The position numbers and the translations under genes were made by a program. The notes beneath the pieces were generated by a model. It searched no databases. It was given only the letters and a program-made list of their open reading frames with translations, and was not told the origin of the DNA. Positions 1 to 64,000 of a stretch of 64,000 nt of DNA are shown one piece after another. The stretch is taken from assembly GCA_963717995.1 (NCBI GenBank), contig CAVQXX010000001.1:14187-78186 (forward strand). Reading direction: 5' to 3'. The DNA comes from an uncultured Bacteroidales bacterium (lineage in GTDB: Bacteria > Bacteroidota > Bacteroidia > Bacteroidales > UBA10428). Positions within the stretch are counted from its first letter, which is position 1. Each line of letters begins with the position of its first letter.

Positions 1-828
1 GTCGCATTTCATGAATGTTCCGTAACCGGTTATACTTTTGCCAGGCATCTTTCGAAAGCCCAGATGATGGAACTGGCTGAATTTCTTCCTGGAGGACCAA
101 GCCTCGCCAGGCTTGCAGGCATTGCAGCTGCTGACAATATCACCATACTGGCCGGATTGTTTGAGAAAGACAGGAATGACAATCTTTATAAAACGTATAT
201 ATGCGTGGATAAAACAGGACTGGTTGCAAGGTTCCGTAAACTTCATCCGTTTATCAATCCCTATCTTACACCGGGAAACGAATACTGTGTTTTTGAATTG
301 CATGGCTGGAAATGTGGTATCCTCATATGCTATGACAACAATGTGATTGAAAACGTAAGAGCTACTGCACTGCTGGGAGCAGAGATCCTGTTCATGCCGC
401 ATGTAACCATGTGCACGCCGTCCACCCGCCCGGGCGCAGGATTTGTTGATCCAATACTCTGGGAGAACAGGGAAAATGATCCTACATCACTGCGACTGGA
501 ATTCGATGGTTTGAAAGGACGGGCATGGCTCATGAAATGGCTGCCTTCACGTGCCTACGACAATGGAGTATATGTGGTATTTTGCAATGCCATTGGAATG
601 GATGACGATCAGTTGAAAAATGGCTGCTCGATGATCCTTGACCCGTTTGGTGATATCCTGGCGGAATGCCGCAAATTGGGGGATGATATGGTTTCATCTG
701 TGCTCACGCCTGAAAAGCTCACTATGTCCGGTGGTTACAGGTATATGAAAGCCAGGCGCCCGGATTTATACAGGGATATTATCGGCCGCCCGCACCAGTC
801 TGATCAAAAAGTGGTGTGGCTGGATTAA
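1..828 (+). CDS. carbon-nitrogen hydrolase (nitrilase superfamily) protein, 5' end outside window
   Basis: Frame 1 is open from base 1 (VAFHECSVTGY...) into ORF 64..828. Nitrilase-fold pattern with catalytic-Cys context WKCGILICYDN. Confidence 0.75.
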   Translation, partial: VAFHECSVTGYTFARHLSKAQMMELAEFLPGGPSLARLAGIAAADNITILAGLFEKDRNDNLYKTYICVDKTGLVARFRKLHPFINPYLTPGNEYCVFELHGWKCGILICYDNNVIENVRATALLGAEILFMPHVTMCTPSTRPGAGFVDPILWENRENDPTSLRLEFDGLKGRAWLMKWLPSRAYDNGVYVVFCNAIGMDDDQLKNGCSMILDPFGDILAECRKLGDDMVSSVLTPEKLTMSGGYRYMKARRPDLYRDIIGRPHQSDQKVVWLD

Positions 829-2183
829 AAAACAAGCGAAAAAACGGTTTCCTTACCGGGAGAGGACTTATAACTGATCATTCCCCTGTGCATCCTCATA
901 ATTTGCCGGGAAAGGCTCAATCCGATTCCTGATCCCTTTTCACGGGTGGTAAAAAAGGGAACAAATATCTTATCCCTGATCTCTTCACTGATCCCGCTGC
1001 CATTGTCAGATACCTGGATCAACACCCGGCCGGCATAATCCGTGAAGGATGCCATGATTATCTGTTTGTTTTCCTGATCATCTAGGGCCTGAATGGAATT
1101 CATCACCAGGTTGATGAGTACCTGCTCAATTAACTGTTTGTCAGCAGTTACAGCAAGTGATTCCGGATCAACGCGCACCGAGAGTTTAATGAGGCGTTTA
1201 TTCGTTTCCGCAGCGAAAAGTAGTCTGATCCCCTGGAGGAGATCCATTACCTTTATTTCAACCAGATGTAAAGTGGGCATGATTGTCAGGCTGCGGAATT
1301 TGTCAACGAATTCCATCATACCCTGTGCCCTTTCATCAATAATATCAAGTCCCCGCACTGTATCCGTTATTTTCTCATCTGTCAGCCGGATATACTGATC
1401 ACCCGATTCTGCAGGATTCTCCCGGAAAAAAGACTTGATCGTCCTGATCGAAGAGCTGATGGGACCCACAGAATTCATAATCTCATGCGTTAACGTCCTG
1501 ATCAGCTTCTGCCAAGAAACGAGTTCATTTTCCTCCAGCTCATGCTTGATATTCTGAAAGGTAAGCAGGCGGATTGTTTCTCCCTGTATTATAAATTCAC
1601 CCACCCTCACAGACAACGGAGTTAATTCTTCATTCAGCCTGAATTGAATAAGGTGCTGCCTTCCTGGTAACAATTGTCTCAACTGGCTCATGGTCCCCTG
1701 GTCCAGGTCATCCAGAAGACGGATAATTTTAGAGGTGGGGATGTTCAGGAGAATTCTGGCCGAAGGATTCAAAATATCAATTTCTCCAGTCGATTTAAAA
1801 GACATGATCCCAATTCCGGCGTTTTCAACCAGGTGCTGCAAATAGAAGGATCTCTGCGTATTTTCAATTTTCAGATGCTGTATTTTCTCATTCACCAGGT
1901 CGAACAGGCTGTACAACATTTCGAAGGAACGGCTGGAGGCTGTTTTTTTATAAACAACGGAGGAATCGTCGCTTGAAATGGCACCAAAGAAATTAGTAAG
2001 GTCCCGGTTAATCCGGTTAATGTATCTTAACAGGAGAATAACCTGGATCACAAGCAGCACGATGAAATTCACGGCAACATACCAATCCGCCCTTTTAATC
2101 ACGGCAAAGGCAATAACCAGGCAGGTTAAGGCTATCAGTATAACCCGGAGGACTGTGATGATATAGAAACGGTTGTGAATCAT
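825..2183 (-). CDS. sensor histidine kinase (partner of the adjacent sigma-54 response regulator)
   Basis: 452-aa ORF with two N-terminal TM helices. H-box LTHEIMNSVGPI; ATPase N/G boxes LINLVMNSIQA, SDNGSGI, GSGIGLSLSRQI. Confidence 0.85.
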   Translation of the reverse strand: MIHNRFYIITVLRVILIALTCLVIAFAVIKRADWYVAVNFIVLLVIQVILLLRYINRINRDLTNFFGAISSDDSSVVYKKTASSRSFEMLYSLFDLVNEKIQHLKIENTQRSFYLQHLVENAGIGIMSFKSTGEIDILNPSARILLNIPTSKIIRLLDDLDQGTMSQLRQLLPGRQHLIQFRLNEELTPLSVRVGEFIIQGETIRLLTFQNIKHELEENELVSWQKLIRTLTHEIMNSVGPISSSIRTIKSFFRENPAESGDQYIRLTDEKITDTVRGLDIIDERAQGMMEFVDKFRSLTIMPTLHLVEIKVMDLLQGIRLLFAAETNKRLIKLSVRVDPESLAVTADKQLIEQVLINLVMNSIQALDDQENKQIIMASFTDYAGRVLIQVSDNGSGISEEIRDKIFVPFFTTREKGSGIGLSLSRQIMRMHRGMISYKSSPGKETVFSLVF

Positions 2184-2203
2184 AATGTTTTTAAGTTATG
2201 CGG

Positions 2204-2400
2204 TTCTGCAGTTTTGCAGTTCTGCAGTTTAGGGAATTGTCCTCGGTGTTCAGCGTTGGGTGTTCGATGTTCGGTGTTATTTTGAGTCAAAAAACACTGA
2301 ACAAAGCCTGCCCCGATCCATCGGGGGAACATCGAATATCGAACACCGAAGACGATCCAACCTACAGCCTAATAGCCTACAGCCTGCAGCCTGCAGCCTA
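2204..2400. repeat. nested mirror arrays of degenerate 7-8-mers around a central hairpin
   Basis: TTNTGCAG x3 (2204-2229) and GGTGTTC-like x5 (2244-2278). Hairpin CCCCGAT/ATCGGGG (2311-2326). Complementary GAACAYC-like x4 (2328-2356) and TRCAGCC x5 (2361-2400). Confidence 0.6.
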
Positions 2401-3772
2401 AATCCCGTAACGCTCTATCTTCCGGTACAGCGTTTGCCTTCCGATACCGAGCTCCCTTGCAGCTTCGGCGATGTTCCAGTTGTTGTTTTTGAGCGACAGC
2501 ATGATCATTTTCTGTTCCATTTCCTCAAGCTTCATTTTGGGTATTGCCAGGTCAAAATGAAGATCCTCCTGGCCAAATGCAAAGTCCTCCGGCTGAATAT
2601 TCCCTGAATCGCTCAGGATGACCGACTTTTCAATTGTATGGCGAAGTTCTCTGACATTACCCGGCCATGGATATGACTTGAGTTTTTCCATCGACTCGCC
2701 TGAAAAGCGAATACCCTTCCGGTCATACCGGCTGGAAAATTCTTTCAGGTAATATTCTGCCAGTAAAAGTATATCATTCCCCCTGGTGCGCAGGGGCGGA
2801 ATTTCAATCTGAATTGTATTAATCCTGTAAAACAGGTCTTCACGGAATAATCCCTTTTTTACCTGCGCCTGCCAGATCCTTGTTCGTGGCGCTGATAATT
2901 CGAATGTCCACCGGGATCTTCCGGTTTGATCCCAGGGGTGTTATGCTTCGCTGTTCAATGGCACTCAACAATTTTGACTGAAGGGAAAAGGCCAGGTTGC
3001 TGATCTCGTCCATGAAAAGAGTACCTCCGTTGGCAATCTCAAATCGTCCGATCCTGTCTTCCCGGGCATCTGTGTATGCACCCTTTATATGACCAAACAA
3101 TTCACTTTCAATAAGGGTTTCAGATAAAGCCCCCAGGTCCACGCTGATGAAATCGTGATTGCTTCTTTGTGAGAGCCTGTGAATCTCCCGCGCAACCAAT
3201 TCTTTTCCGGTTCCGTTTTCTCCTGTAAGCAGAACACTCGCAGTTGTCCCGGCCACTTTCTGAATGTTCCTGTGCAATTCAGCCATAACAGGTGAAGTCC
3301 CTATTATTTCCGAAAAGCCCCGGTTTATATCCTCCTTCAGCTGCTTTTCCCTTAGCTGTAAATGCCTGACCTGCTTTTTCGAATTTCTGAGCTTCATGGC
3401 CGATTGCAGGGTGGCAAGCAACTTATTGTTATCCCACGGCTTCACTATAAAATCAACAGCCCCTTCCTTAATTGCCCGGATAGCCAGTTCAATGTCACCA
3501 TAGGCAGTGATAAAAACTACCACCCCGTCGGGGTCTGCTTCCAGGATGGTGTGCAGCCAGAATATTCCTTCATTTCCGGTATTGATGCCGGCAGCAAAAT
3601 TCATATCAAGGACGATCACATCCGGCAGTTCCTTTTGAAGAAAACTGATGATCTGGTTTGGATTTCGAAGTATGCTGATTTTCTCAAACTGGTATTTGAG
3701 AAACAAATCAAGCGAATTCAATACGCTGACATTGTCATCCACGATAAGAATATGCCCGGCGGATTTTGACAT
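2398..3772 (-). pseudogene. sigma-54-dependent Fis-family response regulator (NtrC-like), one frameshift (possibly a sequencing error)
   Basis: ORF 2840..3772 has a receiver domain (IVDDN, DMNF) plus AAA+ motifs GENGTGKE and GAYTDA. In another frame FREDLFYRINTIQIEIPPLR runs on into ORF 2398..2691 (WPGNVREL plus a C-terminal Fis-type HTH). The frame change lies at about 2860-2875. Confidence 0.85.
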
Positions 3773-3832
3773 GAAGGAGTTATTCAGATAATTGCCAATT
3801 CATGATAAAAATACGAAATATGTTCCAGTAAC

Positions 3833-3847
3833 ATACACCGGGTGTAT
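3833..3847. promoter_or_regulatory. perfect palindrome ATACACC-G-GGTGTAT, candidate enhancer (UAS) site for the NtrC-like activator
   Basis: 15-bp palindrome in the divergent intergenic region, about 90 bp upstream of the sigma-54-like promoter. Confidence 0.3.
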
Positions 3848-3923
3848 CAGAATGGTACACTTAATTCATAAACATCGTCCGGAATATTGTGTATAATTCT
3901 GATTTATTGTTTGTTAAATACAG

Positions 3924-3939
3924 TGGCATAAACCTTGTT
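3924..3939 (+). promoter_or_regulatory. sigma-54 (-24/-12)-like promoter
   Basis: TGGCAT-N5-TTGTT compared with consensus TGGCAC-N5-TTGCW; the -12 GC is GT. It sits 36 nt upstream of the ATG at 3975 and next to a divergent sigma-54 activator gene. Confidence 0.35.
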
Positions 3940-3974
3940 TATCCCATACCAACACTACTTTAAAAATTATCGCC

Positions 3975-6300
3975 ATGTTTTTGCACTATCTGATTACAGC
4001 CTGGAGAAACTTCTTAAAAAACAGGATCATTTCGGTCATCAACATACTGGGCCTTACTCTCGGACTGGCTTCAGCCGTGATTGCCATTGCCTATGCACAA
4101 CATGAACTTTCATATGAAAAGATCCATGAGAAATCGAACAGGATTGCCGCCATTTACCTGAAAGGCAGTTTCGGAGATCTTCAATTCATTCCGAATTCCT
4201 TTGGCCCGGAGGGTGAAGCGATACAGGCCCTGTTTCCGGAAGTGGAGGCACGAACAATTACAAGGGTATATTCAACCACTGTTAGAGCAGGTGAAAACCT
4301 GTTTATTGAAGATGACATATCATTTGTGGATTCCATGTTCTTCAAAATCTTCACAATTCCCTTTATCGATGGATCCCCATCCGGAGACCCCCAGAGTATT
4401 GTTATTTCAAAACAAGCCGCAGACCGGTATTTTGGCAGGGACAATCCCATAGGAAAGAGCCTGCGCATCAATTGCGAGGGAGAACAGGTTGATTTTACGG
4501 TAAGCGGGATATTCAAGGATCTTCCTTCCAACACCACTGTGAAAGCTGATTTTTTTATTCCGTTTTCATTTTCAAAAAGATTTGGCTTCTGGAAATACCA
4601 GGAATACAATTCAACTGCCTATAATGCTTTTGTTTTACTGAGACCGGGCACCAACGTGGCTTTTCTAAATGAAAAGATTCTTAAGAACTATAAAATACCT
4701 GTTCCGATAGATAATATTGCCGCCTTTCTCCTGCCGCTAAAGGAAATCCATTTCAACGGAACATTTGAAAATACAAAGGGAAAACTGCTTGTTTTCCTAC
4801 TGGGTGGCCTGTTTGTTATTCTTATCTCATGCCTTAACTATATCAACCTGTCTACCATACTTTTCTCCATGAGAACGAAGGAAACGGGCATCCGGAAGGT
4901 GAATGGCGCCCGGAGGAAACACATCCTGGTCCAGCTTTTTACAGATACCCTGCTGTCCACACTCATCAGCTTTAACCTGGCCATCATCCTGATAAAATTA
5001 GTCCTTCCCTGGTTTAATTCAAAAATGTATACCAACCTTCAACTGACCAGCGACAAGAACTTTATACTGGCAGGTCTTGCCTTGTTCTTCATTATCAATG
5101 TATTATCCGGTATATACCCTGCAATACGATATTCATCCGTGAAGCCGGTTACCCTTATGAAACCGGAAATGACAGCCGGTCATTCCAGATCGTATTCCCG
5201 CAGGATCCTTACCACACTGCAACTGTTGCTGGCGGTTGTTTTTATCCAGGTTATCATGATCATGGATAAACAGAGTTTTTACTTAAACAACATAGACCTT
5301 AAAAAGTTTGATTCAGAAAACGTGATCTGTATTAAAGGTTATCCCTGGGGTGATCTCCACAAGGTGAAGGATGAACTGTTGAAAAATTCAGCAATAGAGG
5401 CTGTTTCCTGGGGTTCTAACCTGCCTACCATGGGATACAATCTTACCATGGATTGGAAGGAAAAGGACAATAAAATCCTGGTCACGGATTTTTACTTTGC
5501 ACCGGACTATTTGGATGTTTACAGGATCAAATTGAAAAGCCGGGCGGTTCCTGTCCGACGAATACCCTTCGGATAAAGAACAGGCAGTTGTAATCAATGA
5601 CCGGACAGCAGCTGAACTGGGCTATACCGATCCGTTAAATAAACAGGTGATGATCAGGGGAAAGCAATATACAATTGTAGGTGTAACGGATGATTACATG
5701 GCTATTCCGCCCATCGTGGATAAAATGGCGCTATTGATCACCTATAGCAGGGAAGTTAATGAATACCTTATTATCCGGGTAAAACCCGGAAATAAGGAGG
5801 CTATTCATCAGTATATCAGGACTACGCTTCAAAAATTCAATCCCGATTACCCGGTGGAAATAAAATATCATGATGATGTCATTTTGGGCACAAAAGAAGC
5901 GCAGTCTTACGTTGCCGCAAGCCGGCTGATGCATATATTTTTCCTGCTCACGATCATTAATTCACTGATCGGAATTTTTGGCCTCTCGGTCTTTGTGGCC
6001 CAGCGAAACCGGAAAGCCATCGGCATAAGGAAAGTATTCGGGGCAAACATCATCGGTATCATGTTCAGATATTCAAAAGGCCTGATCATGCAGACACTTT
6101 TTGCCATAGCCCTGGCATCTCCCGTATCGTATATGGTGGGAAAAGGATATTTGTCCATTTTCCCCGAGCATGTGCAGCCCGGAATCCTGTTTTTGCTGTT
6201 TGGAGGATTGCTGATTGCCGTGATGCTTGCAATTACGGTAAGCTGGCAAACCTTAAATGCTGCCCGCACGGACCCGGCCCGCTCTCTTCATTATGAATGA
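3975..6300 (+). pseudogene. FtsX/MacB-like ABC transporter permease (two FtsX domains), one frameshift at an A4 run
   Basis: ORFs 3975..5576 and 5647..6300 each carry FtsX-type TM bundles. Removing one A at 5535-5538 gives ...YRIKLKAGRFLSDEYPSDKEQAVVINDRTAAELGY... and joins them. Confidence 0.85.
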
Positions 6301-6365
6301 GAAGGCAAGTATTTCCTATCCATTTTTGTATTTGCAATCATTCAATTATTTAACTTTGGGGATAT

Positions 6366-7601
6366 ATGAAGGATTCATTGTCGCCAAGGCTTTTGAATGT
6401 AATTGTTGTCGTAGCCGCCCTGGGTTACTTTGTCGATATTTACGATCTCATTCTCTTTGGCATAGTCAAGAATCCGAGCCTTACCGACCTCGGGCTGCCG
6501 CAGACTGAATTGTTCAGCAAGGGAAATTTTATACTCAGCATGCAGATGGCAGGCATGCTGATGGGCGGCATTGTATGGGGCATCCTGGGAGATAAAAAGG
6601 GTCGTCTGTCAATCCTGTTCATGACCATCCTACTGTATTCCCTCGCCAACCTTGCCAATGGCTTTATAACCAGTGTAAATCAGTATGCATGGCTCAGGTT
6701 TGTGGCAGGATTTGGGCTGGCGGGTGAATTCGGATTAGGCGTTACCATGGTATCCGAAATCATGTCAAAGGAAAAAAGAGGCCTCGGTGCAAGCATTGTG
6801 TCAGGAATAGGCATCGTTGGCGCAGTATTTGCCTTTTTCGTTGCGGAGCGATTTAGCTGGAGAACAGCCTACTTCACAGGTGGTGCACTGGGACTGTTAT
6901 TACTCTTGCTTCGCATTGCAGTTTATGAATCGGGCATGTATGAAAAAACAAGGGCACAGGCCGTTAGCAAGGGTAATTTCCTGGCCCTGTTTACAAATGT
7001 AAAACGTTTTAAAAAATTTGCCTTTTGCACATTGCTGGCCTTGCCTACCTGGTATACTGTCAGCGTGCTTGCCATCAACGCCCCGTCATTTGCAAAGGAT
7101 GCACTGGCTCTTACCGGAACTGTTAAAGGATCCACGTCTGTAATGGTGCATTATATCGGTGCATCCCTGGGCAGCTTTTTATTCGGATATCTTTCACTCA
7201 GATTCAGATCCCGTAAAAAAGCCATATTCCTGGCCATCATGAGCATTTCCGTGCTTACAGCAGTTTATTTTTCACTTACAGGAGCTACTCCCATGATGTT
7301 CTATTCGGTATTGCTCCTGCTGGGCATCCCCATGGGCGGATTATGGGCAATATTCGTGGCCGCCGCATCCGAACAGTTCGGAACGAATATCCGGGCAACG
7401 GTTACAACCACTGCTCCGAATTTTGTGCGGGGAGGAACCATCCTGATTGCTTATTTACTGGGAGCGCTCACACCGGTAACAGGATTATGGTGGTCGGGTG
7501 TTATCGTGGGTGTTATTTTTATCAGCATTGCATTGTGGTCGGCTTTCAAAACAGAGGAGACATATGGCAAGGAGCTGGATTATGTGGAAGTGATTGAATA
7601 A
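6366..7601 (+). CDS. MFS transporter
   Basis: 411 aa with about 12 predicted TM segments and the MFS loop motif GILGDKKGR. Confidence 0.8.
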   Translation: MKDSLSPRLLNVIVVVAALGYFVDIYDLILFGIVKNPSLTDLGLPQTELFSKGNFILSMQMAGMLMGGIVWGILGDKKGRLSILFMTILLYSLANLANGFITSVNQYAWLRFVAGFGLAGEFGLGVTMVSEIMSKEKRGLGASIVSGIGIVGAVFAFFVAERFSWRTAYFTGGALGLLLLLLRIAVYESGMYEKTRAQAVSKGNFLALFTNVKRFKKFAFCTLLALPTWYTVSVLAINAPSFAKDALALTGTVKGSTSVMVHYIGASLGSFLFGYLSLRFRSRKKAIFLAIMSISVLTAVYFSLTGATPMMFYSVLLLLGIPMGGLWAIFVAAASEQFGTNIRATVTTTAPNFVRGGTILIAYLLGALTPVTGLWWSGVIVGVIFISIALWSAFKTEETYGKELDYVEVIE

Positions 7602-7632
7602 TCTCTGGTAACTGTGAGATGGCCCAAAGGAT

Positions 7633-7823
7633 ATCGCAGAGTTGAGCAGAGATTATGGAGTTTAACGGATCTATTGAGGGCGCAGAGAATCTCATTGCAT
7701 TCGATTGAAGGGTTTCAGAGAAAAAAACATAAAATGACTTAAACATCACATAATGTATGAATACTCAAAATTTCCATGCGAGCAACGCGAGCATTAATCT
7801 GCGAAATCTGCGTGAATCTGCGA
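7633..7823. repeat. imperfect inverted arrays of 9-10-nt words (CGCAGAG type versus AATCTGCG type)
   Basis: Left side: ATCGCAGAG, TTGAGCAGAG, GCGCAGAGAATC. Right side: CCATGCGAG, CAACGCGAG, ATCTGCGA, AATCTGCGTG, AATCTGCGAG. Confidence 0.45.
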
Positions 7824-7921
7824 GATAAAATGCCACTTATAAATGAATTAATCTTTGAACCAATAGCAGCATCGCTTTGTTACCTTATGATAACATCTTA
7901 TAATAACCATAAAATCATACA

Positions 7922-8335
7922 ATGAAAAGTACAGCAAATGCAACCTGGAAAGGAACCCTGAAAGAAGGCTCAGGCATCATGAATTCAACAACAAAATTTT
8001 TTGGTAATATGCCCTATACTTTTACCTCCCGTTTTGTGGATGGTAAAGGAGGTACGAACCCGGAAGAATTGATTGCTGCTGCCCATGCCGGATGTTACAG
8101 CATGGCACTCAGCGCTGATCTCGAAAAAGCCGGCTTTAGGTCTGAACAAGTCGAAGCATCCGCTACAGTTACTGTTGATAACGGCACAATCACTACCTCA
8201 CATCTTGTGGTGAAAGCGAAAGTTCCGGGAATTGGTAAAGAAGAATTTGCGAAAATTGCGGCAGCTACAAAATCCAACTGTCCTGTTTCGAAAGCGCTTA
8301 ACGTAACGATCAGCCTCGAGGCTGTTCTGGTGTAG
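7922..8335 (+). CDS. osmC: OsmC-family peroxiredoxin
   Basis: 137 aa. Colinear similarity to E. coli OsmC as I recall it (WKG..K.G.G, GTNPEELIAAAHAGCYSMAL, CPVSKAL), including both conserved Cys. Confidence 0.85.
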   Translation: MKSTANATWKGTLKEGSGIMNSTTKFFGNMPYTFTSRFVDGKGGTNPEELIAAAHAGCYSMALSADLEKAGFRSEQVEASATVTVDNGTITTSHLVVKAKVPGIGKEEFAKIAAATKSNCPVSKALNVTISLEAVLV

Positions 8336-8340
8336 AAAAA

Positions 8341-8796
8341 CTACTTGTCGAGTTTAACATTTACGGCACGAGGTCCTTTGTGGCCCATCTCTACTTCAAA
8401 GGTCACCCGGTTTTGCTCGCCAACTGAATCCACAAAGTCGTTAATGTGAACAAATACACTCTGCTGGTTTTCGAGGTCCCTGATAAAACCGTAACCCTTT
8501 GATTCATTGAAAAATGAAACGATTCCCCTTCGAACGGTATTTTCAGGGGCTTCGGAACTGTTTCTCGGTACACTGACTGCAATATCTTCAGCGTTCACTT
8601 TTCTTCTCATGAGTGGATCGGGCGGAGTGGAAGATAATCTTCCGTTTTCATCCACGTAGGCGATCATATCATCGAAGCTTTTCCCCTCCTGGGCATTTTC
8701 TTTTCTGTCCAGTCTTTTCTTCTCCTTGTCTTTTCTTTTCTTTTCCTTTTTGTTTCTTACTTCCTTTTTGTTATAAGTTTCCTGTGATCTGCTCAT
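8341..8796 (-). CDS. cold-shock domain protein with a Lys/Glu-rich N-terminal extension
   Basis: C-terminal CSD (GIVSFFNESKGYGFI, VFVHINDF). N-terminal KKEKKRKDKEKKR tract. Confidence 0.8.
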   Translation of the reverse strand: MSRSQETYNKKEVRNKKEKKRKDKEKKRLDRKENAQEGKSFDDMIAYVDENGRLSSTPPDPLMRRKVNAEDIAVSVPRNSSEAPENTVRRGIVSFFNESKGYGFIRDLENQQSVFVHINDFVDSVGEQNRVTFEVEMGHKGPRAVNVKLDK

Positions 8797-9057
8797 ATTT
8801 ATAGTTATACGTAATTAATTTTATATGCCTTTCCCGGCTACCACCCGAAGACAGTTCCTGATAAGCACATTCTTAAATTGAAAATATCGATCAAAGGTAC
8901 AATTAATTCCTGTTAATACGAGAAATCTTTTTTGCTGGACATAATTAATCTTCATTCGAAATTATTTTTACTTTCATTTATAATTTTTTTGTATTTGTTA
9001 TGAAATGATTTACATTTGAGACGAATATTCGGGTCAACATTTCGCACTTTAGTAATC

Positions 9058-9939
9058 ATGATTTTCAATATACAGCGATTTTCCACGCATGACGGAAACG
9101 GGATCAGAACCATGATCTTTTATAAAGGATGCCCGCTGCAGTGTGCCTGGTGCTGCAATCCCGAAAGCCAGTCGTTTGACTGCAGCATCCTGTATGACCG
9201 GCGAAAATGCAAATCTTTTGGTGACTGTCTCGTAACTGAACCCACTGCTAAGCGTATTGCCAGGCTAATTCACAAACTTCACCCGGCTTCCTTCGATTTT
9301 TATAGAAATGTCTGCCCGACCCGGGCCATACAGGTTTCAGGAGAGGAAAAGTCAACCGCCGAGTTAATAGACGAAATCGAAAAAGACCTTCCTTTTTATC
9401 AGCATAGTGAGGGCGGGGTGACTTTGTCGGGAGGCGAGCCTCTTTCCCAGGGAGAAAACCTGGTTGAACTGCTGTCACTTTTAAAAAATAAGAACCTGGA
9501 TGTTGCCATTGAAACGTCCCTTCATGTAGAATGGCCGCGTGTGGAAAGATGCCTGGGACTTGTAGGTACTTTTTTAGTGGATGTAAAACATACCGATGGG
9601 GAAAAATTCAAACAGTATACCGGCGGTAACCTTCATCTGGTGAACACCAACCTGAAGCAACTAGTTGAAAAAAAGGAAAATATAATCGCCCGCATACCGG
9701 TAATACCCGATTTCAATCACTCATGGGAAGAGATGGAGGCAATAGTGGATTTCATCCATTCGCTGCATCATATCCGTGAAATACATTTTCTTCCGTACCA
9801 TACACTGGGAACCGAAAAATACGCTATGCTGGGAATGGAATATATATTTGGAAAAAAGAAGCCGGTTGATGAGGCCGGTTTAAATAATTATGTCGATTAT
9901 GCCCGAAATAAAGGATTTACAGTCAAAACCGGAGGCTGA
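9058..9939 (+). CDS. glycyl-radical enzyme activating protein (radical SAM)
   Basis: MIFNIQRFSTHDGNGIRT and CPLQCAWCCNPE (CxxxCxxC). The ATG at 9058 is preferred over the TTG at 9016. The auxiliary Fe-S insert looks Cys-poor (CKSFGDC...VCPTRA only). Confidence 0.85.
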   Translation: MIFNIQRFSTHDGNGIRTMIFYKGCPLQCAWCCNPESQSFDCSILYDRRKCKSFGDCLVTEPTAKRIARLIHKLHPASFDFYRNVCPTRAIQVSGEEKSTAELIDEIEKDLPFYQHSEGGVTLSGGEPLSQGENLVELLSLLKNKNLDVAIETSLHVEWPRVERCLGLVGTFLVDVKHTDGEKFKQYTGGNLHLVNTNLKQLVEKKENIIARIPVIPDFNHSWEEMEAIVDFIHSLHHIREIHFLPYHTLGTEKYAMLGMEYIFGKKKPVDEAGLNNYVDYARNKGFTVKTGG

Positions 9940-12352
9940 TCTGCACTCCGGTCTTCCAGGCCGCATCACGGAAAGAATCGTCCGGCTCAGGGAAAAGGTA
10001 CTCAGCACGAAGCCTACAGTATGTGCTGAAAGAGCAAGGTTTTATACGATCGCTTACCAGGAACACGAAGATCAGCCTGTGATCATCAAACGGGCACTGG
10101 CCCTTCAAAAAACCCTTGAAGAAATGACCATTTTCATGGATGAGGGAGACCTGATCGTTGGAAACCAGTCCTCAAGGCTCAGGGCCGCCCCTATATTTCC
10201 TGAATATGCCATTGACTGGCTGCCCAAAGAAATGGATGAACTGGATAAAAGGCCCGGGGATGCCTTTTTTATTGCCGAGGCAGACAAGCAGGAACTGCTT
10301 GCCCTGTCGGGATGGTGGAAAGGCAGGGTATTGTATGATAAGGGCAGGGCACTCATGTCGCAGGAACTACGTGACCTCCAGGATGCATCCATCATCAAGG
10401 CAACCGGGAATCTAACCTCCGGAGATGCACACATTGCCGTGGATATGCCCAGGATCCTTGCTATCGGTTTGGGCGGATATATTAAAGAAATTCATGGTTT
10501 TCACCTCCTGGTTGACAGAAGCGATCAAAAAGGCGTCCGCAAGGATCATTTTTATACTGCACTTACCATCAGCATCCGGTCATTTCAGCATTTTATCAGG
10601 CGATATAAGCATTTGGCCTGGTCTTTGGCTGAGAAAGAAACGAATAAACTACGGAAAAAGGAATTGGAGCTGATCAGCCATAATTGCGACCATATTTCCG
10701 AATATCCGCCCGATAGTTTTTACCAGGCCCTGCAGCTTGTTTATTTTGTACAACTTGTGCTTCAAATAGAAAGCAATGGTCATTCTGTATCCCTGGGCCG
10801 TCTTGACCAGTATCTTCTTCCGTTCTACAGGAATGATAAACTGAAAGGCTTGGTTACGGAAGAATCCGCTACAGAATTGCTTGAAAATACATGGATCAGG
10901 CTACTTTCAATAAATAAGATCCGCCCCTGGTCACATACCCGTTTTTCAGCCGGGGGTCCTTTGTATCAGAATGTAACAATCGGTGGAACAAAAGAAGACG
11001 GATCCGATGCGGTAAATGAATTAAGTTACCTTATCCTGCGTTCTGTTGGTAATATGAAGCTAACCCAGCCCAATCTTTCCGTACGTTTTCATAAGAATAT
11101 AAGCAAGCCCTTTATGATGGAATGCATGAAGGTAATTGAAAAAGGATTTGGCATGCCGGCCTTCAACAATGACGAGATTGTGATCCCGGAGCTGATCAAA
11201 CTAGGGGTAGAGCCATCCGATGCATGGCAATATTCAGCCATCGGATGTATTGAAATTGCGGTTCCCGGTAAATGGGGATACCGCTGCACCGGCATGAGTT
11301 TTCTGAATATGATGCGCGTTTTCCTTGCCAGTTTGTATGATGGCCTGGATAAGACGTCGGGCAAAACATTTTATGAGGGTCTGGGACATTTTCTTGATTT
11401 CGGTTCTTTTGAGGATCTTTTCAAAGCATGGAGTCATCAGATCAAATATTATGCCCGCAAAACCATTGAAATTGATACGGCTGTTGACACGGCCATTGAA
11501 GAATATGTACCGGATATTCTTTGTTCTGCTTTTGTGGACAGTTGCATCAGCCGTGGAAAAACCATCAAGGAAGGCGGTTCTAAATACGATTTTATTTCAG
11601 GATTGCAGGTAGGGATTGCCAATCTTGGTAATTCTATGGCAGCCATCAAAAAACTGGTTTTTGAGGAACAAAGGATCTCAAAAAAGCAGCTCCTTGATGC
11701 CATTGAAAGCGATTTTGAAGGAAAGGAAGCGGAAAAGATCCGTTACCTGCTGCTCAATTTCGCACCTAAATATGGTAATGATGATGATTATGTAGACCTC
11801 CTGCTGAAAGATGCGTACCTGCAATTTATAAACGAACTCGATCAGTACCATACAACCCGGCATAACAGGGGACCAATAGGATGCCGCTATTATGCAGGTA
11901 CTTCAAGCATTTCGGCCAACGTACCGAATGGTTCAGTGGTACCAGCCACTCCCGATGGCAGAAAGGCCTTTACGCCTGTCGCCGAGGGAAGCTCTCCCAC
12001 ATCGGGAACCGATGTCAATGGCCCCACAGCGGTATTTAAATCCGTGGCAAAATTGCCCACATCAAAAATCATGGGCGGGGTGCTTCTTAACCAGAAACTT
12101 TCCCCCGCATCCTTGAAGACCGATCCCGATAAAATGAAGCTTATCTCCATACTCCATACTTTTTTTACTGATCTGAAGGGATGGCATGTGCAATACAATA
12201 TTGTATCGAGGGAAACCTTGCTGGCCGCCAAACGCGATCCGGAAAACCACCGCGATCTCATTGTTCGGGTGGCCGGATATTCGGCCTTTTTCACTACCTT
12301 GTCACCTGACACGCAAGATGACATTATTGCACGTACCGAACATTCACTATAA
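9890..12352 (+). CDS. glycyl radical enzyme, PFL2/dehydratase-like, substrate unknown
   Basis: 820 aa with Cys-loop SAIGCIEIAVPG and C-terminal glycyl-radical motif RVAGYSAFF. The start overlaps the activase by about 41-50 nt. Confidence 0.9.
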   Translation: MSIMPEIKDLQSKPEADLHSGLPGRITERIVRLREKVLSTKPTVCAERARFYTIAYQEHEDQPVIIKRALALQKTLEEMTIFMDEGDLIVGNQSSRLRAAPIFPEYAIDWLPKEMDELDKRPGDAFFIAEADKQELLALSGWWKGRVLYDKGRALMSQELRDLQDASIIKATGNLTSGDAHIAVDMPRILAIGLGGYIKEIHGFHLLVDRSDQKGVRKDHFYTALTISIRSFQHFIRRYKHLAWSLAEKETNKLRKKELELISHNCDHISEYPPDSFYQALQLVYFVQLVLQIESNGHSVSLGRLDQYLLPFYRNDKLKGLVTEESATELLENTWIRLLSINKIRPWSHTRFSAGGPLYQNVTIGGTKEDGSDAVNELSYLILRSVGNMKLTQPNLSVRFHKNISKPFMMECMKVIEKGFGMPAFNNDEIVIPELIKLGVEPSDAWQYSAIGCIEIAVPGKWGYRCTGMSFLNMMRVFLASLYDGLDKTSGKTFYEGLGHFLDFGSFEDLFKAWSHQIKYYARKTIEIDTAVDTAIEEYVPDILCSAFVDSCISRGKTIKEGGSKYDFISGLQVGIANLGNSMAAIKKLVFEEQRISKKQLLDAIESDFEGKEAEKIRYLLLNFAPKYGNDDDYVDLLLKDAYLQFINELDQYHTTRHNRGPIGCRYYAGTSSISANVPNGSVVPATPDGRKAFTPVAEGSSPTSGTDVNGPTAVFKSVAKLPTSKIMGGVLLNQKLSPASLKTDPDKMKLISILHTFFTDLKGWHVQYNIVSRETLLAAKRDPENHRDLIVRVAGYSAFFTTLSPDTQDDIIARTEHSL

Positions 12353-12361
12353 TATCAAAAC

Positions 12362-13324
12362 ATGGGTAAACTACTTTGCGGTGTTGACATCGGTGGTACC
12401 AAGTTGTCTACAGCCCTCATAACGGAAACCGGCGAGATCATTGATAAATGTATCGAATGTGACCATGTGGATAAGCCGGAATGCCTCATGGTTGATCAGG
12501 TCACCTATACCATTAAACGGCTCATCAGGCATAACGGACTGCAGGAATCTGACCTGCTCGGCATTGGAATTGGCTGTGCCGGACATATCCGTTTCAGGGA
12601 TGGCGTTATAATTACCACATCCAACCTGAAAGGGTACAAAAATTACGCCCTCAGGAATGCAGTACAAGCCAATTTCCAAATTCCTGTGATCCTGGATAAC
12701 GATGCCAATGCCCAGGCATTCGGAGAATTTAAGTTCGGTGCCGGCAAAGGATTTGACAGCATGGTATTCCTTACCATCAGCACAGGGATCGGGGCAGGTA
12801 TTATCCTTAACAATAAACTTTACAGGGGAATGACGGGTACGGCCGGAGAATTTGGCCACACGATCGTTGAGCCCGAAAGCAGCCTCATTTGTACCTGTGG
12901 AAACCGGGGTTGCTTAATGGCCTGCGCCTGCGGTATGGCACTTCCCCATTTGTTCAGGCAAAAACTAGAAGCAGGCATGACCTCCACACTTGATCTTCCT
13001 CCTTCTTTTGATTTTGCCAGTGTGGATGGCAAATTACTCAAACAGGGACTGGACCAGGAAGATCCGTTGTCAATGGAAATCATCCTGGATAGCGCCCGGT
13101 ATGTAGGGATTGGCATTTACAACATCTTCCAGGCCTTAAATCCACCTTTGATCGTGCTGGGCGGAGGATTAATGAGTTGGGGCGATTTCTATCTTAACCA
13201 GATTAAAAGAACCTTTTATAAATATGCCGGTAATATGATTTTCGATCCTTTTAAGATCGTTGTCTCGAAGATCGGCCCCGATGTGGGGGTTATCGGTGCT
13301 GCTTCCCTGGCCCTGGAATCATGA
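12362..13324 (+). CDS. ROK-family sugar kinase
   Basis: N-terminal ATP motif GVDIGGTK, DNDANA, GEFGH, and Cys cluster CTCGNRGCLMAC. Confidence 0.85.
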   Translation: MGKLLCGVDIGGTKLSTALITETGEIIDKCIECDHVDKPECLMVDQVTYTIKRLIRHNGLQESDLLGIGIGCAGHIRFRDGVIITTSNLKGYKNYALRNAVQANFQIPVILDNDANAQAFGEFKFGAGKGFDSMVFLTISTGIGAGIILNNKLYRGMTGTAGEFGHTIVEPESSLICTCGNRGCLMACACGMALPHLFRQKLEAGMTSTLDLPPSFDFASVDGKLLKQGLDQEDPLSMEIILDSARYVGIGIYNIFQALNPPLIVLGGGLMSWGDFYLNQIKRTFYKYAGNMIFDPFKIVVSKIGPDVGVIGAASLALES

Positions 13325-14067
13325 TCAACGAAAGACAGAATACAATACTGGAGTTGCTGGGACACAACGACCAGACAACCGTTAAGGAACTGGCACTCCG
13401 TCTAAATGTGTCAGCTGTTACAATCCGACAGGACCTGAACTTCCTGGAATTGGAAGGACTGCTAAAACGGGTTCACGGAGGTGCGGTCTTAAAGGATGCC
13501 GATGACCTGTCCAACAGGCTTGGCGTAAATTATGAGAAGAAACTGAACATCGCCCGCAAACTGGCAGGCTATGTCAAAGACGGGGAGACCATCCTCATCG
13601 AATCGGGTTCTGTGAATGCACTCCTGGCAAGGGAACTGGTGAAAAGGAAAAGAGTCACCATTATTACGACTAACGTATATATTGCCAGGCAATTCCGGCG
13701 GGATGAGCAGGCTAATATAATCATCCTTGGCGGCATATACCAGCATGAAAGCGAGAGCCTTGTTGGAAAGATCACAAAAATCTGCCTTGACCAGGTGAAC
13801 TACGACAAGGCATTTATAGGAATTGACGGCTATACCAGGGAAACAGGATTTACCCTCCGTGATCTTTTCAGGGCGGAAATTTCAAGCCACATTATCCACA
13901 AATCCAGGGAAGTGTTTATTGTTTCCGATTCAAGCAAATTTGGAAGGACTGAACTCACGAACATTTGTTTTCTCAGTGACATTCACCATATTGCAACCGA
14001 CAATGACCTCCACAGCCACTATCGAACTGAATTTAATCACTCAGGTATCGATCTGATACTGGCCTAA
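13321..14067 (+). CDS. DeoR/GlpR-family transcriptional regulator
   Basis: N-terminal HTH (TVKELALRLNVSAVTIRQDLNFLE) and a DeoR C-terminal sensor domain. ATGA overlap with the ROK gene. Confidence 0.85.
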   Translation: MINERQNTILELLGHNDQTTVKELALRLNVSAVTIRQDLNFLELEGLLKRVHGGAVLKDADDLSNRLGVNYEKKLNIARKLAGYVKDGETILIESGSVNALLARELVKRKRVTIITTNVYIARQFRRDEQANIIILGGIYQHESESLVGKITKICLDQVNYDKAFIGIDGYTRETGFTLRDLFRAEISSHIIHKSREVFIVSDSSKFGRTELTNICFLSDIHHIATDNDLHSHYRTEFNHSGIDLILA

Positions 14068-14248
14068 GTAGCTCATTGGCTGTTAACAAATAATAATAAA
14101 GCATCTTTTCCCACCATAAAATGACTGCCGGAGGTTGTCAAATAAAAAAAGTTTCTATTTTTGTTTCGCAAACCAAGAAAATCTTCAAATGGACGACGGC
14201 CCTGCGAGTATACTTATTTATTAATCATGATATAGTAAGGTAGCGTGT

Positions 14249-14292
14249 CTGTTGATATGCCATCCTTCCTGTATCAGCAACAGTAAGGAGGT
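14249..14292 (+). promoter_or_regulatory. leader hairpin abutting a strong Shine-Dalgarno (AAGGAGGT)
   Basis: CTGTTGATA (14249-57) pairs imperfectly with TATCAGCAACAG (14272-83). The loop holds the anti-SD-like CCTTCCT. The SD at 14285-92 lies 4-5 nt before the ATG at 14297. Confidence 0.3.
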
Positions 14293-14296
14293 GCAT

Positions 14297-15566
14297 ATGA
14301 CATCTTTTACAACTTTTTATTTAAGCCGCATAATCGGGAGAAAGGTATACAATGCTGAAGGAAAGGTCATTGGCGTTGTAAAAGACCTGCTAATACTTTT
14401 TCACCAGGCAAGCCAGACTTTTGAAAGGCCGGTTGTTACAGGTATCAAAATCAGGATAGGAAAACACTCCCGAGTATATTCCTTTCAATATTTCGACATT
14501 GATAAGATCCATGGCAAGCTCAGGGTGAATTGCAGCCATTTGGTTGAATTGACCGCTGATACCCTGAATGATGGTCTGTTTCTGGCAGAAAGCATCCTCG
14601 ATAAGCAGATTGTGGATTTAAACGGGAGAAAACTGGTGCGGGTAAACGATGTCAGGCTTGTGTCGGTTTCCCGGAGCACACATGCTATTGCGGTTGATAT
14701 TGGCATTGAAGGATTACTGCGCAGGATCGGCATTTCCAAACAGCTTAAATGGATGTTGTCACTTTTCAGGATTACAATGCCTTCCAAGTTCATCTTATGG
14801 GAAGATGTGGAAGCCGTTGATTTTTCTAACCTGAATATTAAGCTGTCGAAAAGTTATTCCAAGCTGCAGACCTTGCATCCCTCCGACCTGGCAGATATCA
14901 TCGAAGAGTTAGGAAAAAAGTCCAGTGCAGATGTGTTCTCGGCACTCGATGAAGAACAGGCTGCCGATGTAATGGAGGAACTTGAAACGGATGCACAGGT
15001 GCATCTTATTGAGTCACTTCCTGTTGAAAAGGTCGCTGATGTACTTGAAAAAATGCCTGCCGATGAGGTGGCAGATATTCTCGATGAGCTGGAGGATGAA
15101 AAAGCAGAACTCCTGTTGAATGAAATGGAATCCGATTCATCCGAAGAGGTAAGGGAATTGCTTGAATATCCGCAAAATACTGTGGGCAGTATTATGTTTA
15201 CCGATGTGTTATCCTTCAAACAGAAATAATACTGTGGAAGAAGTGATCCGTGAACTGAGAAACAGAAAACCGGAAGCATCGGAATTGTACAATCTGTTTG
15301 TTACGGATGAGCATGAGGAACTGATTGCCGCATTCTCCCTTCGCGACCTGGTGGTTGCTGAACCCGGAAGCAGGATTGAACAGATCATGAGTCCCTCGCC
15401 CGTATGTCTGTTTGACGATCAGAAAATAGATGAGGTGGCGGAGGTTATATCAAAATACAGTATGCTGGCTATTCCGGTTGTTGATTTCAACAGTGTGTTG
15501 CAAGGCATGGTGCTGATCGATGATGTGGTGGAAGATTTGATTAATAAACGCAGAACAAACAAATAA
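14297..15566 (+). pseudogene. PRC-barrel / MgtE N-terminal / CBS-pair regulatory protein, one frameshift at an A run
   Basis: ORFs 14252..15229 and 15162..15566. The acidic MgtE_N-like repeats (ADIIEELG, AADVMEELE, VADVLEKMP, VADILDELE) continue into a CBS pair after a frame change at about 15221-15229. Confidence 0.75.
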
Positions 15567-15578
15567 CCCCTGATTATC

Positions 15579-16821
15579 ATGCTCAGGCACAAACATTTCT
15601 TTCGCCGTTTGGGATTGTTTCTGGTCATTCTGGGCCCTGGCATTATCACCGGCAGCGTGGATAACGATGCCGGCGGAATTACCACCTATTCGGTGGCGGG
15701 AGCTATTTATGGGTATAACATGTTATGGACCCTGTTCCCTTCATTTATAGTGCTGATCGTCATTCAGGAAATGAATGCGAGGATGGGAATAGTCACAGGG
15801 AAAGGGTTGGCCGACCTCATCCGAGAGAATGCCGGTGTGAAAATTACTTTCTTTCATTTTCGGCGCACTGTACCTGGCGGATATCGGAAATACTACCACG
15901 GAGTTTGCCGGGATAGCCGGGAGTATGGAAATATTTGGCATATCCAAGTATATTTCAGTTCCCATCATGGGATTCCTGGTGTGGATACTTGTCGTAAAAG
16001 GTACCTATAAATTTGCAGAACGACTGTTTTTGATATTCAGCGTTTCCCTTCTAACGTATGTGGTATCGGCCATTATGGGTCATCCTCATTGGACAGAGAT
16101 CGGACATGCGATCATTCGGCCGGAGTTCCCGCTGAATACGCAAAGCCTGGCCATGATCATCGGAATTGTCGGTACAACCATTGCGCCGTGGATGCTTTTC
16201 TATATGCAATCTTCCGTTATAGAAAAGGGACTAAAGATGAAAAATTACAGGTACACGATCATTGATATTCTGGTAGGTTGCATAGCTACCGTGGTAGTCG
16301 CGTTTTTCATCATTGTGGCCTGTGCTTCCACCTTACACGTGAACGGAATCCATATCAATGAGGCCAAGGATGCGGCGCTGGCGCTGAAACCCATGGCAGG
16401 GGTACTGGCTTCGGAAGTATTTGCTTTCGGACTTTTTGTTGCATCCGTTTTTTCAGCTACAATCCTTCCGCTGGCAACTGCTTTTTATGTATGTGAGGCT
16501 TTTGGATTTGAGGCCGGTATAGATAAGAAATGGGATGAGGCACGCGAATTTTATGTGCTGTATACCTTCATCCTTGCGCTGGCAATGGTCATCATCCTGA
16601 TTCCTAATGCACCTCTGATCTTCATATCCCTGTGGTCACAGGTGATCAATGGATTGATGCTGCCGGTTGTGCTTGTTTGTATGATCCTACTTGTGAACAA
16701 TAAAAAGATCATGGGCAAATATGTGAACAAGCCGGTAAATAATGTGATCGGATGGAGCACGATAATTATTCTCATTGGTCTCTCGTTTACATTGCTGATC
16801 CTTCCCCTTTTCAAAAGATAA
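15579..16821 (+). pseudogene. NRAMP-family divalent metal cation transporter, one frameshift
   Basis: LGPGIITGSVDNDAGGI motif. The frame of ORF 15925..16821 is open back to about 15850 (IIFGALYLADIGNTTTEFAGIAGSMEIFG). The shift lies at about 15838-15850. Confidence 0.85.
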
Positions 16822-16833
16822 CGGCAAGTTTTA

Positions 16834-17001
16834 CCACAAAGGACCCGAAGGATTATCACGAAGGGGCTCAAAGTATTTTTTGCCACAAAGACTCTAAGGT
16901 ACTAAGGATATCAATAATTATCACTTTGTGGCTTAGTGACTTTGTGGCTTTTAAAAATTGATTCTTAGAGTCCTTTGTGAAAGCCTTTGCGACCTTTGTG
17001 G
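16834..17001. repeat. about 170-bp imperfect palindrome built from CACAAAG/CTAAG words
   Basis: Left side: CCACAAAG, CCCGAAG, CACGAAG, CTCAAAG, CCACAAAG, CTCTAAG, TACTAAG. Right side holds the complements CTTTGTGG, CTTAGTGA, CTTTGTGG, CTTAGAGT, CTTTGTGA, CTTTGCGA, CTTTGTGG. It lies between convergent genes. Confidence 0.5.
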
Positions 17002-17015
17002 TTATATTTTTTACC

Positions 17016-17741
17016 TTACAATCCCAGGAACACAATCGCCAGGCCGCTCAGGCAAATGGCCGCGCCTGCTATGGCATGCATGTATTTTTCAAACATCTTC
17101 ATGGGAAGAAAATTGATTCCCTTTAGTGTTAGCTGAACCACCACCAGCATAGTACCAATTGTGCTTATTGCAAAAACCAGGGTGACAAGCGCTACAGCCA
17201 TCAGATGAGTCTTTGCGGCCGGATACATCAGCAATGGTATCAGCGGCTCACAGGGTCCCAGAACAAAAACGGTAAATAATATCCAGGGTGTAAGATTTAC
17301 CGGCTTTACAGCAGCATGGCTGTGAGTATGATTTTCTATCATTGAATGATGGTGTTCATGCATATGTACATGCTGGGGAGCATCTACATGCAGATGAAAA
17401 TGCTTATGTGGTTTCTTCCGGTATACTTTCCAAAGGCCCCAAAGAAAATACCCGAACCCAAAGATGATGAATGCCCAGGCAGCCAGGTCGCCCCTGAAAC
17501 TTTCAATTTTATTCAGCCTGTTAACGCCTAATCCTAATGCAATCCCAATTATACCGATGACAACCGAACTACCTACATGCCCTATTCCACACAGAAAAGT
17601 GATCCAAAGTGTCTTTATTTTCGTCCATTGCCGTGCCTTGCTCATTACGATGAACGGTAGATAATGATCTGGTCCGGTCAGGGTATGGATAAATCCGATG
17701 GAGGCAGCAGTAACAAGCAAAATATTTATATCAGCGGCCAT
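17016..17741 (-). CDS. membrane protein with a His-rich loop, putative Ni/Co-type metal transporter (NicO/UreH-like)
   Basis: 241 aa with about 6 TM segments. GFIHTLTGPDH motif and the loop HKHFHLHVDAPQHVHMHEHHHSMIENHTHSH. Confidence 0.45.
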   Translation of the reverse strand: MAADINILLVTAASIGFIHTLTGPDHYLPFIVMSKARQWTKIKTLWITFLCGIGHVGSSVVIGIIGIALGLGVNRLNKIESFRGDLAAWAFIIFGFGYFLWGLWKVYRKKPHKHFHLHVDAPQHVHMHEHHHSMIENHTHSHAAVKPVNLTPWILFTVFVLGPCEPLIPLLMYPAAKTHLMAVALVTLVFAISTIGTMLVVVQLTLKGINFLPMKMFEKYMHAIAGAAICLSGLAIVFLGL

Positions 17742-17746
17742 ATAGT

Positions 17747-19090
17747 TTATATTTCTTCAAGGGTGAATATTATGTTTCTATCCCAATCAAGCCAATATTT
17801 CAAGGCATTCCGGCGGACAAGTTTCCAGTATCCATCGTCCATCATACCAAATTTGACGATCCCTTCATTAATGTCCTCATTAACCTGTTTGAGATACTGT
17901 GGCCTAAGCGTTATCCGGATGGATTGGTTTTTATAGGTAAAAACAGCAGATGGCACAGTGAGGCTATCCTTTGCCACCTGTATAGTTCCCATGCCAAGAG
18001 TAGCCCCTGTACTTACCTGTATACCATCGTTTAAACAACTATAGGGCGGTTTAAGTCCGGCATAGGATTTTACCCTCATAACATCGGGACCCACACCAAA
18101 GTATTCCCTGGCTCTAATGCCCATTTTTGCACCCACTATAGAAAATACACCCAGGTGGCCGTGAAACTCATCGGTCATTATATTCGCTTTCCATTCATCA
18201 TGTCCATATCGGGATATTGCCGAATCCATAATCTGCCTGACATCATATTGAAAAGATCTGCGGTCATCCGGAAATTTCACAAATACCACATTCTGACTTC
18301 TTGAATAGTTACCGCTGATCATATCTCCCAGTGCTTCCCGCACTGCATCCGCATCGTAATCCTTATTATACCGCAGATGAACATTTTCGGAATTTATATT
18401 GATATCAAACAACTCAGGATTAAGGAGGTAAACAGATACCAACTCATCGGCCAGCCAGAAGTGGCCCTGTTTTAACTTTGTCATTACTTCGGGCTGAGTA
18501 TGAACTGCAACAAAACATTTGGCAAGTGCGGTAAGGGAATCACAGCTCATATTGTACAGGACCGTATCAAACATCATTCCGGGTTTATTCAAATTGGAGA
18601 TCATGATAATCTTCAGTCTTGCGTTCATCACTTCATCGGCTGCCTTTTTATCACATTCAAAATTAAAACCTCTCATTGGTTTCGTAGCCTCATTATACCA
18701 GATTACCCTATCGATTTTCCTCACAATGCCCGAATCTGATCTGATTGCCTCTGCCAGATTAGTCAACGGTCCCAAACACAATAAGGTGAAAGGAGGGTTA
18801 ATCGCCGGATTGGCCATTCCTTTTCCTACCGGGATTGAGTCTTTTCCAAATGTATGCAGCAGTTGTTTTATTTTTAAATATCCTTCTCCGGGAGGCAATG
18901 ATCCGTCAGACAAAAGGATAGCGCTGATTTTAATGTCCTTTGCGGCAAGTAATATGCTAATCGCCCGCATATCATCAATTCCGCAATCAGTATCAATAAC
19001 GATACTGTATTTCAATCTTCCTGGCAAGGGTTGGGACCAGCAAGGCAACAAAAGCAATGGTAAAACAAGCAGGAATAATACTCTTCGCAT
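17747..19090 (-). CDS. secreted fusion protein: nucleoside-hydrolase-like N-domain plus FmdE-like C-domain
   Basis: Signal peptide; IVIDTDCGIDDMRAI (IU-nucleoside hydrolase Asp cluster). The C-terminal half has FHGHLGVFSIVGAKMGIRA and SCLNDGIQVSTGATLGMG, resembling the FmdE domain. Confidence 0.55.
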   Translation of the reverse strand: MRRVLFLLVLPLLLLPCWSQPLPGRLKYSIVIDTDCGIDDMRAISILLAAKDIKISAILLSDGSLPPGEGYLKIKQLLHTFGKDSIPVGKGMANPAINPPFTLLCLGPLTNLAEAIRSDSGIVRKIDRVIWYNEATKPMRGFNFECDKKAADEVMNARLKIIMISNLNKPGMMFDTVLYNMSCDSLTALAKCFVAVHTQPEVMTKLKQGHFWLADELVSVYLLNPELFDININSENVHLRYNKDYDADAVREALGDMISGNYSRSQNVVFVKFPDDRRSFQYDVRQIMDSAISRYGHDEWKANIMTDEFHGHLGVFSIVGAKMGIRAREYFGVGPDVMRVKSYAGLKPPYSCLNDGIQVSTGATLGMGTIQVAKDSLTVPSAVFTYKNQSIRITLRPQYLKQVNEDINEGIVKFGMMDDGYWKLVRRNALKYWLDWDRNIIFTLEEI

Positions 19091-19094
19091 TTTG

Positions 19095-19481
19095 CTATAA
19101 TGCTTTGATCACTTTCTCAAGCTTGTCTGTCACCTCTTTGGCAATAGACTGCAGGCTGGCATTCTGAATGGCCATCATGGATGCAATCGGATGCACGGCG
19201 GCTACTTCAGTGGTTCCGTCGCCACGGTCAATGACCACCACGTTGCAGGGAAGCATTGTACCTATTCTTTCCTCAATCTGCAGTGCTTTATATGCATAGG
19301 AGGGATTGCAGGCCCCGAGGATTGTATATTTTTTATAATCCACCCCCAGTTTTTCCTTCAACTTCCCTTGCATATCAATTTCTGAGATCACTCCAAATCC
19401 TTCTGTAGCCAGGGCTTTCTTGGTAAGTTCAATGGCTTCGGCAAATTCTGCCGTAACAATCTTACTGAAATAATATTCCAT
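19095..19481 (-). CDS. DUF302 domain protein
   Basis: The start at MEYYFSKIV is preferred; the longer ORF runs into a repeat array. DUF302-like GFGVISEIDMQ...ILGACNP. Confidence 0.7.
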   Translation of the reverse strand: MEYYFSKIVTAEFAEAIELTKKALATEGFGVISEIDMQGKLKEKLGVDYKKYTILGACNPSYAYKALQIEERIGTMLPCNVVVIDRGDGTTEVAAVHPIASMMAIQNASLQSIAKEVTDKLEKVIKAL

Positions 19482-19515
19482 GGTATTCCTTTTTGAGAAC
19501 AATATTAAGATAATT

Positions 19516-19586
19516 AGTTGAAAGTTGGTAGTTGATGGTTGATAGTATTCGGTATCCTTCTCTTTACAACCTGTCAACAATCAACT
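19516..19586. repeat. inverted arrays of 7-mers (AGTTGNT versus ATCAACT type)
   Basis: AGTTGAA AGTTGGT AGTTGAT GGTTGAT on the left. ACAACCT GTCAACA ATCAACT on the right, overlapping the stop codon of the upstream gene. Confidence 0.45.
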
Positions 19587-20630
19587 CAGCAATTTCTCTG
19601 CCAGCAACGTCCCCTCCACACGGGCCCTGATCTTCGCAAAAGCAGTTTCGCGGGTTGTGGATATGTCATCACAGAATGGTGAAAATCCGCAGTCATCCGT
19701 GGTTCCTAATTGATTTACCGGTATATATCGGGCTGCTTCCAGCACCCTGTCACGAACTTCTTCGGGCGTTTCAACCCTTGGATTGTTCACATCAATTACA
19801 CCAATGAATACAAACTGGTAGGGCTTGATGTATTTCTGAATTGTTTTCAGTACTTTTTCGTGATCAGGTTCGCTGGCCAACTGAAGATAAAAGTTACCCA
19901 CGTGCAATTCAAATAGCTCAGGCAGGAAATCGGAATAATCAATATCAGCACTGTGTGTGGCGTCATGATCAGCACCCGGACAAACATGGACCCCGATTTT
20001 CTTCTGTTCCTCTTTTGTAAATCGATCAAAAACCTGGTTATTCAATTGTATGAACTTCTTAAGAACGGATCCTGAAGGATCGAGTTTGAGTGAAAGTCTG
20101 CCCTCGGTAAAATCCATCTGCACCCTGGATGCATTTTGGCGCAAACATTGCCGGATGTCTTTTTCACATTCATTGATCAGGTCTTTCAGGAATTCTTCCC
20201 GGGAATAACCCCTGATTCCATCCGGTGGATAGATAAGGCTGATGGCAGAGGCAGAAATTACTGCCTGTTTTACCGGCAATTTGGCATATTTCTGGGCCCG
20301 TAGCAGGTATTGTACTGCATAATTATGATATCTGAATGGTCCATCTGTCAGCAGTGGCAATTGCCTGAAATGACCATCTGCAAAATCAATTTTCATACCT
20401 TTATTAGTCAGGTTGGACAGACCCTGCAAAGGATAAGTCACAAAACTTGCTTTCGACTGCTCTCCGTCAGTAATTACCGGTGATCCGGTTTTCTCAAAAA
20501 GGTCCACCGTTTCCCGAACTGCCTTATTAAATAATTCCTCCAGATGATTCTTACCGGAAGGTGAAGTTATGGCATCAATCAGTTCTTTGGAACGCGGAAT
20601 GCTGCCAATAGGTTCTGTAGGTATTTTCAT
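19581..20630 (-). CDS. cobalamin-independent methionine synthase II-like (MetE C-terminal/UROD fold) protein
   Basis: 349 aa. MKIPTEPIGSIPR start and putative Zn-ligand contexts GVHVCPG and DDCGFSPF. Confidence 0.7.
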   Translation of the reverse strand: MKIPTEPIGSIPRSKELIDAITSPSGKNHLEELFNKAVRETVDLFEKTGSPVITDGEQSKASFVTYPLQGLSNLTNKGMKIDFADGHFRQLPLLTDGPFRYHNYAVQYLLRAQKYAKLPVKQAVISASAISLIYPPDGIRGYSREEFLKDLINECEKDIRQCLRQNASRVQMDFTEGRLSLKLDPSGSVLKKFIQLNNQVFDRFTKEEQKKIGVHVCPGADHDATHSADIDYSDFLPELFELHVGNFYLQLASEPDHEKVLKTIQKYIKPYQFVFIGVIDVNNPRVETPEEVRDRVLEAARYIPVNQLGTTDDCGFSPFCDDISTTRETAFAKIRARVEGTLLAEKLLS

Positions 20631-20734
20631 GGTTTGCTTTTTAAAATAGTAGAAGGGTAAATAAAAACAACAACCATGATAAACAAAGCAGAAAGAAGAA
20701 TTGTTCTAATACTTAAAAGAGAATCAATTTCATT

Positions 20735-20865
20735 GCCACTAAGGCACTAAGACACAAAGTTTATTAATATATCCTGCTTTTAATTTGAATTGGCATATTA
20801 CAATTTCTATTGAAAAACATTTTATTAACATAAAAAATGCCTTTGTGCCTTCGTGACTTTGTGGC
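20735..20865. repeat. inverted arrays of the CAC(T/A)AAG word family
   Basis: GCCACTAAGGCACTAAGACACAAAG (20735-59) faces GCCTTTGTGCCTTCGTGACTTTGTGGC (20839-65). Same word family as 16834-17001. Confidence 0.5.
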
Positions 20866-20879
20866 ACATTTACACAAAA

Positions 20880-22376
20880 TCATTTCAGAAACACATTCCC
20901 TTTCACATCCGTTTCAACAACCCACCGTAATCCACCTATAAAAAGTTTATTCTGTGTCGCATCATCAAATATATGTGCACCGTGGCCCATGTTCATATAG
21001 ATCATCCTGAAACTGGTATTAGTCCATACCACAGGCAGGTCACCATCCGGAATAACATCCTTTAATCCCAGCGGATAGTTTTCAGGGGAAACACTCACAA
21101 GCACCTTGATATTTTTACGTTCCCGGGGGCTGGGTTTCCACTGGTACCATTCATTGGCCGGGGAAATGAAACCTGCAGGCAGACCCCTGGTTACCGGATG
21201 CTTCGGGTCATCAATGAGCAACCTGGCTGGAATGGGCGGCCAGCTGTTCCTGAAAAATACACCTCCACCCAGGAATTCAAGCAACCAGGGCCATTCGGTT
21301 GTACGGTCATTATACGCGGCTACATGAAATCCGTACCATCCCCCACCGTTTTCCATATATCGCTGAAAGGATTCACGTTGCAATTGGGTATGCGGAAAAT
21401 CATTCAGCATCATTACGACAGAATAATTCTTGAGCCTGGCATCATTTAACAACTCCATATTACTGGTGGTATCAAACACGAATCCGTTGCCTGAAGTAAG
21501 CTCATTAAAAAACTGAATCGCGTCCAGGGCAAATTTTACATGATCGGGTTCAACCTCCCGGGAAAAAAATGCAAGCACTTTAAACCGGGGATAAATGGCC
21601 TCTCCTGAATTTGCAGCCGCCCAAAGAATGGCATTGCTGACCATGGTTTTAAAGGCTTCATTATTAAGGAGTGCAGAATCATGACCCATCAGAAAATAGG
21701 CATTCCTTGCCTTCATATTTTCATTGGTCCAAACCACCGGATGATCTCCCATCTTAACGGTTGAACCGGGCTGATAGGATGATTCGTCCACAGTAGCCAA
21801 CACATGAACGTTAGGCCGGGGAGTTTTATTAAATGTGTACCACTCTTCTTCCGTAACAATGATACTTTTCTGCACATTTTTCATGATGGGGTGACCGCTG
21901 TCTTCCACATTGACAATACCGGCAGCCTTGCCGGGAATATAATCCCTGAACCTGATATCGCCCATAAAACCTGAAAACCAATCCCACATCGGATAACCAT
22001 CAAACTCACCCAGCAGGGTTGCATGGTGAAATCCGATCCATCCGCCACGACCTTCTTCAATATACTTCATAAACGCCGCCTTGGCCGTGTCAGTCCACAT
22101 ATAGGGCGGATAATTGAGCTGGATAAAGACCTGGTAATTTTTCAGGAAAGCCTCATTGATCGCCTTAGTATCATGGATTACAGTTATCTGGAAGTTATTT
22201 TCTTCTGCCACTCCTTTCAGCCATTTCAGGGCAACATTAACAAATCCCTCATGCTGACCGCCGTTTTCTGTCAGCACAACCGCCTTGAAATCATAGGCAT
22301 ATGCCGTGCAGCCGGGGGTTGTCACTGAAAGAGTCAGAAGTATTGCCACCAATGTTCTAATAATTGATCTGTTCAT
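20880..22376 (-). CDS. secreted protein with two ThuA-like (class-I glutamine-amidotransferase-like) domains
   Basis: 498 aa with a signal peptide. Two homologous halves carry GGWIGFHHA and GGWYGFHVA plus HPVVWTN and LPVVWTN. Confidence 0.65.
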   Translation of the reverse strand: MNRSIIRTLVAILLTLSVTTPGCTAYAYDFKAVVLTENGGQHEGFVNVALKWLKGVAEENNFQITVIHDTKAINEAFLKNYQVFIQLNYPPYMWTDTAKAAFMKYIEEGRGGWIGFHHATLLGEFDGYPMWDWFSGFMGDIRFRDYIPGKAAGIVNVEDSGHPIMKNVQKSIIVTEEEWYTFNKTPRPNVHVLATVDESSYQPGSTVKMGDHPVVWTNENMKARNAYFLMGHDSALLNNEAFKTMVSNAILWAAANSGEAIYPRFKVLAFFSREVEPDHVKFALDAIQFFNELTSGNGFVFDTTSNMELLNDARLKNYSVVMMLNDFPHTQLQRESFQRYMENGGGWYGFHVAAYNDRTTEWPWLLEFLGGGVFFRNSWPPIPARLLIDDPKHPVTRGLPAGFISPANEWYQWKPSPRERKNIKVLVSVSPENYPLGLKDVIPDGDLPVVWTNTSFRMIYMNMGHGAHIFDDATQNKLFIGGLRWVVETDVKGNVFLK

Positions 22377-22390
22377 GGGTTAAAGTTTTC

Positions 22391-22522
22391 TTATTTTATC
22401 TGATTTCTTACATGTACGACAACCTTATGACCCTCTGCAATTAACATCCTGGCAGCCATCTTGCCTAAGCCATCAGAAGAACCGGTAATAAATATCCTTT
22501 TTATAATTTTTTGCTTTAACAA
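22391..22522 (-). pseudogene. N-terminal remnant of a short-chain dehydrogenase (about 43 codons)
   Basis: KRIFITGSSDGLGKMAARMLIAEGHKVVV is an SDR Rossmann TGxxxGxG start followed by an early stop. The only ATG of the ORF lies inside the 8-mer repeat. Confidence 0.3.
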
Positions 22523-22559
22523 AAATACACAATATTTACTGCACGACTTTTTAACATTT

Positions 22560-22615
22560 GCACATTGGCATATTAGCATATTAGCATATTAGCACATTAT
22601 CAAATTTTCAAATTA
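22560..22615. repeat. 8-mer tandem array (7 units)
   Basis: GCACATTG GCATATTA GCATATTA GCATATTA GCACATTA TCAAATTT TCAAATTA. Confidence 0.7.
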
Positions 22616-22703
22616 TTTTTTTACAACCCGGGCCGTCTAATTTACGTATACTATTTTTATCACGTTATAGAATTAATTACTACTAACCAATTGTTTTTCA
22701 GCT

Positions 22704-25700
22704 ATGTTAACCTCCACCAGACCTCGTTATCTGGTTGCCTGCGCGTTATTTATTTTGCTCCCATTTTTACTTCAGGCCCAGCAAGGAAATCTCATCAGTT
22801 CCGGAAATGATCAGAAACAACTCTTAAAAGCCTACAGGCTCGTACTCGAAAAATCATCAGATGATTACCATGATGGTACTGCCATATGGGATAATGAATT
22901 GTTCCCGTCTTATGGCGAACATTCGGTTTACTGGATAACAAGCGGTGCCGGCAAGGGCAAATTTGTATACCCGGGCGCCCTGCCTCCGGATTACCAGCAC
23001 CTCAAAGGCACACCCTATAGCCATTATAATATAAGTGCCCAGAATCAGACCTCGGTACAATTCAAAAAACACCCCAAACGCATTGCCATTTTCAAAAGCA
23101 AATATAAAACCGGCGGCCTTACCCTTTCCTGGGAATCGATGTATTTCGAAAGGCTCTTTTCCGAGAACCTCATGGACGGCATATTCTATATTGTCAATGA
23201 GGATACCCTTACGGACAAAGGTCTTGATGCCAATACCGAATTATTGATCATTCCCGCTTTTGCTGCCAGGGATTCGAATTATACTTTTTATGCAGACAGC
23301 ATTTTTTCTGTAACTCCAGGACTTTCCGCGAGTATCAGGGCTTATACAACCCGGGGCGGAAGCATTTATGCCGAAGGGAACGGCGTATATTTTTTACAGA
23401 AGGCGGGGTATCTCGAAAACGGTGCGCTTAGCTACCCATCAGTGCCAAATGGCGGACTTGTTGCCGTTACTGAGGCTGCAACGGTAAGTGTGCTGAATCT
23501 CGGATTCAACGCCGCTAATAGCAAGTTATACGGATCCAGGTTCCCCGTTGTAAATTCATCACGAATCAACACCGCTGCCACTGTCACTTCTTCCGGAAGT
23601 CCCTGTATTTTCATGCTGAAGCCCGGCAGCACGTCCGGAAGCAGGATCATTTGCAATACCGGTCTGCCCACTGTAAACGGACTGGCAGATTCAGACTTCA
23701 AGAGTATGCAGATCAGCTGGACCATGACTGCTGTTTTATCCGCTTTCACTGCAGATGTGGACGTTACCCGAAAAGTACGGAATGTACTTCTTGGAACTAT
23801 GGCAACCGGCGATAATGCGATATCCTATGACAGGGCTGACACATTTACGGTCGAAGTCAGGGTCCGTAATCTTTCCGGACAGCCTGTATCCGGTGTTTTA
23901 CTGGAAGAAACCATCAAACCATATTTCAGTTTTCTCGATGTAACCTCGGGAGACAGTTATTCACTGTCGGGCCACCGGATTACCTTTTCAAATATTACAG
24001 TTGCCCCCAATTCCGAAATAGTAATAATCTACCGCGTTATTACCCCTAATGCTAACGACGATATCCACGAAGATGTGGACAAGTATATCAGCAAAGGAAC
24101 CCTGATTGCTGTTTCGGCTGCCAGGGCGAGTTATTCGCTGGGTAATTTTAATTATATCTATTCAAAGGATAAAGATTATGCTGATCTCCTGTTCAGCGCA
24201 AATATTATGGCTGATGCAGATGTTAACTGGAAAAACTTCCTTTATCTCGATTACCAGCCTTTCAAAGTATTCATGATCATGGAGAACAAATCGCGTTCCC
24301 CGGCATTGAACACGGTTTATTCCCAGTATATTCCGAAAGATGTTCCTTTCTATTGGAGCGACGGGTCGATCAATATCCCGATTTTAAAAACGCCTGGCGG
24401 AAAATACGTGGACGTATTACGGGGAAGCAATGTGCAGTCCAATCCCGATTTCGACATGGATTCCGACGGCCATCCCGATGTATGGCTTGATACTGCTTCC
24501 ATTTTCCCGAAAGGGTATAAACTCACTGAAGAATCAGTCTACTGGGCAAATCCATGGAATTATCTTCGTACCGGTGATAAAAGCATTACGTATGAAGACA
24601 TAGATCATGACGGCAGTATCGCCCTGGACAATGACGGTGATGGCATTGTGGATGTTGAAGAACCCGGAGACAAGATCAGGGTATGGAAGGTAACCTGGGA
24701 TATAGGACGGGTAGAAGGCTATGAGTACCACGATCCTTATTGCAGCTACGAAATATGGGTGGATCCTCCGGATCTTGTCCCGCTGGCTGCCGGCGTAGGA
24801 TATGTGCACGATTCAATACCTGATCCCTATCCCGGCATGTTCTATCCCTATACTGACGATATCAATTCAGCGGATATGGGAAATACCTCCTGGGACCGCT
24901 GGATGGAGAAAGACGCCAGTGACAAGGTGATCTGGAAACAACTGGTTCACCAGAAGATAAACAACTATGAAGGATTTACATTCATCGACACCGCTGATGT
25001 TAATTATCATCCCCTCCCCACCGACAGTGTGATCGGTACATGCCCGCAACCGCATCGCGAATTCCTGGCAGTCCTTTCGCTCGGCGGTGAAGAAATTGAC
25101 ATGACGCATTATACACCGGAACAGTCGCTCTATTCTAAAATCAACTATTCAACCGTATTTGGCGAGGACAAAATTACACCCATCCGCACAACATATGCTT
25201 ATTGGGCACCACTGCCAAATCCGCTGCAGTTTGAATACCTGTCGAACAACTACAGGATCATTGATTCACTCGGGCAGGAGGTCCAAAAGCTTCCTGAGCA
25301 TGGAAAGGCCAAACTTGTATTCGATATGGATGCATCCACGGAATATACCTATTACTGGATCCGGAATTATGGCCATGATGTGGATTATAATGATCCTTCA
25401 GAAACTATGGATGGAATTGAAAACCTGGGTGACGGGGTATTCGGGTATTTCGTGTATGCCATACCCAAAGGAATGGGAGGATACAGCATTTCCCTGCCTA
25501 AAAATGCCGACGGATCCTATAATACAGATTCCATCGTAAATATTGATGGCCTTCCCTTTACAAAATGGATCGATAACCCCAACACCCGAAATACAGTGGA
25601 GGTATGGGAAACTCCTTTTGAATACCAGGTTTATATACCTCAATTATTGATCCCGCCGGCCCTTGATGACAATAACTTTGACGGCACGGATGACTGGAAA

Positions 25701-28247
25701 GATGACAAGGGTGACAGGTTCCAATCGGAAACCGGCTTCCTGCACGACGCTTTTATGCCTGATGATGGTGAGGCCTGGGCTGCTTATCCTGCCGTGCCTT
25801 TCCAGGATGACATATATGGCCAGGTGAAATCAGGATGGTATAATGGAACAGATGGCACCTATGGCGATGACTTTTTTGAAGACCTGGGCAAGACCCATAT
25901 CCAGATCCATGCAAATTACACCGGTAAGGGCCGCGAAGGTGCGATTGAGATCAGCAAGGGCGGAGTTCTTGTTGCAGAAGAAATATTCGGTGGCTCGCCC
26001 TGGGTAATATTTTCCCATGTGCTTTCGGGATTCGCGGAAGGAACCGATTTGTCGGTTAAATCCCAGGTTATTCCTGAAATGGTATATTATGGAATTGACA
26101 CGGTTTACCTGAAACACATTGTGGCTGATACAAACGAACCCCATCATTTCGATGCGAATTTCGATCCGTATCATATTTCCTACGGCTATGGCGAATCAAC
26201 AATTACCACTTTTGCAGGAGCCAAAGATCCCTGCAGCCTGGTGGAACCTTCTGTTTCAATGCCTGCCATCCTCGATCCGGATTATGATCACCATACGGTG
26301 ACACTGATACCCAATGCGGATGCAGGTAATCCGGATTTAACCGGATACCCGAAACAGGTCACAGGGACCTTCATGGAAGTCAGGATTGAAGTAAGCAACA
26401 GTACGGATGATAACTGGGTCAATACAACCATTACTCCGCAACTGCCACCCGAACTTGGAAATTCCTCCGTGGAGCTCAGTTACGTCGCCTATCCGCGGCC
26501 GCTCGTTCCATCGCAATACAACCCCGGAACCGGGGAAATTGTAAAAGGTGACCAACCGGGAACCTTTACTACAGGGTGGCGGTTTAACCAGCCTGAAGGT
26601 GAGGTTCTCATTAAAATGGGAAATACGCTTAACCTGATGCAGCCCACACGTAGAGCTTACTTTATATTTCTTTTAAAAATTGACCCTGCCCTGAAGAACG
26701 GCATTTATGAAATCCCCTTCACCCTTTCAGGCAGCAAAAAACACTATTCAGGCGCCGATCATGGTTCAATCTCTTATGCTGTTCCTAACGCCATGCTCTG
26801 TATTGCCGATAAGAATGCCTCAGGCACTGTTTTGGAATTTGAAAAGATTATCCTAGCCCATTCGGCACTGAAATCACTTGATGTGGCGTTAACTGACAAA
26901 TTTGTGCCCACCGGCCGCGTTAAATGGTCGGTCATGGATTTTGGAAAAAATGATTTTGCAGGTGTTCCCGGGACATTGAAGGCCAGTGCCGATGGAAAGA
27001 TCGATCTTAGCCGGTTTACATCGTTCCCTGAAATGGATACAACCCAACTGGTCATTTTGCAGGAAGGTACGGTTGACAGTTATAATACAACTGCCGACAT
27101 GCTAAGGCTGACCGATGGGCAACTCTTACACTATATGACAAATGACGGTGCAAAGGCTGTGGCCTCGGATCGTTTGCTGGTAAAACCCGTCGGACCAAGG
27201 ATCCGGATCAGGAATTCAATTTACAGCGTGAATGGCGTAAGGGTTACCGACACCATTGTGTATGTGCCCGAACAGGAACTGTATGTGAAGACCCTGCTCA
27301 CAGCAAAAAATACAGGTTCCGACATTTCATCACAAACCCGGGTCAACATATTTCCCGGACCATTTTACCAGGTAGTAACCGACAGCCTGGATGTAAATTG
27401 TTCATTCAGCAACGGTTTGCTTTCAGTCGATTTTGGAGATATTATTCCGGGAGAGATGAAGGAACAGCTGTTGCCATTTGTTCTAAAGCCGGATCAATTG
27501 CCTGAGGGAATTGACATCCGCACATTGATAGAACAATCAAAGATCGATTATGAGGGAACCCTGGTCAACCTGGCTTTCCGGTTTACAGATACAAATAAGG
27601 TACTGCTCGATCTGTATGATTTTGAAGCAACCTCGATATCATTTAACGATTTGGGGAACGGACAGGTTCAGGTCAATGCAACCGCCGGGAACCGGGGGAT
27701 CATTGGCAAGGATGTATGGTTCAGGATATACCCGATTATTGGCGGAGGCACTTATGAATTCCCGATCGCGGAGATCAGGGTGGAGGACTTCGTTCCGGGC
27801 CAGCAAATTGATCTTTCGGGCATCTATGATCTTCCCGTAACGGATAAATCAATCGCATTTATTGCCATTGTGGATGACGGATATGATTTTGTTGAGATCA
27901 CTGAAGTGAATAACATCATCAAAACCGGGTATAATGTCACTGCAATAAATGATCACAAAACACAGGGCAAAAACCTTACTGTTTTCCCAATGCCGTTTGC
28001 CGATGACGTAAATTTTGAATATACCCTGGACAAAGACTATACAAACGTTACTTTGAAAGTCTTTGATCTGAACGGTAAGCTGAGGATGGAACTAAACAAT
28101 ATGCCCTCAGGGAATGGCGTGAATTCTGTGCAATGGAGAAGCACTGACCTGTCGGCAGGCAACTATATCTATAAGATTTCCGGCCAGGAAAATGCCGGCG
28201 TACCTGCAGTGATATTCACAGGCCGGTTGACGAAGATCAATAATTAA
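22704..28247 (+). CDS. 1847-aa secreted protein with a T9SS type-A C-terminal sorting domain, function unknown
   Basis: Signal peptide. The last ~80 aa (LTVFPMPFADDVNFEYTL...GNYIYKISG...TGRLTKI) fit a Por_Secre_tail. Asp-rich calcium-binding-like segments (DIDHDGSIALDNDGDGIVD). Confidence 0.8.
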   Translation: MLTSTRPRYLVACALFILLPFLLQAQQGNLISSGNDQKQLLKAYRLVLEKSSDDYHDGTAIWDNELFPSYGEHSVYWITSGAGKGKFVYPGALPPDYQHLKGTPYSHYNISAQNQTSVQFKKHPKRIAIFKSKYKTGGLTLSWESMYFERLFSENLMDGIFYIVNEDTLTDKGLDANTELLIIPAFAARDSNYTFYADSIFSVTPGLSASIRAYTTRGGSIYAEGNGVYFLQKAGYLENGALSYPSVPNGGLVAVTEAATVSVLNLGFNAANSKLYGSRFPVVNSSRINTAATVTSSGSPCIFMLKPGSTSGSRIICNTGLPTVNGLADSDFKSMQISWTMTAVLSAFTADVDVTRKVRNVLLGTMATGDNAISYDRADTFTVEVRVRNLSGQPVSGVLLEETIKPYFSFLDVTSGDSYSLSGHRITFSNITVAPNSEIVIIYRVITPNANDDIHEDVDKYISKGTLIAVSAARASYSLGNFNYIYSKDKDYADLLFSANIMADADVNWKNFLYLDYQPFKVFMIMENKSRSPALNTVYSQYIPKDVPFYWSDGSINIPILKTPGGKYVDVLRGSNVQSNPDFDMDSDGHPDVWLDTASIFPKGYKLTEESVYWANPWNYLRTGDKSITYEDIDHDGSIALDNDGDGIVDVEEPGDKIRVWKVTWDIGRVEGYEYHDPYCSYEIWVDPPDLVPLAAGVGYVHDSIPDPYPGMFYPYTDDINSADMGNTSWDRWMEKDASDKVIWKQLVHQKINNYEGFTFIDTADVNYHPLPTDSVIGTCPQPHREFLAVLSLGGEEIDMTHYTPEQSLYSKINYSTVFGEDKITPIRTTYAYWAPLPNPLQFEYLSNNYRIIDSLGQEVQKLPEHGKAKLVFDMDASTEYTYYWIRNYGHDVDYNDPSETMDGIENLGDGVFGYFVYAIPKGMGGYSISLPKNADGSYNTDSIVNIDGLPFTKWIDNPNTRNTVEVWETPFEYQVYIPQLLIPPALDDNNFDGTDDWKDDKGDRFQSETGFLHDAFMPDDGEAWAAYPAVPFQDDIYGQVKSGWYNGTDGTYGDDFFEDLGKTHIQIHANYTGKGREGAIEISKGGVLVAEEIFGGSPWVIFSHVLSGFAEGTDLSVKSQVIPEMVYYGIDTVYLKHIVADTNEPHHFDANFDPYHISYGYGESTITTFAGAKDPCSLVEPSVSMPAILDPDYDHHTVTLIPNADAGNPDLTGYPKQVTGTFMEVRIEVSNSTDDNWVNTTITPQLPPELGNSSVELSYVAYPRPLVPSQYNPGTGEIVKGDQPGTFTTGWRFNQPEGEVLIKMGNTLNLMQPTRRAYFIFLLKIDPALKNGIYEIPFTLSGSKKHYSGADHGSISYAVPNAMLCIADKNASGTVLEFEKIILAHSALKSLDVALTDKFVPTGRVKWSVMDFGKNDFAGVPGTLKASADGKIDLSRFTSFPEMDTTQLVILQEGTVDSYNTTADMLRLTDGQLLHYMTNDGAKAVASDRLLVKPVGPRIRIRNSIYSVNGVRVTDTIVYVPEQELYVKTLLTAKNTGSDISSQTRVNIFPGPFYQVVTDSLDVNCSFSNGLLSVDFGDIIPGEMKEQLLPFVLKPDQLPEGIDIRTLIEQSKIDYEGTLVNLAFRFTDTNKVLLDLYDFEATSISFNDLGNGQVQVNATAGNRGIIGKDVWFRIYPIIGGGTYEFPIAEIRVEDFVPGQQIDLSGIYDLPVTDKSIAFIAIVDDGYDFVEITEVNNIIKTGYNVTAINDHKTQGKNLTVFPMPFADDVNFEYTLDKDYTNVTLKVFDLNGKLRMELNNMPSGNGVNSVQWRSTDLSAGNYIYKISGQENAGVPAVIFTGRLTKINN

Positions 28248-28277
28248 TTTACGATTTACGATTTACGATTTACGATT
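28247..28277. repeat. heptamer tandem repeat (ATTTACG x4 plus a partial unit) starting in the stop codon
   Basis: taATTTACGATTTACGATTTACGATTTACGATTATT. Same word as at 36329-36362. Confidence 0.75.
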
Positions 28278-28300
28278 ATTTTACCGGAGACGGAAGAGGA

Positions 28301-28331
28301 GACCTCCAAGGTTTTGAAAACCTTGGAGGTC
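28301..28331 (+). terminator. perfect 31-nt palindromic hairpin, likely intrinsic terminator
   Basis: GACCTCCAAGGTTTT-G-AAAACCTTGGAGGTC followed by TTATT, 54 nt after the stop of the 1847-aa gene. Confidence 0.6.
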
Positions 28332-28377
28332 TTATTCGGGCTTATATGATATCATATAAAATGCTTTTATTATCCTT

Positions 28378-30129
28378 ATGTTAAACGCAATCCTAAAAAT
28401 ATCACCTTTTAAAACCTGGCCAGGGCTTATCCTCTTGATTTTCGCGCTATTCCTGCCCTGGAATTCTTATGGCCAGGCCAGTTTTTCAATACCCGACACC
28501 ATATGCATTGATGACACACTTATTATTCAAAACCTCTCCCGCGATGCACAGACATACTACTGGAATTTTTGCTCCGGCAACCTGATCTATGATCCGGCCG
28601 GGGAAAATCTACCAAATCCCGGCACATTGAATGGTCCGGCATTTATCGATTTTGCATCGGACAACGGTGACTATTATGCCTTTGTCACAAACCATACAGA
28701 TGGCACCCTGGTTCGAAATTCCTACGGCAGCAATTTTCTTAACTCCCCTGCATCTCAAAACCTGGGGAGCTTTGGAGGTGTCATTCCCCGCCATGCACAG
28801 GGAATACAAGTAGTTCAGGATGGCGACCACTGGTACGTATTTGTTGTGGGTGGCCAACGGGAGGAATCCACACTGATCCGCCTCGATTTTGGCAATTCCT
28901 TATCCAATAATTCACCGGCAATCACCAACTTAGGCAATGCGAACAATTGTCTTGACTATCCTGAAGATCTGTATATCACTAAGGAAGGTGGTAACTGGAC
29001 AGGCTTTACCGTGAATTATAATACAAGCACGCTCGTGCGGTTTGATTTCGGGTCATCCCTGACAAATACACCCGCAATGACAAATCTCGGAAACATTGGC
29101 AGCTTTAATCATCCCTGCGGTATCCTTCCAATAAAAGATAATGGAAACTGGTACATGTTTGTCTCAAACTACGGAAGCAACGAGATCACCCGGCTCGATT
29201 TTGGTGGTTCCCTGCTGTCCAATCCTTCCGCAACTTCAATTGGTGATAATACGGTTTTATACTATCCTTTTGACCTTACCATTATTCGTGATTGCGAAAA
29301 TATCTATGGTTTTGTATTGAACCGGTTTAATGATATTGTGAGGATGGTGTTTAACAACGGACTCGACAATCCTCCGGAATATACATCCATGGGTCTAACC
29401 GGCAGTTTATTTAATCCCCAGGGTATATCTGACGTTTTCCGTGTGGGGGATACCCTGTATGCCTTTGTGGCCAACATTGACAATTCCACGATCACCCGTT
29501 TGTATTTTCCGGGCTGCAACAATGCAAATCCTCCTTCATCTGCAGAAAGAAATCCTCCGGGTGTAACCTACAACGCTTCAGGTATATATAACATAAACCT
29601 TATAATTGACGAAGGACAGCCAAACCAGGAGAGCTATTGCCGCAATATAACGGTGCTTGACAGTGCACACATGGAACTGGGAAATGATACACTCATTGCC
29701 GCAGGCACTGCAATTGAATTGTCACCTGACAGCACCTGGTCAGCTTACCAGTGGTCAACCGGTTCTTCAAGCCAGACCATCCAGGTAAACCAGGCAGGTG
29801 TTTATACCCTTACTGTCACCAATCAGTACGGATGTAAAGCCACCGATGAGCTCGAAGTTATAATCGATATCGGCATCCCCAATTTTTTTACCCCCAATGG
29901 AGACGGGTATAACGACACCTGGGAAATCCCATTTCTTATAACGGAACCCGGTGCATCCATTTCAGTTTTTGACCGTTTTGGCAATTTACTGGCAAAATAC
30001 AAGGCTACAGAGGGTGGATGGGATGGAAGGTCACAGGGCCGCGACATGCCTGTAGGCACTTATTGGTATTTTATTGAGGTTCCCGGTATGGATAAACCCT
30101 ATAAAGGCCCGGTTACAATAAAACGTTAG
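28378..30129 (+). CDS. T9SS type-B sorting domain (gliding-motility C-terminal domain) protein
   Basis: Signal peptide and repeated beta-propeller-like units (...RLDFG.SL.N.P...NLG). C-terminus IPNFFTPNGDGYNDTWEI...WDGRSQGRDMPVGTYWYFIE. Confidence 0.8.
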   Translation: MLNAILKISPFKTWPGLILLIFALFLPWNSYGQASFSIPDTICIDDTLIIQNLSRDAQTYYWNFCSGNLIYDPAGENLPNPGTLNGPAFIDFASDNGDYYAFVTNHTDGTLVRNSYGSNFLNSPASQNLGSFGGVIPRHAQGIQVVQDGDHWYVFVVGGQREESTLIRLDFGNSLSNNSPAITNLGNANNCLDYPEDLYITKEGGNWTGFTVNYNTSTLVRFDFGSSLTNTPAMTNLGNIGSFNHPCGILPIKDNGNWYMFVSNYGSNEITRLDFGGSLLSNPSATSIGDNTVLYYPFDLTIIRDCENIYGFVLNRFNDIVRMVFNNGLDNPPEYTSMGLTGSLFNPQGISDVFRVGDTLYAFVANIDNSTITRLYFPGCNNANPPSSAERNPPGVTYNASGIYNINLIIDEGQPNQESYCRNITVLDSAHMELGNDTLIAAGTAIELSPDSTWSAYQWSTGSSSQTIQVNQAGVYTLTVTNQYGCKATDELEVIIDIGIPNFFTPNGDGYNDTWEIPFLITEPGASISVFDRFGNLLAKYKATEGGWDGRSQGRDMPVGTYWYFIEVPGMDKPYKGPVTIKR

Positions 30130-30132
30130 CGG

Positions 30133-31059
30133 ATGAAGTGGCTTGTTTTGTTTTTCATGATATTTTTGATGCAAGAAATGAACGCCCAGACACTGGCGCG
30201 GTATAATCTTTATCCCTTCAATCCTGATTTTGTAAATCCGGCAGCTACCGGACTCACAGATTGCATCCTCTTTAATGTAACCGATATGCATCAATGGATA
30301 GGCATTGCAGATGCACCCAATACGCAATCTTTCAGTGTACAGAAAGGGACCGGTTTTCTTAGAAACAAAAAATACGGACTGGGTGCAAACCTGATCCGCG
30401 ATACCAACGGCCCCACAAAAAGCCTGGGTGGGGAATTTTTGTATTCCTTTCAAATGCTGATCGGACGTGCCCGGACAAACTGGTTAAGCTTCGGCCTTTC
30501 CGGTAATATTGAGCAACGCCGGCTGGATGAAAGTGGTTTTAGTCCGATCTTCGATCCCCGGGTGACAGGTGGCATAGTGCAGGAAATGTCTTACAATGCA
30601 TCAGCCGGCATTTATCTGTATAATGAAAGCTATTTTGCCGGAGTGGGGGTATATAATCTGTTACCTGAAAATAATACCATTGGCACAGGATACGGGGCCG
30701 ACAGGTATTACGTGTCTCTCCAGGGGGGATACCTGTTTGATAACCGCAGTCTGCCGGCTCGAATTCAAACCTCATTCCAGGGAAGTATCGGCAAAGATGT
30801 TTATCAATTTGATCTGTCAGGGAAAATGCTGTTTGACAATCAGCTATGGGCAGGAATTACCCTCCGCAAATATACCGGCAAATTTGAAACAGCAGGACAG
30901 AACGCCTTGTTTTTTATTGGGTATGACTGGCACAACTGGAGTTTCTGTTATAATTACAACTGCGACATCAATGGCACCCAGTTCCATCATTATGGTACCC
31001 ATCTTCTGTCGCTCGGCTATAAAATCTGCCGCGGGCCCATCAGTTGCCCGGCGTATTGA
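30133..31059 (+). CDS. PorP/SprF-family T9SS outer-membrane protein
   Basis: 308 aa, placed directly after a type-B cargo gene as is typical. N-terminal YNLYPFNPDFVNPAATG motif. Confidence 0.8.
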   Translation: MKWLVLFFMIFLMQEMNAQTLARYNLYPFNPDFVNPAATGLTDCILFNVTDMHQWIGIADAPNTQSFSVQKGTGFLRNKKYGLGANLIRDTNGPTKSLGGEFLYSFQMLIGRARTNWLSFGLSGNIEQRRLDESGFSPIFDPRVTGGIVQEMSYNASAGIYLYNESYFAGVGVYNLLPENNTIGTGYGADRYYVSLQGGYLFDNRSLPARIQTSFQGSIGKDVYQFDLSGKMLFDNQLWAGITLRKYTGKFETAGQNALFFIGYDWHNWSFCYNYNCDINGTQFHHYGTHLLSLGYKICRGPISCPAY

Positions 31060-31073
31060 AATAATAAAAAAGC

Positions 31074-31081
31074 TATATTTG
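31074..31081 (+). promoter_or_regulatory. Bacteroidetes -7 box (TAnnTTTG)
   Basis: TATATTTG, 35 nt upstream of the cytochrome b ATG. Confidence 0.35.
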
Positions 31082-31115
31082 TCTGAGCCAAACCCCAACC
31101 GAAGTTTATCCATTT

Positions 31116-32417
31116 ATGCCAGATGTACCCCAAAATACCACCCATACAAAATCCTGGTACAATTTAATCCTCCATCTCCACCCGCGTAAGGTGAAACCCT
31201 ATACACTCAGGTTTACCCTAACTTTCGGACTGGGTGGAATGGCCGCCCTGCTTGTTGTTATCCAGGTGTTTACGGGATTACTGCTAAAATTTCATTATAT
31301 CCCCTCTCCCGACGGAGCCTATAATTCTGTTCTGAATATAAACGAAGGGCTCCTGTTCGGAAAACTGGCACACAATATTCATCACTGGAGCGCAGTATTA
31401 TTGCTCTGGATCACATTCCTTCACATGCTTCGCGTTGTTTTCACCGGCGCATACAGCAAGCCCCGCCATGCAAACTGGATATTCGGAATGATTTTACTTG
31501 TACTTGTAATCCTATCCAATTTTACCGGGTACCTGCTTCCCTGGGATCAGCTTTCTTACTGGGCAGTTACAGTGGTCACCAGCCTTTTGCAATATATTCC
31601 CCTGGTTGGTGAAACTGTAAAGCAAACACTATTGGGGGGACAGGAGGTCGGCGCTGTTACCCTGTCCAACTTTTTCAATCTTCACACCGGGATAATACCG
31701 CTTCTGATCATTATCATGATGGGATACCATTTCTGGAGAATTCGTAAAGCAGGAGGGGTAATTGTTCCCGCAGGAAAAAAAGATGAACCTTTGACCGACA
31801 CTTATCCAAACCTTGTTGCACGCGAGTTGGTGGTGGCACTCGTTCTGATTGCCTTCCTGCTGGCAATTAGTGCTGTTTTTGATGCTCCCCTCCGGGAAAA
31901 GGCAAATCCGTATTTCAGTCCCAACCCTGCAAAGGCACCCTGGTATTTCATGGGATTGCAGGAACTGCTGATCCATTTTCATCCCTTCTTTGTCGTTGTG
32001 GTTTTCCCTCTCACTCTATTAGCCGGGAGCGTATGGCTTCCATTTCTGAAACTGACTGACACTCATTCCGGTATATGGTTCATTTCCGATAAGGGTAAAA
32101 AAACCGGGAAATATGCTGTGGCTGCCGGCATTATGTTCACTGTTGTATTTATACTTGTAAGCGAGCTCTTACCGGACCCCGAAACACTGCTTCCATACGT
32201 TCCATCGCTGATACTGACGGGTCTGGTCCCGTTTCTTATCGTGGCCGGTTCAATTTACCTGTTTATGAAATATATAATGAAAAGATATTCCCTGAGCAGG
32301 GCGGAATATATTCAGACATTCATTATACTGCTCATTGTATCCTATGCCGTTCTGTCATTGACAGGAATACTGTTCAGGGGGGAAGGAATGAAACTGATAT
32401 GGCCATGGCAGATATAA
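31116..32417 (+). CDS. cytochrome b (fused b6 plus subunit IV-like) of a Rieske/cyt b complex
   Basis: Haem-ligand His pairs (HNIHHWSA...FLHMLR; FFNLHTG...GYHFW), FTGYLLPWDQLSYWA, and the PEWY-equivalent APWYFMGLQELL. Confidence 0.85.
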   Translation: MPDVPQNTTHTKSWYNLILHLHPRKVKPYTLRFTLTFGLGGMAALLVVIQVFTGLLLKFHYIPSPDGAYNSVLNINEGLLFGKLAHNIHHWSAVLLLWITFLHMLRVVFTGAYSKPRHANWIFGMILLVLVILSNFTGYLLPWDQLSYWAVTVVTSLLQYIPLVGETVKQTLLGGQEVGAVTLSNFFNLHTGIIPLLIIIMMGYHFWRIRKAGGVIVPAGKKDEPLTDTYPNLVARELVVALVLIAFLLAISAVFDAPLREKANPYFSPNPAKAPWYFMGLQELLIHFHPFFVVVVFPLTLLAGSVWLPFLKLTDTHSGIWFISDKGKKTGKYAVAAGIMFTVVFILVSELLPDPETLLPYVPSLILTGLVPFLIVAGSIYLFMKYIMKRYSLSRAEYIQTFIILLIVSYAVLSLTGILFRGEGMKLIWPWQI

Positions 32418-32917
32418 ATAAAAAAATATCAACCGGCAGGACCGGAAGAAGGGAATTCTTCTCACAGCTTTGGAGTATCCTTGGCCTGGTGGCATTGGGT
32501 GAACTTGTGATCTTTACCCTGAGCATGCTAAGGCCAGGAAAGAAATTCCAAAAAGAAGATCCCTCATCACAGATAAAAGTTGCCGGTAATGTGGAGGATT
32601 TTGCTGTTAATTCGGTAACTGCTGACAGGATAAATAAGTATTTCCTTATCAGGAGAGAGGATGGAGGATTTCTTGCCCTGTCACTCACCTGCTCACACCT
32701 TGGATGCACAGTTTTGTGGGAGGAGGAGAAGAAACAGTTTATATGCCCCTGCCATTCATCGGCTTTCGACAAAACGGGAAATGTCATAAATTCCCCGGCC
32801 CCCCGCCCTCTTGACTACTTTCCTGTATCCATAGATGCCGGCAAAGTGATGGTTAATACGGGTCAGAAAATGAAACGCAGGAAGTTTGAAAAAAACCAGG
32901 TAACCTATGCCATCTGA
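32399..32917 (+). CDS. Rieske [2Fe-2S] protein with a Tat-type signal
   Basis: GRREFFSQL twin-arginine motif. Rieske boxes CSHLGC and CPCHSSAF. Confidence 0.85.
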   Translation: MAMADINKKISTGRTGRREFFSQLWSILGLVALGELVIFTLSMLRPGKKFQKEDPSSQIKVAGNVEDFAVNSVTADRINKYFLIRREDGGFLALSLTCSHLGCTVLWEEEKKQFICPCHSSAFDKTGNVINSPAPRPLDYFPVSIDAGKVMVNTGQKMKRRKFEKNQVTYAI

Positions 32918-35216
32918 TCCCGCCATGACATCCTGGAGGAAAACAGGATTTATTGCTACCATCATTATTGTGCTGGCCTTCCCGGTATATCTTGTCCGTA
33001 TAGCCATTGAGAGGTCAAATCCGGTAATGCAGTCAGGACCATTTTATACAGGGAGGGCTTCGTGCGTTGAATGCCATAAAAAAGAAGATGACCTGTGGAA
33101 AGGTTCCCACCATGATATGGCCATGGATACTGCAAAAATTGAAACAGTACTGGGCAATTTCAACGATTTTGAATACAGGCATAAGGGCAAGACCCACAGG
33201 ATGTTCAGGAGGGATGGCAAATTCTATATAAACACGAACGGCCCCGATGGTGAATTCAGGGATTTCCAGGTAGCGTACACCTTCGGTTATACACCGCTCC
33301 AGCAATACCTGGTTCCGTTTGAAGGCGGGAGACTCCAATGCCTTCCTATTGCCTGGGATACAGAAAAAAAGAGATGGTTTCACCTGGGGGATACTGTCTA
33401 TCAGGGGCAGGATATTAAACCTGATAACTGGTTATACTGGACAAACCAGGCACAGAACTGGAATGGAATGTGTGCTGATTGTCATTCCACAAACCTTAAG
33501 AAGAATTACGATCCTCAAAATGGCTCTTTCACTACAACCTGGTCGGAAATAGATGTCAGCTGTGAAGCCTGTCACGGACCCGCATCGGATCATATTCAAT
33601 GGGCAAATCTGCCGGAAGGATCACGTTCACAGGATGTGAATACGGGCCTTATCGTCAGAACGCGCAATCTCGACAACAAGGAGTTATTGAATGTATGTGC
33701 ACGATGTCATTCCCGGCGGGCCATTATGAGCGATTATCCCAATAACAATGAAGATCTGCTCAACTACATGATACCTCAGCTAATAAGAACTCCGATTTAT
33801 CATTCAGACGGACAGATACTGGATGAAGATTATGAATATGCTTCCTTTACCCAGAGCAAGATGTTCGAAAAAGGGATCAAGTGCAGCGACTGCCACGATT
33901 CGCATTCGGCCAGAACCCTTAAGGATGATAATGAGCTCTGTATGAAATGTCATCGCCCTGATCTTTATAATACCCCAGACCATCATCTTCATAAAATGCC
34001 CGATCCGGCAGGAAAACACCTGGTAAACAGGGGAAAGCCGGAATATTTACAGGGAACAGGAGCCCAGTGCGTAAATTGTCATATGGTGGGGAAATTTTAT
34101 ATGGGAAATGATTACCGCAGGGATCATAGTTTCCGGATCCCAAGACCCGATCTGACGATAAAAATTGGTACTCCCAATGCCTGCAACGATTGCCATACCG
34201 ACAAGAGTACTGCCTGGTCGCAGGAATATATTGAAAAGTGGTATGGATCGAAAAAACGGCCGCATTACGGGCAGACATTTGCTGCCGCCAACCGGCGAGA
34301 TCCAAAAGCAATCCCTGATCTTATTCTCTATGCAGAAAATGAGTTATTCCCCCTGATGGTTAGGGCAACGGCAGTCGATTTACTGGCCGGTTATGGTGAC
34401 AGCCTGAGCAGAAAAGCAATTGAAAAAGCACTCGGTGACCCGGCATCACTGGTAAGACATTCGGCAATTAATGGTTTTCAACCGGAGAATTTACAATCCT
34501 TTGAAAAGCTCCTGACTCCGCTTTTGAACGATCCGGTCAGAGGCATCCGCACCGAAGCTGCAATTAGACTTTCCACGGTACCTGAAGATCAATTGTCTGA
34601 CCCGGTTAAAAAGGCCAGAAAGGCAGCCCTGGAAGAATATGTGAACGTGAATTTGTACGTAGCTGATTTCCCAGGGGGCAACTACAATCTTGGAGTAATG
34701 TACACTAACTCAGGGGACCTGGAAAAAGCGGCTGAATATTACAGAACGGCTCTCGATATTGACAATCTTTTTTATATGGCCAAGGTGAACCTGGCCTCGG
34801 TATATAACCTGCAGGGCAAGAATGCAGAAGCAGAAAAATTACTAAGGCAGGTTTTGAACGAAAATCCCGAAATAAGTCAGGTTAATTACTCTCTTGCCCT
34901 TTTACTGGCTGAGCTGGGGAAAATTGATGAAAGCCGGATATATTTTCTTAAGGCCATGGACCTTCTGCCTGATGAAACCAGGATAGTCTACAACCTGGCC
35001 CTTCTTGAAAATTCACAGGGAAACACCGCCAAAGCTGAAGAATACCTGCTCAGGGCATTGAAGACTGAACCGGACAATTTCGATTTTTTGTATGCCATAT
35101 GTACGTTTTACCTTGAGCATAAACAAAACTCCAGGGCGGCTGTGTATGCAAGGCAGATAAAAGAAAAATATCCGCAAAACCCTGCCGGGGAAGAGTTACT
35201 GAAGGCTGCAAATTAG
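32907..35216 (+). CDS. membrane-anchored octahaem c-type cytochrome fused to HEAT/TPR repeats
   Basis: N-terminal TM helix. Eight CxxCH motifs (CVECH, CADCH, CEACH, CARCH, CSDCH, CMKCH, CVNCH, CNDCH). The C-terminal half carries HEAT-like then TPR-like repeats. Confidence 0.8.
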   Translation: MPSDPAMTSWRKTGFIATIIIVLAFPVYLVRIAIERSNPVMQSGPFYTGRASCVECHKKEDDLWKGSHHDMAMDTAKIETVLGNFNDFEYRHKGKTHRMFRRDGKFYINTNGPDGEFRDFQVAYTFGYTPLQQYLVPFEGGRLQCLPIAWDTEKKRWFHLGDTVYQGQDIKPDNWLYWTNQAQNWNGMCADCHSTNLKKNYDPQNGSFTTTWSEIDVSCEACHGPASDHIQWANLPEGSRSQDVNTGLIVRTRNLDNKELLNVCARCHSRRAIMSDYPNNNEDLLNYMIPQLIRTPIYHSDGQILDEDYEYASFTQSKMFEKGIKCSDCHDSHSARTLKDDNELCMKCHRPDLYNTPDHHLHKMPDPAGKHLVNRGKPEYLQGTGAQCVNCHMVGKFYMGNDYRRDHSFRIPRPDLTIKIGTPNACNDCHTDKSTAWSQEYIEKWYGSKKRPHYGQTFAAANRRDPKAIPDLILYAENELFPLMVRATAVDLLAGYGDSLSRKAIEKALGDPASLVRHSAINGFQPENLQSFEKLLTPLLNDPVRGIRTEAAIRLSTVPEDQLSDPVKKARKAALEEYVNVNLYVADFPGGNYNLGVMYTNSGDLEKAAEYYRTALDIDNLFYMAKVNLASVYNLQGKNAEAEKLLRQVLNENPEISQVNYSLALLLAELGKIDESRIYFLKAMDLLPDETRIVYNLALLENSQGNTAKAEEYLLRALKTEPDNFDFLYAICTFYLEHKQNSRAAVYARQIKEKYPQNPAGEELLKAAN

Positions 35217-35335
35217 AGTTTGTTTGATCTCTTAAACATTTTTGTCTACTCCGAATAGGAGGATTTCAGAGTTGCATTATTGTCTCCTTTTGCATAACTT
35301 TCTCCTAAATAAAACCCATTCATTAAAAGAAAACC

Positions 35336-36325
35336 ATGAAAAAAACAGCCGTCATATTATTACTGCTTTTTAGCATGAATGCATTTACTCAGTTTAGCCC
35401 TGCAAATAAAAATGCATCCCCTGAAGCCAAAAAGCTACTCGGTTACCTGTATAGTTTAAATGGCAACCAAACACTGACAGGGCAACACAACTATCCTGCC
35501 AACTTCGACCAGTGGATGGATACAGTAAAGTCAATGACCGGCAAATACCCGGCAGTTTGGGGTATCGATTTTATTCTGCATGGAACCCGGGATTTCGGAC
35601 CCGAAATTGTTCAGGAGGCCATAAAAAAATACCGGGATGGCTTCATTGTTACCATGATGTGGCATGCCGGCCGCCCCATGGATGACCCTCCTTACGGATG
35701 GAAAGAAAGCATACAGGCTGAGCTCGACGATGCCCAGTGGAAAGAGCTTACCACACCTGGTACCACGTTGAACAAGAGATGGGAAGCCCAGGTTGATAAA
35801 ATCGCCTCCTACCTGAAACAGCTACAGGATGCAAATGTACCGGTGCTTTGGAGACCATACCATGAAATGAATGGGGTATGGTTCTGGTGGGGTGACAAAA
35901 AGGGACCTGATGGCTACCAGAAGCTATGGAAAATGATGTTTGACCGTTTTGTAAATGTTCACAAATTAAACAACCTGCTTTGGGTTTGGAATGCCAATGC
36001 ACCGCGTGATCTCCCCTTTGATCAGGCTTACGCATATGCTGATTTTTATCCCGGACCGGAATATGTTGACGTGCTGGCTACCGATGTATATCACTTTGAC
36101 TATGAACAAAAGGATTACAACGAATTGCTCGATCTCGCCAAAGGTAAGCTTATTGCCCTCGGAGAATGCGGGGGGCTTCCCAATGCTCAGATCCTGCAGG
36201 TGCAACCCAAATTTACCTGGTTTATGGTTTGGGGAAGTTTTATAAAACATGATAATCCTCCGGGACGGGTAAAGGAAATTTACAGCCTCCCGCAGGTCAT
36301 AACACACGATGAAGTAAAGTTTTAA
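35336..36325 (+). CDS. glycoside hydrolase family 26 (beta-mannanase-like)
   Basis: Signal peptide and the GH26 hallmark WRPYHEMNGVWFWWG. Confidence 0.8.
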   Translation: MKKTAVILLLLFSMNAFTQFSPANKNASPEAKKLLGYLYSLNGNQTLTGQHNYPANFDQWMDTVKSMTGKYPAVWGIDFILHGTRDFGPEIVQEAIKKYRDGFIVTMMWHAGRPMDDPPYGWKESIQAELDDAQWKELTTPGTTLNKRWEAQVDKIASYLKQLQDANVPVLWRPYHEMNGVWFWWGDKKGPDGYQKLWKMMFDRFVNVHKLNNLLWVWNANAPRDLPFDQAYAYADFYPGPEYVDVLATDVYHFDYEQKDYNELLDLAKGKLIALGECGGLPNAQILQVQPKFTWFMVWGSFIKHDNPPGRVKEIYSLPQVITHDEVKF

Positions 36326-36328
36326 TCT

Positions 36329-36362
36329 GATTTACGATTTACGATCTACGATCTACGATTTG
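36329..36362. repeat. heptamer tandem repeat (GATTTAC/GATCTAC, about 5 units) just after the stop codon
   Basis: GATTTAC GATTTAC GATCTAC GATCTAC GATTTG. Same word as at 28247-28277. Confidence 0.75.
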
Positions 36363-36382
36363 TCCCAGAAGGCAAATTGTAG
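36353..36382 (+). terminator. hairpin formed by the last repeat unit and downstream sequence
   Basis: CTACGATTTG-tcccagaagg-CAAATTGTAG (9/10 pairing), 28 nt after the GH26 stop. Confidence 0.4.
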
Positions 36383-36393
36383 TATATATCTAT

Positions 36394-37608
36394 ATGACTG
36401 CTTCACCTAACCTTCTTTTTACGCCTTTTAAACTTGGAGCTGTAAGGCTTCGCAACAGGGTGATCCGTGCGGCTGCCTTTGAGGGTATGTGCCCTGGCAA
36501 TTCGCCCTCTGATGAATTGCTGAATTTTCACAGGGAGCTGGCAGCCGGTGGAGTAGGAATGACTACCGTGGCATATGCTGCAGTTGACCGTTCAGGTCTG
36601 TCGTTTCCACACCAGCTTTTGCTGAGGAAAGAAGCTGTCCCTGAACTAAAAAGACTTACTGATTCAGTGCACAAGGAAGGTGCAGCCTGTTCAATACAAA
36701 TCGGGCATTGCGGCAACATGGCCAAGGCATCCCTGGCAGGTTCAAGACCCATGGCGCCGACTTCACGCATTAATCTATATGGTCCCACATTCCCGAGGGC
36801 CATGAACAGAGATGATATTCAGAATGTGGTCCGTAGTTTCAGCAATGCCGTGCATCTGGCCCGTGAATCAGGATTTGATGCTGTGGAAGTTCATGCCGGG
36901 CACGGCTACCTCATCAGCCAGTTTCTTTCGCCCTATACAAACCGCAGGAAAGATGAGTTCGGCGGTTCCCTGGGTAACCGGGCGCGTTTTATGCGCCTGG
37001 TGACGGAAGAGGTGAAGAAAGCAGCAGGAAATGATATTCCCGTTCTGGTAAAAATGAACATGCGGGACGGATTCCCGGGAGGAATGGAAATAGACGAATC
37101 TCTCGAGGTAGCCAGGATGCTGGAACGGGCAGGCGCTGATGCCCTGTTACTGAGCGGGGGATTTGTGAGCAAAACGCCGATGTACATATTGCATGGTGTT
37201 ATGCCCGTCAGGATCCTGGCGCATTATATGGAAAACAGATTGCTAAAGATATTTGTCCGCTTATTTGGAAACCATCTGATTAAGGCCGAACCTTTTAAGG
37301 AAGCTTATTTTCTCGAGGATGCCTTGAAGTTCAGGGAGCAGCTGAAACTTCCCCTGATATATGTCGGAGGCATGATTTCGCAGGAAAAAATAAATGAGGT
37401 TCTGGATAAGGGATTTGAAATGGTGGCGATGGCCCGTGCATTGATCAAAGATCCGGATTTCGTCAATAAACTGCTTTACCAGGAATTATCCAGGTCTGCT
37501 TGTGATACATGCAACTATTGCATTGCAGTAATGTATACCCAGGAAGTCTCCTGTATTCAAAATGAAGTTCAGGATCCTGAAATCCTGGAAATGCTCCACG
37601 GAAAATGA
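36394..37608 (+). CDS. NADH:flavin oxidoreductase (Old Yellow Enzyme family)
   Basis: HAGHGYLISQFLSPYTNRRKDEFGGSLGNRARF signature in a 404-aa TIM-barrel-sized protein. Confidence 0.85.
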   Translation: MTASPNLLFTPFKLGAVRLRNRVIRAAAFEGMCPGNSPSDELLNFHRELAAGGVGMTTVAYAAVDRSGLSFPHQLLLRKEAVPELKRLTDSVHKEGAACSIQIGHCGNMAKASLAGSRPMAPTSRINLYGPTFPRAMNRDDIQNVVRSFSNAVHLARESGFDAVEVHAGHGYLISQFLSPYTNRRKDEFGGSLGNRARFMRLVTEEVKKAAGNDIPVLVKMNMRDGFPGGMEIDESLEVARMLERAGADALLLSGGFVSKTPMYILHGVMPVRILAHYMENRLLKIFVRLFGNHLIKAEPFKEAYFLEDALKFREQLKLPLIYVGGMISQEKINEVLDKGFEMVAMARALIKDPDFVNKLLYQELSRSACDTCNYCIAVMYTQEVSCIQNEVQDPEILEMLHGK

Positions 37609-38399
37609 TTCATCCGGATAAAAACGCCCTGGTTACCGGCGCATCTTCGGGTATCGGCCGGCACATTTCAATAGAACTGGCAAGGCGGGGATATTCAGTC
37701 ATTGCGGTAAGCAACCAGCCCGGGCAACTGGATATGTTAAAAAAGGAGTTAGAGAACACTTTTGGCATTACAGTACAAATATTCAATATTGATCTCTCGA
37801 AAGAAGGTGCCGGAAAAACAGTCTTTGAACTTTGCGAAACAAATCACCTTGATGTGGAAGTGCTGGTGAACAATGCCGGCATCCTTGTTACGGGGAAAGC
37901 CATAACGGTTGACTACTCCCGGGCAGCTGAAATCCTGCAGCTTCATGTAAATACGCCCGCCTTATTGTGCCATTTGTTTGGGAAAAAGATGTCAGAGAGA
38001 AAATCGGGATATATTCTCAACGTTTCTTCGATTTCGGCGGTGATGCCATACCCGATCATCTCCTTTTACGGACCCTCAAAAACCTTTATCCGGTCGTTCA
38101 CCCGTGCCCTGAGGACCGAAATGAAGAGCAAGGGGATCAACGTTACCTGCCTGCTGCCCGGAGCCACGGCCACTGCATTGTATGATATGCATACTGTGAA
38201 TATCCAGTTAGCGATGAAACTGGGTGTGATGAAAAAACCTGAAAGTATAGCACATGCTGCCGTGAAGTCCCTCTTTAACGGGCGGGCGGAATGTATCCCG
38301 GGCTTATTGAATAAGCTGGTTGTATTTGTACTTCCCCTTGTTCCAAACTTCATGATAGAATGGATCTATCGGATGAGAGAAAGGAAAAATAATGAATAA
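37605..38399 (+). CDS. SDR-family oxidoreductase
   Basis: TGASSGIG cofactor motif, NNAG, and catalytic YGPSK. ATGA overlap with the OYE gene. Confidence 0.85.
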   Translation: MIHPDKNALVTGASSGIGRHISIELARRGYSVIAVSNQPGQLDMLKKELENTFGITVQIFNIDLSKEGAGKTVFELCETNHLDVEVLVNNAGILVTGKAITVDYSRAAEILQLHVNTPALLCHLFGKKMSERKSGYILNVSSISAVMPYPIISFYGPSKTFIRSFTRALRTEMKSKGINVTCLLPGATATALYDMHTVNIQLAMKLGVMKKPESIAHAAVKSLFNGRAECIPGLLNKLVVFVLPLVPNFMIEWIYRMRERKNNE

Positions 38400-38516
38400 C
38401 CTTTACCTTGCCCAATAACTGGCATTCCTGAATAATGCAAATAAAATGATCCTAATCGTGTTTTCACATGAATAACTCTTACATATTTGCACTTACATTA
38501 TGGCAGATTGAAACAG

Positions 38517-40556
38517 ATGAAACTTTCATTGGTAACCTTAGTCTTTTCATCCTTAACGGGATTAATGGCTGCCCAGGAAACTGACTCACTTGCCGGATTG
38601 AATTCGCCGGGATCACATATACTGGATGAGGTAGTTATTTCTGCCAACAGATATGGTTCGGTCCAATTAAAAACTCCTGAAGCCATTAACCTGATTGACA
38701 ATAATACAATTCAGAAGTTTCAGCCCGGTAATGCCCCCACAGCACTAAGGCTTGCACCCGGGGTATTTGTGCAGAAGACAAATCATGGCGGAGGTTCACC
38801 TTTTCTGCGGGGATTAACAGGGAACCAGACCCTCCTGCTGGTTGACGGCATCCGCCTCAGTAACGCAACAACAAGGTATGGACCTAATCAATATTTTAAT
38901 ACGATCGATGTTTTTGGCCTTGAAAAAATCGAAGCCCTGCGCGGCAGTGGTTCTGTTCAATACGGCTCAGATGCAATAGGAGGAACCATACAGACATTCA
39001 GTCATGAACCTGTGATTACCGATAAGCAAACCTGGGGAGGTGATTTTCTTACAAGGATTGCCACACAGGGAATGGAACAGAGTCTGCACGGTGCAGTCAA
39101 ATACAGCAATAAAAAAGTTGCCTTCAGAGTGGGTGCAACATGGCGGAATTTTGGGGACCTTGTTGGTGGGGATACCACGGGCCGGCAAAACCCAACCGGT
39201 TACAAAGAAATTGATTTCGATTTAAAAGGTAAGATTTTACTGTCTCCATCATCCGATCTTACAATATCTTATCAGAGTGTAAATCAGAACGACGTCCCCG
39301 TATACCATAAAGTGATCCTGGAGAACTATGCTGTTAATAAGATGGATCCTCAAAAACGCAACCTGGCTTATCTAAAGCTAAATCAAAAGGTTAATGCAAG
39401 CTTATTGAAATCTTTATTATTCAAAGCCTCTTTTCAGTATAGCGAAGAAGGAAGAGAACTTCGCAAAAACGGATCATCCGTCTTAAGAACCGAAAATGAT
39501 AAAGTGTATTCATCTGCTTTTTCGGCTGAAGCTTTTACAAAAAAAGGGATTGTGTGGTCAGCGAACAGCGGTTTGGAGGTATACCACGACGAGGTTAAGA
39601 GCGTGCGTACCGATTCAGATCTGTCAATGAATGAAACTGATTCAAAACGAGGATTATATCCCGACGGAGCTAATATGACCAGCATGGCTGCTTTTAGTTT
39701 ACATACATTTGATCTTAAGGTATGGAATGCCACAGCCGGGGTACGTTTTAATTCATTTGTCATTAACGTTAACGATGAAGATGCAGGTAATACCAAACTT
39801 ACACCTTCCGCACTCGTCGGCAATTTAGCCATACTCCGGAAACTAAATAAGACATCAAATCTTTTTGTTTCCCTGAACTCAGGATTCAGGGCCCCGAATA
39901 TTGATGACCTTGGCACCCTGGGTATAGTTGATTTCAGATACGAGATCCCGAATTTTGATCTTAACCCTGAGCATTCATTTCAGTATCAGCTTGGATATAA
40001 ATACCAGGATCGCAACCTCAAAGGCGAATTCTATTTATACCGCAACGAATTATACAACCTGATCGTACGGAATAAGATTCCCGGAGACAGTATTGAAGGC
40101 TATCCGGTTTATCAGAAGGAAAATGTCGAACGTGCCTATGTTCAGGGTGCTGAAACAGCCTGGGAATTTACATTTAATCAATCCTGGTCACTTTCGGGTA
40201 ACCTGACATATACATATGGACAAAACATTACAAGAGACGAACCTGTACGACGCATTCCACCGCTTTTTGGCCGCCTGGCGCTGGAGTATACCCTTAAAAG
40301 CTGGTGGTTTAACGTTGAATGGCTGGCTGCAGGTAAGCAGGACCGCCTGGCACAGGGTGATAAAGACGATAACCGGATCCCTTCCGGAGGCACCCCTGGC
40401 TGGAACATTTTTAATATGAATGCCAATTATACATTGCGGTTTATCAAATTCGACCTGAACCTGATAAATCTATTTAATTCGGACTACAGGTATCATGGCT
40501 CCGGGGTAAACGGATGCGGCCGGTCGGCTTTCCTGTCAATTGCTGTTACTATTTAG
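38517..40556 (+). CDS. TonB-dependent receptor
   Basis: Signal peptide from the ATG at 38517. Plug motifs (DEVVISANRYG, FLRGLTGNQTLLLVDGIRL, IEALRGSGSVQYGSDAIGG) and a C-terminal beta-barrel. Confidence 0.85.
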   Translation: MKLSLVTLVFSSLTGLMAAQETDSLAGLNSPGSHILDEVVISANRYGSVQLKTPEAINLIDNNTIQKFQPGNAPTALRLAPGVFVQKTNHGGGSPFLRGLTGNQTLLLVDGIRLSNATTRYGPNQYFNTIDVFGLEKIEALRGSGSVQYGSDAIGGTIQTFSHEPVITDKQTWGGDFLTRIATQGMEQSLHGAVKYSNKKVAFRVGATWRNFGDLVGGDTTGRQNPTGYKEIDFDLKGKILLSPSSDLTISYQSVNQNDVPVYHKVILENYAVNKMDPQKRNLAYLKLNQKVNASLLKSLLFKASFQYSEEGRELRKNGSSVLRTENDKVYSSAFSAEAFTKKGIVWSANSGLEVYHDEVKSVRTDSDLSMNETDSKRGLYPDGANMTSMAAFSLHTFDLKVWNATAGVRFNSFVINVNDEDAGNTKLTPSALVGNLAILRKLNKTSNLFVSLNSGFRAPNIDDLGTLGIVDFRYEIPNFDLNPEHSFQYQLGYKYQDRNLKGEFYLYRNELYNLIVRNKIPGDSIEGYPVYQKENVERAYVQGAETAWEFTFNQSWSLSGNLTYTYGQNITRDEPVRRIPPLFGRLALEYTLKSWWFNVEWLAAGKQDRLAQGDKDDNRIPSGGTPGWNIFNMNANYTLRFIKFDLNLINLFNSDYRYHGSGVNGCGRSAFLSIAVTI

Positions 40557-40647
40557 CAGTAACTGTAGAAGCGAAATGCAATTAGTTACATTTAAAGTAG
40601 TTTTTTTAACTGGAATATACATTTCAACAAACTGAAAAGCCCTCAAG

Positions 40648-41139
40648 TCAGTCAGTTACCTTTTTTACGATCTCAAAAATCTCATCGGATGCGGCTATCA
40701 TCACATTTTTTATATTATCGGGCATATTCTTTGCCAGGGCGCCGCCATCGATCAGTGAAACATAAGTCTTTCCATCGGTTTTTTCATAAACCGATATTCT
40801 GCACGGCATCATAACGGATATCATCCTTTCATAATTAAGTTCCAGGATCTGTCCGGAATATTCAGGTTTGCAAATTTCTATTACTGTAACCGGGTTGACA
40901 TTTTTTCCGGCTTTTGCCAGCGATTTCTGAAGATCATGGATCACAGGAATATTCCACGCTCTTTCTTTTGCCTCAGCAGTGAGATGGTCAACCGTTTCAA
41001 TGAATGTGTACTTACTCGCCTTCTCTACAACCAGGTCAGTCTGCTTCGACGTTAATGCCTGCGCATGCAGTGGAGCATGGGGGAGGAGTAAAAAAGTCAG
41101 TGTTATAGTAGCAGCTGTCATCAGAAGATTTCTATTCAT
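40648..41139 (-). CDS. secreted DUF302 domain protein
   Basis: Signal peptide plus DUF302-like core (NIPVIHDLQ...VIEICKP...RISVYE). Confidence 0.65.
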   Translation of the reverse strand: MNRNLLMTAATITLTFLLLPHAPLHAQALTSKQTDLVVEKASKYTFIETVDHLTAEAKERAWNIPVIHDLQKSLAKAGKNVNPVTVIEICKPEYSGQILELNYERMISVMMPCRISVYEKTDGKTYVSLIDGGALAKNMPDNIKNVMIAASDEIFEIVKKVTD

Positions 41140-41209
41140 TTTGTTGGGTATTTTTCATATCAAATGTCGGAAACTTAAATATATGAAACAATTAGAATAT
41201 TGCTGTCGG

Positions 41210-41968
41210 CTAGCGGTTGAGCCATTTTCTGAACCCTGCAGAACGATCGATACTGACAATGGTATCCGCCGGATCTGCCGTTTTTGGCTTTAGCTCCAGT
41301 TTGATCCGCCCTCTTGAATAAGCAATCATATTGGCTATCGCATCCATGTTTACAACATATTTGCGGTTTATCCTGAAGAAATGATCCGGATTCAGCAAGC
41401 TTTCGAGTTTGTCAAGTGTGAATTCCACAGGGTAGGAATGACCCGTGCATGTAGTCAGGTAAACACCTTTCTCAAGGACAAAGAAATAGGCAATTTCCGA
41501 TACCTCAATCTTCCTGATTTTTTCACCTACCTGGATCATAAACCTCTTCCTGAATTCCGGCTCCTTTCCCTGCAGTTGTGAAAGTAACAAATCAAAGTCA
41601 ATACCAAAGGCCGTCTTAAATGTCGTGTACTTTTTCAGACTCTCTTCCAGGTCACCCCTGCTGATTGGTTTCAGCAGGTAAGCTATGCTGTTCAGTTTAA
41701 ATGCCCTGATGGCATATTGGTCGAACGCCGTGGTGAAAACTACCGGAACGTTCACGGATACCTGTTCGAAAATGCTGAAACTTATGCCATCTGAAAGCTG
41801 TATATCAAGAAACAGGATGTCACACGAATGATTCATAAGCCACTTCACTGACTCCTGGATGGATCCCAGCTTGGCCATTACCTGAATGGAAGGATCAATC
41901 TCCTGTAACAGGCTTTCTATCTTATCAGCCGCATAGGCCTCGTCTTCAATGATCAGTGCTTTCATCAT
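41210..41968 (-). CDS. LytR/AlgR-family response regulator (receiver plus LytTR)
   Basis: Receiver domain (IIEDE...DILFLDIQL) and a C-terminal LytTR domain (FFRINRKYVVN). Confidence 0.9.
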   Translation of the reverse strand: MMKALIIEDEAYAADKIESLLQEIDPSIQVMAKLGSIQESVKWLMNHSCDILFLDIQLSDGISFSIFEQVSVNVPVVFTTAFDQYAIRAFKLNSIAYLLKPISRGDLEESLKKYTTFKTAFGIDFDLLLSQLQGKEPEFRKRFMIQVGEKIRKIEVSEIAYFFVLEKGVYLTTCTGHSYPVEFTLDKLESLLNPDHFFRINRKYVVNMDAIANMIAYSRGRIKLELKPKTADPADTIVSIDRSAGFRKWLNR

Positions 41969-43037
41969 CTTCGGTTGTAATCAGGGGTAATTTGGCGATA
42001 TATTCATTGGTTTCCACAACAAATTCCGGCACCAGGTTACTGATCAGCGCATACCGCTTTGTCAGGTTTTTCAAGCCGAGGCCTGTTGATGCAACTGAGG
42101 ATATTTTGGGTTGCATGTTGTTTTTCACGACAAGGTACTGTTGTTCGCAATAAATCGTAATGTGCAGGGGATGGCTGTGATTCACAATATTGTGTTTAAT
42201 GGCATTTTCAAGCACCAACTGCAGGGAAAGCGGTGGCAGTAACAGAATAAGCTTTTCAGCAGGCACCTGCAACTCGTGGGTAAGGTCCTCGCCGTAACGG
42301 ATTCCCTGCAGAAACATGTAGGAACGCATGAACTCAATTTCCTGGCTCAGTTTTACCACAGGTTGTTCGATGGTTTCAAGAACATACCTGTAAATCTGTG
42401 AAAAAGCATCAATGAATTGCTGGGCCTTGGTGATGTCTTTATTGATCAAACCTGACAGCACATTCAGGCTGTTGAACATGAAATGAGGATTGATCTGGCT
42501 TTTCAGCACTTCGAATTTAATCTGGCTAAGCTCGATCCGCAGATTTTCAGCCTGTTGCCTGGCCAGCCTGCTTTCGAGATAGAAAATCCAGGCTTCAAGG
42601 ATGGCCATCAGAATCACATTCACCACCGAAGCGATTAAGCCGTTGGTGACAAGCATCCGCAATAAACCCTCACGATAGGGATGAATCAGATGGGAAGTCA
42701 CTGTTATAAAAACAGCTGCAATACTCGCTATGGCAGCAGCAGAAACAAGTTGCAACGCAACCCTTTTGACTGTCTTTCTTCCCCAGGGAGAAATACGGTT
42801 CAGGATACGGATAAAAAAAAGATCGGGATAGGCCAGCAGGAGACCTCCCACTATGCTCAGGGATGTACCTATAAGTAACCGTATGAAGAAAACCAGGGGG
42901 CTGCTTACAACATAAAACCCGCTCAGATGATTATAGGTGATAATCACCAATTGAAGTGTAAATGCCAGTCCGATGATCAGTTTGAACAACCGGCTAAAAG
43001 AAAAATCTGAATGGATTTGCTTACAAAACATTTGCAT
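41946..43037 (-). CDS. LytS/YehU-type sensor histidine kinase
   Basis: Multi-TM N-terminus and His_kinase motif QINPHFMFNSLNVLSGLI. Overlaps the response regulator gene. Confidence 0.85.
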   Translation of the reverse strand: MQMFCKQIHSDFSFSRLFKLIIGLAFTLQLVIITYNHLSGFYVVSSPLVFFIRLLIGTSLSIVGGLLLAYPDLFFIRILNRISPWGRKTVKRVALQLVSAAAIASIAAVFITVTSHLIHPYREGLLRMLVTNGLIASVVNVILMAILEAWIFYLESRLARQQAENLRIELSQIKFEVLKSQINPHFMFNSLNVLSGLINKDITKAQQFIDAFSQIYRYVLETIEQPVVKLSQEIEFMRSYMFLQGIRYGEDLTHELQVPAEKLILLLPPLSLQLVLENAIKHNIVNHSHPLHITIYCEQQYLVVKNNMQPKISSVASTGLGLKNLTKRYALISNLVPEFVVETNEYIAKLPLITTEDDESTDH

Positions 43038-43178
43038 GATTCATAATTAATCAAATATACAAGCATACTTGAAATATGGAGAGCATATTCTGAACATTTC
43101 TGCGAGCCTGGTGATGGATGGAAAGGCCCGGCAGTGAAACGGATTTTTTCACTACCGGTTTTCAGGTGAATTGCCTTT

Positions 43179-43766
43179 CTAAAAGCGCTTCAGGATGCCA
43201 ATCCTTACTGCCAGGTATTGAAGCCTGAGGTCATGGGGCACATCTTCCATATGCACTTCCCGGTTCAGGGAGTTGAATTTCAGTCCGGGGGTCAGGCTCC
43301 AGTTTGATCCCAACGGAATGTCTATTCCTGCTGCTGCCTGCCATCCGAATCCATGCCCGCTGTCTTCAACGATTTCACCGTCCGGATTTTCAATCTCAAT
43401 GTGGTTATACAGGCCAGCACCCCTTACATAGTATGAAATGCCGGAAGCGCCGACCGGATGTTTGAACTGAAGTCCGAACACATACCCGGTTTCTTCAAAG
43501 TCCATATCCGTGCCGGCAAAGGAATTGTCCGAGCCAAAATGATTCCAGCCCCATCCTGCATAAATACCAGTATAAGGCATAAAGCGATAGTGCAGGATAC
43601 CTTCAAAACCCAATCCTGTCTTCAGGTCTGCATCTGCCAGATCTCTTGTGGCAAAAGAGGCTCCCCCGTTGAGTTCGAAACCGAACCTCTTGCCGGTTTC
43701 CTGTGATGTAACTGTGGATATGCATATTGCCATCAGGGCAATCGATAAGAATACTTTTGTTTTCAT
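43179..43766 (-). CDS. outer-membrane beta-barrel (porin-family) protein
   Basis: Signal peptide from MKTKVFLSIALMA. Alternating beta-strand pattern and a terminal F. Confidence 0.55.
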   Translation of the reverse strand: MKTKVFLSIALMAICISTVTSQETGKRFGFELNGGASFATRDLADADLKTGLGFEGILHYRFMPYTGIYAGWGWNHFGSDNSFAGTDMDFEETGYVFGLQFKHPVGASGISYYVRGAGLYNHIEIENPDGEIVEDSGHGFGWQAAAGIDIPLGSNWSLTPGLKFNSLNREVHMEDVPHDLRLQYLAVRIGILKRF

Positions 43767-44037
43767 GATGTGTGATTTTAAATTGTGTCTTTTCATGATT
43801 CAAAAGTAGCCGAGCGGCCTGGTGTAACCAATTAAAACATGCCGAGGGTGTGAAAATGTTCTCCGAAGGGGTTTGTTTTCAGGTTGAATGACATATATTC
43901 ATCGAACACCCTGACTTGAAAACGGAATTACATACAACAACAACCCGCCCGGGATTAAAAGTTTTTACTGTAGTCCGGACAAACGGCGTAAATCTCAGCG
44001 AAAATTTCCTATATTCAATCCCGGAAAATCTATCTGA

Positions 44038-44604
44038 ATGATACCGAAACCGGATAATACGCTGGAACTTCTGATGCATACCCTGGAGGATAATGGCTCT
44101 CAGGATGGGAGGTTTTCCGGATTTTTCAATGAGAACCGGATCGCCTCCAAAACCATGCTTATCAGAGAAGGAGATTTCATCCGGTCAATCTATTTCGTCA
44201 GGAAAGGCTGCCTCAGGCTCTGGTTCAACAGCCAGGGGAAAGATATAACCTACCAGTTCTTCCTTGAAAACCAGGCTGTGTCAGGTTTCATCGATGATGA
44301 GAAGAGCCCGTTCTACCTGGAAAGTATTGAACCTTCAACAATTGTAATCATTAAGGTAAAAGACTTCGAGACCCTGTTATACGAAGTGCCTGGTCTTAAA
44401 GATGAATTCATGGGATACCTGAATCAGAGGCTTGCCTTATATTCAAAATTATTCCTGTCAAGAATTAAGGACAGCCCTAAACAGCGTTATGATAATCTTT
44501 TAAGGGACAACCCGGAAATCCTGAAAAGGGTTCCCCAGCATTACATCGCCACATTCCTGGGGATGACCCCGGTGTCCTTAAGCCGCATAAGAAACAAACG
44601 ATAA
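44038..44604 (+). CDS. Crp/Fnr-family transcriptional regulator
   Basis: cNMP-binding-like barrel (IREGDFIRSIYFVRKGCLRLW) and C-terminal HTH (IATFLGMTPVSLSRIR). Confidence 0.8.
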   Translation: MIPKPDNTLELLMHTLEDNGSQDGRFSGFFNENRIASKTMLIREGDFIRSIYFVRKGCLRLWFNSQGKDITYQFFLENQAVSGFIDDEKSPFYLESIEPSTIVIIKVKDFETLLYEVPGLKDEFMGYLNQRLALYSKLFLSRIKDSPKQRYDNLLRDNPEILKRVPQHYIATFLGMTPVSLSRIRNKR

Positions 44605-44714
44605 GGGGCTTGATTTCTTAACAATTGTTATCGTCCGGGACCGACATGGCAAGTTACTTTTGACATAAAAAGCAGTACGCTTCAATTTGTCAAAACGTCA
44701 GAACTTAAGAAACC

Positions 44715-45383
44715 ATGAAATCCCGGTCAATAATAAAAAGGACATATGCCCTTTGCATGCTTTTGCTGACTCCAGTAATATTCAATGCATACGGGCAGGA
44801 TCCGTTTGCATCTGATACTTCAAGAAAAATTCAGGGCATTACTCCTGCCCTTCGCGGGAAAAAGAGCTTTACAATGACCTCCCTTACCTTTGGCGGAAAC
44901 GGTGTGAACCTGACACAGGTGAATGGCCAATTCAGCATAATGACAGGAGGAAGGGGTTCCGCCACATTCAATAAGCGATTTACCCTGGGCGGGGGTGGAT
45001 GGGGTATGACTAAGGGCATCGAAGTGGAAAGCACCACAGAGGGTGTGTACAATTTCATAAAAATGGGCTACGGAGGTGTTGATTTCGGTTACCTGCTCTA
45101 TCCGGGGGAAAGGCTTAACCTGGGGATCAAATTATTGATAGCAGGCGGTGCAGTTTTTAAGGAAACGGTTCCCGAATCGGACGACAGTGAATTCAAAATG
45201 TTCCCGGCACTGGAACCCACCCTTTATTACCAGGTCTCATTAAGCAGATTATTCAGGTTTGAAATGGGTGCAGGCTACAGGTACATCCGCGGGATTAGTC
45301 TCCCTTATATTTCCGACAGTGAACTGGGCGGGTTCTCCTGCTATTTTGGTTTTCTTGTCAGTGCCGGCGACTGCTCCAAATAA
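44715..45383 (+). CDS. hypothetical secreted Gly-rich protein, possibly a beta-barrel
   Basis: Signal peptide and long ORF; no recognisable motif. Confidence 0.45.
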   Translation: MKSRSIIKRTYALCMLLLTPVIFNAYGQDPFASDTSRKIQGITPALRGKKSFTMTSLTFGGNGVNLTQVNGQFSIMTGGRGSATFNKRFTLGGGGWGMTKGIEVESTTEGVYNFIKMGYGGVDFGYLLYPGERLNLGIKLLIAGGAVFKETVPESDDSEFKMFPALEPTLYYQVSLSRLFRFEMGAGYRYIRGISLPYISDSELGGFSCYFGFLVSAGDCSK

Positions 45384-45445
45384 GCCCGAAAACTTTCAGT
45401 CCCATATAAATGAAATCAGGAATCAAAAACAAATAATTACTGACG

Positions 45446-46579
45446 ATGCTTATCTTTAAGAAAATATTTATTCGAATGCTGTTGACTTTTTCGGCATCAC
45501 TGGCAGCCCTTATCCTCTTGCTCTTAATCGTGTTGCAGGTTAACAGCAAAGGCAAACCTGAACCATTCACAGGAAAGGACGGGTTACCGGTTGCAGGAAG
45601 CATTTCTGAAAAGACATTTATAACTGCCGGTGGTGTCAGGCAGGGGATGTTTATCCGGGGTAAAAACATCAAGAATCCGGTATTGCTCTATATTCACGGA
45701 GGTCCCGCATTCCCGAATTATTTTCTCATTGAAAAATATGCTCCCGGGCTTGAGGAGTATTTTACCGTGTGCTACTGGGAACAGCGGGGTGGAGGACTAT
45801 CATACAGCAGCGAGGTAACACCGGAAAGCATGAACTTTCGACAGCTTGCCTCTGATGCGATCGAAGTCACCCATTATCTGCGCAAACGCTTCGGGAAGGA
45901 AAAAATATATATGCTGGCCCACTCTGGCGGTACCCCTTTTGCGATTATGGCGGCGTCAATGGCTCCCGAACTTTATCATGCTTATCTGGGCATGGCACAG
46001 ATCACAAACCAGGCCGAATCGGAAAGGATCGCTTATATGTATATGAAGGAGCAATATAGCGCTTCCGGAAACAGGAAAGCCCTGGCGGAATTTAAAAAGT
46101 ATCCGGTATCCGATTCATCTTCATACATTATCCCTTTTTATAAGTCCATGATACGCGACAGATCGATGCATGAACTGGGAATCGGCACCATGCGGAATAT
46201 GCGATCAGTATTCAGCGGTGTCTTCATTCCCGTTTGGATGTGCAGGGCTTACACCCTAAAGGAAAAGTTCAGCATATGGGAGTCCAGATTTTCATTTGTG
46301 AAAAAGACAAAGCTGATTGATGAGCTGTTTGCCACCGATATACCGGCCGGAATACCTGAACTCAGTATCCCCGTATATTTCTTCAGCGGGAAGTATGATA
46401 TGACGGTGAATATTGATCTTTCAAAGGACTATCTGAAAAAGTTAAAGGCTCCCGTTAAAGGATTTTACATTTTCAATGAGTCGGCTCACAGCCCTCTTTT
46501 CGAAGAGCCGGCGAAATTCCGGGAAATCCTTTTAAAGGACGTTCTCAACGGGAGTAACTCACTAGCAGATGCCATGTGA
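45446..46579 (+). CDS. alpha/beta hydrolase (proline-iminopeptidase-like)
   Basis: HGGPA oxyanion motif, nucleophile elbow LAHSGG, and a C-terminal His context ESAHSP. Confidence 0.75.
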   Translation: MLIFKKIFIRMLLTFSASLAALILLLLIVLQVNSKGKPEPFTGKDGLPVAGSISEKTFITAGGVRQGMFIRGKNIKNPVLLYIHGGPAFPNYFLIEKYAPGLEEYFTVCYWEQRGGGLSYSSEVTPESMNFRQLASDAIEVTHYLRKRFGKEKIYMLAHSGGTPFAIMAASMAPELYHAYLGMAQITNQAESERIAYMYMKEQYSASGNRKALAEFKKYPVSDSSSYIIPFYKSMIRDRSMHELGIGTMRNMRSVFSGVFIPVWMCRAYTLKEKFSIWESRFSFVKKTKLIDELFATDIPAGIPELSIPVYFFSGKYDMTVNIDLSKDYLKKLKAPVKGFYIFNESAHSPLFEEPAKFREILLKDVLNGSNSLADAM

Positions 46580-46906
46580 TCTGAGGGGTGCTGACGGATC
46601 TTATACCGGTGAAAAGATAACCCGATATTTCTCCGCTAATTTTACATCCGCAGATACTATAACATTTACGTTTGCCAACTTAAAATACATATATTCAGGT
46701 TCATATGCTCAGGATTATGGCAAATACCTTTTGTGATGATGAAAAGGCTTAAGCGTACAGCAAAATTTAAGGATTTACTGACTTACAATTGCTTTTCATA
46801 AATATCCGTAGGTTAATGTTCTCAGAATTTCCTAATTTTGTACAGATCATCTCAGACATCCTGTAGCGATTCTTTGAAAAAGCAATTAAAAACTATTTTT
46901 ACGGAT

Positions 46907-49267
46907 ATGAACAAAAACCTGTTTGGCTTATTATTACTGTCCATGACAGTTTCCTTTTCGTGTACCCCGAAAAAAGCGGACCAGCAGGCTTCATCTGCGG
47001 GAGCTGATTTGGACCGTACCTCGTTGCCAATAAAGGAACCCATCCGTCCGGTATATAAAGAGCTTGATGTGCGCAATACCTCAGCGCCGGCCAGGTTCGA
47101 GGTAAAAGCACCCAAGGATGCACCCAATGTTGTGGTTATATTAATTGATGATATGGGTTTTGGCGTTTCCGAAGCTTTTGGAGGCCCCGTTACCACCCCT
47201 ATCATGGATAAACTGGGTGCTAACGGTTTAAGATATAACCGTTTTCATACTACTGCACTTTGCTCTCCCACACGGGTGGCATTGCTCACCGGGTACAACC
47301 ATCACAGCAACAACATGGGCAGTATCGCGGAAGCAGCAACAACCTTGCCCGGAAATACTTCGGTAAGGCCTCAGACCATTAACCCCGATGGCTGAAGTAC
47401 TTCGCCAGAACGGGTATAATACAGCGGCATTCGGAAAATACCATGAAACTCCCCCTGGGAAATTTCAATTGCAGGACCCCAGGATCGCTGGCCAACCCGT
47501 TCGGGATTCGAGAAGTTTTACGGTTTCATCGGGGGTGAAACCAATCAGTGGGCACCGCTTATCTATGATGGAGTTACCCTTGTTGAAACCCCGGAAGATC
47601 CGAACTATCACTTTACCACCGATATGACCAACCAGGCTATTTCGTGGGTTCGCTACCAGAAAGCCCTGGCGCCGGATAAGCCCTTCTTTATTTATTATGC
47701 TCCCGGAGCTACTCACGCGCCGCATCACGTTCCACAGGCATGGATTGATAAATACAAAGGGAAATTTGACGAGGGTTGGGACAAGATGCGTGAACTGACG
47801 TTGGAACGCCAGAAAAAACTGGGCATAGTTCCGGAAAATACAAAACTGGCACCTAAACCGGCTGATATCAAAGACTGGGATAAACTTTCAGCCGACGAAA
47901 AGAAATTGTTTGCCCGCCAGATGGAAGTATATGCGGGATTTGCCGAACAAACGGATTACGAAGCCGGCAGACTCATTTCTACCATTAAAGAATTGGGTGT
48001 TCTGGATAACACCATAATCATATTCATTGCCGGCGATAACGGGGCAAGTGCAGAAGGACAAATGAACGGAATGTTCAGTGAGATGACTTATTTCAGCGGG
48101 GTACCTGAAACCGTTCCCGATATGCTGAAGCATTATGACGAATGGGGCGGCCCCAGCACCTATCCTCACTTCGCTGCCGGATGGGCTGTGGCAATGGATG
48201 CACCTTTTTCGTATACCAAGCAGGTAGCTTCTGATTTCGGAGGCACCCGAAACGGAATGATCATTCAGTGGCCGGCCGGTATTAAAGCCAAAGGAGAAGT
48301 GCGTTCACAGTTCGGCCATGTAATTGATATTGCTCCGACCATTTACGAGGTGACAAAAATACCCGCTCCCACCACGGTCAACGGCATTCAACAGGATCCG
48401 ATCGAGGGCACCAGCCTTGCCTATACATTCAATGATGCCGGGGCTGCCGGGAAACACAAGGTACAATACTTTGAGATGTTTGGTAACCGGGGAGTTTACC
48501 AGGATGGCTGGTTTGCACGTACAATCCACAGACCGGCATGGAGACAAAAACCCCTCAATACACTCCAGGAAGACAAGTGGGAGTTATACAATACGAATGA
48601 AGATTTTAGCCTGGCAAATGATTTGTCGGCAATGAATCCGGATAAACTGAAAGAAATGCAGGGATTATTTATGGAAGAAGCCGAAAAATACCATGTCCTG
48701 CCTCTTGATGACCGGCTGCTGGAAAGAACCAATGCTGAAATGATGGGCAGGCCGACTGTTATGGGGGCCAGAAACACGGTAACATACGGTGAAGGCATGA
48801 AAGGAATGGGGGTTGATGTCTTTATTGACCTCAGAAACACAGCTTATACCATTACCTCTGAAGTGGCAGTGAATGCGAATGGAAACGGTGTAATTGTATG
48901 CCAGGGTGGTCGTTTTGGGGGACTGTCTTTCTATCTGAAAAATGGAAAACCGGCATTCAGTTACAATTACCTGGGAATGGAATCCACACAGATCATAGCC
49001 GCTGAGGCGCTGAAACCGGGAAACTACATACTGGTTTACGACTTTGCCTATGATGGCGGTGGATTGGGCAAAGGAGGCGTGGGTACGATTTCAGTCAACG
49101 GGAAAAAAGTGGCTGAAAAGAGGATTGAAAAGACACAACCGGGTATTTTCTCAGTGGATGACCTGGCTGATGTAGGCATCGACGATGGAACCCATGTTGC
49201 AGATTATGGGTCTTCTTCAAAATTCAGCGGGAAGATCAATTATGTGACCATCGAAAGAAGAAAATAA
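46907..49267 (+). pseudogene. arylsulfatase (formylglycine type, lipoprotein signal), two frameshifts at C runs
   Basis: MNKNLFGLLLLSMTVSFSC lipobox, DDMGFG, and CSPTRVALLTG. Three ORFs (46838..47395, 47388..47627, 47624..49267) join if the indels at 47383-86 (C4) and 47451-55 (C5) are corrected (HETPPWEISIAGPQDRWPT...). Confidence 0.85.
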
Positions 49268-49278
49268 ATCTTTCCTGT

Positions 49279-49325
49279 AAAAAAGCCCGCCTTTGCTCTA
49301 AAAAAAGAGCTTTGGCGGGCTTTTT
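49279..49325. terminator. bidirectional intrinsic terminator
   Basis: AAAAAAGCCCGCC...GGCGGGCTTTTT with an inner GCTCT/AGAGC stem. A-run on the left and T-run on the right, between convergent genes. Confidence 0.7.
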
Positions 49326-49347
49326 CTTGCAGTTAGCGGTAGTCAGA

Positions 49348-49866
49348 CTACTTATTTTTTTTAGCACCCCGTTTTATTACAATTGTCTCTCCAATTTTAT
49401 CATGAAGCGCCATCCTGTTAGGATTCCAAATGGCTTGTATAAATCCAAATCCAAACTCAAGTGCGGATGCAAAATAACCCAAACTCCGTTCGATACAATG
49501 CCACAATCCGATATGCTCATGATACAAAGAAAGTACCCTTATTCTGAGAAAATATTTCCCAATGGTTTGTCCCTTCCAGAAATAAAACGAGATTGCGAAA
49601 TAAAGGACCGGCAATAGTCCAAAGAAAAATTTCAAAAAGGTAATTAAATAGGAAGGTGCATTTTCCATTTCAACTTCAACTTCGAAAATACCATGTACAT
49701 TTATCTTCGATAGGTTCATATTGAATAAACCAAACAGGATGATTATGCATAAATAAAGTATTATAAGTACTATCCAATCAATGAGGAAAGCAACAAATCT
49801 TCTCCTGATCGTGGCAAGAATAAATTCATTGTCATGATGAAATTCGTGTCTTGTTTTATAGTTCAT
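49348..49866 (-). CDS. RDD-family membrane protein
   Basis: ATIRRRFVAFLIDWIV and C-terminal ALHDKIGETIVI are typical of RDD domains. About 3 TM segments. Confidence 0.65.
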   Translation of the reverse strand: MNYKTRHEFHHDNEFILATIRRRFVAFLIDWIVLIILYLCIIILFGLFNMNLSKINVHGIFEVEVEMENAPSYLITFLKFFFGLLPVLYFAISFYFWKGQTIGKYFLRIRVLSLYHEHIGLWHCIERSLGYFASALEFGFGFIQAIWNPNRMALHDKIGETIVIKRGAKKNK

Positions 49867-49938
49867 GATTATGGATTATTAAGGTTACAAAAATTATCGC
49901 CAATGTAATTGCGCAAATTCTAATTTTCTACTATCATA

Positions 49939-50295
49939 TCATTCAAACATATCGCTTTTCTTACCTTCAAAAACAGCAATTCCTATTTGAGAAAATGATA
50001 TTTTAAGATATCCGCCATAGTTTTGTTCTCTTGCAATTTCTGAGGCATTGCGTGCATATTCAGTTTTCAATCCAAATCCACTTCCAGCACCTTCATACCT
50101 CATTAAATACTTGCCTTGAATAATGCGAATAGTTGGAAACCAGTCTGGTTTTTTCTGGCTGACTGAATCCTTCTTTGACAGCAGATCGCCAAGGTCCTTT
50201 TGTAATGGCGTCTTTGCAATGCCCGATCGGGAAATGCAGTTAAAAAACAATACCGTTAAAACAACTGCCCATCGCAAAGACCTCATATTACTCAT
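49939..50295 (-). CDS. hypothetical secreted protein
   Basis: 118-aa ORF with a signal peptide; no motif recognised. Confidence 0.4.
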   Translation of the reverse strand: MSNMRSLRWAVVLTVLFFNCISRSGIAKTPLQKDLGDLLSKKDSVSQKKPDWFPTIRIIQGKYLMRYEGAGSGFGLKTEYARNASEIAREQNYGGYLKISFSQIGIAVFEGKKSDMFE

Positions 50296-50319
50296 TCCCG
50301 TCTCAGGAAATCCGGTTTG

Positions 50320-51534
50320 TCACTTGCCCCGCAGACTACCGCCCTTCTGACGAGGAGGAAATTCGGCCAAAGTTCTCATGTGGGCCGCAATCGCATCCTG
50401 CACCTGTCCGCCCCACGCCACTCCGAGTTTCATGGCAACTTCGCGCGATTTCCACTGATCATGAATTTCAAATGGATCCTGTCTCAGGTTGAACAACAAG
50501 GCGCTCGGCCTATTGTAATCAAAGAATCCCTCACGTATCATAAAGTGCGATTTCCAGTTTCCAATCCTTAATGCGGTCAGTTCGCTCTCATTATAGTAAT
50601 ATTCGATGGTGCGGTTTGAAGGAGAATCACCGGTCCAATGGTTCAGGTTGTTCACGCCGTCAATGTACACATGACTGGACTCACGAAGTTTTTCCTGTAT
50701 ATTGTCGATTCCACACGCAGCTGCCAGGGTGGCAAAGATATCCGTATGATCCTGGATTCCGTTGGAAACCTTACCTGCAGGTATTCTGGCCGGCCATCGT
50801 ATCAGCATGGGTACCCGCACTCCGCCTTCCCAGGTAGTCGCTTTTTCTCCACGGAAAGGAGTTGTACCGCCATCCGGGAACCAGTCTGCCATAGCTCCGT
50901 TATCGCTGGTAAATAAAATGATTGTGTTTTCCGCAATTCCCAGTTCATCCAGTTTCTTTAGCAATTCAGCAACCATGGCATCCAATTCCATCATTCCGCT
51001 TCCGTAAATATCAAATTCAGAGGAATAGGGAGTTGCCAGGTTCTTGTTTTCCGGTCGCAAATGGGTGTATATGTGCATCCGGGTTGGGTTAAACCACACG
51101 AAAAACGGGTCGCCCCCGCTAACGGACCGCTGCATAAAATCGGTGGTGCGTGCCAAAAACTCATCATCGATGGTTTCCATCCTTTTGGGATCGAGAGGGC
51201 CTGTATCCTTGATGGTTTGTTTGCCCACCTTGCCAAAACGTCCATCCACTGTCGGATCATCGGTATTGCTGGCCTTGCAATCCAGCACTCCGCGGGGCTT
51301 ATACCTGCCGTCAAATCCTGCATCTTTCGGCCAGCTTTGGAGAAAAGGTTCTTCCTCTGTATTCAGATGATACAGGTTTCCATAGAACTCATCAAATCCA
51401 TGTACCGTGGGAAGATGCTCATTCCGGTCGCCCAGGTGGTTTTTACCGAATTGTGCGGTACGATACCCGAGTGTTTTGAGCACTTCTGCAAGGGTTGGAT
51501 CCTTTTCGCTTAAACCGATCGGAGAACCGGCCAT
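50320..51534 (-). pseudogene. sulfatase lacking its N-terminal ~80-100 aa (signal peptide, metal-binding Asp pair, CxPxR)
   Basis: The ORF begins at ...MAGSPIGLSEKDPTLAEVLKTLGYRTAQFGKNHLG, a mid-sulfatase region. The in-frame upstream codon is a stop. Only ~170 bp remain before the divergent gene at 51707. Confidence 0.7.
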
Positions 51535-51706
51535 CCAAAGGTTACGTTTCCAATTGAAGTATTGTATGTACTATCATTGTTTACAAGCATTTGAAGCCAT
51601 GCATCACCTGTGAAGTTGCTAGGGGAAAAGAGCATTTTTATCAGGCTTAAATTCTTCTTTTTTTCGTTAATTTTACCTTGAATATTTTACCCGGAATTCT
51701 TAAATC

Positions 51707-52300
51707 ATGTCTGTACCTAAATGCCATATAAGCTTAATTGTCCTGGTTAGCCTGATATCAGGCCAGGCTTTTTCGCAAGGTATTAGTTACCGTGATACCC
51801 TTACTTTGGATAACTCTGAACAACTAAAGCTAAAGCCCAGGATGGTTTATTCTGTTGGAAGCACTTTTTTGTTTATTCCTCATCATGGAAATGTTACCGG
51901 TTTTACAGTATCCCCTTCTTTGTCGGTTCCGGTGTCTCCACATTTATCTTTTAATGGCGGAATTATTGCAGGACGTTATTATTCTAATTTACAGTATCCT
52001 ACACATGAAGGATCAATGTATGGAGCATTTAATGAAATATCTGTATTTGGATCAGCTAATTACCATGTAAATTCCCAGTTGACTTTTTATGGAGCAGGAA
52101 TAAAACGACTCACAGCCCCTTCTCCTTTTAACACTCTCCCCAATAGCAGTTACACCATTGGATCTACATATAAATTCGGAAATTTTTCAATCGGAGTTGC
52201 TATGCAGATGTCACAATGGAATAATAACTTCAACTCCTTTCCAATAAATGGCCGCCAGGGTTTTTATTCTCCTTTTAGGCAAAGTCAGGGAATTTGGTGA
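51707..52300 (+). CDS. hypothetical secreted protein, possibly a small beta-barrel
   Basis: Signal peptide and 197-aa ORF; no motif recognised. Confidence 0.4.
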   Translation: MSVPKCHISLIVLVSLISGQAFSQGISYRDTLTLDNSEQLKLKPRMVYSVGSTFLFIPHHGNVTGFTVSPSLSVPVSPHLSFNGGIIAGRYYSNLQYPTHEGSMYGAFNEISVFGSANYHVNSQLTFYGAGIKRLTAPSPFNTLPNSSYTIGSTYKFGNFSIGVAMQMSQWNNNFNSFPINGRQGFYSPFRQSQGIW

Positions 52301-52352
52301 ACTTTGGTCACCGAATAGGTCACATTTGGGTTTTAATCAATAAACAATAGCA

Positions 52353-52991
52353 ATGCAAAGTGCAGAAAGTCTTAAAAGGAGAATAGAAATGGAAGAAAGA
52401 AATGATTTCAGAAGAGAATCTCCTTCCGAATCCACAACAATCAAAGTATCGGACGATTCAAACTCAAGTGAGATCCTTGTCTTTACGTCCCTGTGTAATG
52501 TCTATAAAGTTCAGAAAAAGGAACTTACGGACAGGTTTCAGGCACTTCAGAAAATTGATCTTGAACCCGGAGAAAGGCCAATCTATCTGACAGGTGAAAA
52601 GAGATATAAAGGTTTTCTGATCGTGGCATTTGAAAACGGGAAAATCGGGAAAATTTCTATGGAAAGTTATCAGACCGAGTATACAAGGAAAAAACTCAGG
52701 AATGCTTTCAATAACGAATCGCGTCTGATCTTTATTGAACTCATTGAACATGATATTGATCTGGTTGCCATGAGCAGCATTAAGAAGGTTGTCTTATTCA
52801 ACACATCTCAGATCAATTCAGTGGGAAGCAGGTCAACAAAAGGGGTTCAGGTTATGAAACCGAAGGATGGCAGTTCAATGATCAGAGTTAAACGGCTGGA
52901 AAATGCAAAACTTACTGAACCTGATTATTACCGCAAGAGTGAGTCACTTAATGCAATCGGATTTTATCTGAAACCCGGAGACGAAATCTAA
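52353..52991 (+). CDS. GyrA/ParC C-terminal beta-pinwheel-like protein (stand-alone, possibly a gene fragment)
   Basis: Blade-like repeats (ILVFTSLCNVYKV; LIVAFENGKIGKISMESY; VVLFNTSQINSVGSRSTKGVQVMK) with no topoisomerase N-terminal domain upstream. Confidence 0.45.
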   Translation: MQSAESLKRRIEMEERNDFRRESPSESTTIKVSDDSNSSEILVFTSLCNVYKVQKKELTDRFQALQKIDLEPGERPIYLTGEKRYKGFLIVAFENGKIGKISMESYQTEYTRKKLRNAFNNESRLIFIELIEHDIDLVAMSSIKKVVLFNTSQINSVGSRSTKGVQVMKPKDGSSMIRVKRLENAKLTEPDYYRKSESLNAIGFYLKPGDEI

Positions 52992-53080
52992 TTCCTGGCA
53001 CATCAACTTAGGTTTAGCATACCAGATAGATTCTTCAGGGAATAGAATTTTGTACTACTTTTTGTAATACAAATGAAAAT

Positions 53081-53109
53081 GGCCTCGTAAATATCAGATT
53101 TACAAGGCC
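53081..53109 (+). terminator. hairpin plus T-rich tail
   Basis: GGCCTCGTAAAT-atcag-ATTTACAAGGCC (one mismatch) followed by ATTTGATTTT. Confidence 0.4.
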
Positions 53110-53202
53110 ATTTGATTTTGAGGGTCGGGGTGAGAAGACTCCCGCATTATTTTCTAATAAACTGATATTCAATATAAAGACTTGATTTTCAAAGTTTTTA
53201 AG

Positions 53203-53283
53203 GTTCATAAAAAATGATGCAAAAAATGCCTATAGCATCAATATTCATTGACTTTGTATTGAAAGTTCATAATTGGTTCATAA
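53203..53283 (+). repeat. three direct GTTCATAA repeats upstream of the integrase (candidate arm-type or regulatory sites)
   Basis: GTTCATAA at 53203, 53265 and 53276. Confidence 0.3.
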
Positions 53284-53288
53284 AATTA

Positions 53289-53296
53289 TATCTTTG
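53289..53296 (+). promoter_or_regulatory. Bacteroidetes -7 box (TAnnTTTG)
   Basis: TATCTTTG, 24 nt upstream of the ATG at 53320. Confidence 0.4.
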
Positions 53297-53319
53297 TAAT
53301 TGCAATTAAAATACAAGTT

Positions 53320-54664
53320 ATGAAAAATATTGACCCTGTAAGCCTGCTTAAGGTGTTTAATAATAATGGGTACTCATATATTTACGTTTATTATAAGATA
53401 GAGGGCCAGGCTATTAGAATTAATACCAAATGCCGATGGATTAAGAAACAAAATGACAAGGGAGAACCTGTATAACTCACGAATGGAAAATGGAGATACC
53501 CTAAATCGGCAAATTGAAATCTTAAAAAGAAAAGTAGATTCATATATATTGGATGAACTTGTTAGCGGTGCATCGAATATAAATCAGAAGGGTTGCCAGA
53601 AATACATTAAGAATTATGAAAAGATGTTAAGTCTGAAGATGTTTCCTGATAAAATCCGAAAGGATGAAACATTTTTGGTTGATTATTATAAGAGGTTCTT
53701 CGAGTCAAAAAAGCATCGTCCCTTTATTAAGCCTATCTCGTTGAAAGAATTATGTGTCTCTCAGAATTTTCTTAAGGATTTTGAATTAAACACCAGTAAG
53801 AAATATTTATTGGATGATATAAATGAGTCATTTATAAACCGAATGATAACCTTTTCGCAAACAGAATTAAAAAAAGACCAGGGATATATAACAAAAGGCA
53901 AACTCCAACAAAATACACTTAAGAAGAGACTGGATGTGTTTAAGGAATTTCTTATCTGGCTTGCCGATAAGGATATTAAGAGTTATAATATCCACAAACT
54001 GTTCCCGAAGATAGAGAAAACGAGCAAAGATGTTGTTTATGTGACAACTGATGAAATTAAACAATTAATCGCAACAAGACCCAAAATAGAAGGTGACTAT
54101 AATCAAATGGCATTTGATTCTTTCATTTTTAACTGTGAAACTGGATTACGGTATCAGGATTTAAGCAATTTAACAAAAAACGATTTTAATAAAATCCCTG
54201 AAGGTTATATCTTAACCAAGGAATTGAACAAGCACAGCGTTAAATTTTCGAGTGTAAGTCAGATACCAATTATTGACCCTTTGCTAATAGAAATCATTGA
54301 AAAATATGAATTCCACTTTGGTTTGAAAAGTAATCAAGAATATAATCGAACGCTTCATAAAATATTTAAAAAACATGAATTATTCAAAGACCCAGTTACA
54401 GTTAAACGCAAATACATAAATGGGAAAGTAATAGGCGAAGACATGTTTAAGTATGATGTGATTACCTGTCATAGTTGCAGAAGGTCTATGATAACAAATG
54501 CTTTAATGAACGATTATAATGCTGCCCAAGTTATGCAAATGAGTGGTCATAAAAATCTCAAGATTTTGCAGAAGTACTCGAATTTTGCAAATAATGAATT
54601 GTTGCAGAAAAATCTTGAGCAGAAACTGAATGAATTAAAGAAAGCAAGTGCCCCTAAAACCTGA
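53320..54664 (+). pseudogene. Bacteroidetes-type tyrosine integrase, one frameshift near an A-rich run
   Basis: Catalytic region in ORF 53453..54664 (GLRYQDLSNL; HSCRRSMITNAL; MSGHKNLKILQKYSNF = R, HxxR, Y). An arm-binding-like N-terminus (MKNIDPVSLLKVFNNNGYSYIYVYYKIEGQAIRINTK) lies in another frame from 53320. The shift is at about 53443-53455. Confidence 0.8.
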
Positions 54665-55163
54665 AAACAACAATTCCAATTTTCTTAAACAAATCTGATT
54701 AGATTGAAACCAGAATCTTTCTCGAACAATTTTACAAAAAGTGAATAATTCAAAAATATTTCCTCAACCAAGAGATTTCTCGTTCATTTGCATAGAGGGT
54801 TTTTCCCCTGATATATCTTTCTTTGGTACTTTCTTTATTAATATTTTAGAAAAAAACATATAATAAAGAAAATAAGAAATATAGGCAGTGTGATTATAAC
54901 CATCACCTATGCCCCTTTACATAGTATTCATCCAATTCATTTTTTATCAGTTGCCTGTTGAGAACCCAACTCAGCGCAGGTCTTGTCGGATGTATTTTCC
55001 ACCGTGATTACAACCAAGTTACAAAACTTTTTGTCGGTTCTAAATTGTACTAACTTGATAACAACCATGTTGACATTCCCACATGCAGAATTACTATCAA
55101 ATAGCGTTGTAACTTTATTTAAGCCGATAACAGTTATTAGATCCAGTAGGATAAGTAATAAAC

Positions 55164-55243
55164 GAAGGTGGGAGAGCATCCGCATCATTTATCTTCAGTC
55201 TTTCGCTTGACAAGTAATTGAAGGTGGGAGAGCATCCGCATCA
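55164..55243. repeat. 24-bp perfect direct repeat x2 separated by 32 bp
   Basis: GAAGGTGGGAGAGCATCCGCATCA at 55164-55187 and 55220-55243. Weaker similarity (AAGTAAT) extends upstream of both copies. Confidence 0.75.
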
Positions 55244-55369
55244 ATTACATCACAAATTTACCACAAATGTCCTGAATATGCAAGGATTTTTCTAAAAACA
55301 GGCAATCTTTATAGTACTATAAAACTCTAATCCAGTAACTTGTGCTTCATCGTTTTATCAACAGATTTA

Positions 55370-55612
55370 TTAATCAAGACCCTCAAGGTCACTAAGGTCA
55401 CACCCGTAACAATCAAGTATTGAAAATAATCGGAGAATTGAAATATTACAAGCATACTCACCACGTTGAATTTGCCGTCTGGTAACACCCATATCAAAAT
55501 AACCATCTTGTTTTTTACCGTCCGCAAATCTCATTTCCTTCAACAGTACGGCAAGATTCTCAAGACGTTCTTGATGATGAGGTGGAACAACTCTTTTAGG
55601 TTTCTGATTCAT
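55370..55612 (-). CDS. small HTH (XRE-like) protein
   Basis: 80 aa from MNQKPKRV. LENLAVLLKEMR...GVTRRQIQRGE...ISILRLFSIL resembles an HTH_XRE fold. Confidence 0.45.
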   Translation of the reverse strand: MNQKPKRVVPPHHQERLENLAVLLKEMRFADGKKQDGYFDMGVTRRQIQRGEYACNISILRLFSILDCYGCDLSDLEGLD

Positions 55613-55885
55613 TGAGTCCTGGTTTAAAATAAATACTATCCAGTTTGAGAAATTGAACCTTATCAGGTGCAATAATTATTAAAATAAATCCACTTTATTG
55701 TTCCTTATTGAACCGATAACCTATGTTTTTGGGGTAAGAAATGCTTGAAAAAAAAGAATTTGGCGAAATCAAAATATCGTACCATATTTATTTACAATGG
55801 TTTAAATACTGAATGTGCCACCTACACGCACGGCACACGATGGAAAAATCTCACGAGATTTAGAAAATATTGTTAAGAATAAAAT

Positions 55886-56137
55886 TCACCAGGTAATTCC
55901 TTTGAAAAAATCTTCAGGGGTGCAACCAATTGCTTTTAGTACTTCCAAGAATGAACTCATTTTATAATCCTCTCCTTTCTGCATCCGCCAAAGCGTCATA
56001 TTATTAATTTCATGACTTTTTGAAAACGATTTATAATTAGAATCCACTTCCTGTCGTAATATTGTTATTCGTTCTCCGATTTGTTTCATGGTTTCACCAA
56101 TTTCAGAAGGAAGTTCTGGGATGGTTCTTTTAGTCAT
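55886..56137 (-). CDS. XRE-family HTH transcriptional regulator
   Basis: 83 aa. IGERITILRQE...SFSKSHEINNMTLWRMQKGE...SFLEVLKAIGCTPEDFF is a typical Cro/C1-type HTH. Confidence 0.65.
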   Translation of the reverse strand: MTKRTIPELPSEIGETMKQIGERITILRQEVDSNYKSFSKSHEINNMTLWRMQKGEDYKMSSFLEVLKAIGCTPEDFFKGITW

Positions 56138-56178
56138 GAGATTATTTTTAAAAGTATTTTTTCAAAATTATAAAAAAA

Positions 56179-56221
56179 GCATAACATTTTATGCATGCAT
56201 AACGTATTATGCATATATTTG
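56179..56221. promoter_or_regulatory. tandem palindromic operators (GCATAA-N4-TTATGC x2) overlapping a TAnnTTTG -7 box
   Basis: GCATAAcattTTATGC (56179-94), GCATAAcgtaTTATGC (56197-212) and TATATTTG (56214-21). They lie between the divergent XRE gene and the small ORF. Confidence 0.4.
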
Positions 56222-56225
56222 TATC

Positions 56226-56411
56226 ATGAAAAAGAAATTTAGAATAATACAACAGACAATAAACCTCAGCATTGATTGCGATAACTCGCACAATTACTTG
56301 TTGTTAATGGAAACATTGGATTATGTACCGCAACGAATTTACCTGGTGGAAATGAAGAATTTTTTATTCTATGATTCGGAAATGAGGCATTATGTCATTA
56401 ACTCAAACTGA
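56226..56411 (+). CDS. hypothetical 61-aa protein
   Basis: ATG immediately after the -7 box (near-leaderless). No motif recognised. Confidence 0.3.
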   Translation: MKKKFRIIQQTINLSIDCDNSHNYLLLMETLDYVPQRIYLVEMKNFLFYDSEMRHYVINSN

Positions 56412-56448
56412 TTAAAAATGATACCTGAAGATTATCTCGCAGCACCAT

Positions 56449-56476
56449 ATTCACTTTTAATAAGAAGTGAATATTA
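56449..56476 (+). terminator. 10-bp-stem hairpin
   Basis: ATATTCACTT-ttaataag-AAGTGAATAT followed by TATTT. The left arm recurs as a direct repeat at 56539-56550. Confidence 0.35.
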
Positions 56477-56579
56477 TTTACTAAAACTCAATGATAATAA
56501 GCGTTCTGGAGACATATCCAATTTTCAATAGAATTTAAATATTCACTTTAATAATAGAACATATTTAACTGAATCTAAA

Positions 56580-57166
56580 ATGAGCAAAAAACTATCCATA
56601 ACCACTTCGGATTATCTTACTTGGGAGCAAAACATTAATCTGATACGAAAACTGAGTGACGATAAAGAATTTAAATTATCGCTATTAATTTCGTTTGGCT
56701 CATTTTGGGGGTTAGGATTGGGGATATTTTACGGTTACGTTGGATTGACATATTAAATAAAGAGGAGTTTACATTGACCGAAGGAAAAACTAAGAAATTA
56801 CGTGAAATAAAGATAAATGCACAACTAAGAAAGCACATTAACTATTGCTGTGAATCTATTTCACCAATATCGTTTGAAGAACCAATTTTTTTAAGCCAGA
56901 AGAAAACGGTTTATAGCGTCCAGAGAGTAAATGTTATCTTAAAGGAGATAAAAGTTCGTTACAACCTGAAAATAAAGAACTTTTCAAGCCACAGTTTTCG
57001 CAAAACATTTGGGAGACAGATATTTGAGGTAAGTGGTACTAATGCTGAGTTAAGTTTGGTCAAGTTGAGCCAGTTGTTTAATCATTCAAATCCTTCAATC
57101 ACAAGAAGGTACTTAGGAATTTCACAGCAGGAATTGTTAGACACGTATGATGTTTTGAGTTTCTAA
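56580..57166 (+). pseudogene. short (~195 aa) tyrosine recombinase, catalytic domain only, one frameshift at a T4/G5 run
   Basis: GVRIGDILRLRWIDI (R), HSFRKTFG (HxxR), SNPSITRRYLGI (Y). The N-terminal 42 codons from the ATG at 56580 are in another frame. The shift is at 56703-56711. Confidence 0.7.
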
Positions 57167-57532
57167 TACAAATCTCAGATGAATTAAAATATCTAACTTT
57201 TTTAGAAATTACTTTGGATGTTAATGTTTCATATTTCAATGTTGAGATTTAATTCAAGTTAGGACATGAAACATTTTTCGATTTCTATAAAAAATTTTAA
57301 ACGAAAACTTATATTTCAATGATAGTTCTTAAATTTGTTGAATATGAAATGTTGACACGATATAGTTTGATGAGGCAAGTTTGAAAATTATGCAGTATGA
57401 TTTTCAGTTGAAAAATACCTGTGTTATTTAGAAATAAATGAAATATTTGAGGCTAATTTGCAAATATGTGTTGCGTGAAGTATTTATTGCAGAAGGCTTA
57501 AATATGCATGAAGGAATAAAAATTGTCTCGTT

Positions 57533-58193
57533 ATGGCGAATGTTTTGAGATATGTAAGCAATTCAAAAAAGGGACTGGCAAGGGAGCAGAACCAAGACAG
57601 AGTTTTTATATTTGAAAACAGTAACGTTTTATTTATTTATACTGTTTGATGGGGTTAGTTCACTCCCGTTTAGTTTTTTATTTGCTGAAAATTTTAAAAG
57701 AAGAATCAGTGCGAAAATTCACCTGATTGATAATCAAGGAAACAATTTGGACAAATTGTTTTACGATGTTAATAGTGAAATGATAGGTTTGAGGATTTCT
57801 GGTAAGAGTACAATTTCCGCATTGTTCTTCAGCAAAATCAATGAAACAGCAAAGTATATTAATATTGGGGATACAAGAATATATGTTTTCACGAATCAGT
57901 TTCTTGAGCAGATTACAATTGATGATTCTCTTATTGGACTGGAAAATATAATTACGAAATGTCTCGGCAATGATTTAGCCATTGAAGATTTTCAACCAAA
58001 GAATATTGAAAAGCATTATAACTATCTTTTGTGTACGGATGGGTTTTACAAGATAATGGAAGAAGAATTAAAGGACTATTTTAATACTCTAAATTTTAAA
58101 AATCTCACAAACATTAAGAAGAAGATTACCTATCTTCAAAGACGGAAAAATCGGGATGATTCTTCATATATTTTAATTAAAAATGAAATTTAA
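57533..58193 (+). pseudogene. PP2C-family Ser/Thr phosphatase (~220 aa), one frameshift in a T-rich run
   Basis: PPM motifs in order: GLAREQNQD, ILFDGVSS, IGDTRIYVF, LLCTDGFY, RDDSSYILI. The first 38 codons (from the ATG at 57533) are offset by one base. The shift is at about 57625-57648. Confidence 0.65.
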
Positions 58194-58815
58194 AGCAGAG
58201 TCTGAACTTGTTCAAGTCCTCAAACAGAGGTTAAGTAATATCTCGAGTAGGAGTAATATAGGAATTTTTGAGGAAGTTTCACTGGGTTACGGTATTGCTG
58301 ATTTAGTTGTATGTGATTTTGCAATGCCAATGAGCAAAGTACAATCCTTCGAAATTCCACTAAACCATTCAGATGCCAATATTTATAACATTATTCAATT
58401 AAAAAGAATTGTTTCTTTTATTGAACTTATCGAAACAACACGATGTTCGAAAAAAGCGGTATCAGATTCTCTGAAGAAATTAATCAATTACAAATACATA
58501 AAACAAATTGATAATTCTTACGCTGTTAAAAGGAAGTATGAATTGCCATTTAGAAATAATTTTGCAATCGAGACAAAACTAAAGGATTGGAAGAGAGCAT
58601 TATATCAGGCATATAGGTACAAGTGGTTTGCGGAATTTGCATATGTAGTAATGGATGAACATTATGCAGAACCAGCAATTCAAAATCTTGACTTATTTAT
58701 CAGATATAATGTTGGCTTTGCAACTATCTCAACAAATGGTAATTTAATTCGATACTTTAATCCAAAGCGAAACAAACCTCATGACCCAATAATGCAAATC
58801 TTTTTGCAGAAATGA
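58183..58815 (+). CDS. PD-(D/E)xK nuclease-like protein with an internal winged-helix-like insert
   Basis: EEVSLGYGIADLVV ... AIETKLKDWK fits E/D...ExK spacing. Residues ~65-115 (IYNIIQLKRIVSFIELIETTRCSKKAVSDSLKKLINYKYI) look like a wHTH. The start overlaps the PP2C stop by 11 nt. Confidence 0.4.
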   Translation: MKFKAESELVQVLKQRLSNISSRSNIGIFEEVSLGYGIADLVVCDFAMPMSKVQSFEIPLNHSDANIYNIIQLKRIVSFIELIETTRCSKKAVSDSLKKLINYKYIKQIDNSYAVKRKYELPFRNNFAIETKLKDWKRALYQAYRYKWFAEFAYVVMDEHYAEPAIQNLDLFIRYNVGFATISTNGNLIRYFNPKRNKPHDPIMQIFLQK

Positions 58816-58937
58816 TTAAAAAAACTATGAGTTAGTAAGAAAGGTTTTCCAAGTGTTTAAATGATAGTTTCCACTCTCGTTATCTAAAAAAACCCCTTTG
58901 CTTTCAAGAGTATTGTAATTTTTATTTGCAAAATCAA

Positions 58938-59976
58938 TCAATTCGAGAACATATTCTTTTCTTTTCTTTTATCATTAATTATTGAAATAGTATTCAGAAG
59001 CCTCGAAATTGCAAGTAAATAATTCTTATTTACATCTGGTTTATGAATATTCCAGGGATAACCGTTTTTAAGAATGATATCAGAAAAAATGTTTTTTTCA
59101 TTTTTAATAATATTTAGGTTATCGGTATCACGAATTAAGGTGACGGAATCTGCTTTAACCATGTTTAATAATTTCTCGGAGAAATAGTAACCTTTTGAAC
59201 CGCCACCAGATTCATCTTCTGTAAAACGCTTAATGTCGAAATTTCTTAGATTTTCATATGTACCAATTGTTACATAATCAATATCAGTCAGTGCAAGCAT
59301 AATTATTGCATCCCAATTAGCATACGCATAAATTGTTTCAAAATCCTGCTGCTTTAATGTTTTTAGAACTTTTGATAGATTTCTAAGTACTTTAATATCA
59401 GTGGTTAATTTTTTTCTAAATTCAGGTTTATTCTCACAGACAATGAAGTAGCCATCGAATGAAACAATTCCTATCTGTACTTTCAAAAAGTATTTCTTCA
59501 ACTTTATCTTTATCAATAATTATGTGATTGGCAAAGGGTAAGGTCATGAAATACTTTTCTTCATCACTTTTTTTATACTTGATACATATCGATTGAAATT
59601 TTTTAATAGTATCGATAATATCATTAACTTCCTCATTTTCATAGAAATGCGGAATAATAATATTTTTGAATCCTCTTTCCTTTTGGAATTGGATAGATTG
59701 CTTTACACAACTTTCAAAATATACATTAGTAACTGATTTTTCATCGCAATTGGCAGTGTGAAATGGAAACTCATCAAGTTTGCCTTTTTTATTTTTTTTT
59801 CCATAAAATTGTAAATCAATCATTGAAATATCATGGACTTTTTGGAAATCCTTTCTTAAACCAAAGTCTATCCCATGACTAAAGGCTGTTATTAAAAAAT
59901 ACTCTCCGATTTGCTGTTCAAAATATGCTTCAGTATTCCAATTCGAATTATGTCCTAAAACGTGTGTAACTTTCAT
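58938..59976 (-). pseudogene. unassigned ~346-aa alpha/beta protein, one frameshift; translationally coupled to the kinase
   Basis: ORFs 59434..59976 and 58938..59516 join at about 59478-59490 (...VEEILFES/VQIGIVSFDGYFIV...). Alternating beta-alpha pattern; no family recognised. The ATG overlaps the kinase TGA (ATGA). Confidence 0.55.
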
Positions 59977-60758
59977 GATTCTAAGAGTTTTAAAAAATTT
60001 TCAATTTTTCTTGGTCGCTCAGATGGATTTTTTTTAAAAACAGAATTGCAAAAAAGTGTTAATACCTTACTGGAAAAGAAACTGAAAAATCGCTTTTTTG
60101 AAATGTTGTATATATATCACCTCTATCACTTCCAAAAGGCAAATTGTTATTATACAAATAGAATGCTATTATTCCAAGGCAAAAAAGTCTGTTCTATAGG
60201 AAATAAGTTTTTTTTGACCAGCATATTGTTCTGGACTTGCAAAAAGCCATGATAAAGGTTGTCCTCCTCCTGTTGCGGTTAAACTCTCTTCATCTAATGC
60301 CCTGCAATACCAAAATCAAGGACTACTGGGTTTCCATTTTTACGAATTCGAATATTTTGCGGTTTTAAGTCTCTATGGACATAGTTATCTTCCCAAATTG
60401 GTTTGAGAATATTCCCAACATTCAATATCAGGTTACAAATTTTAACTTCATCATCTTTATAAGACCTATTGATGTCGCACAAATCTTCACCATCAATGTA
60501 CTCTTCAAGGATAATGGTTTCTTTGTCAAATTTCTCTATTCTTTCAATATTTGGGATTCCAAGATTCATAGAATACTTTTGGCATATTCTTACCTCTCTC
60601 TCAAATCTTTCATCAACTGAATTTATTATTTTCAAAGCATATTTAACTCCTCCTATTGTCACTATAAATACGGTCTTCTGCCCACCCTGTTTGGGTTGGG
60701 AATAATCAGTGATATTAAAATGACTTATCAATTCTTGAGTCAATGTTATTGATGCCAT
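59973..60758 (-). pseudogene. minimal Hanks-type Ser/Thr protein kinase (~260 aa), about three frameshifts
   Basis: GGQKTVF, YALKII, EREV, HRDLKPQNI and LDFGIA in ORF 60294..60758. The rest is in shifted frames: LDEESLTATGGGQPLSWLFASPEQ, DFFALGIIAFYLYNNNLPFG, FKKNPSERPRKIENFLKLLES. Confidence 0.8.
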
Positions 60759-61100
60759 GGATTTAAAATTTATTGCTGTTATTTATAAATGTAACAAAAA
60801 CATGTTAGGAATCATTTGCAATATAATCTAAAGGTAATTAGGGGATATTTCATCACCAAATTTATATTTTATGTGAAAAAATCCTGTAGACACTCATTAG
60901 CAATATCAAATGTATAAAATAACGCATAGAATTATTATTGAAGTTTCAATAATTCAAAATTTACAATTCAATTCTACAGTGACTTTATGTATATGTCTCC
61001 CTAATCAACTGGATGAAATTTGATTTTTAATGGTTTTGAGTGTTTTTTGGTTCAAGAAATTGTGTTTTTCGAACTGCTGTAGCTTTTCAATGAAAGGCAA

Positions 61101-62186
61101 TTAATCCTCTATCTTATTTACCAACGGGTCATAATAATCAATCTTCTCTCTCGCCCAAATAAGCCAATTTTTCAAGTCCTCTGTGAGTTCACCCTTCTGA
61201 ATTGCTCTGACTTCAACTTCAGTTATATAAGCCCGAAGAATCTCTGATTTATGCCATTTCTTTGATTTTTTTAGAACTTTTTTGAAGTTCGCAATATCTT
61301 GCTCTTCGTTCATTTTTATTTCGTCCAGAATTCGTTGTTCTTCTCTTTCAATTGCCCACTGTTTTTCCCGTTCAATTCTCTGTTCCCTTTCCGTTAATGC
61401 CATCATTTCAAGACCAGCAAGAATTTTTGGCAATTGATTTTCGATGGTTATTTTTCCGTCTGACCAGGTTTTCTGGTGAAAAATGAAGTGTTTCCAAATC
61501 CTAAAGGTTAAGATGCCAGTAGGAAAATATTCTCGACTCTTCCAGCCATAATTATTATCCTTTTCCTCAAATCGCAGTTTCTCCTGGAGACGAATTACAA
61601 TTTTTTCTCCGAAAATCACAGCATATGTTTTATCAGAATTGACGATAACTTCATGACCTCTGGCTCTGAGTAGTTTTATCAGTGTATCCATGAACCGCAA
61701 TGCTCTTGAAAAATTCCTTGGTGTAACTTTCATATCAATAAAACCTGATTTTGTTTGAATCAAGCCATTTCGACTCCAATAATTGTGATTATCACCTTTA
61801 AGGTCATCTTGAGCCTGAACAATTAATGAATCTGGATTTTTCAGTTTGGTTGGTACTCTCATAGGCAATTCTTTGTTTGATTCAATTTCTTTGATTAAAC
61901 TGGTTTTGATTGAAACTTCTCGTTTTTTCACCTCATCCTTCTCATCAATCGCATTTAAGGTTACCTCATCCCTCCCTGAGTAATTTGTAGGCAAATCGAT
62001 TTTTAAGACAGGTTTTAGATATTGAAGTTTTTGCCAATGACCCAAATTTGGCAATGGGATATTCATTTTCTTGCAAATTTTTCGAAGTCCATAGTCTGAT
62101 ATGTGATATTGTTTCGCAAGTTTTGATAATGGTGTTGTCCAGACTAATTCATAAAGTTGTTGACGGTTAAGCGTTATTTGTTCCAT
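61101..62186 (-). CDS. hypothetical 361-aa protein (conserved N-terminal module, coiled-coil C-terminal half)
   Basis: N-terminus LYELVWTTPLSKLAKQYHISDYGLRKICKKMNIPLPNLGHWQK resembles a module I recall in uncharacterised proteins. EREKQWAIEREEQRILDEIK coiled coil. Confidence 0.55.
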   Translation of the reverse strand: MEQITLNRQQLYELVWTTPLSKLAKQYHISDYGLRKICKKMNIPLPNLGHWQKLQYLKPVLKIDLPTNYSGRDEVTLNAIDEKDEVKKREVSIKTSLIKEIESNKELPMRVPTKLKNPDSLIVQAQDDLKGDNHNYWSRNGLIQTKSGFIDMKVTPRNFSRALRFMDTLIKLLRARGHEVIVNSDKTYAVIFGEKIVIRLQEKLRFEEKDNNYGWKSREYFPTGILTFRIWKHFIFHQKTWSDGKITIENQLPKILAGLEMMALTEREQRIEREKQWAIEREEQRILDEIKMNEEQDIANFKKVLKKSKKWHKSEILRAYITEVEVRAIQKGELTEDLKNWLIWAREKIDYYDPLVNKIED

Positions 62187-62311
62187 TGTGATATCATTTA
62201 AAGTGCTTTCAAAATTAAGAAATACAGGTCAATTCATTAACTAAATTGCTCTATTCCAATGCGTATGGACAAAAAAAGAATTGTGATAGTGATGAAAGGC
62301 ACATATTTTAG

Positions 62312-62366
62312 TACATTTGATATCATTAAAAAATAATTTTCTTGTTGTCAATTGATTTACAACAAG
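62312..62366 (+). promoter_or_regulatory. -7 box (TACATTTG) followed by an 8-bp-stem leader hairpin
   Basis: TACATTTG at 62312-19. CTTGTTGT-N10-ACAACAAG at 62341-66, upstream of the ATG at 62403. Confidence 0.35.
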
Positions 62367-62402
62367 TAAAAACCATTTTTTCAGAAAACATATCCAAATT
62401 CA

Positions 62403-64000
62403 ATGCTACTCGACAACAAAACCCAAACCGAAGACAGTTCATATTATAAAGTATTTGACTTTATTAAAAATTATACCGAACAGGGGAAATTTGACCTTGT
62501 TTCTGGGTTTTTCTCCGTAAATGCTTTGGCATTAATGCATGATGAGGTAAATCAGGTAGAAAAATTCAGGATGATTCTGGGTAACCTCATGCAGGATGAT
62601 TCGCAGTTGAATAAAATCATTGACCTGTTAAACGGGGACGCTGGTATTAACAATACTCTCAGTTTAAATGTTTCAGCACAAAAAGCAGTTGCATTCCTGG
62701 AACAGGATAAGGTTGCAGTTAAGAATATTCAGCGCAATTTCTGTCATGCAAAAACTTATATATACAGCGACAAAGACACACGGAAAAGTTTTCAAATCAT
62801 CGGTAGTTCAAACCTTACTGATGCAGGTCTGGGACTCAAAGACAGCAGTAATATTGAATTAAATACTGCCAGTCATAGTGAAGACAATGATTTTAAAGAG
62901 TTGAGGAAGTGGTTTAATAACCAGTGGGATAAAGTGGCTGCCGATAAAATTGAACTCCCCGACAAAAGCAAAACTAAGGTTGATGTAAAAGAACACATTA
63001 TCGAATTAATTAAAAATCTGTTCAAAGAGTACACTCCCTATCAACTTTACTATAAGGTTCTATACGAGTTGTTTAAAGAAGATTTGTTAACTCTTTCAAG
63101 TGATGCGGAATTTAAGAAGAGAATAGAGCACCTGGAGAGTAACTGAAATTTACCGAACTCTTTTCCCATACCAACAAAAAGGTTCTCTTAGTTTGATTAA
63201 AATGCTTCAGAAATACAACGGTGCAATATTAGCCGATGCTGTTGGTCTTGGAAAAACCTGGACTGCATTAGCCGTCATGAAGTATTTTGAGAATAAGGGT
63301 TATACAGTATTCCTTTTCTGTCCGAAAGAAATTACGAAACAATTGGGAGCAGTATCAAAGTGGCAAAGGCTCAAGATTTGAAAAAGATGAGATTGAATAT
63401 TTTGTAAGAAATCATACCGACCTTCAAAATGAACGCCTAAATTCTATCTATCCTGACTTTCCACTTACAAAGTTGCAGCGAAAACAGAAAGTTCTAATTG
63501 TGATTGATGAAAGTCATCATTTGCGCAATGACAAGTCTGCCAGATACAAGTATTTGGTAGATAATGTGTTATTACCCGAAAAGAAACACCGTGAAGTAAA
63601 AGTTCTTCATCTTTCGGCAACCCCTATCAACAACAAGTTGGTTGATATTAGGAATCAGTTTAAACTAATGACTAAGGGAGAAGATAACGGTTTTGAAAAG
63701 ACTGAACTGGAAGTTAGGTAGCCTTGAAAGTATTTTCAGAACAGCACAAAAAGATTTTAACGATTGGAGCGACCTTGAATCCAAGAAAATTTCAGACTTT
63801 ATTTCCAAACTTCCTCAAAAATTCTTTGACCTTACTGATGCTCTTATTGTTGCTAGAACACGTAAGTTGATTGAAGGAGAGTTTGGGGCAATGAATTTCC
63901 CAAAGAAGGCGGTCCGATAAATGATTACATAACACCTGAAAATCTTGGTGACCTGAAATCTTTTGATGATATATTGAAAGCTTTACGGGTCAACCTGACA
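62403..64000 (+). pseudogene. PLD (HKD) nuclease - SNF2 helicase fusion, at least 4 frameshifts, 3' end beyond window
   Basis: HKD motif CHAKTYIY...IIGSSNLTDAGL. Then, in shifting frames: YRTLFPYQQKG, LADAVGLGKTWTA (motif I), VIDESHHLRN (DExH) and LSATPINN. Frame changes at about 63124-46, 63325-27, 63712-20 and 63905-18. Confidence 0.8.

Follow-up and report, generated by a model that had tools for sequence, protein, structure and literature searches.

Do four small genes on an AT-rich island of an uncultured Bacteroidales bacterium form a functional unit and, if so, is that unit a defence system? The genes lie in the window, the 64,000-nucleotide stretch of DNA analysed here, and encode a predicted phosphatase, a nuclease-like protein, a predicted TIM barrel and a kinase (Table 1). 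The island begins at ~52.4-53 kb and has a GC content of 30%, against ~45% in the core of the window. It also carries a 403-aa tyrosine integrase (53453-54664), in agreement with a preliminary description, made from the sequence alone, of an AT-rich, integrase-bearing island. A second recombinase, short and consisting of the catalytic domain alone, is directly upstream of the PP2C gene, an arrangement seen also in loci L003-L005. The PLD-SNF2 helicase previously reported nearby is present as a PLD+SNF2/ResIII helicase with a split reading frame (62403-64000).

Table 1. Features of the four-gene cassette (positions in the window; sizes are those of the repaired proteins)
Feature	Position	Strand	Size and basis
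PP2C-family Ser/Thr phosphatase	57533..58193	+	~220 aa; frames, profile, motifs
PD-(D/E)xK-like protein with winged-helix insert	58183..58864 (repaired end ~58864)	+	alignment, AF2 model
Orphan TIM-barrel protein (predicted) with C-terminal helical domain	58825..59976	-	~385 aa; tblastn, AF2
Minimal Hanks-type Ser/Thr kinase, no sensor domain	59973..60758	-	~262 aa; Pkinase match
3'-end overlap of the convergent TIM-barrel and nuclease-like genes after repair	58825..58864		repaired frames; related loci

The four genes are inherited together as a genuine module, and their order is not due to chance. The four families occur together in several metagenome contigs as well as in 35 species genomes. 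Wherever the contig is long enough, all 35 GTDB loci and the metagenome loci keep them in one strict order and orientation, which bears out the proposal of a four-gene module. Translational coupling within each pair, also proposed at the outset, is evident in the window copy, where the PP2C stop overlaps the start of the nuclease-like gene by 11 nt and the kinase TGA overlaps the ATG of the TIM-barrel gene (ATGA). In related loci the PP2C and nuclease-like genes overlap or are ≤8 bp apart, and the kinase and TIM-barrel genes share an ATGA overlap in 17 of 30 loci and are ≤11 bp apart in the others. By contrast, the 122-bp gap originally placed between the convergent pairs is an artefact. A frameshift near 58969 hides the last 47 residues of the TIM-barrel protein, so the gap is not real; the repaired genes overlap by ~40 bp, and the corresponding 3' ends overlap in 33/33 related loci (4-40 bp, mode 19). 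All four reading frames were repaired; both the gap and the length of the fourth protein, ~385 aa rather than the ~346 aa given initially, needed correcting. In the wider superfamily the kinase, TIM barrel and nuclease-like protein occur together in every variant locus inspected; distant variants retain this triad with or without the PP2C, and with or without the winged-helix (wHTH) insert of the nuclease-like protein. In P0376 the kinase and TIM barrel are fused into a single protein of 682 aa, accompanied by a convergent nuclease-like homologue. The conserved core is thus the kinase, the TIM barrel and the nuclease-like protein. The PP2C is an optional addition: it is missing from some variants of the wider family and so cannot be essential to the core mechanism.

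The kinase is a bare 262-aa domain matched by Pkinase with E=1e-22 (81.3 bits against a cut-off of 31.7). Across 21 sequences, including the repaired window copy, the invariant residues are K43, E55, H128-R-D130, K132, N135, D148-F-G150, P176-E177, D191 and R249, while the activation-loop T161 is near-invariant. The protein thus has the catalytic Lys, αC Glu, HRD, Asn, DFG and APE-like elements of a Hanks-type (eukaryote-like) Ser/Thr kinase, and its initial designation as a minimal, sensor-less member of this group holds. In the loci inspected it is always accompanied by the TIM-barrel and nuclease-like proteins.

The phosphatase is a PP2C/PPM enzyme, as its ordered motifs had suggested. The family profile matches solved PP2Cs, namely tPphA (2j82, E=5.5e-14), 5f1m, 6jkv, 1txo and 2jfr, and Stp1, PstP and MspP are among the named enzymes matched. 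The motifs RxxNQD, DGVSS, GDSR, DD, TDG and DDS are invariant, as are the aspartates D22, D39-G40, D113, D130-D131, D170-G171 and D209-D210, consistent with a PPM fold and its ordered metal-binding aspartates. Pfam PP2C_2 gives only weak or faint matches in homologues of this clade; the PP2C of variant L128 matches Pfam PF00481 (unmarked match, E ≤ 1e-5).

The fourth protein had been described as an α/β protein that could be placed in no family. Its fold is now assignable, the protein being a predicted TIM (β/α)8 barrel, although as a family it is an orphan, outside every known TIM-barrel family compared. The AF2 model of P0004 (pLDDT 88, pTM 0.89) displays alternating strands and helices, and all of the top Foldseek matches are generic TIM barrels, including aldolases, isomerases and glycosidases. 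The 295 homologues (382-407 aa) contain no Pfam domain, the PDB holds no sequence relative of the protein, and no PADLOC model matches it; the superfamily comprises 405 clusters at 50% identity. The invariant H9, D54/Q56, P109/Y112, E180/K182, N219/D221 and E240/N241 follow barrel strands, and the model places the conserved residues at the strand ends, around the C-terminal mouth of the barrel. The family lacks the cluster of metal ligands that characterizes TIM-barrel nucleases or amidohydrolases, and it has neither invariant or Zn-binding cysteines nor TGT motifs. Phage tRNA-guanine-transglycosylase/DpdA-like proteins were returned from BFVD at ranks 6 and 21 (TM 0.39-0.45); this identity was rejected on the basis of hhalign against E. 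coli Tgt (0.7% probability) and the lack of invariant cysteines. With its gene translationally coupled, and in one case fused, to that of the kinase, the TIM barrel is the obligate partner of that enzyme.

A PD-(D/E)xK fold has an αβββαβ core, with an Asp at the start of β2, (D/E)xK in β3, usually a Glu in α1 and a Gln or Glu in α2. The nuclease-like protein, whose assembled ORF (58183-58815) encodes 210 aa and has lost ~16 C-terminal residues to indels, displays E6, E31, D40, E130-x-K132, Q142 and R145-Y146 as invariant positions in an alignment of 36 homologues. Its AF2 model (pLDDT 90) predicts the topology α-β-β-(wHTH, residues 50-115)-β-α-β, with a winged helix of the TrmB/MarR type lying between D40 and E130. 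Relatives that lack the insert carry IPD...ELK...Q (IPD-x25-ELK in one case), and the catalytic-type E, D, ExK and Q do not vary even in these proteins, which are devoid of any DNA-binding domain. The motifs, the insert and the predicted topology agree with the earlier suggestion of a PD-(D/E)xK-like signature split by a wHTH; profile searches of the core against Pfam and PDB nucleases, Mrr_cat included, matched no nuclease family. Because the core matches no known nuclease profile, the call of a putative PD-(D/E)xK-like nuclease is one that we infer from the motifs and the predicted topology. Mrr-type and other wHTH plus PD-(D/E)xK restriction enzymes likewise combine a winged helix with E...D...ExK...Q residues; in those enzymes, however, the winged helix is appended, whereas in the 210-aa protein it is inserted inside the predicted fold, between strands β2 and β3. 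Foldseek picks up the wHTH insert alone, and the PADLOC matches are weak and to the winged-helix models CARF3 and WH_III-A. In some sources the protein is annotated as a 'predicted transcriptional regulator'.

The window copy itself contains ~8 indels of ±1/2 bp. There are three -1 deletions in the kinase gene (near 60302, 60180 and 60076), two frameshifts in the TIM-barrel gene (+1 near 59465 and -1 near 58969), one +1 insertion near 57626 that divides the PP2C gene between two reading frames, and two indels close to the 3' end of the nuclease-like gene (~58814 and ~58824). In tblastn searches intact homologues cover the TIM-barrel gene in three frames. Whatever the function of the family, these indels might be real and the window copy a genuinely decayed pseudogene remnant. 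Their density of ~8 per 3.3 kb, compared with roughly one frame-breaking indel per 10 kb in the core, fits decay, as do an indel rate in the module that, counted per long homopolymer, is ~8-fold higher than that of the core, the position of some indels outside long homopolymers and the split frames of two island neighbours, the short recombinase and the PLD-SNF2 helicase. However, none of the repaired frames contains a nonsense codon, the TIM-barrel protein retains 66 of its 67 invariant residues together with all 70 near-invariant ones, and no catalytic residue of the kinase or the PP2C has been lost. The ratio of lineage-specific nonsynonymous to synonymous changes (63:117) matches the low ratios of intact relatives (72:127 and 30:93), and the island is 3-4 times richer in long homopolymers. 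As core housekeeping genes (an NtrC-type regulator, Nramp, a sulfatase and MgtE_N/CBS) are split as well, assembly error is the likelier cause. The frameshifts are thus probably errors of assembly, and decay is somewhat unlikely.

Searches of Pfam, NCBIfam 2026, PADLOC v2, PHROGs and the PDB yielded names solely for the kinase, PP2C and winged-helix domains. The cassette matches no named system in PADLOC v2, NCBIfam 2026 or Pfam, structure searches returned generic TIM-barrel and wHTH folds, and literature searches found no description of the cassette, in keeping with its initial billing as undescribed. BREX type 2, or Pgl, consists of the PglW kinase, the PglX methyltransferase, PglY and the PglZ phosphatase, and resembles the cassette in combining a Ser/Thr kinase with a phosphatase. 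PglW, however, is a protein of ~1,400 aa (1,391 positions in the NCBIfam model) compared with 262 aa for the cassette kinase, to which its model gives a weak, domain-level match (E=2.3e-8, 32 bits against a 990-bit cut-off). Moreover, the Pgl phosphatase is alkaline-phosphatase-like whereas that of the cassette is a PP2C. Neither PglX nor PglZ turned up in the module, in the scanned ORFs of the island or in the 25 flank families seen most often, and PglY does not accompany the cassette. The single-gene kinase defences PD-T4-6 and Stk2 are reportedly stand-alone proteins with extensions of their own. PD-T4-6 models are the best PADLOC matches of the cassette kinase (E down to 7.6e-27, positions 20-215 of 327), so an automated annotator might label the kinase alone as PD-T4-6-like, but these models match only its generic kinase domain and the cassette kinase is never stand-alone. 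The PP2C proteins match the N-terminal half of the PADLOC model PDC-M21C weakly (E=1.7e-7 to 2.8e-12). As that match is half-length, the TIM barrel is without a PADLOC match and the wHTH matches are weak, the cassette is not PDC-M21, of whose component models (A, B and C) only C was matched and none by the TIM-barrel or nuclease-like proteins. The TerY-P triad is said to comprise a vWA/TerY protein, a PP2C and a Ser/Thr kinase. It too co-encodes kinase and PP2C in a conflict-type cassette, but its defining vWA/TerY component is absent here, the partners being the TIM barrel and the nuclease-like protein. No module locus contains a vWA gene, and VWA families are missing both from the 25 commonest flank families and from the ORFs scanned in the island. 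The exclusion of TerY-P and BREX type 2 in the preliminary description was thus correct, the module lacking vWA, PglX and PglZ. A linkage of vWA, PP2C and kinase genes has been described (PMC7159879).

A closer parallel may be KKP, in which Pseudomonas Pf prophages encode the kinases PfkA and PfkB together with the phosphatase PfpC; the PP2C-type phosphatase restrains the toxic kinases, a phage protein inhibits this node and so unleashes the kinases, and the system, which behaves as a toxin-antitoxin-like switch, both regulates Pf lysogeny and defends (PMC11341870). Common to KKP and the cassette is a mobile element that encodes a Hanks-type Ser/Thr kinase together with a phosphatase to counter it. 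Identity was rejected: KKP has two kinases and no TIM-barrel or nuclease-like partner, whereas each cassette has one kinase and both additional genes. Furthermore, KKP is borne by prophages of Pseudomonas, whereas a search of IMG/VR viral contigs revealed no relatives of the cassette, in whose wider family the PP2C is optional. KKP is the best precedent for the way in which a kinase/PP2C pair can sense infection.

The distribution of the cassette is patchy, sparse and cross-phylum, and its genomic location is variable. Matches to the search patterns were present in 35 of ~185,000 species genomes, in addition to the metagenome contigs; the hosts are mostly Bacteroidota but include Balneolaceae, Ignavibacteria, Turneriella and Herbinix. 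In many genomes a raw listing of neighbours places the cassette in mobile or defence-type surroundings. Integrases, resolvases, transposases, type I/IIG restriction-modification (R-M) systems, GajA (Gabija), HerA+SIR2, SoFic, HNH, Mrr, ParE toxin-antitoxin and AbiC genes occur within ~3 kb. Many other neighbours are ordinary housekeeping genes, and around the Mucilaginibacter locus no mobile or defence gene is obvious.

In our judgement, which is evenly balanced on the point, the cassette is an undescribed mobile conflict module, most likely an anti-phage or anti-plasmid defence built on a phosphorylation switch. In such a system the kinase and TIM barrel would form a complex, with the barrel acting as a sensing or co-catalytic partner. 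The kinase would autophosphorylate on its conserved activation-loop threonine and phosphorylate a target, for which the candidates are the nuclease-like protein, the barrel and proteins of the host or the phage. The PP2C would continuously reverse this phosphorylation and so keep the system off until infection tipped the balance, for example through inhibition of the phosphatase as in KKP. The released DNA-binding nuclease could then cut the DNA of the invader or, in abortive infection, that of the host. It is reasonable to infer that reversible phosphorylation may gate the nuclease-like protein, as was suggested at the outset.

The frequent presence of integrases, resolvases and transposases beside the cassette is what would be expected of a toxin-antitoxin-like addiction or life-cycle control module, which would mainly stabilize or regulate an integrative element rather than defend against phages. 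The toxin would be the kinase (with the TIM barrel) or the nuclease, and the PP2C an enzymatic antitoxin. The short recombinase directly upstream of the PP2C in the window and in L003-L005 points in this direction, convergent overlapping operons would suit a bistable switch, and KKP combines both roles. We nevertheless consider a mainly element-serving function unlikely: recombinases are missing from the surroundings of several loci, the short one is not kept with the cassette across related loci, the supposed antitoxin is missing in some variants, and no invertible-promoter repeats flank the cassette. As the two roles are not mutually exclusive, addiction and defence are hard to separate.

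The TIM barrel could instead be a metabolic enzyme regulated by the kinase and phosphatase of an ordinary signalling or metabolic operon, with the winged-helix protein serving as a transcription factor and the nuclease-like fold as a ligand-binding or dimerization scaffold. TIM barrels are typically metabolic, as the enzymes returned by Foldseek illustrate, housekeeping neighbours are common, the core of the 210-aa protein matches no nuclease family and the protein bears a regulator label in some sources. Such an operon is at odds with the sparse and patchy occurrence of the cassette, its variable location (the window copy being an insertion in an AT-rich island) and the R-M, Gabija, SIR2-HerA, toxin-antitoxin and Abi genes among its neighbours. 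In addition, no conserved metabolic partner genes were seen beside the cassette, and the E, D, ExK and Q of the nuclease-like protein are invariant even in relatives without the insert, which leaves this explanation quite doubtful. Modification-linked restriction, in which the TIM barrel would modify or recognize DNA or nucleotides (for example in a transglycosylase- or glycosidase-like manner), the wHTH-nuclease would restrict wrongly modified DNA and the kinase and PP2C would only tune the process, is improbable, because the resemblance of the barrel to GH-clan barrels, its weak BFVD matches to TGT/DpdA-like proteins and the R-M genes adjoining variants are set against TM-scores no better than those of generic TIM barrels, the negligible Tgt profile-profile score, the missing Zn-binding cysteines and TGT motifs, and the absence of any methyltransferase or other modification gene conserved with the module.

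To our knowledge, only a handful of bacterial immune systems based on kinases have been recognized, among them Stk2, PD-T4-6, KKP, TerY-P and Pgl, and still fewer are understood. Returning to defence as the preferred explanation, and on balance a shade more tentatively, the cassette may represent a new family of such systems, in which a bare Hanks kinase is always coupled, and sometimes fused, to an orphan TIM-barrel enzyme and joined by a restriction-fold effector, with a PP2C brake in some clades. The TIM barrel would then provide a new infection sensor or enzymatic activity, and phosphorylation would license DNA cleavage. Were one of the rival explanations true, the interest of the cassette would be lower, yet its co-inheritance would still have to be explained. 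The cassette is compact, and the parts of its phospho-switch are separate small proteins with recognizable active sites, making it unusually tractable to genetics and biochemistry. Two of its four families, the predicted 385-aa TIM barrel and the putative restriction-fold protein split by a winged helix, are without annotation. A function for both would annotate hundreds of 'hypothetical proteins', mostly in the Bacteroidota, a phylum in which defence systems have received little study.

In every related locus on a sufficiently long contig (the contexts of five homologues and 35 loci from a pattern scan), the four genes keep one order and orientation, kinase>TIM> <nuclease-like<PP2C, and the seeming gene absences all fall at contig ends. 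The pattern scan was based on the TIM-family alignment and covered one genome per GTDB species; a genome scan with the 210-aa nuclease-like protein as single query recovered no loci. The four-gene association put forward in the preliminary description is thus real and recurs across genomes. It is carried chiefly by Bacteroidota (Bacteroidales, Flavobacteriia, Sphingobacteriia, Cytophagia and Chitinophagia), and also by Balneolaceae, Ignavibacteria, Turneriella and Herbinix. Among the carriers of an intact copy are Mucilaginibacter oryzae DSM 19975 (QGHA01000012.1, within 66,792-83,952), Sphingobacterium puteale M05W1-28 and Larkinella humicola MA1. The junctions are tight: the kinase and TIM-barrel genes share an ATGA in 17 of 30 loci and lie within 11 bp of each other in the remainder, the PP2C and nuclease-like genes overlap or are separated by at most 8 bp, and the convergent 3' ends overlap in 33 of 33 loci, by 4-40 bp (mode 19).

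In the window the GC content drops at ~52.4-53 kb from ~45% to ~30% and stays low up to the window end, bearing out the proposed AT-rich, integrase-bearing island (30% GC against ~45% in the core, with a 403-aa tyrosine integrase). Gene structures were derived from six-frame translation and tblastn with intact homologues, and indels were placed by DNA alignment (77% identity) with L007, an intact relative. The 11-nt overlap of the PP2C and nuclease-like genes and the ATGA overlap of the kinase and TIM genes are as first described. The description of a four-gene module was largely right, and its anatomy required two corrections: the '122-bp gap' between the convergent genes and the '~346 aa' length of the fourth protein are both artefacts of the frameshift near 58969, which shortens that protein, and the repaired 3' ends overlap by ~40 bp. 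The neighbouring PLD and SNF2/ResIII gene, which is in at least four pieces with at least three frameshifts and is interrupted by the window end, is likely a separate defence gene. A 47-nt imperfect palindrome (70% complementary, window 56151-56240) occupies AT-rich intergenic DNA between a small ORF and the short recombinase, and may be an operator, a terminator or a chance feature of such DNA. An invertible promoter or phase variation was rejected, the only inverted repeats found being AT-rich and of chance type.

Features of the window and of related loci
Locus	Feature	Position	Strand	Remarks
Window	NtrC-type sigma-54 activator	2401-3799	-	Split core housekeeping gene
Window	MgtE_N+CBS	14231-15563	+	Split core housekeeping gene
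Window	Nramp	15579-16821	+	Split core housekeeping gene
Window	Sulfatase	46838-49267	+	Split core housekeeping gene
Window	Tyrosine integrase, 403 aa	53453-54664		Low-GC stretch
Window	Two small ORFs	55886-56137 (one)		Low-GC stretch
Window	Short tyrosine recombinase, ~195 aa	56580-57166	+	Catalytic domain only; frameshift-split; immediately upstream of PP2C
Window	PP2C	57533-58193	+	One +1 insertion near 57626
Window	Nuclease-like gene	58183-58815 as assembled	+	Two indels near 58814/58824, costing ~16 C-terminal residues
Window	TIM-barrel gene	59976 down to 58825	-	Lesions near 59465 and 58969
Window	Kinase	60758 down to 59973	-	Three -1 deletions near 60302, 60180 and 60076
Window	361-aa ORF, no family	61101-62186	-	Intact; directly upstream of kinase, same strand
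Window	PLD-like nuclease domain (PLDc_2 / NgoFVII-type), then SNF2/ResIII helicase motifs	62403-64000	+	
L003	Short recombinase counterpart	10561-11148		
L004	Short recombinase counterpart	9576-10163		
L005	Short recombinase counterpart	9011-9598		
L044	P0376, 682-aa kinase-TIM fusion	6001-8049		Faces nuclease-like homologue; beside Eco57I-type and BsuBI/PstI-type restriction genes
L045	kinase>TIM>insert-less nuclease-like			Neighbours are a ParE toxin-antitoxin pair
L128	FRG>kinase>TIM>nuclease-like, <PP2C	1230-2231 (FRG-domain protein)		FRG-domain protein upstream of kinase
L130	nuclease-like>kinase>TIM>HNH	6374-7099 (HNH_5 nuclease)		HNH_5 nuclease downstream of TIM
L130	Type I HsdR and Mrr-type enzyme	1-3172		Neighbours of the cassette
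L131	nuclease-like>kinase>TIM			

The frameshifts in the window copy are probably assembly or sequencing errors, such as arise in poorly polished AT-rich sequence. Each of the eight lesions is a 1-2-bp indel, mainly at A/T runs, the repaired frames contain no stop codons, and the repaired TIM protein agrees with the family at 66/67 invariant and 70/70 near-invariant positions, at least as well as intact members do in a leave-one-out comparison. Codon changes on the window lineage (63 nonsynonymous to 117 synonymous) resemble those of intact relatives (72:127 and 30:93), and there is therefore no sign of relaxed selection. Housekeeping genes of the 45%-GC core are split too, the adjacent pieces of each matching consecutive parts of one Pfam family, which suggests either a frameshift problem throughout the assembly or numerous pseudogenes. 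These observations make it doubtful that the indels are real and the copy genuinely decayed, although that explanation is favoured by an indel density in the island far above that of the core, while homopolymers of ≥6 nt are just ~3.4-fold denser in the module.

The kinase (Pkinase E=1e-22) is a bare domain of ~262 aa. Its catalytic residues are all invariant among 21 family members, the repaired window copy included, and the activation-loop threonine (ITATG) is near-invariant in the same alignment. The PP2C is barely detected by Pfam; its family profile matches the solved bacterial enzymes tPphA (E=5e-14), Stp1, PppA, PstP and MspP, and all metal-binding aspartates are invariant.

The TIM-barrel protein has 295 homologues, 382-407 aa long and sharing 55-83% identity with the window copy, the best 120 of which are 'hypothetical' or unnamed and lack a Pfam domain. 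AlphaFold (pLDDT 88, pTM 0.89) predicts an eight-stranded TIM barrel followed by a C-terminal helical bundle, for which Foldseek returned from the PDB only generic TIM barrels with TM ≤ 0.54 (triose-phosphate isomerase, aldolases, PcrB and glycosidases). Family sequence profiles found no match in the PDB, PADLOC or NCBIfam, a single chance-level match of 43 residues in PHROGs and, for the window copy only, sub-threshold chance-level matches in Pfam (DUF1959, FAM180). The C-terminal ends of the strands hold the invariant residues H9, D54/Q56, Y112, E180/K182, K188, N219/D221 and E240/N241/R243 (numbered as in the modelled homologue P0004), and strand 8 leads into a Gly-rich loop, SGGGSKG. In the model this arrangement is consistent with either an enzyme or a ligand-binding pocket, perhaps for phosphate. 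The length of the protein, its 'D-x-Q-F-Y' motif and a BFVD structure search, which returned unnamed phage proteins and weak TGT-like matches, had raised the idea of a TGT/DpdA enzyme; it was rejected on an hhalign probability of 0.7% and the lack of Zn ligands.

Across 36 homologues of the nuclease-like protein E6, E31, D40, E130-x-K132, Q142 and R145-Y146 are invariant. The AlphaFold model of the 210-aa protein (pLDDT 90) comprises a helix, two strands, a winged-helix insert of TrmB/MarR type (residues 50-115), a strand, a helix and a strand; this predicted topology is that of a restriction-endonuclease core, D40 lying where strand 2 begins and the ExK motif within strand 3. Insert-less relatives display the textbook PD-ExK spacing ('...GIPD-x25-ELK...Q'). 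Foldseek matched the winged-helix insert and tied the core to no nuclease, a profile of the core alone matched no nuclease in the PDB or Pfam, hhalign against an Mrr catalytic domain gave 0.2%, and the best 120 matches in a homologue search were all close family. Because none of the profile or structure searches connected the core with any named family of nucleases, we infer a nuclease from motif and topology.

An exhaustive HMM search recovered TIM-protein relatives in 405 clusters at 50% identity. In variant loci sampled from distant clusters, where nuclease-like genes were identified with local HMMs, gene order changes, the kinase and TIM protein can be fused, and FRG or HNH_5 genes are added (see table). 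As the sampled variants keep the triad, the conserved core is kinase, TIM barrel and nuclease-like protein; the PP2C and the winged-helix insert are clade-specific additions.

The surroundings of the cassette were assessed from 137 ORFs within ~3 kb of the module at 39 non-redundant loci. The leading Pfam families were phage integrase (6), with SAM-like/arm-binding domains, resolvase (2) and transposase (2), and PADLOC matched type I and IIG restriction-modification, GajA, HerA, SIR2, SoFic, HNH and candidate systems. Housekeeping genes were likewise common, and the Mucilaginibacter locus had no mobile or defence neighbour. This pattern suits a small cassette that spreads horizontally and frequently ends up in defence islands. 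No relative was found in IMG/VR viral contigs, and a phage origin was rejected. A fifth conserved gene was likewise rejected: the HTH genes, the integrases and the 361-aa ORF of the window are not conserved with the module, and this ORF lacks a Pfam or PHROG match and has no homologue in 40-odd related loci. In three metagenome islands (L003-L005) the corresponding position holds a gene 61% identical to the short recombinase, which is missing from all other related loci. Local synteny of the window core with related genomes is almost nil; one core gene (50320-51534, minus strand) has its closest relatives in Cyclobacteriaceae (Shivajiella, Algoriphagus and MAGs; 74-81% amino-acid identity). 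The host probably belongs to a branch of the Cytophagales not yet sampled.

The generic kinase domain, the PP2C and the winged helix are all that Pfam, NCBIfam (June 2026), PADLOC v2 and PHROGs recognise. The best PADLOC matches of the kinase, models of PD-T4-6, are limited to the domain level, the PP2C half-matches PDC-M21C of the candidate system PDC-M21, and the nuclease-like protein gave weak winged-helix matches only. The module is neither TerY-P nor BREX type 2, as already argued in the preliminary description, since it has no vWA and no PglX or PglZ; KKP (PfkA/PfkB with PfpC) is likewise excluded, there being one kinase per cassette and no prophage. Full-text searching of the literature and candidate papers found no description of the cassette, which is a real, conserved and apparently unnamed unit with a putative defence role.

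A phospho-regulated defence or conflict system with a nuclease effector is an evenly balanced proposition. The kinase and TIM barrel would act as a complex, as their genes are coupled and in one case fused, and the barrel would be the sole candidate for the sensor 'missing' from the bare kinase, or else a co-effector. Conservation of the activation-loop threonine suggests that the kinase autophosphorylates. The PP2C would oppose it, a co-encoded PP2C being the classic kinase antagonist. In KKP a phage protein triggers the switch by way of the phosphatase (PMC11341870). The ever-present, putatively DNA-binding restriction-fold protein would be the likeliest effector, and the convergent overlapping operons may add mutual transcriptional interference. 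An addiction or life-cycle module serving integrative elements is unlikely, and an ordinary signalling or metabolic operon somewhat less probable still. A modification-linked restriction system is quite improbable. As a candidate phospho-regulated system, the cassette belongs to the theme of kinase/phosphatase-controlled conflict systems, and two of its protein families are orphans.
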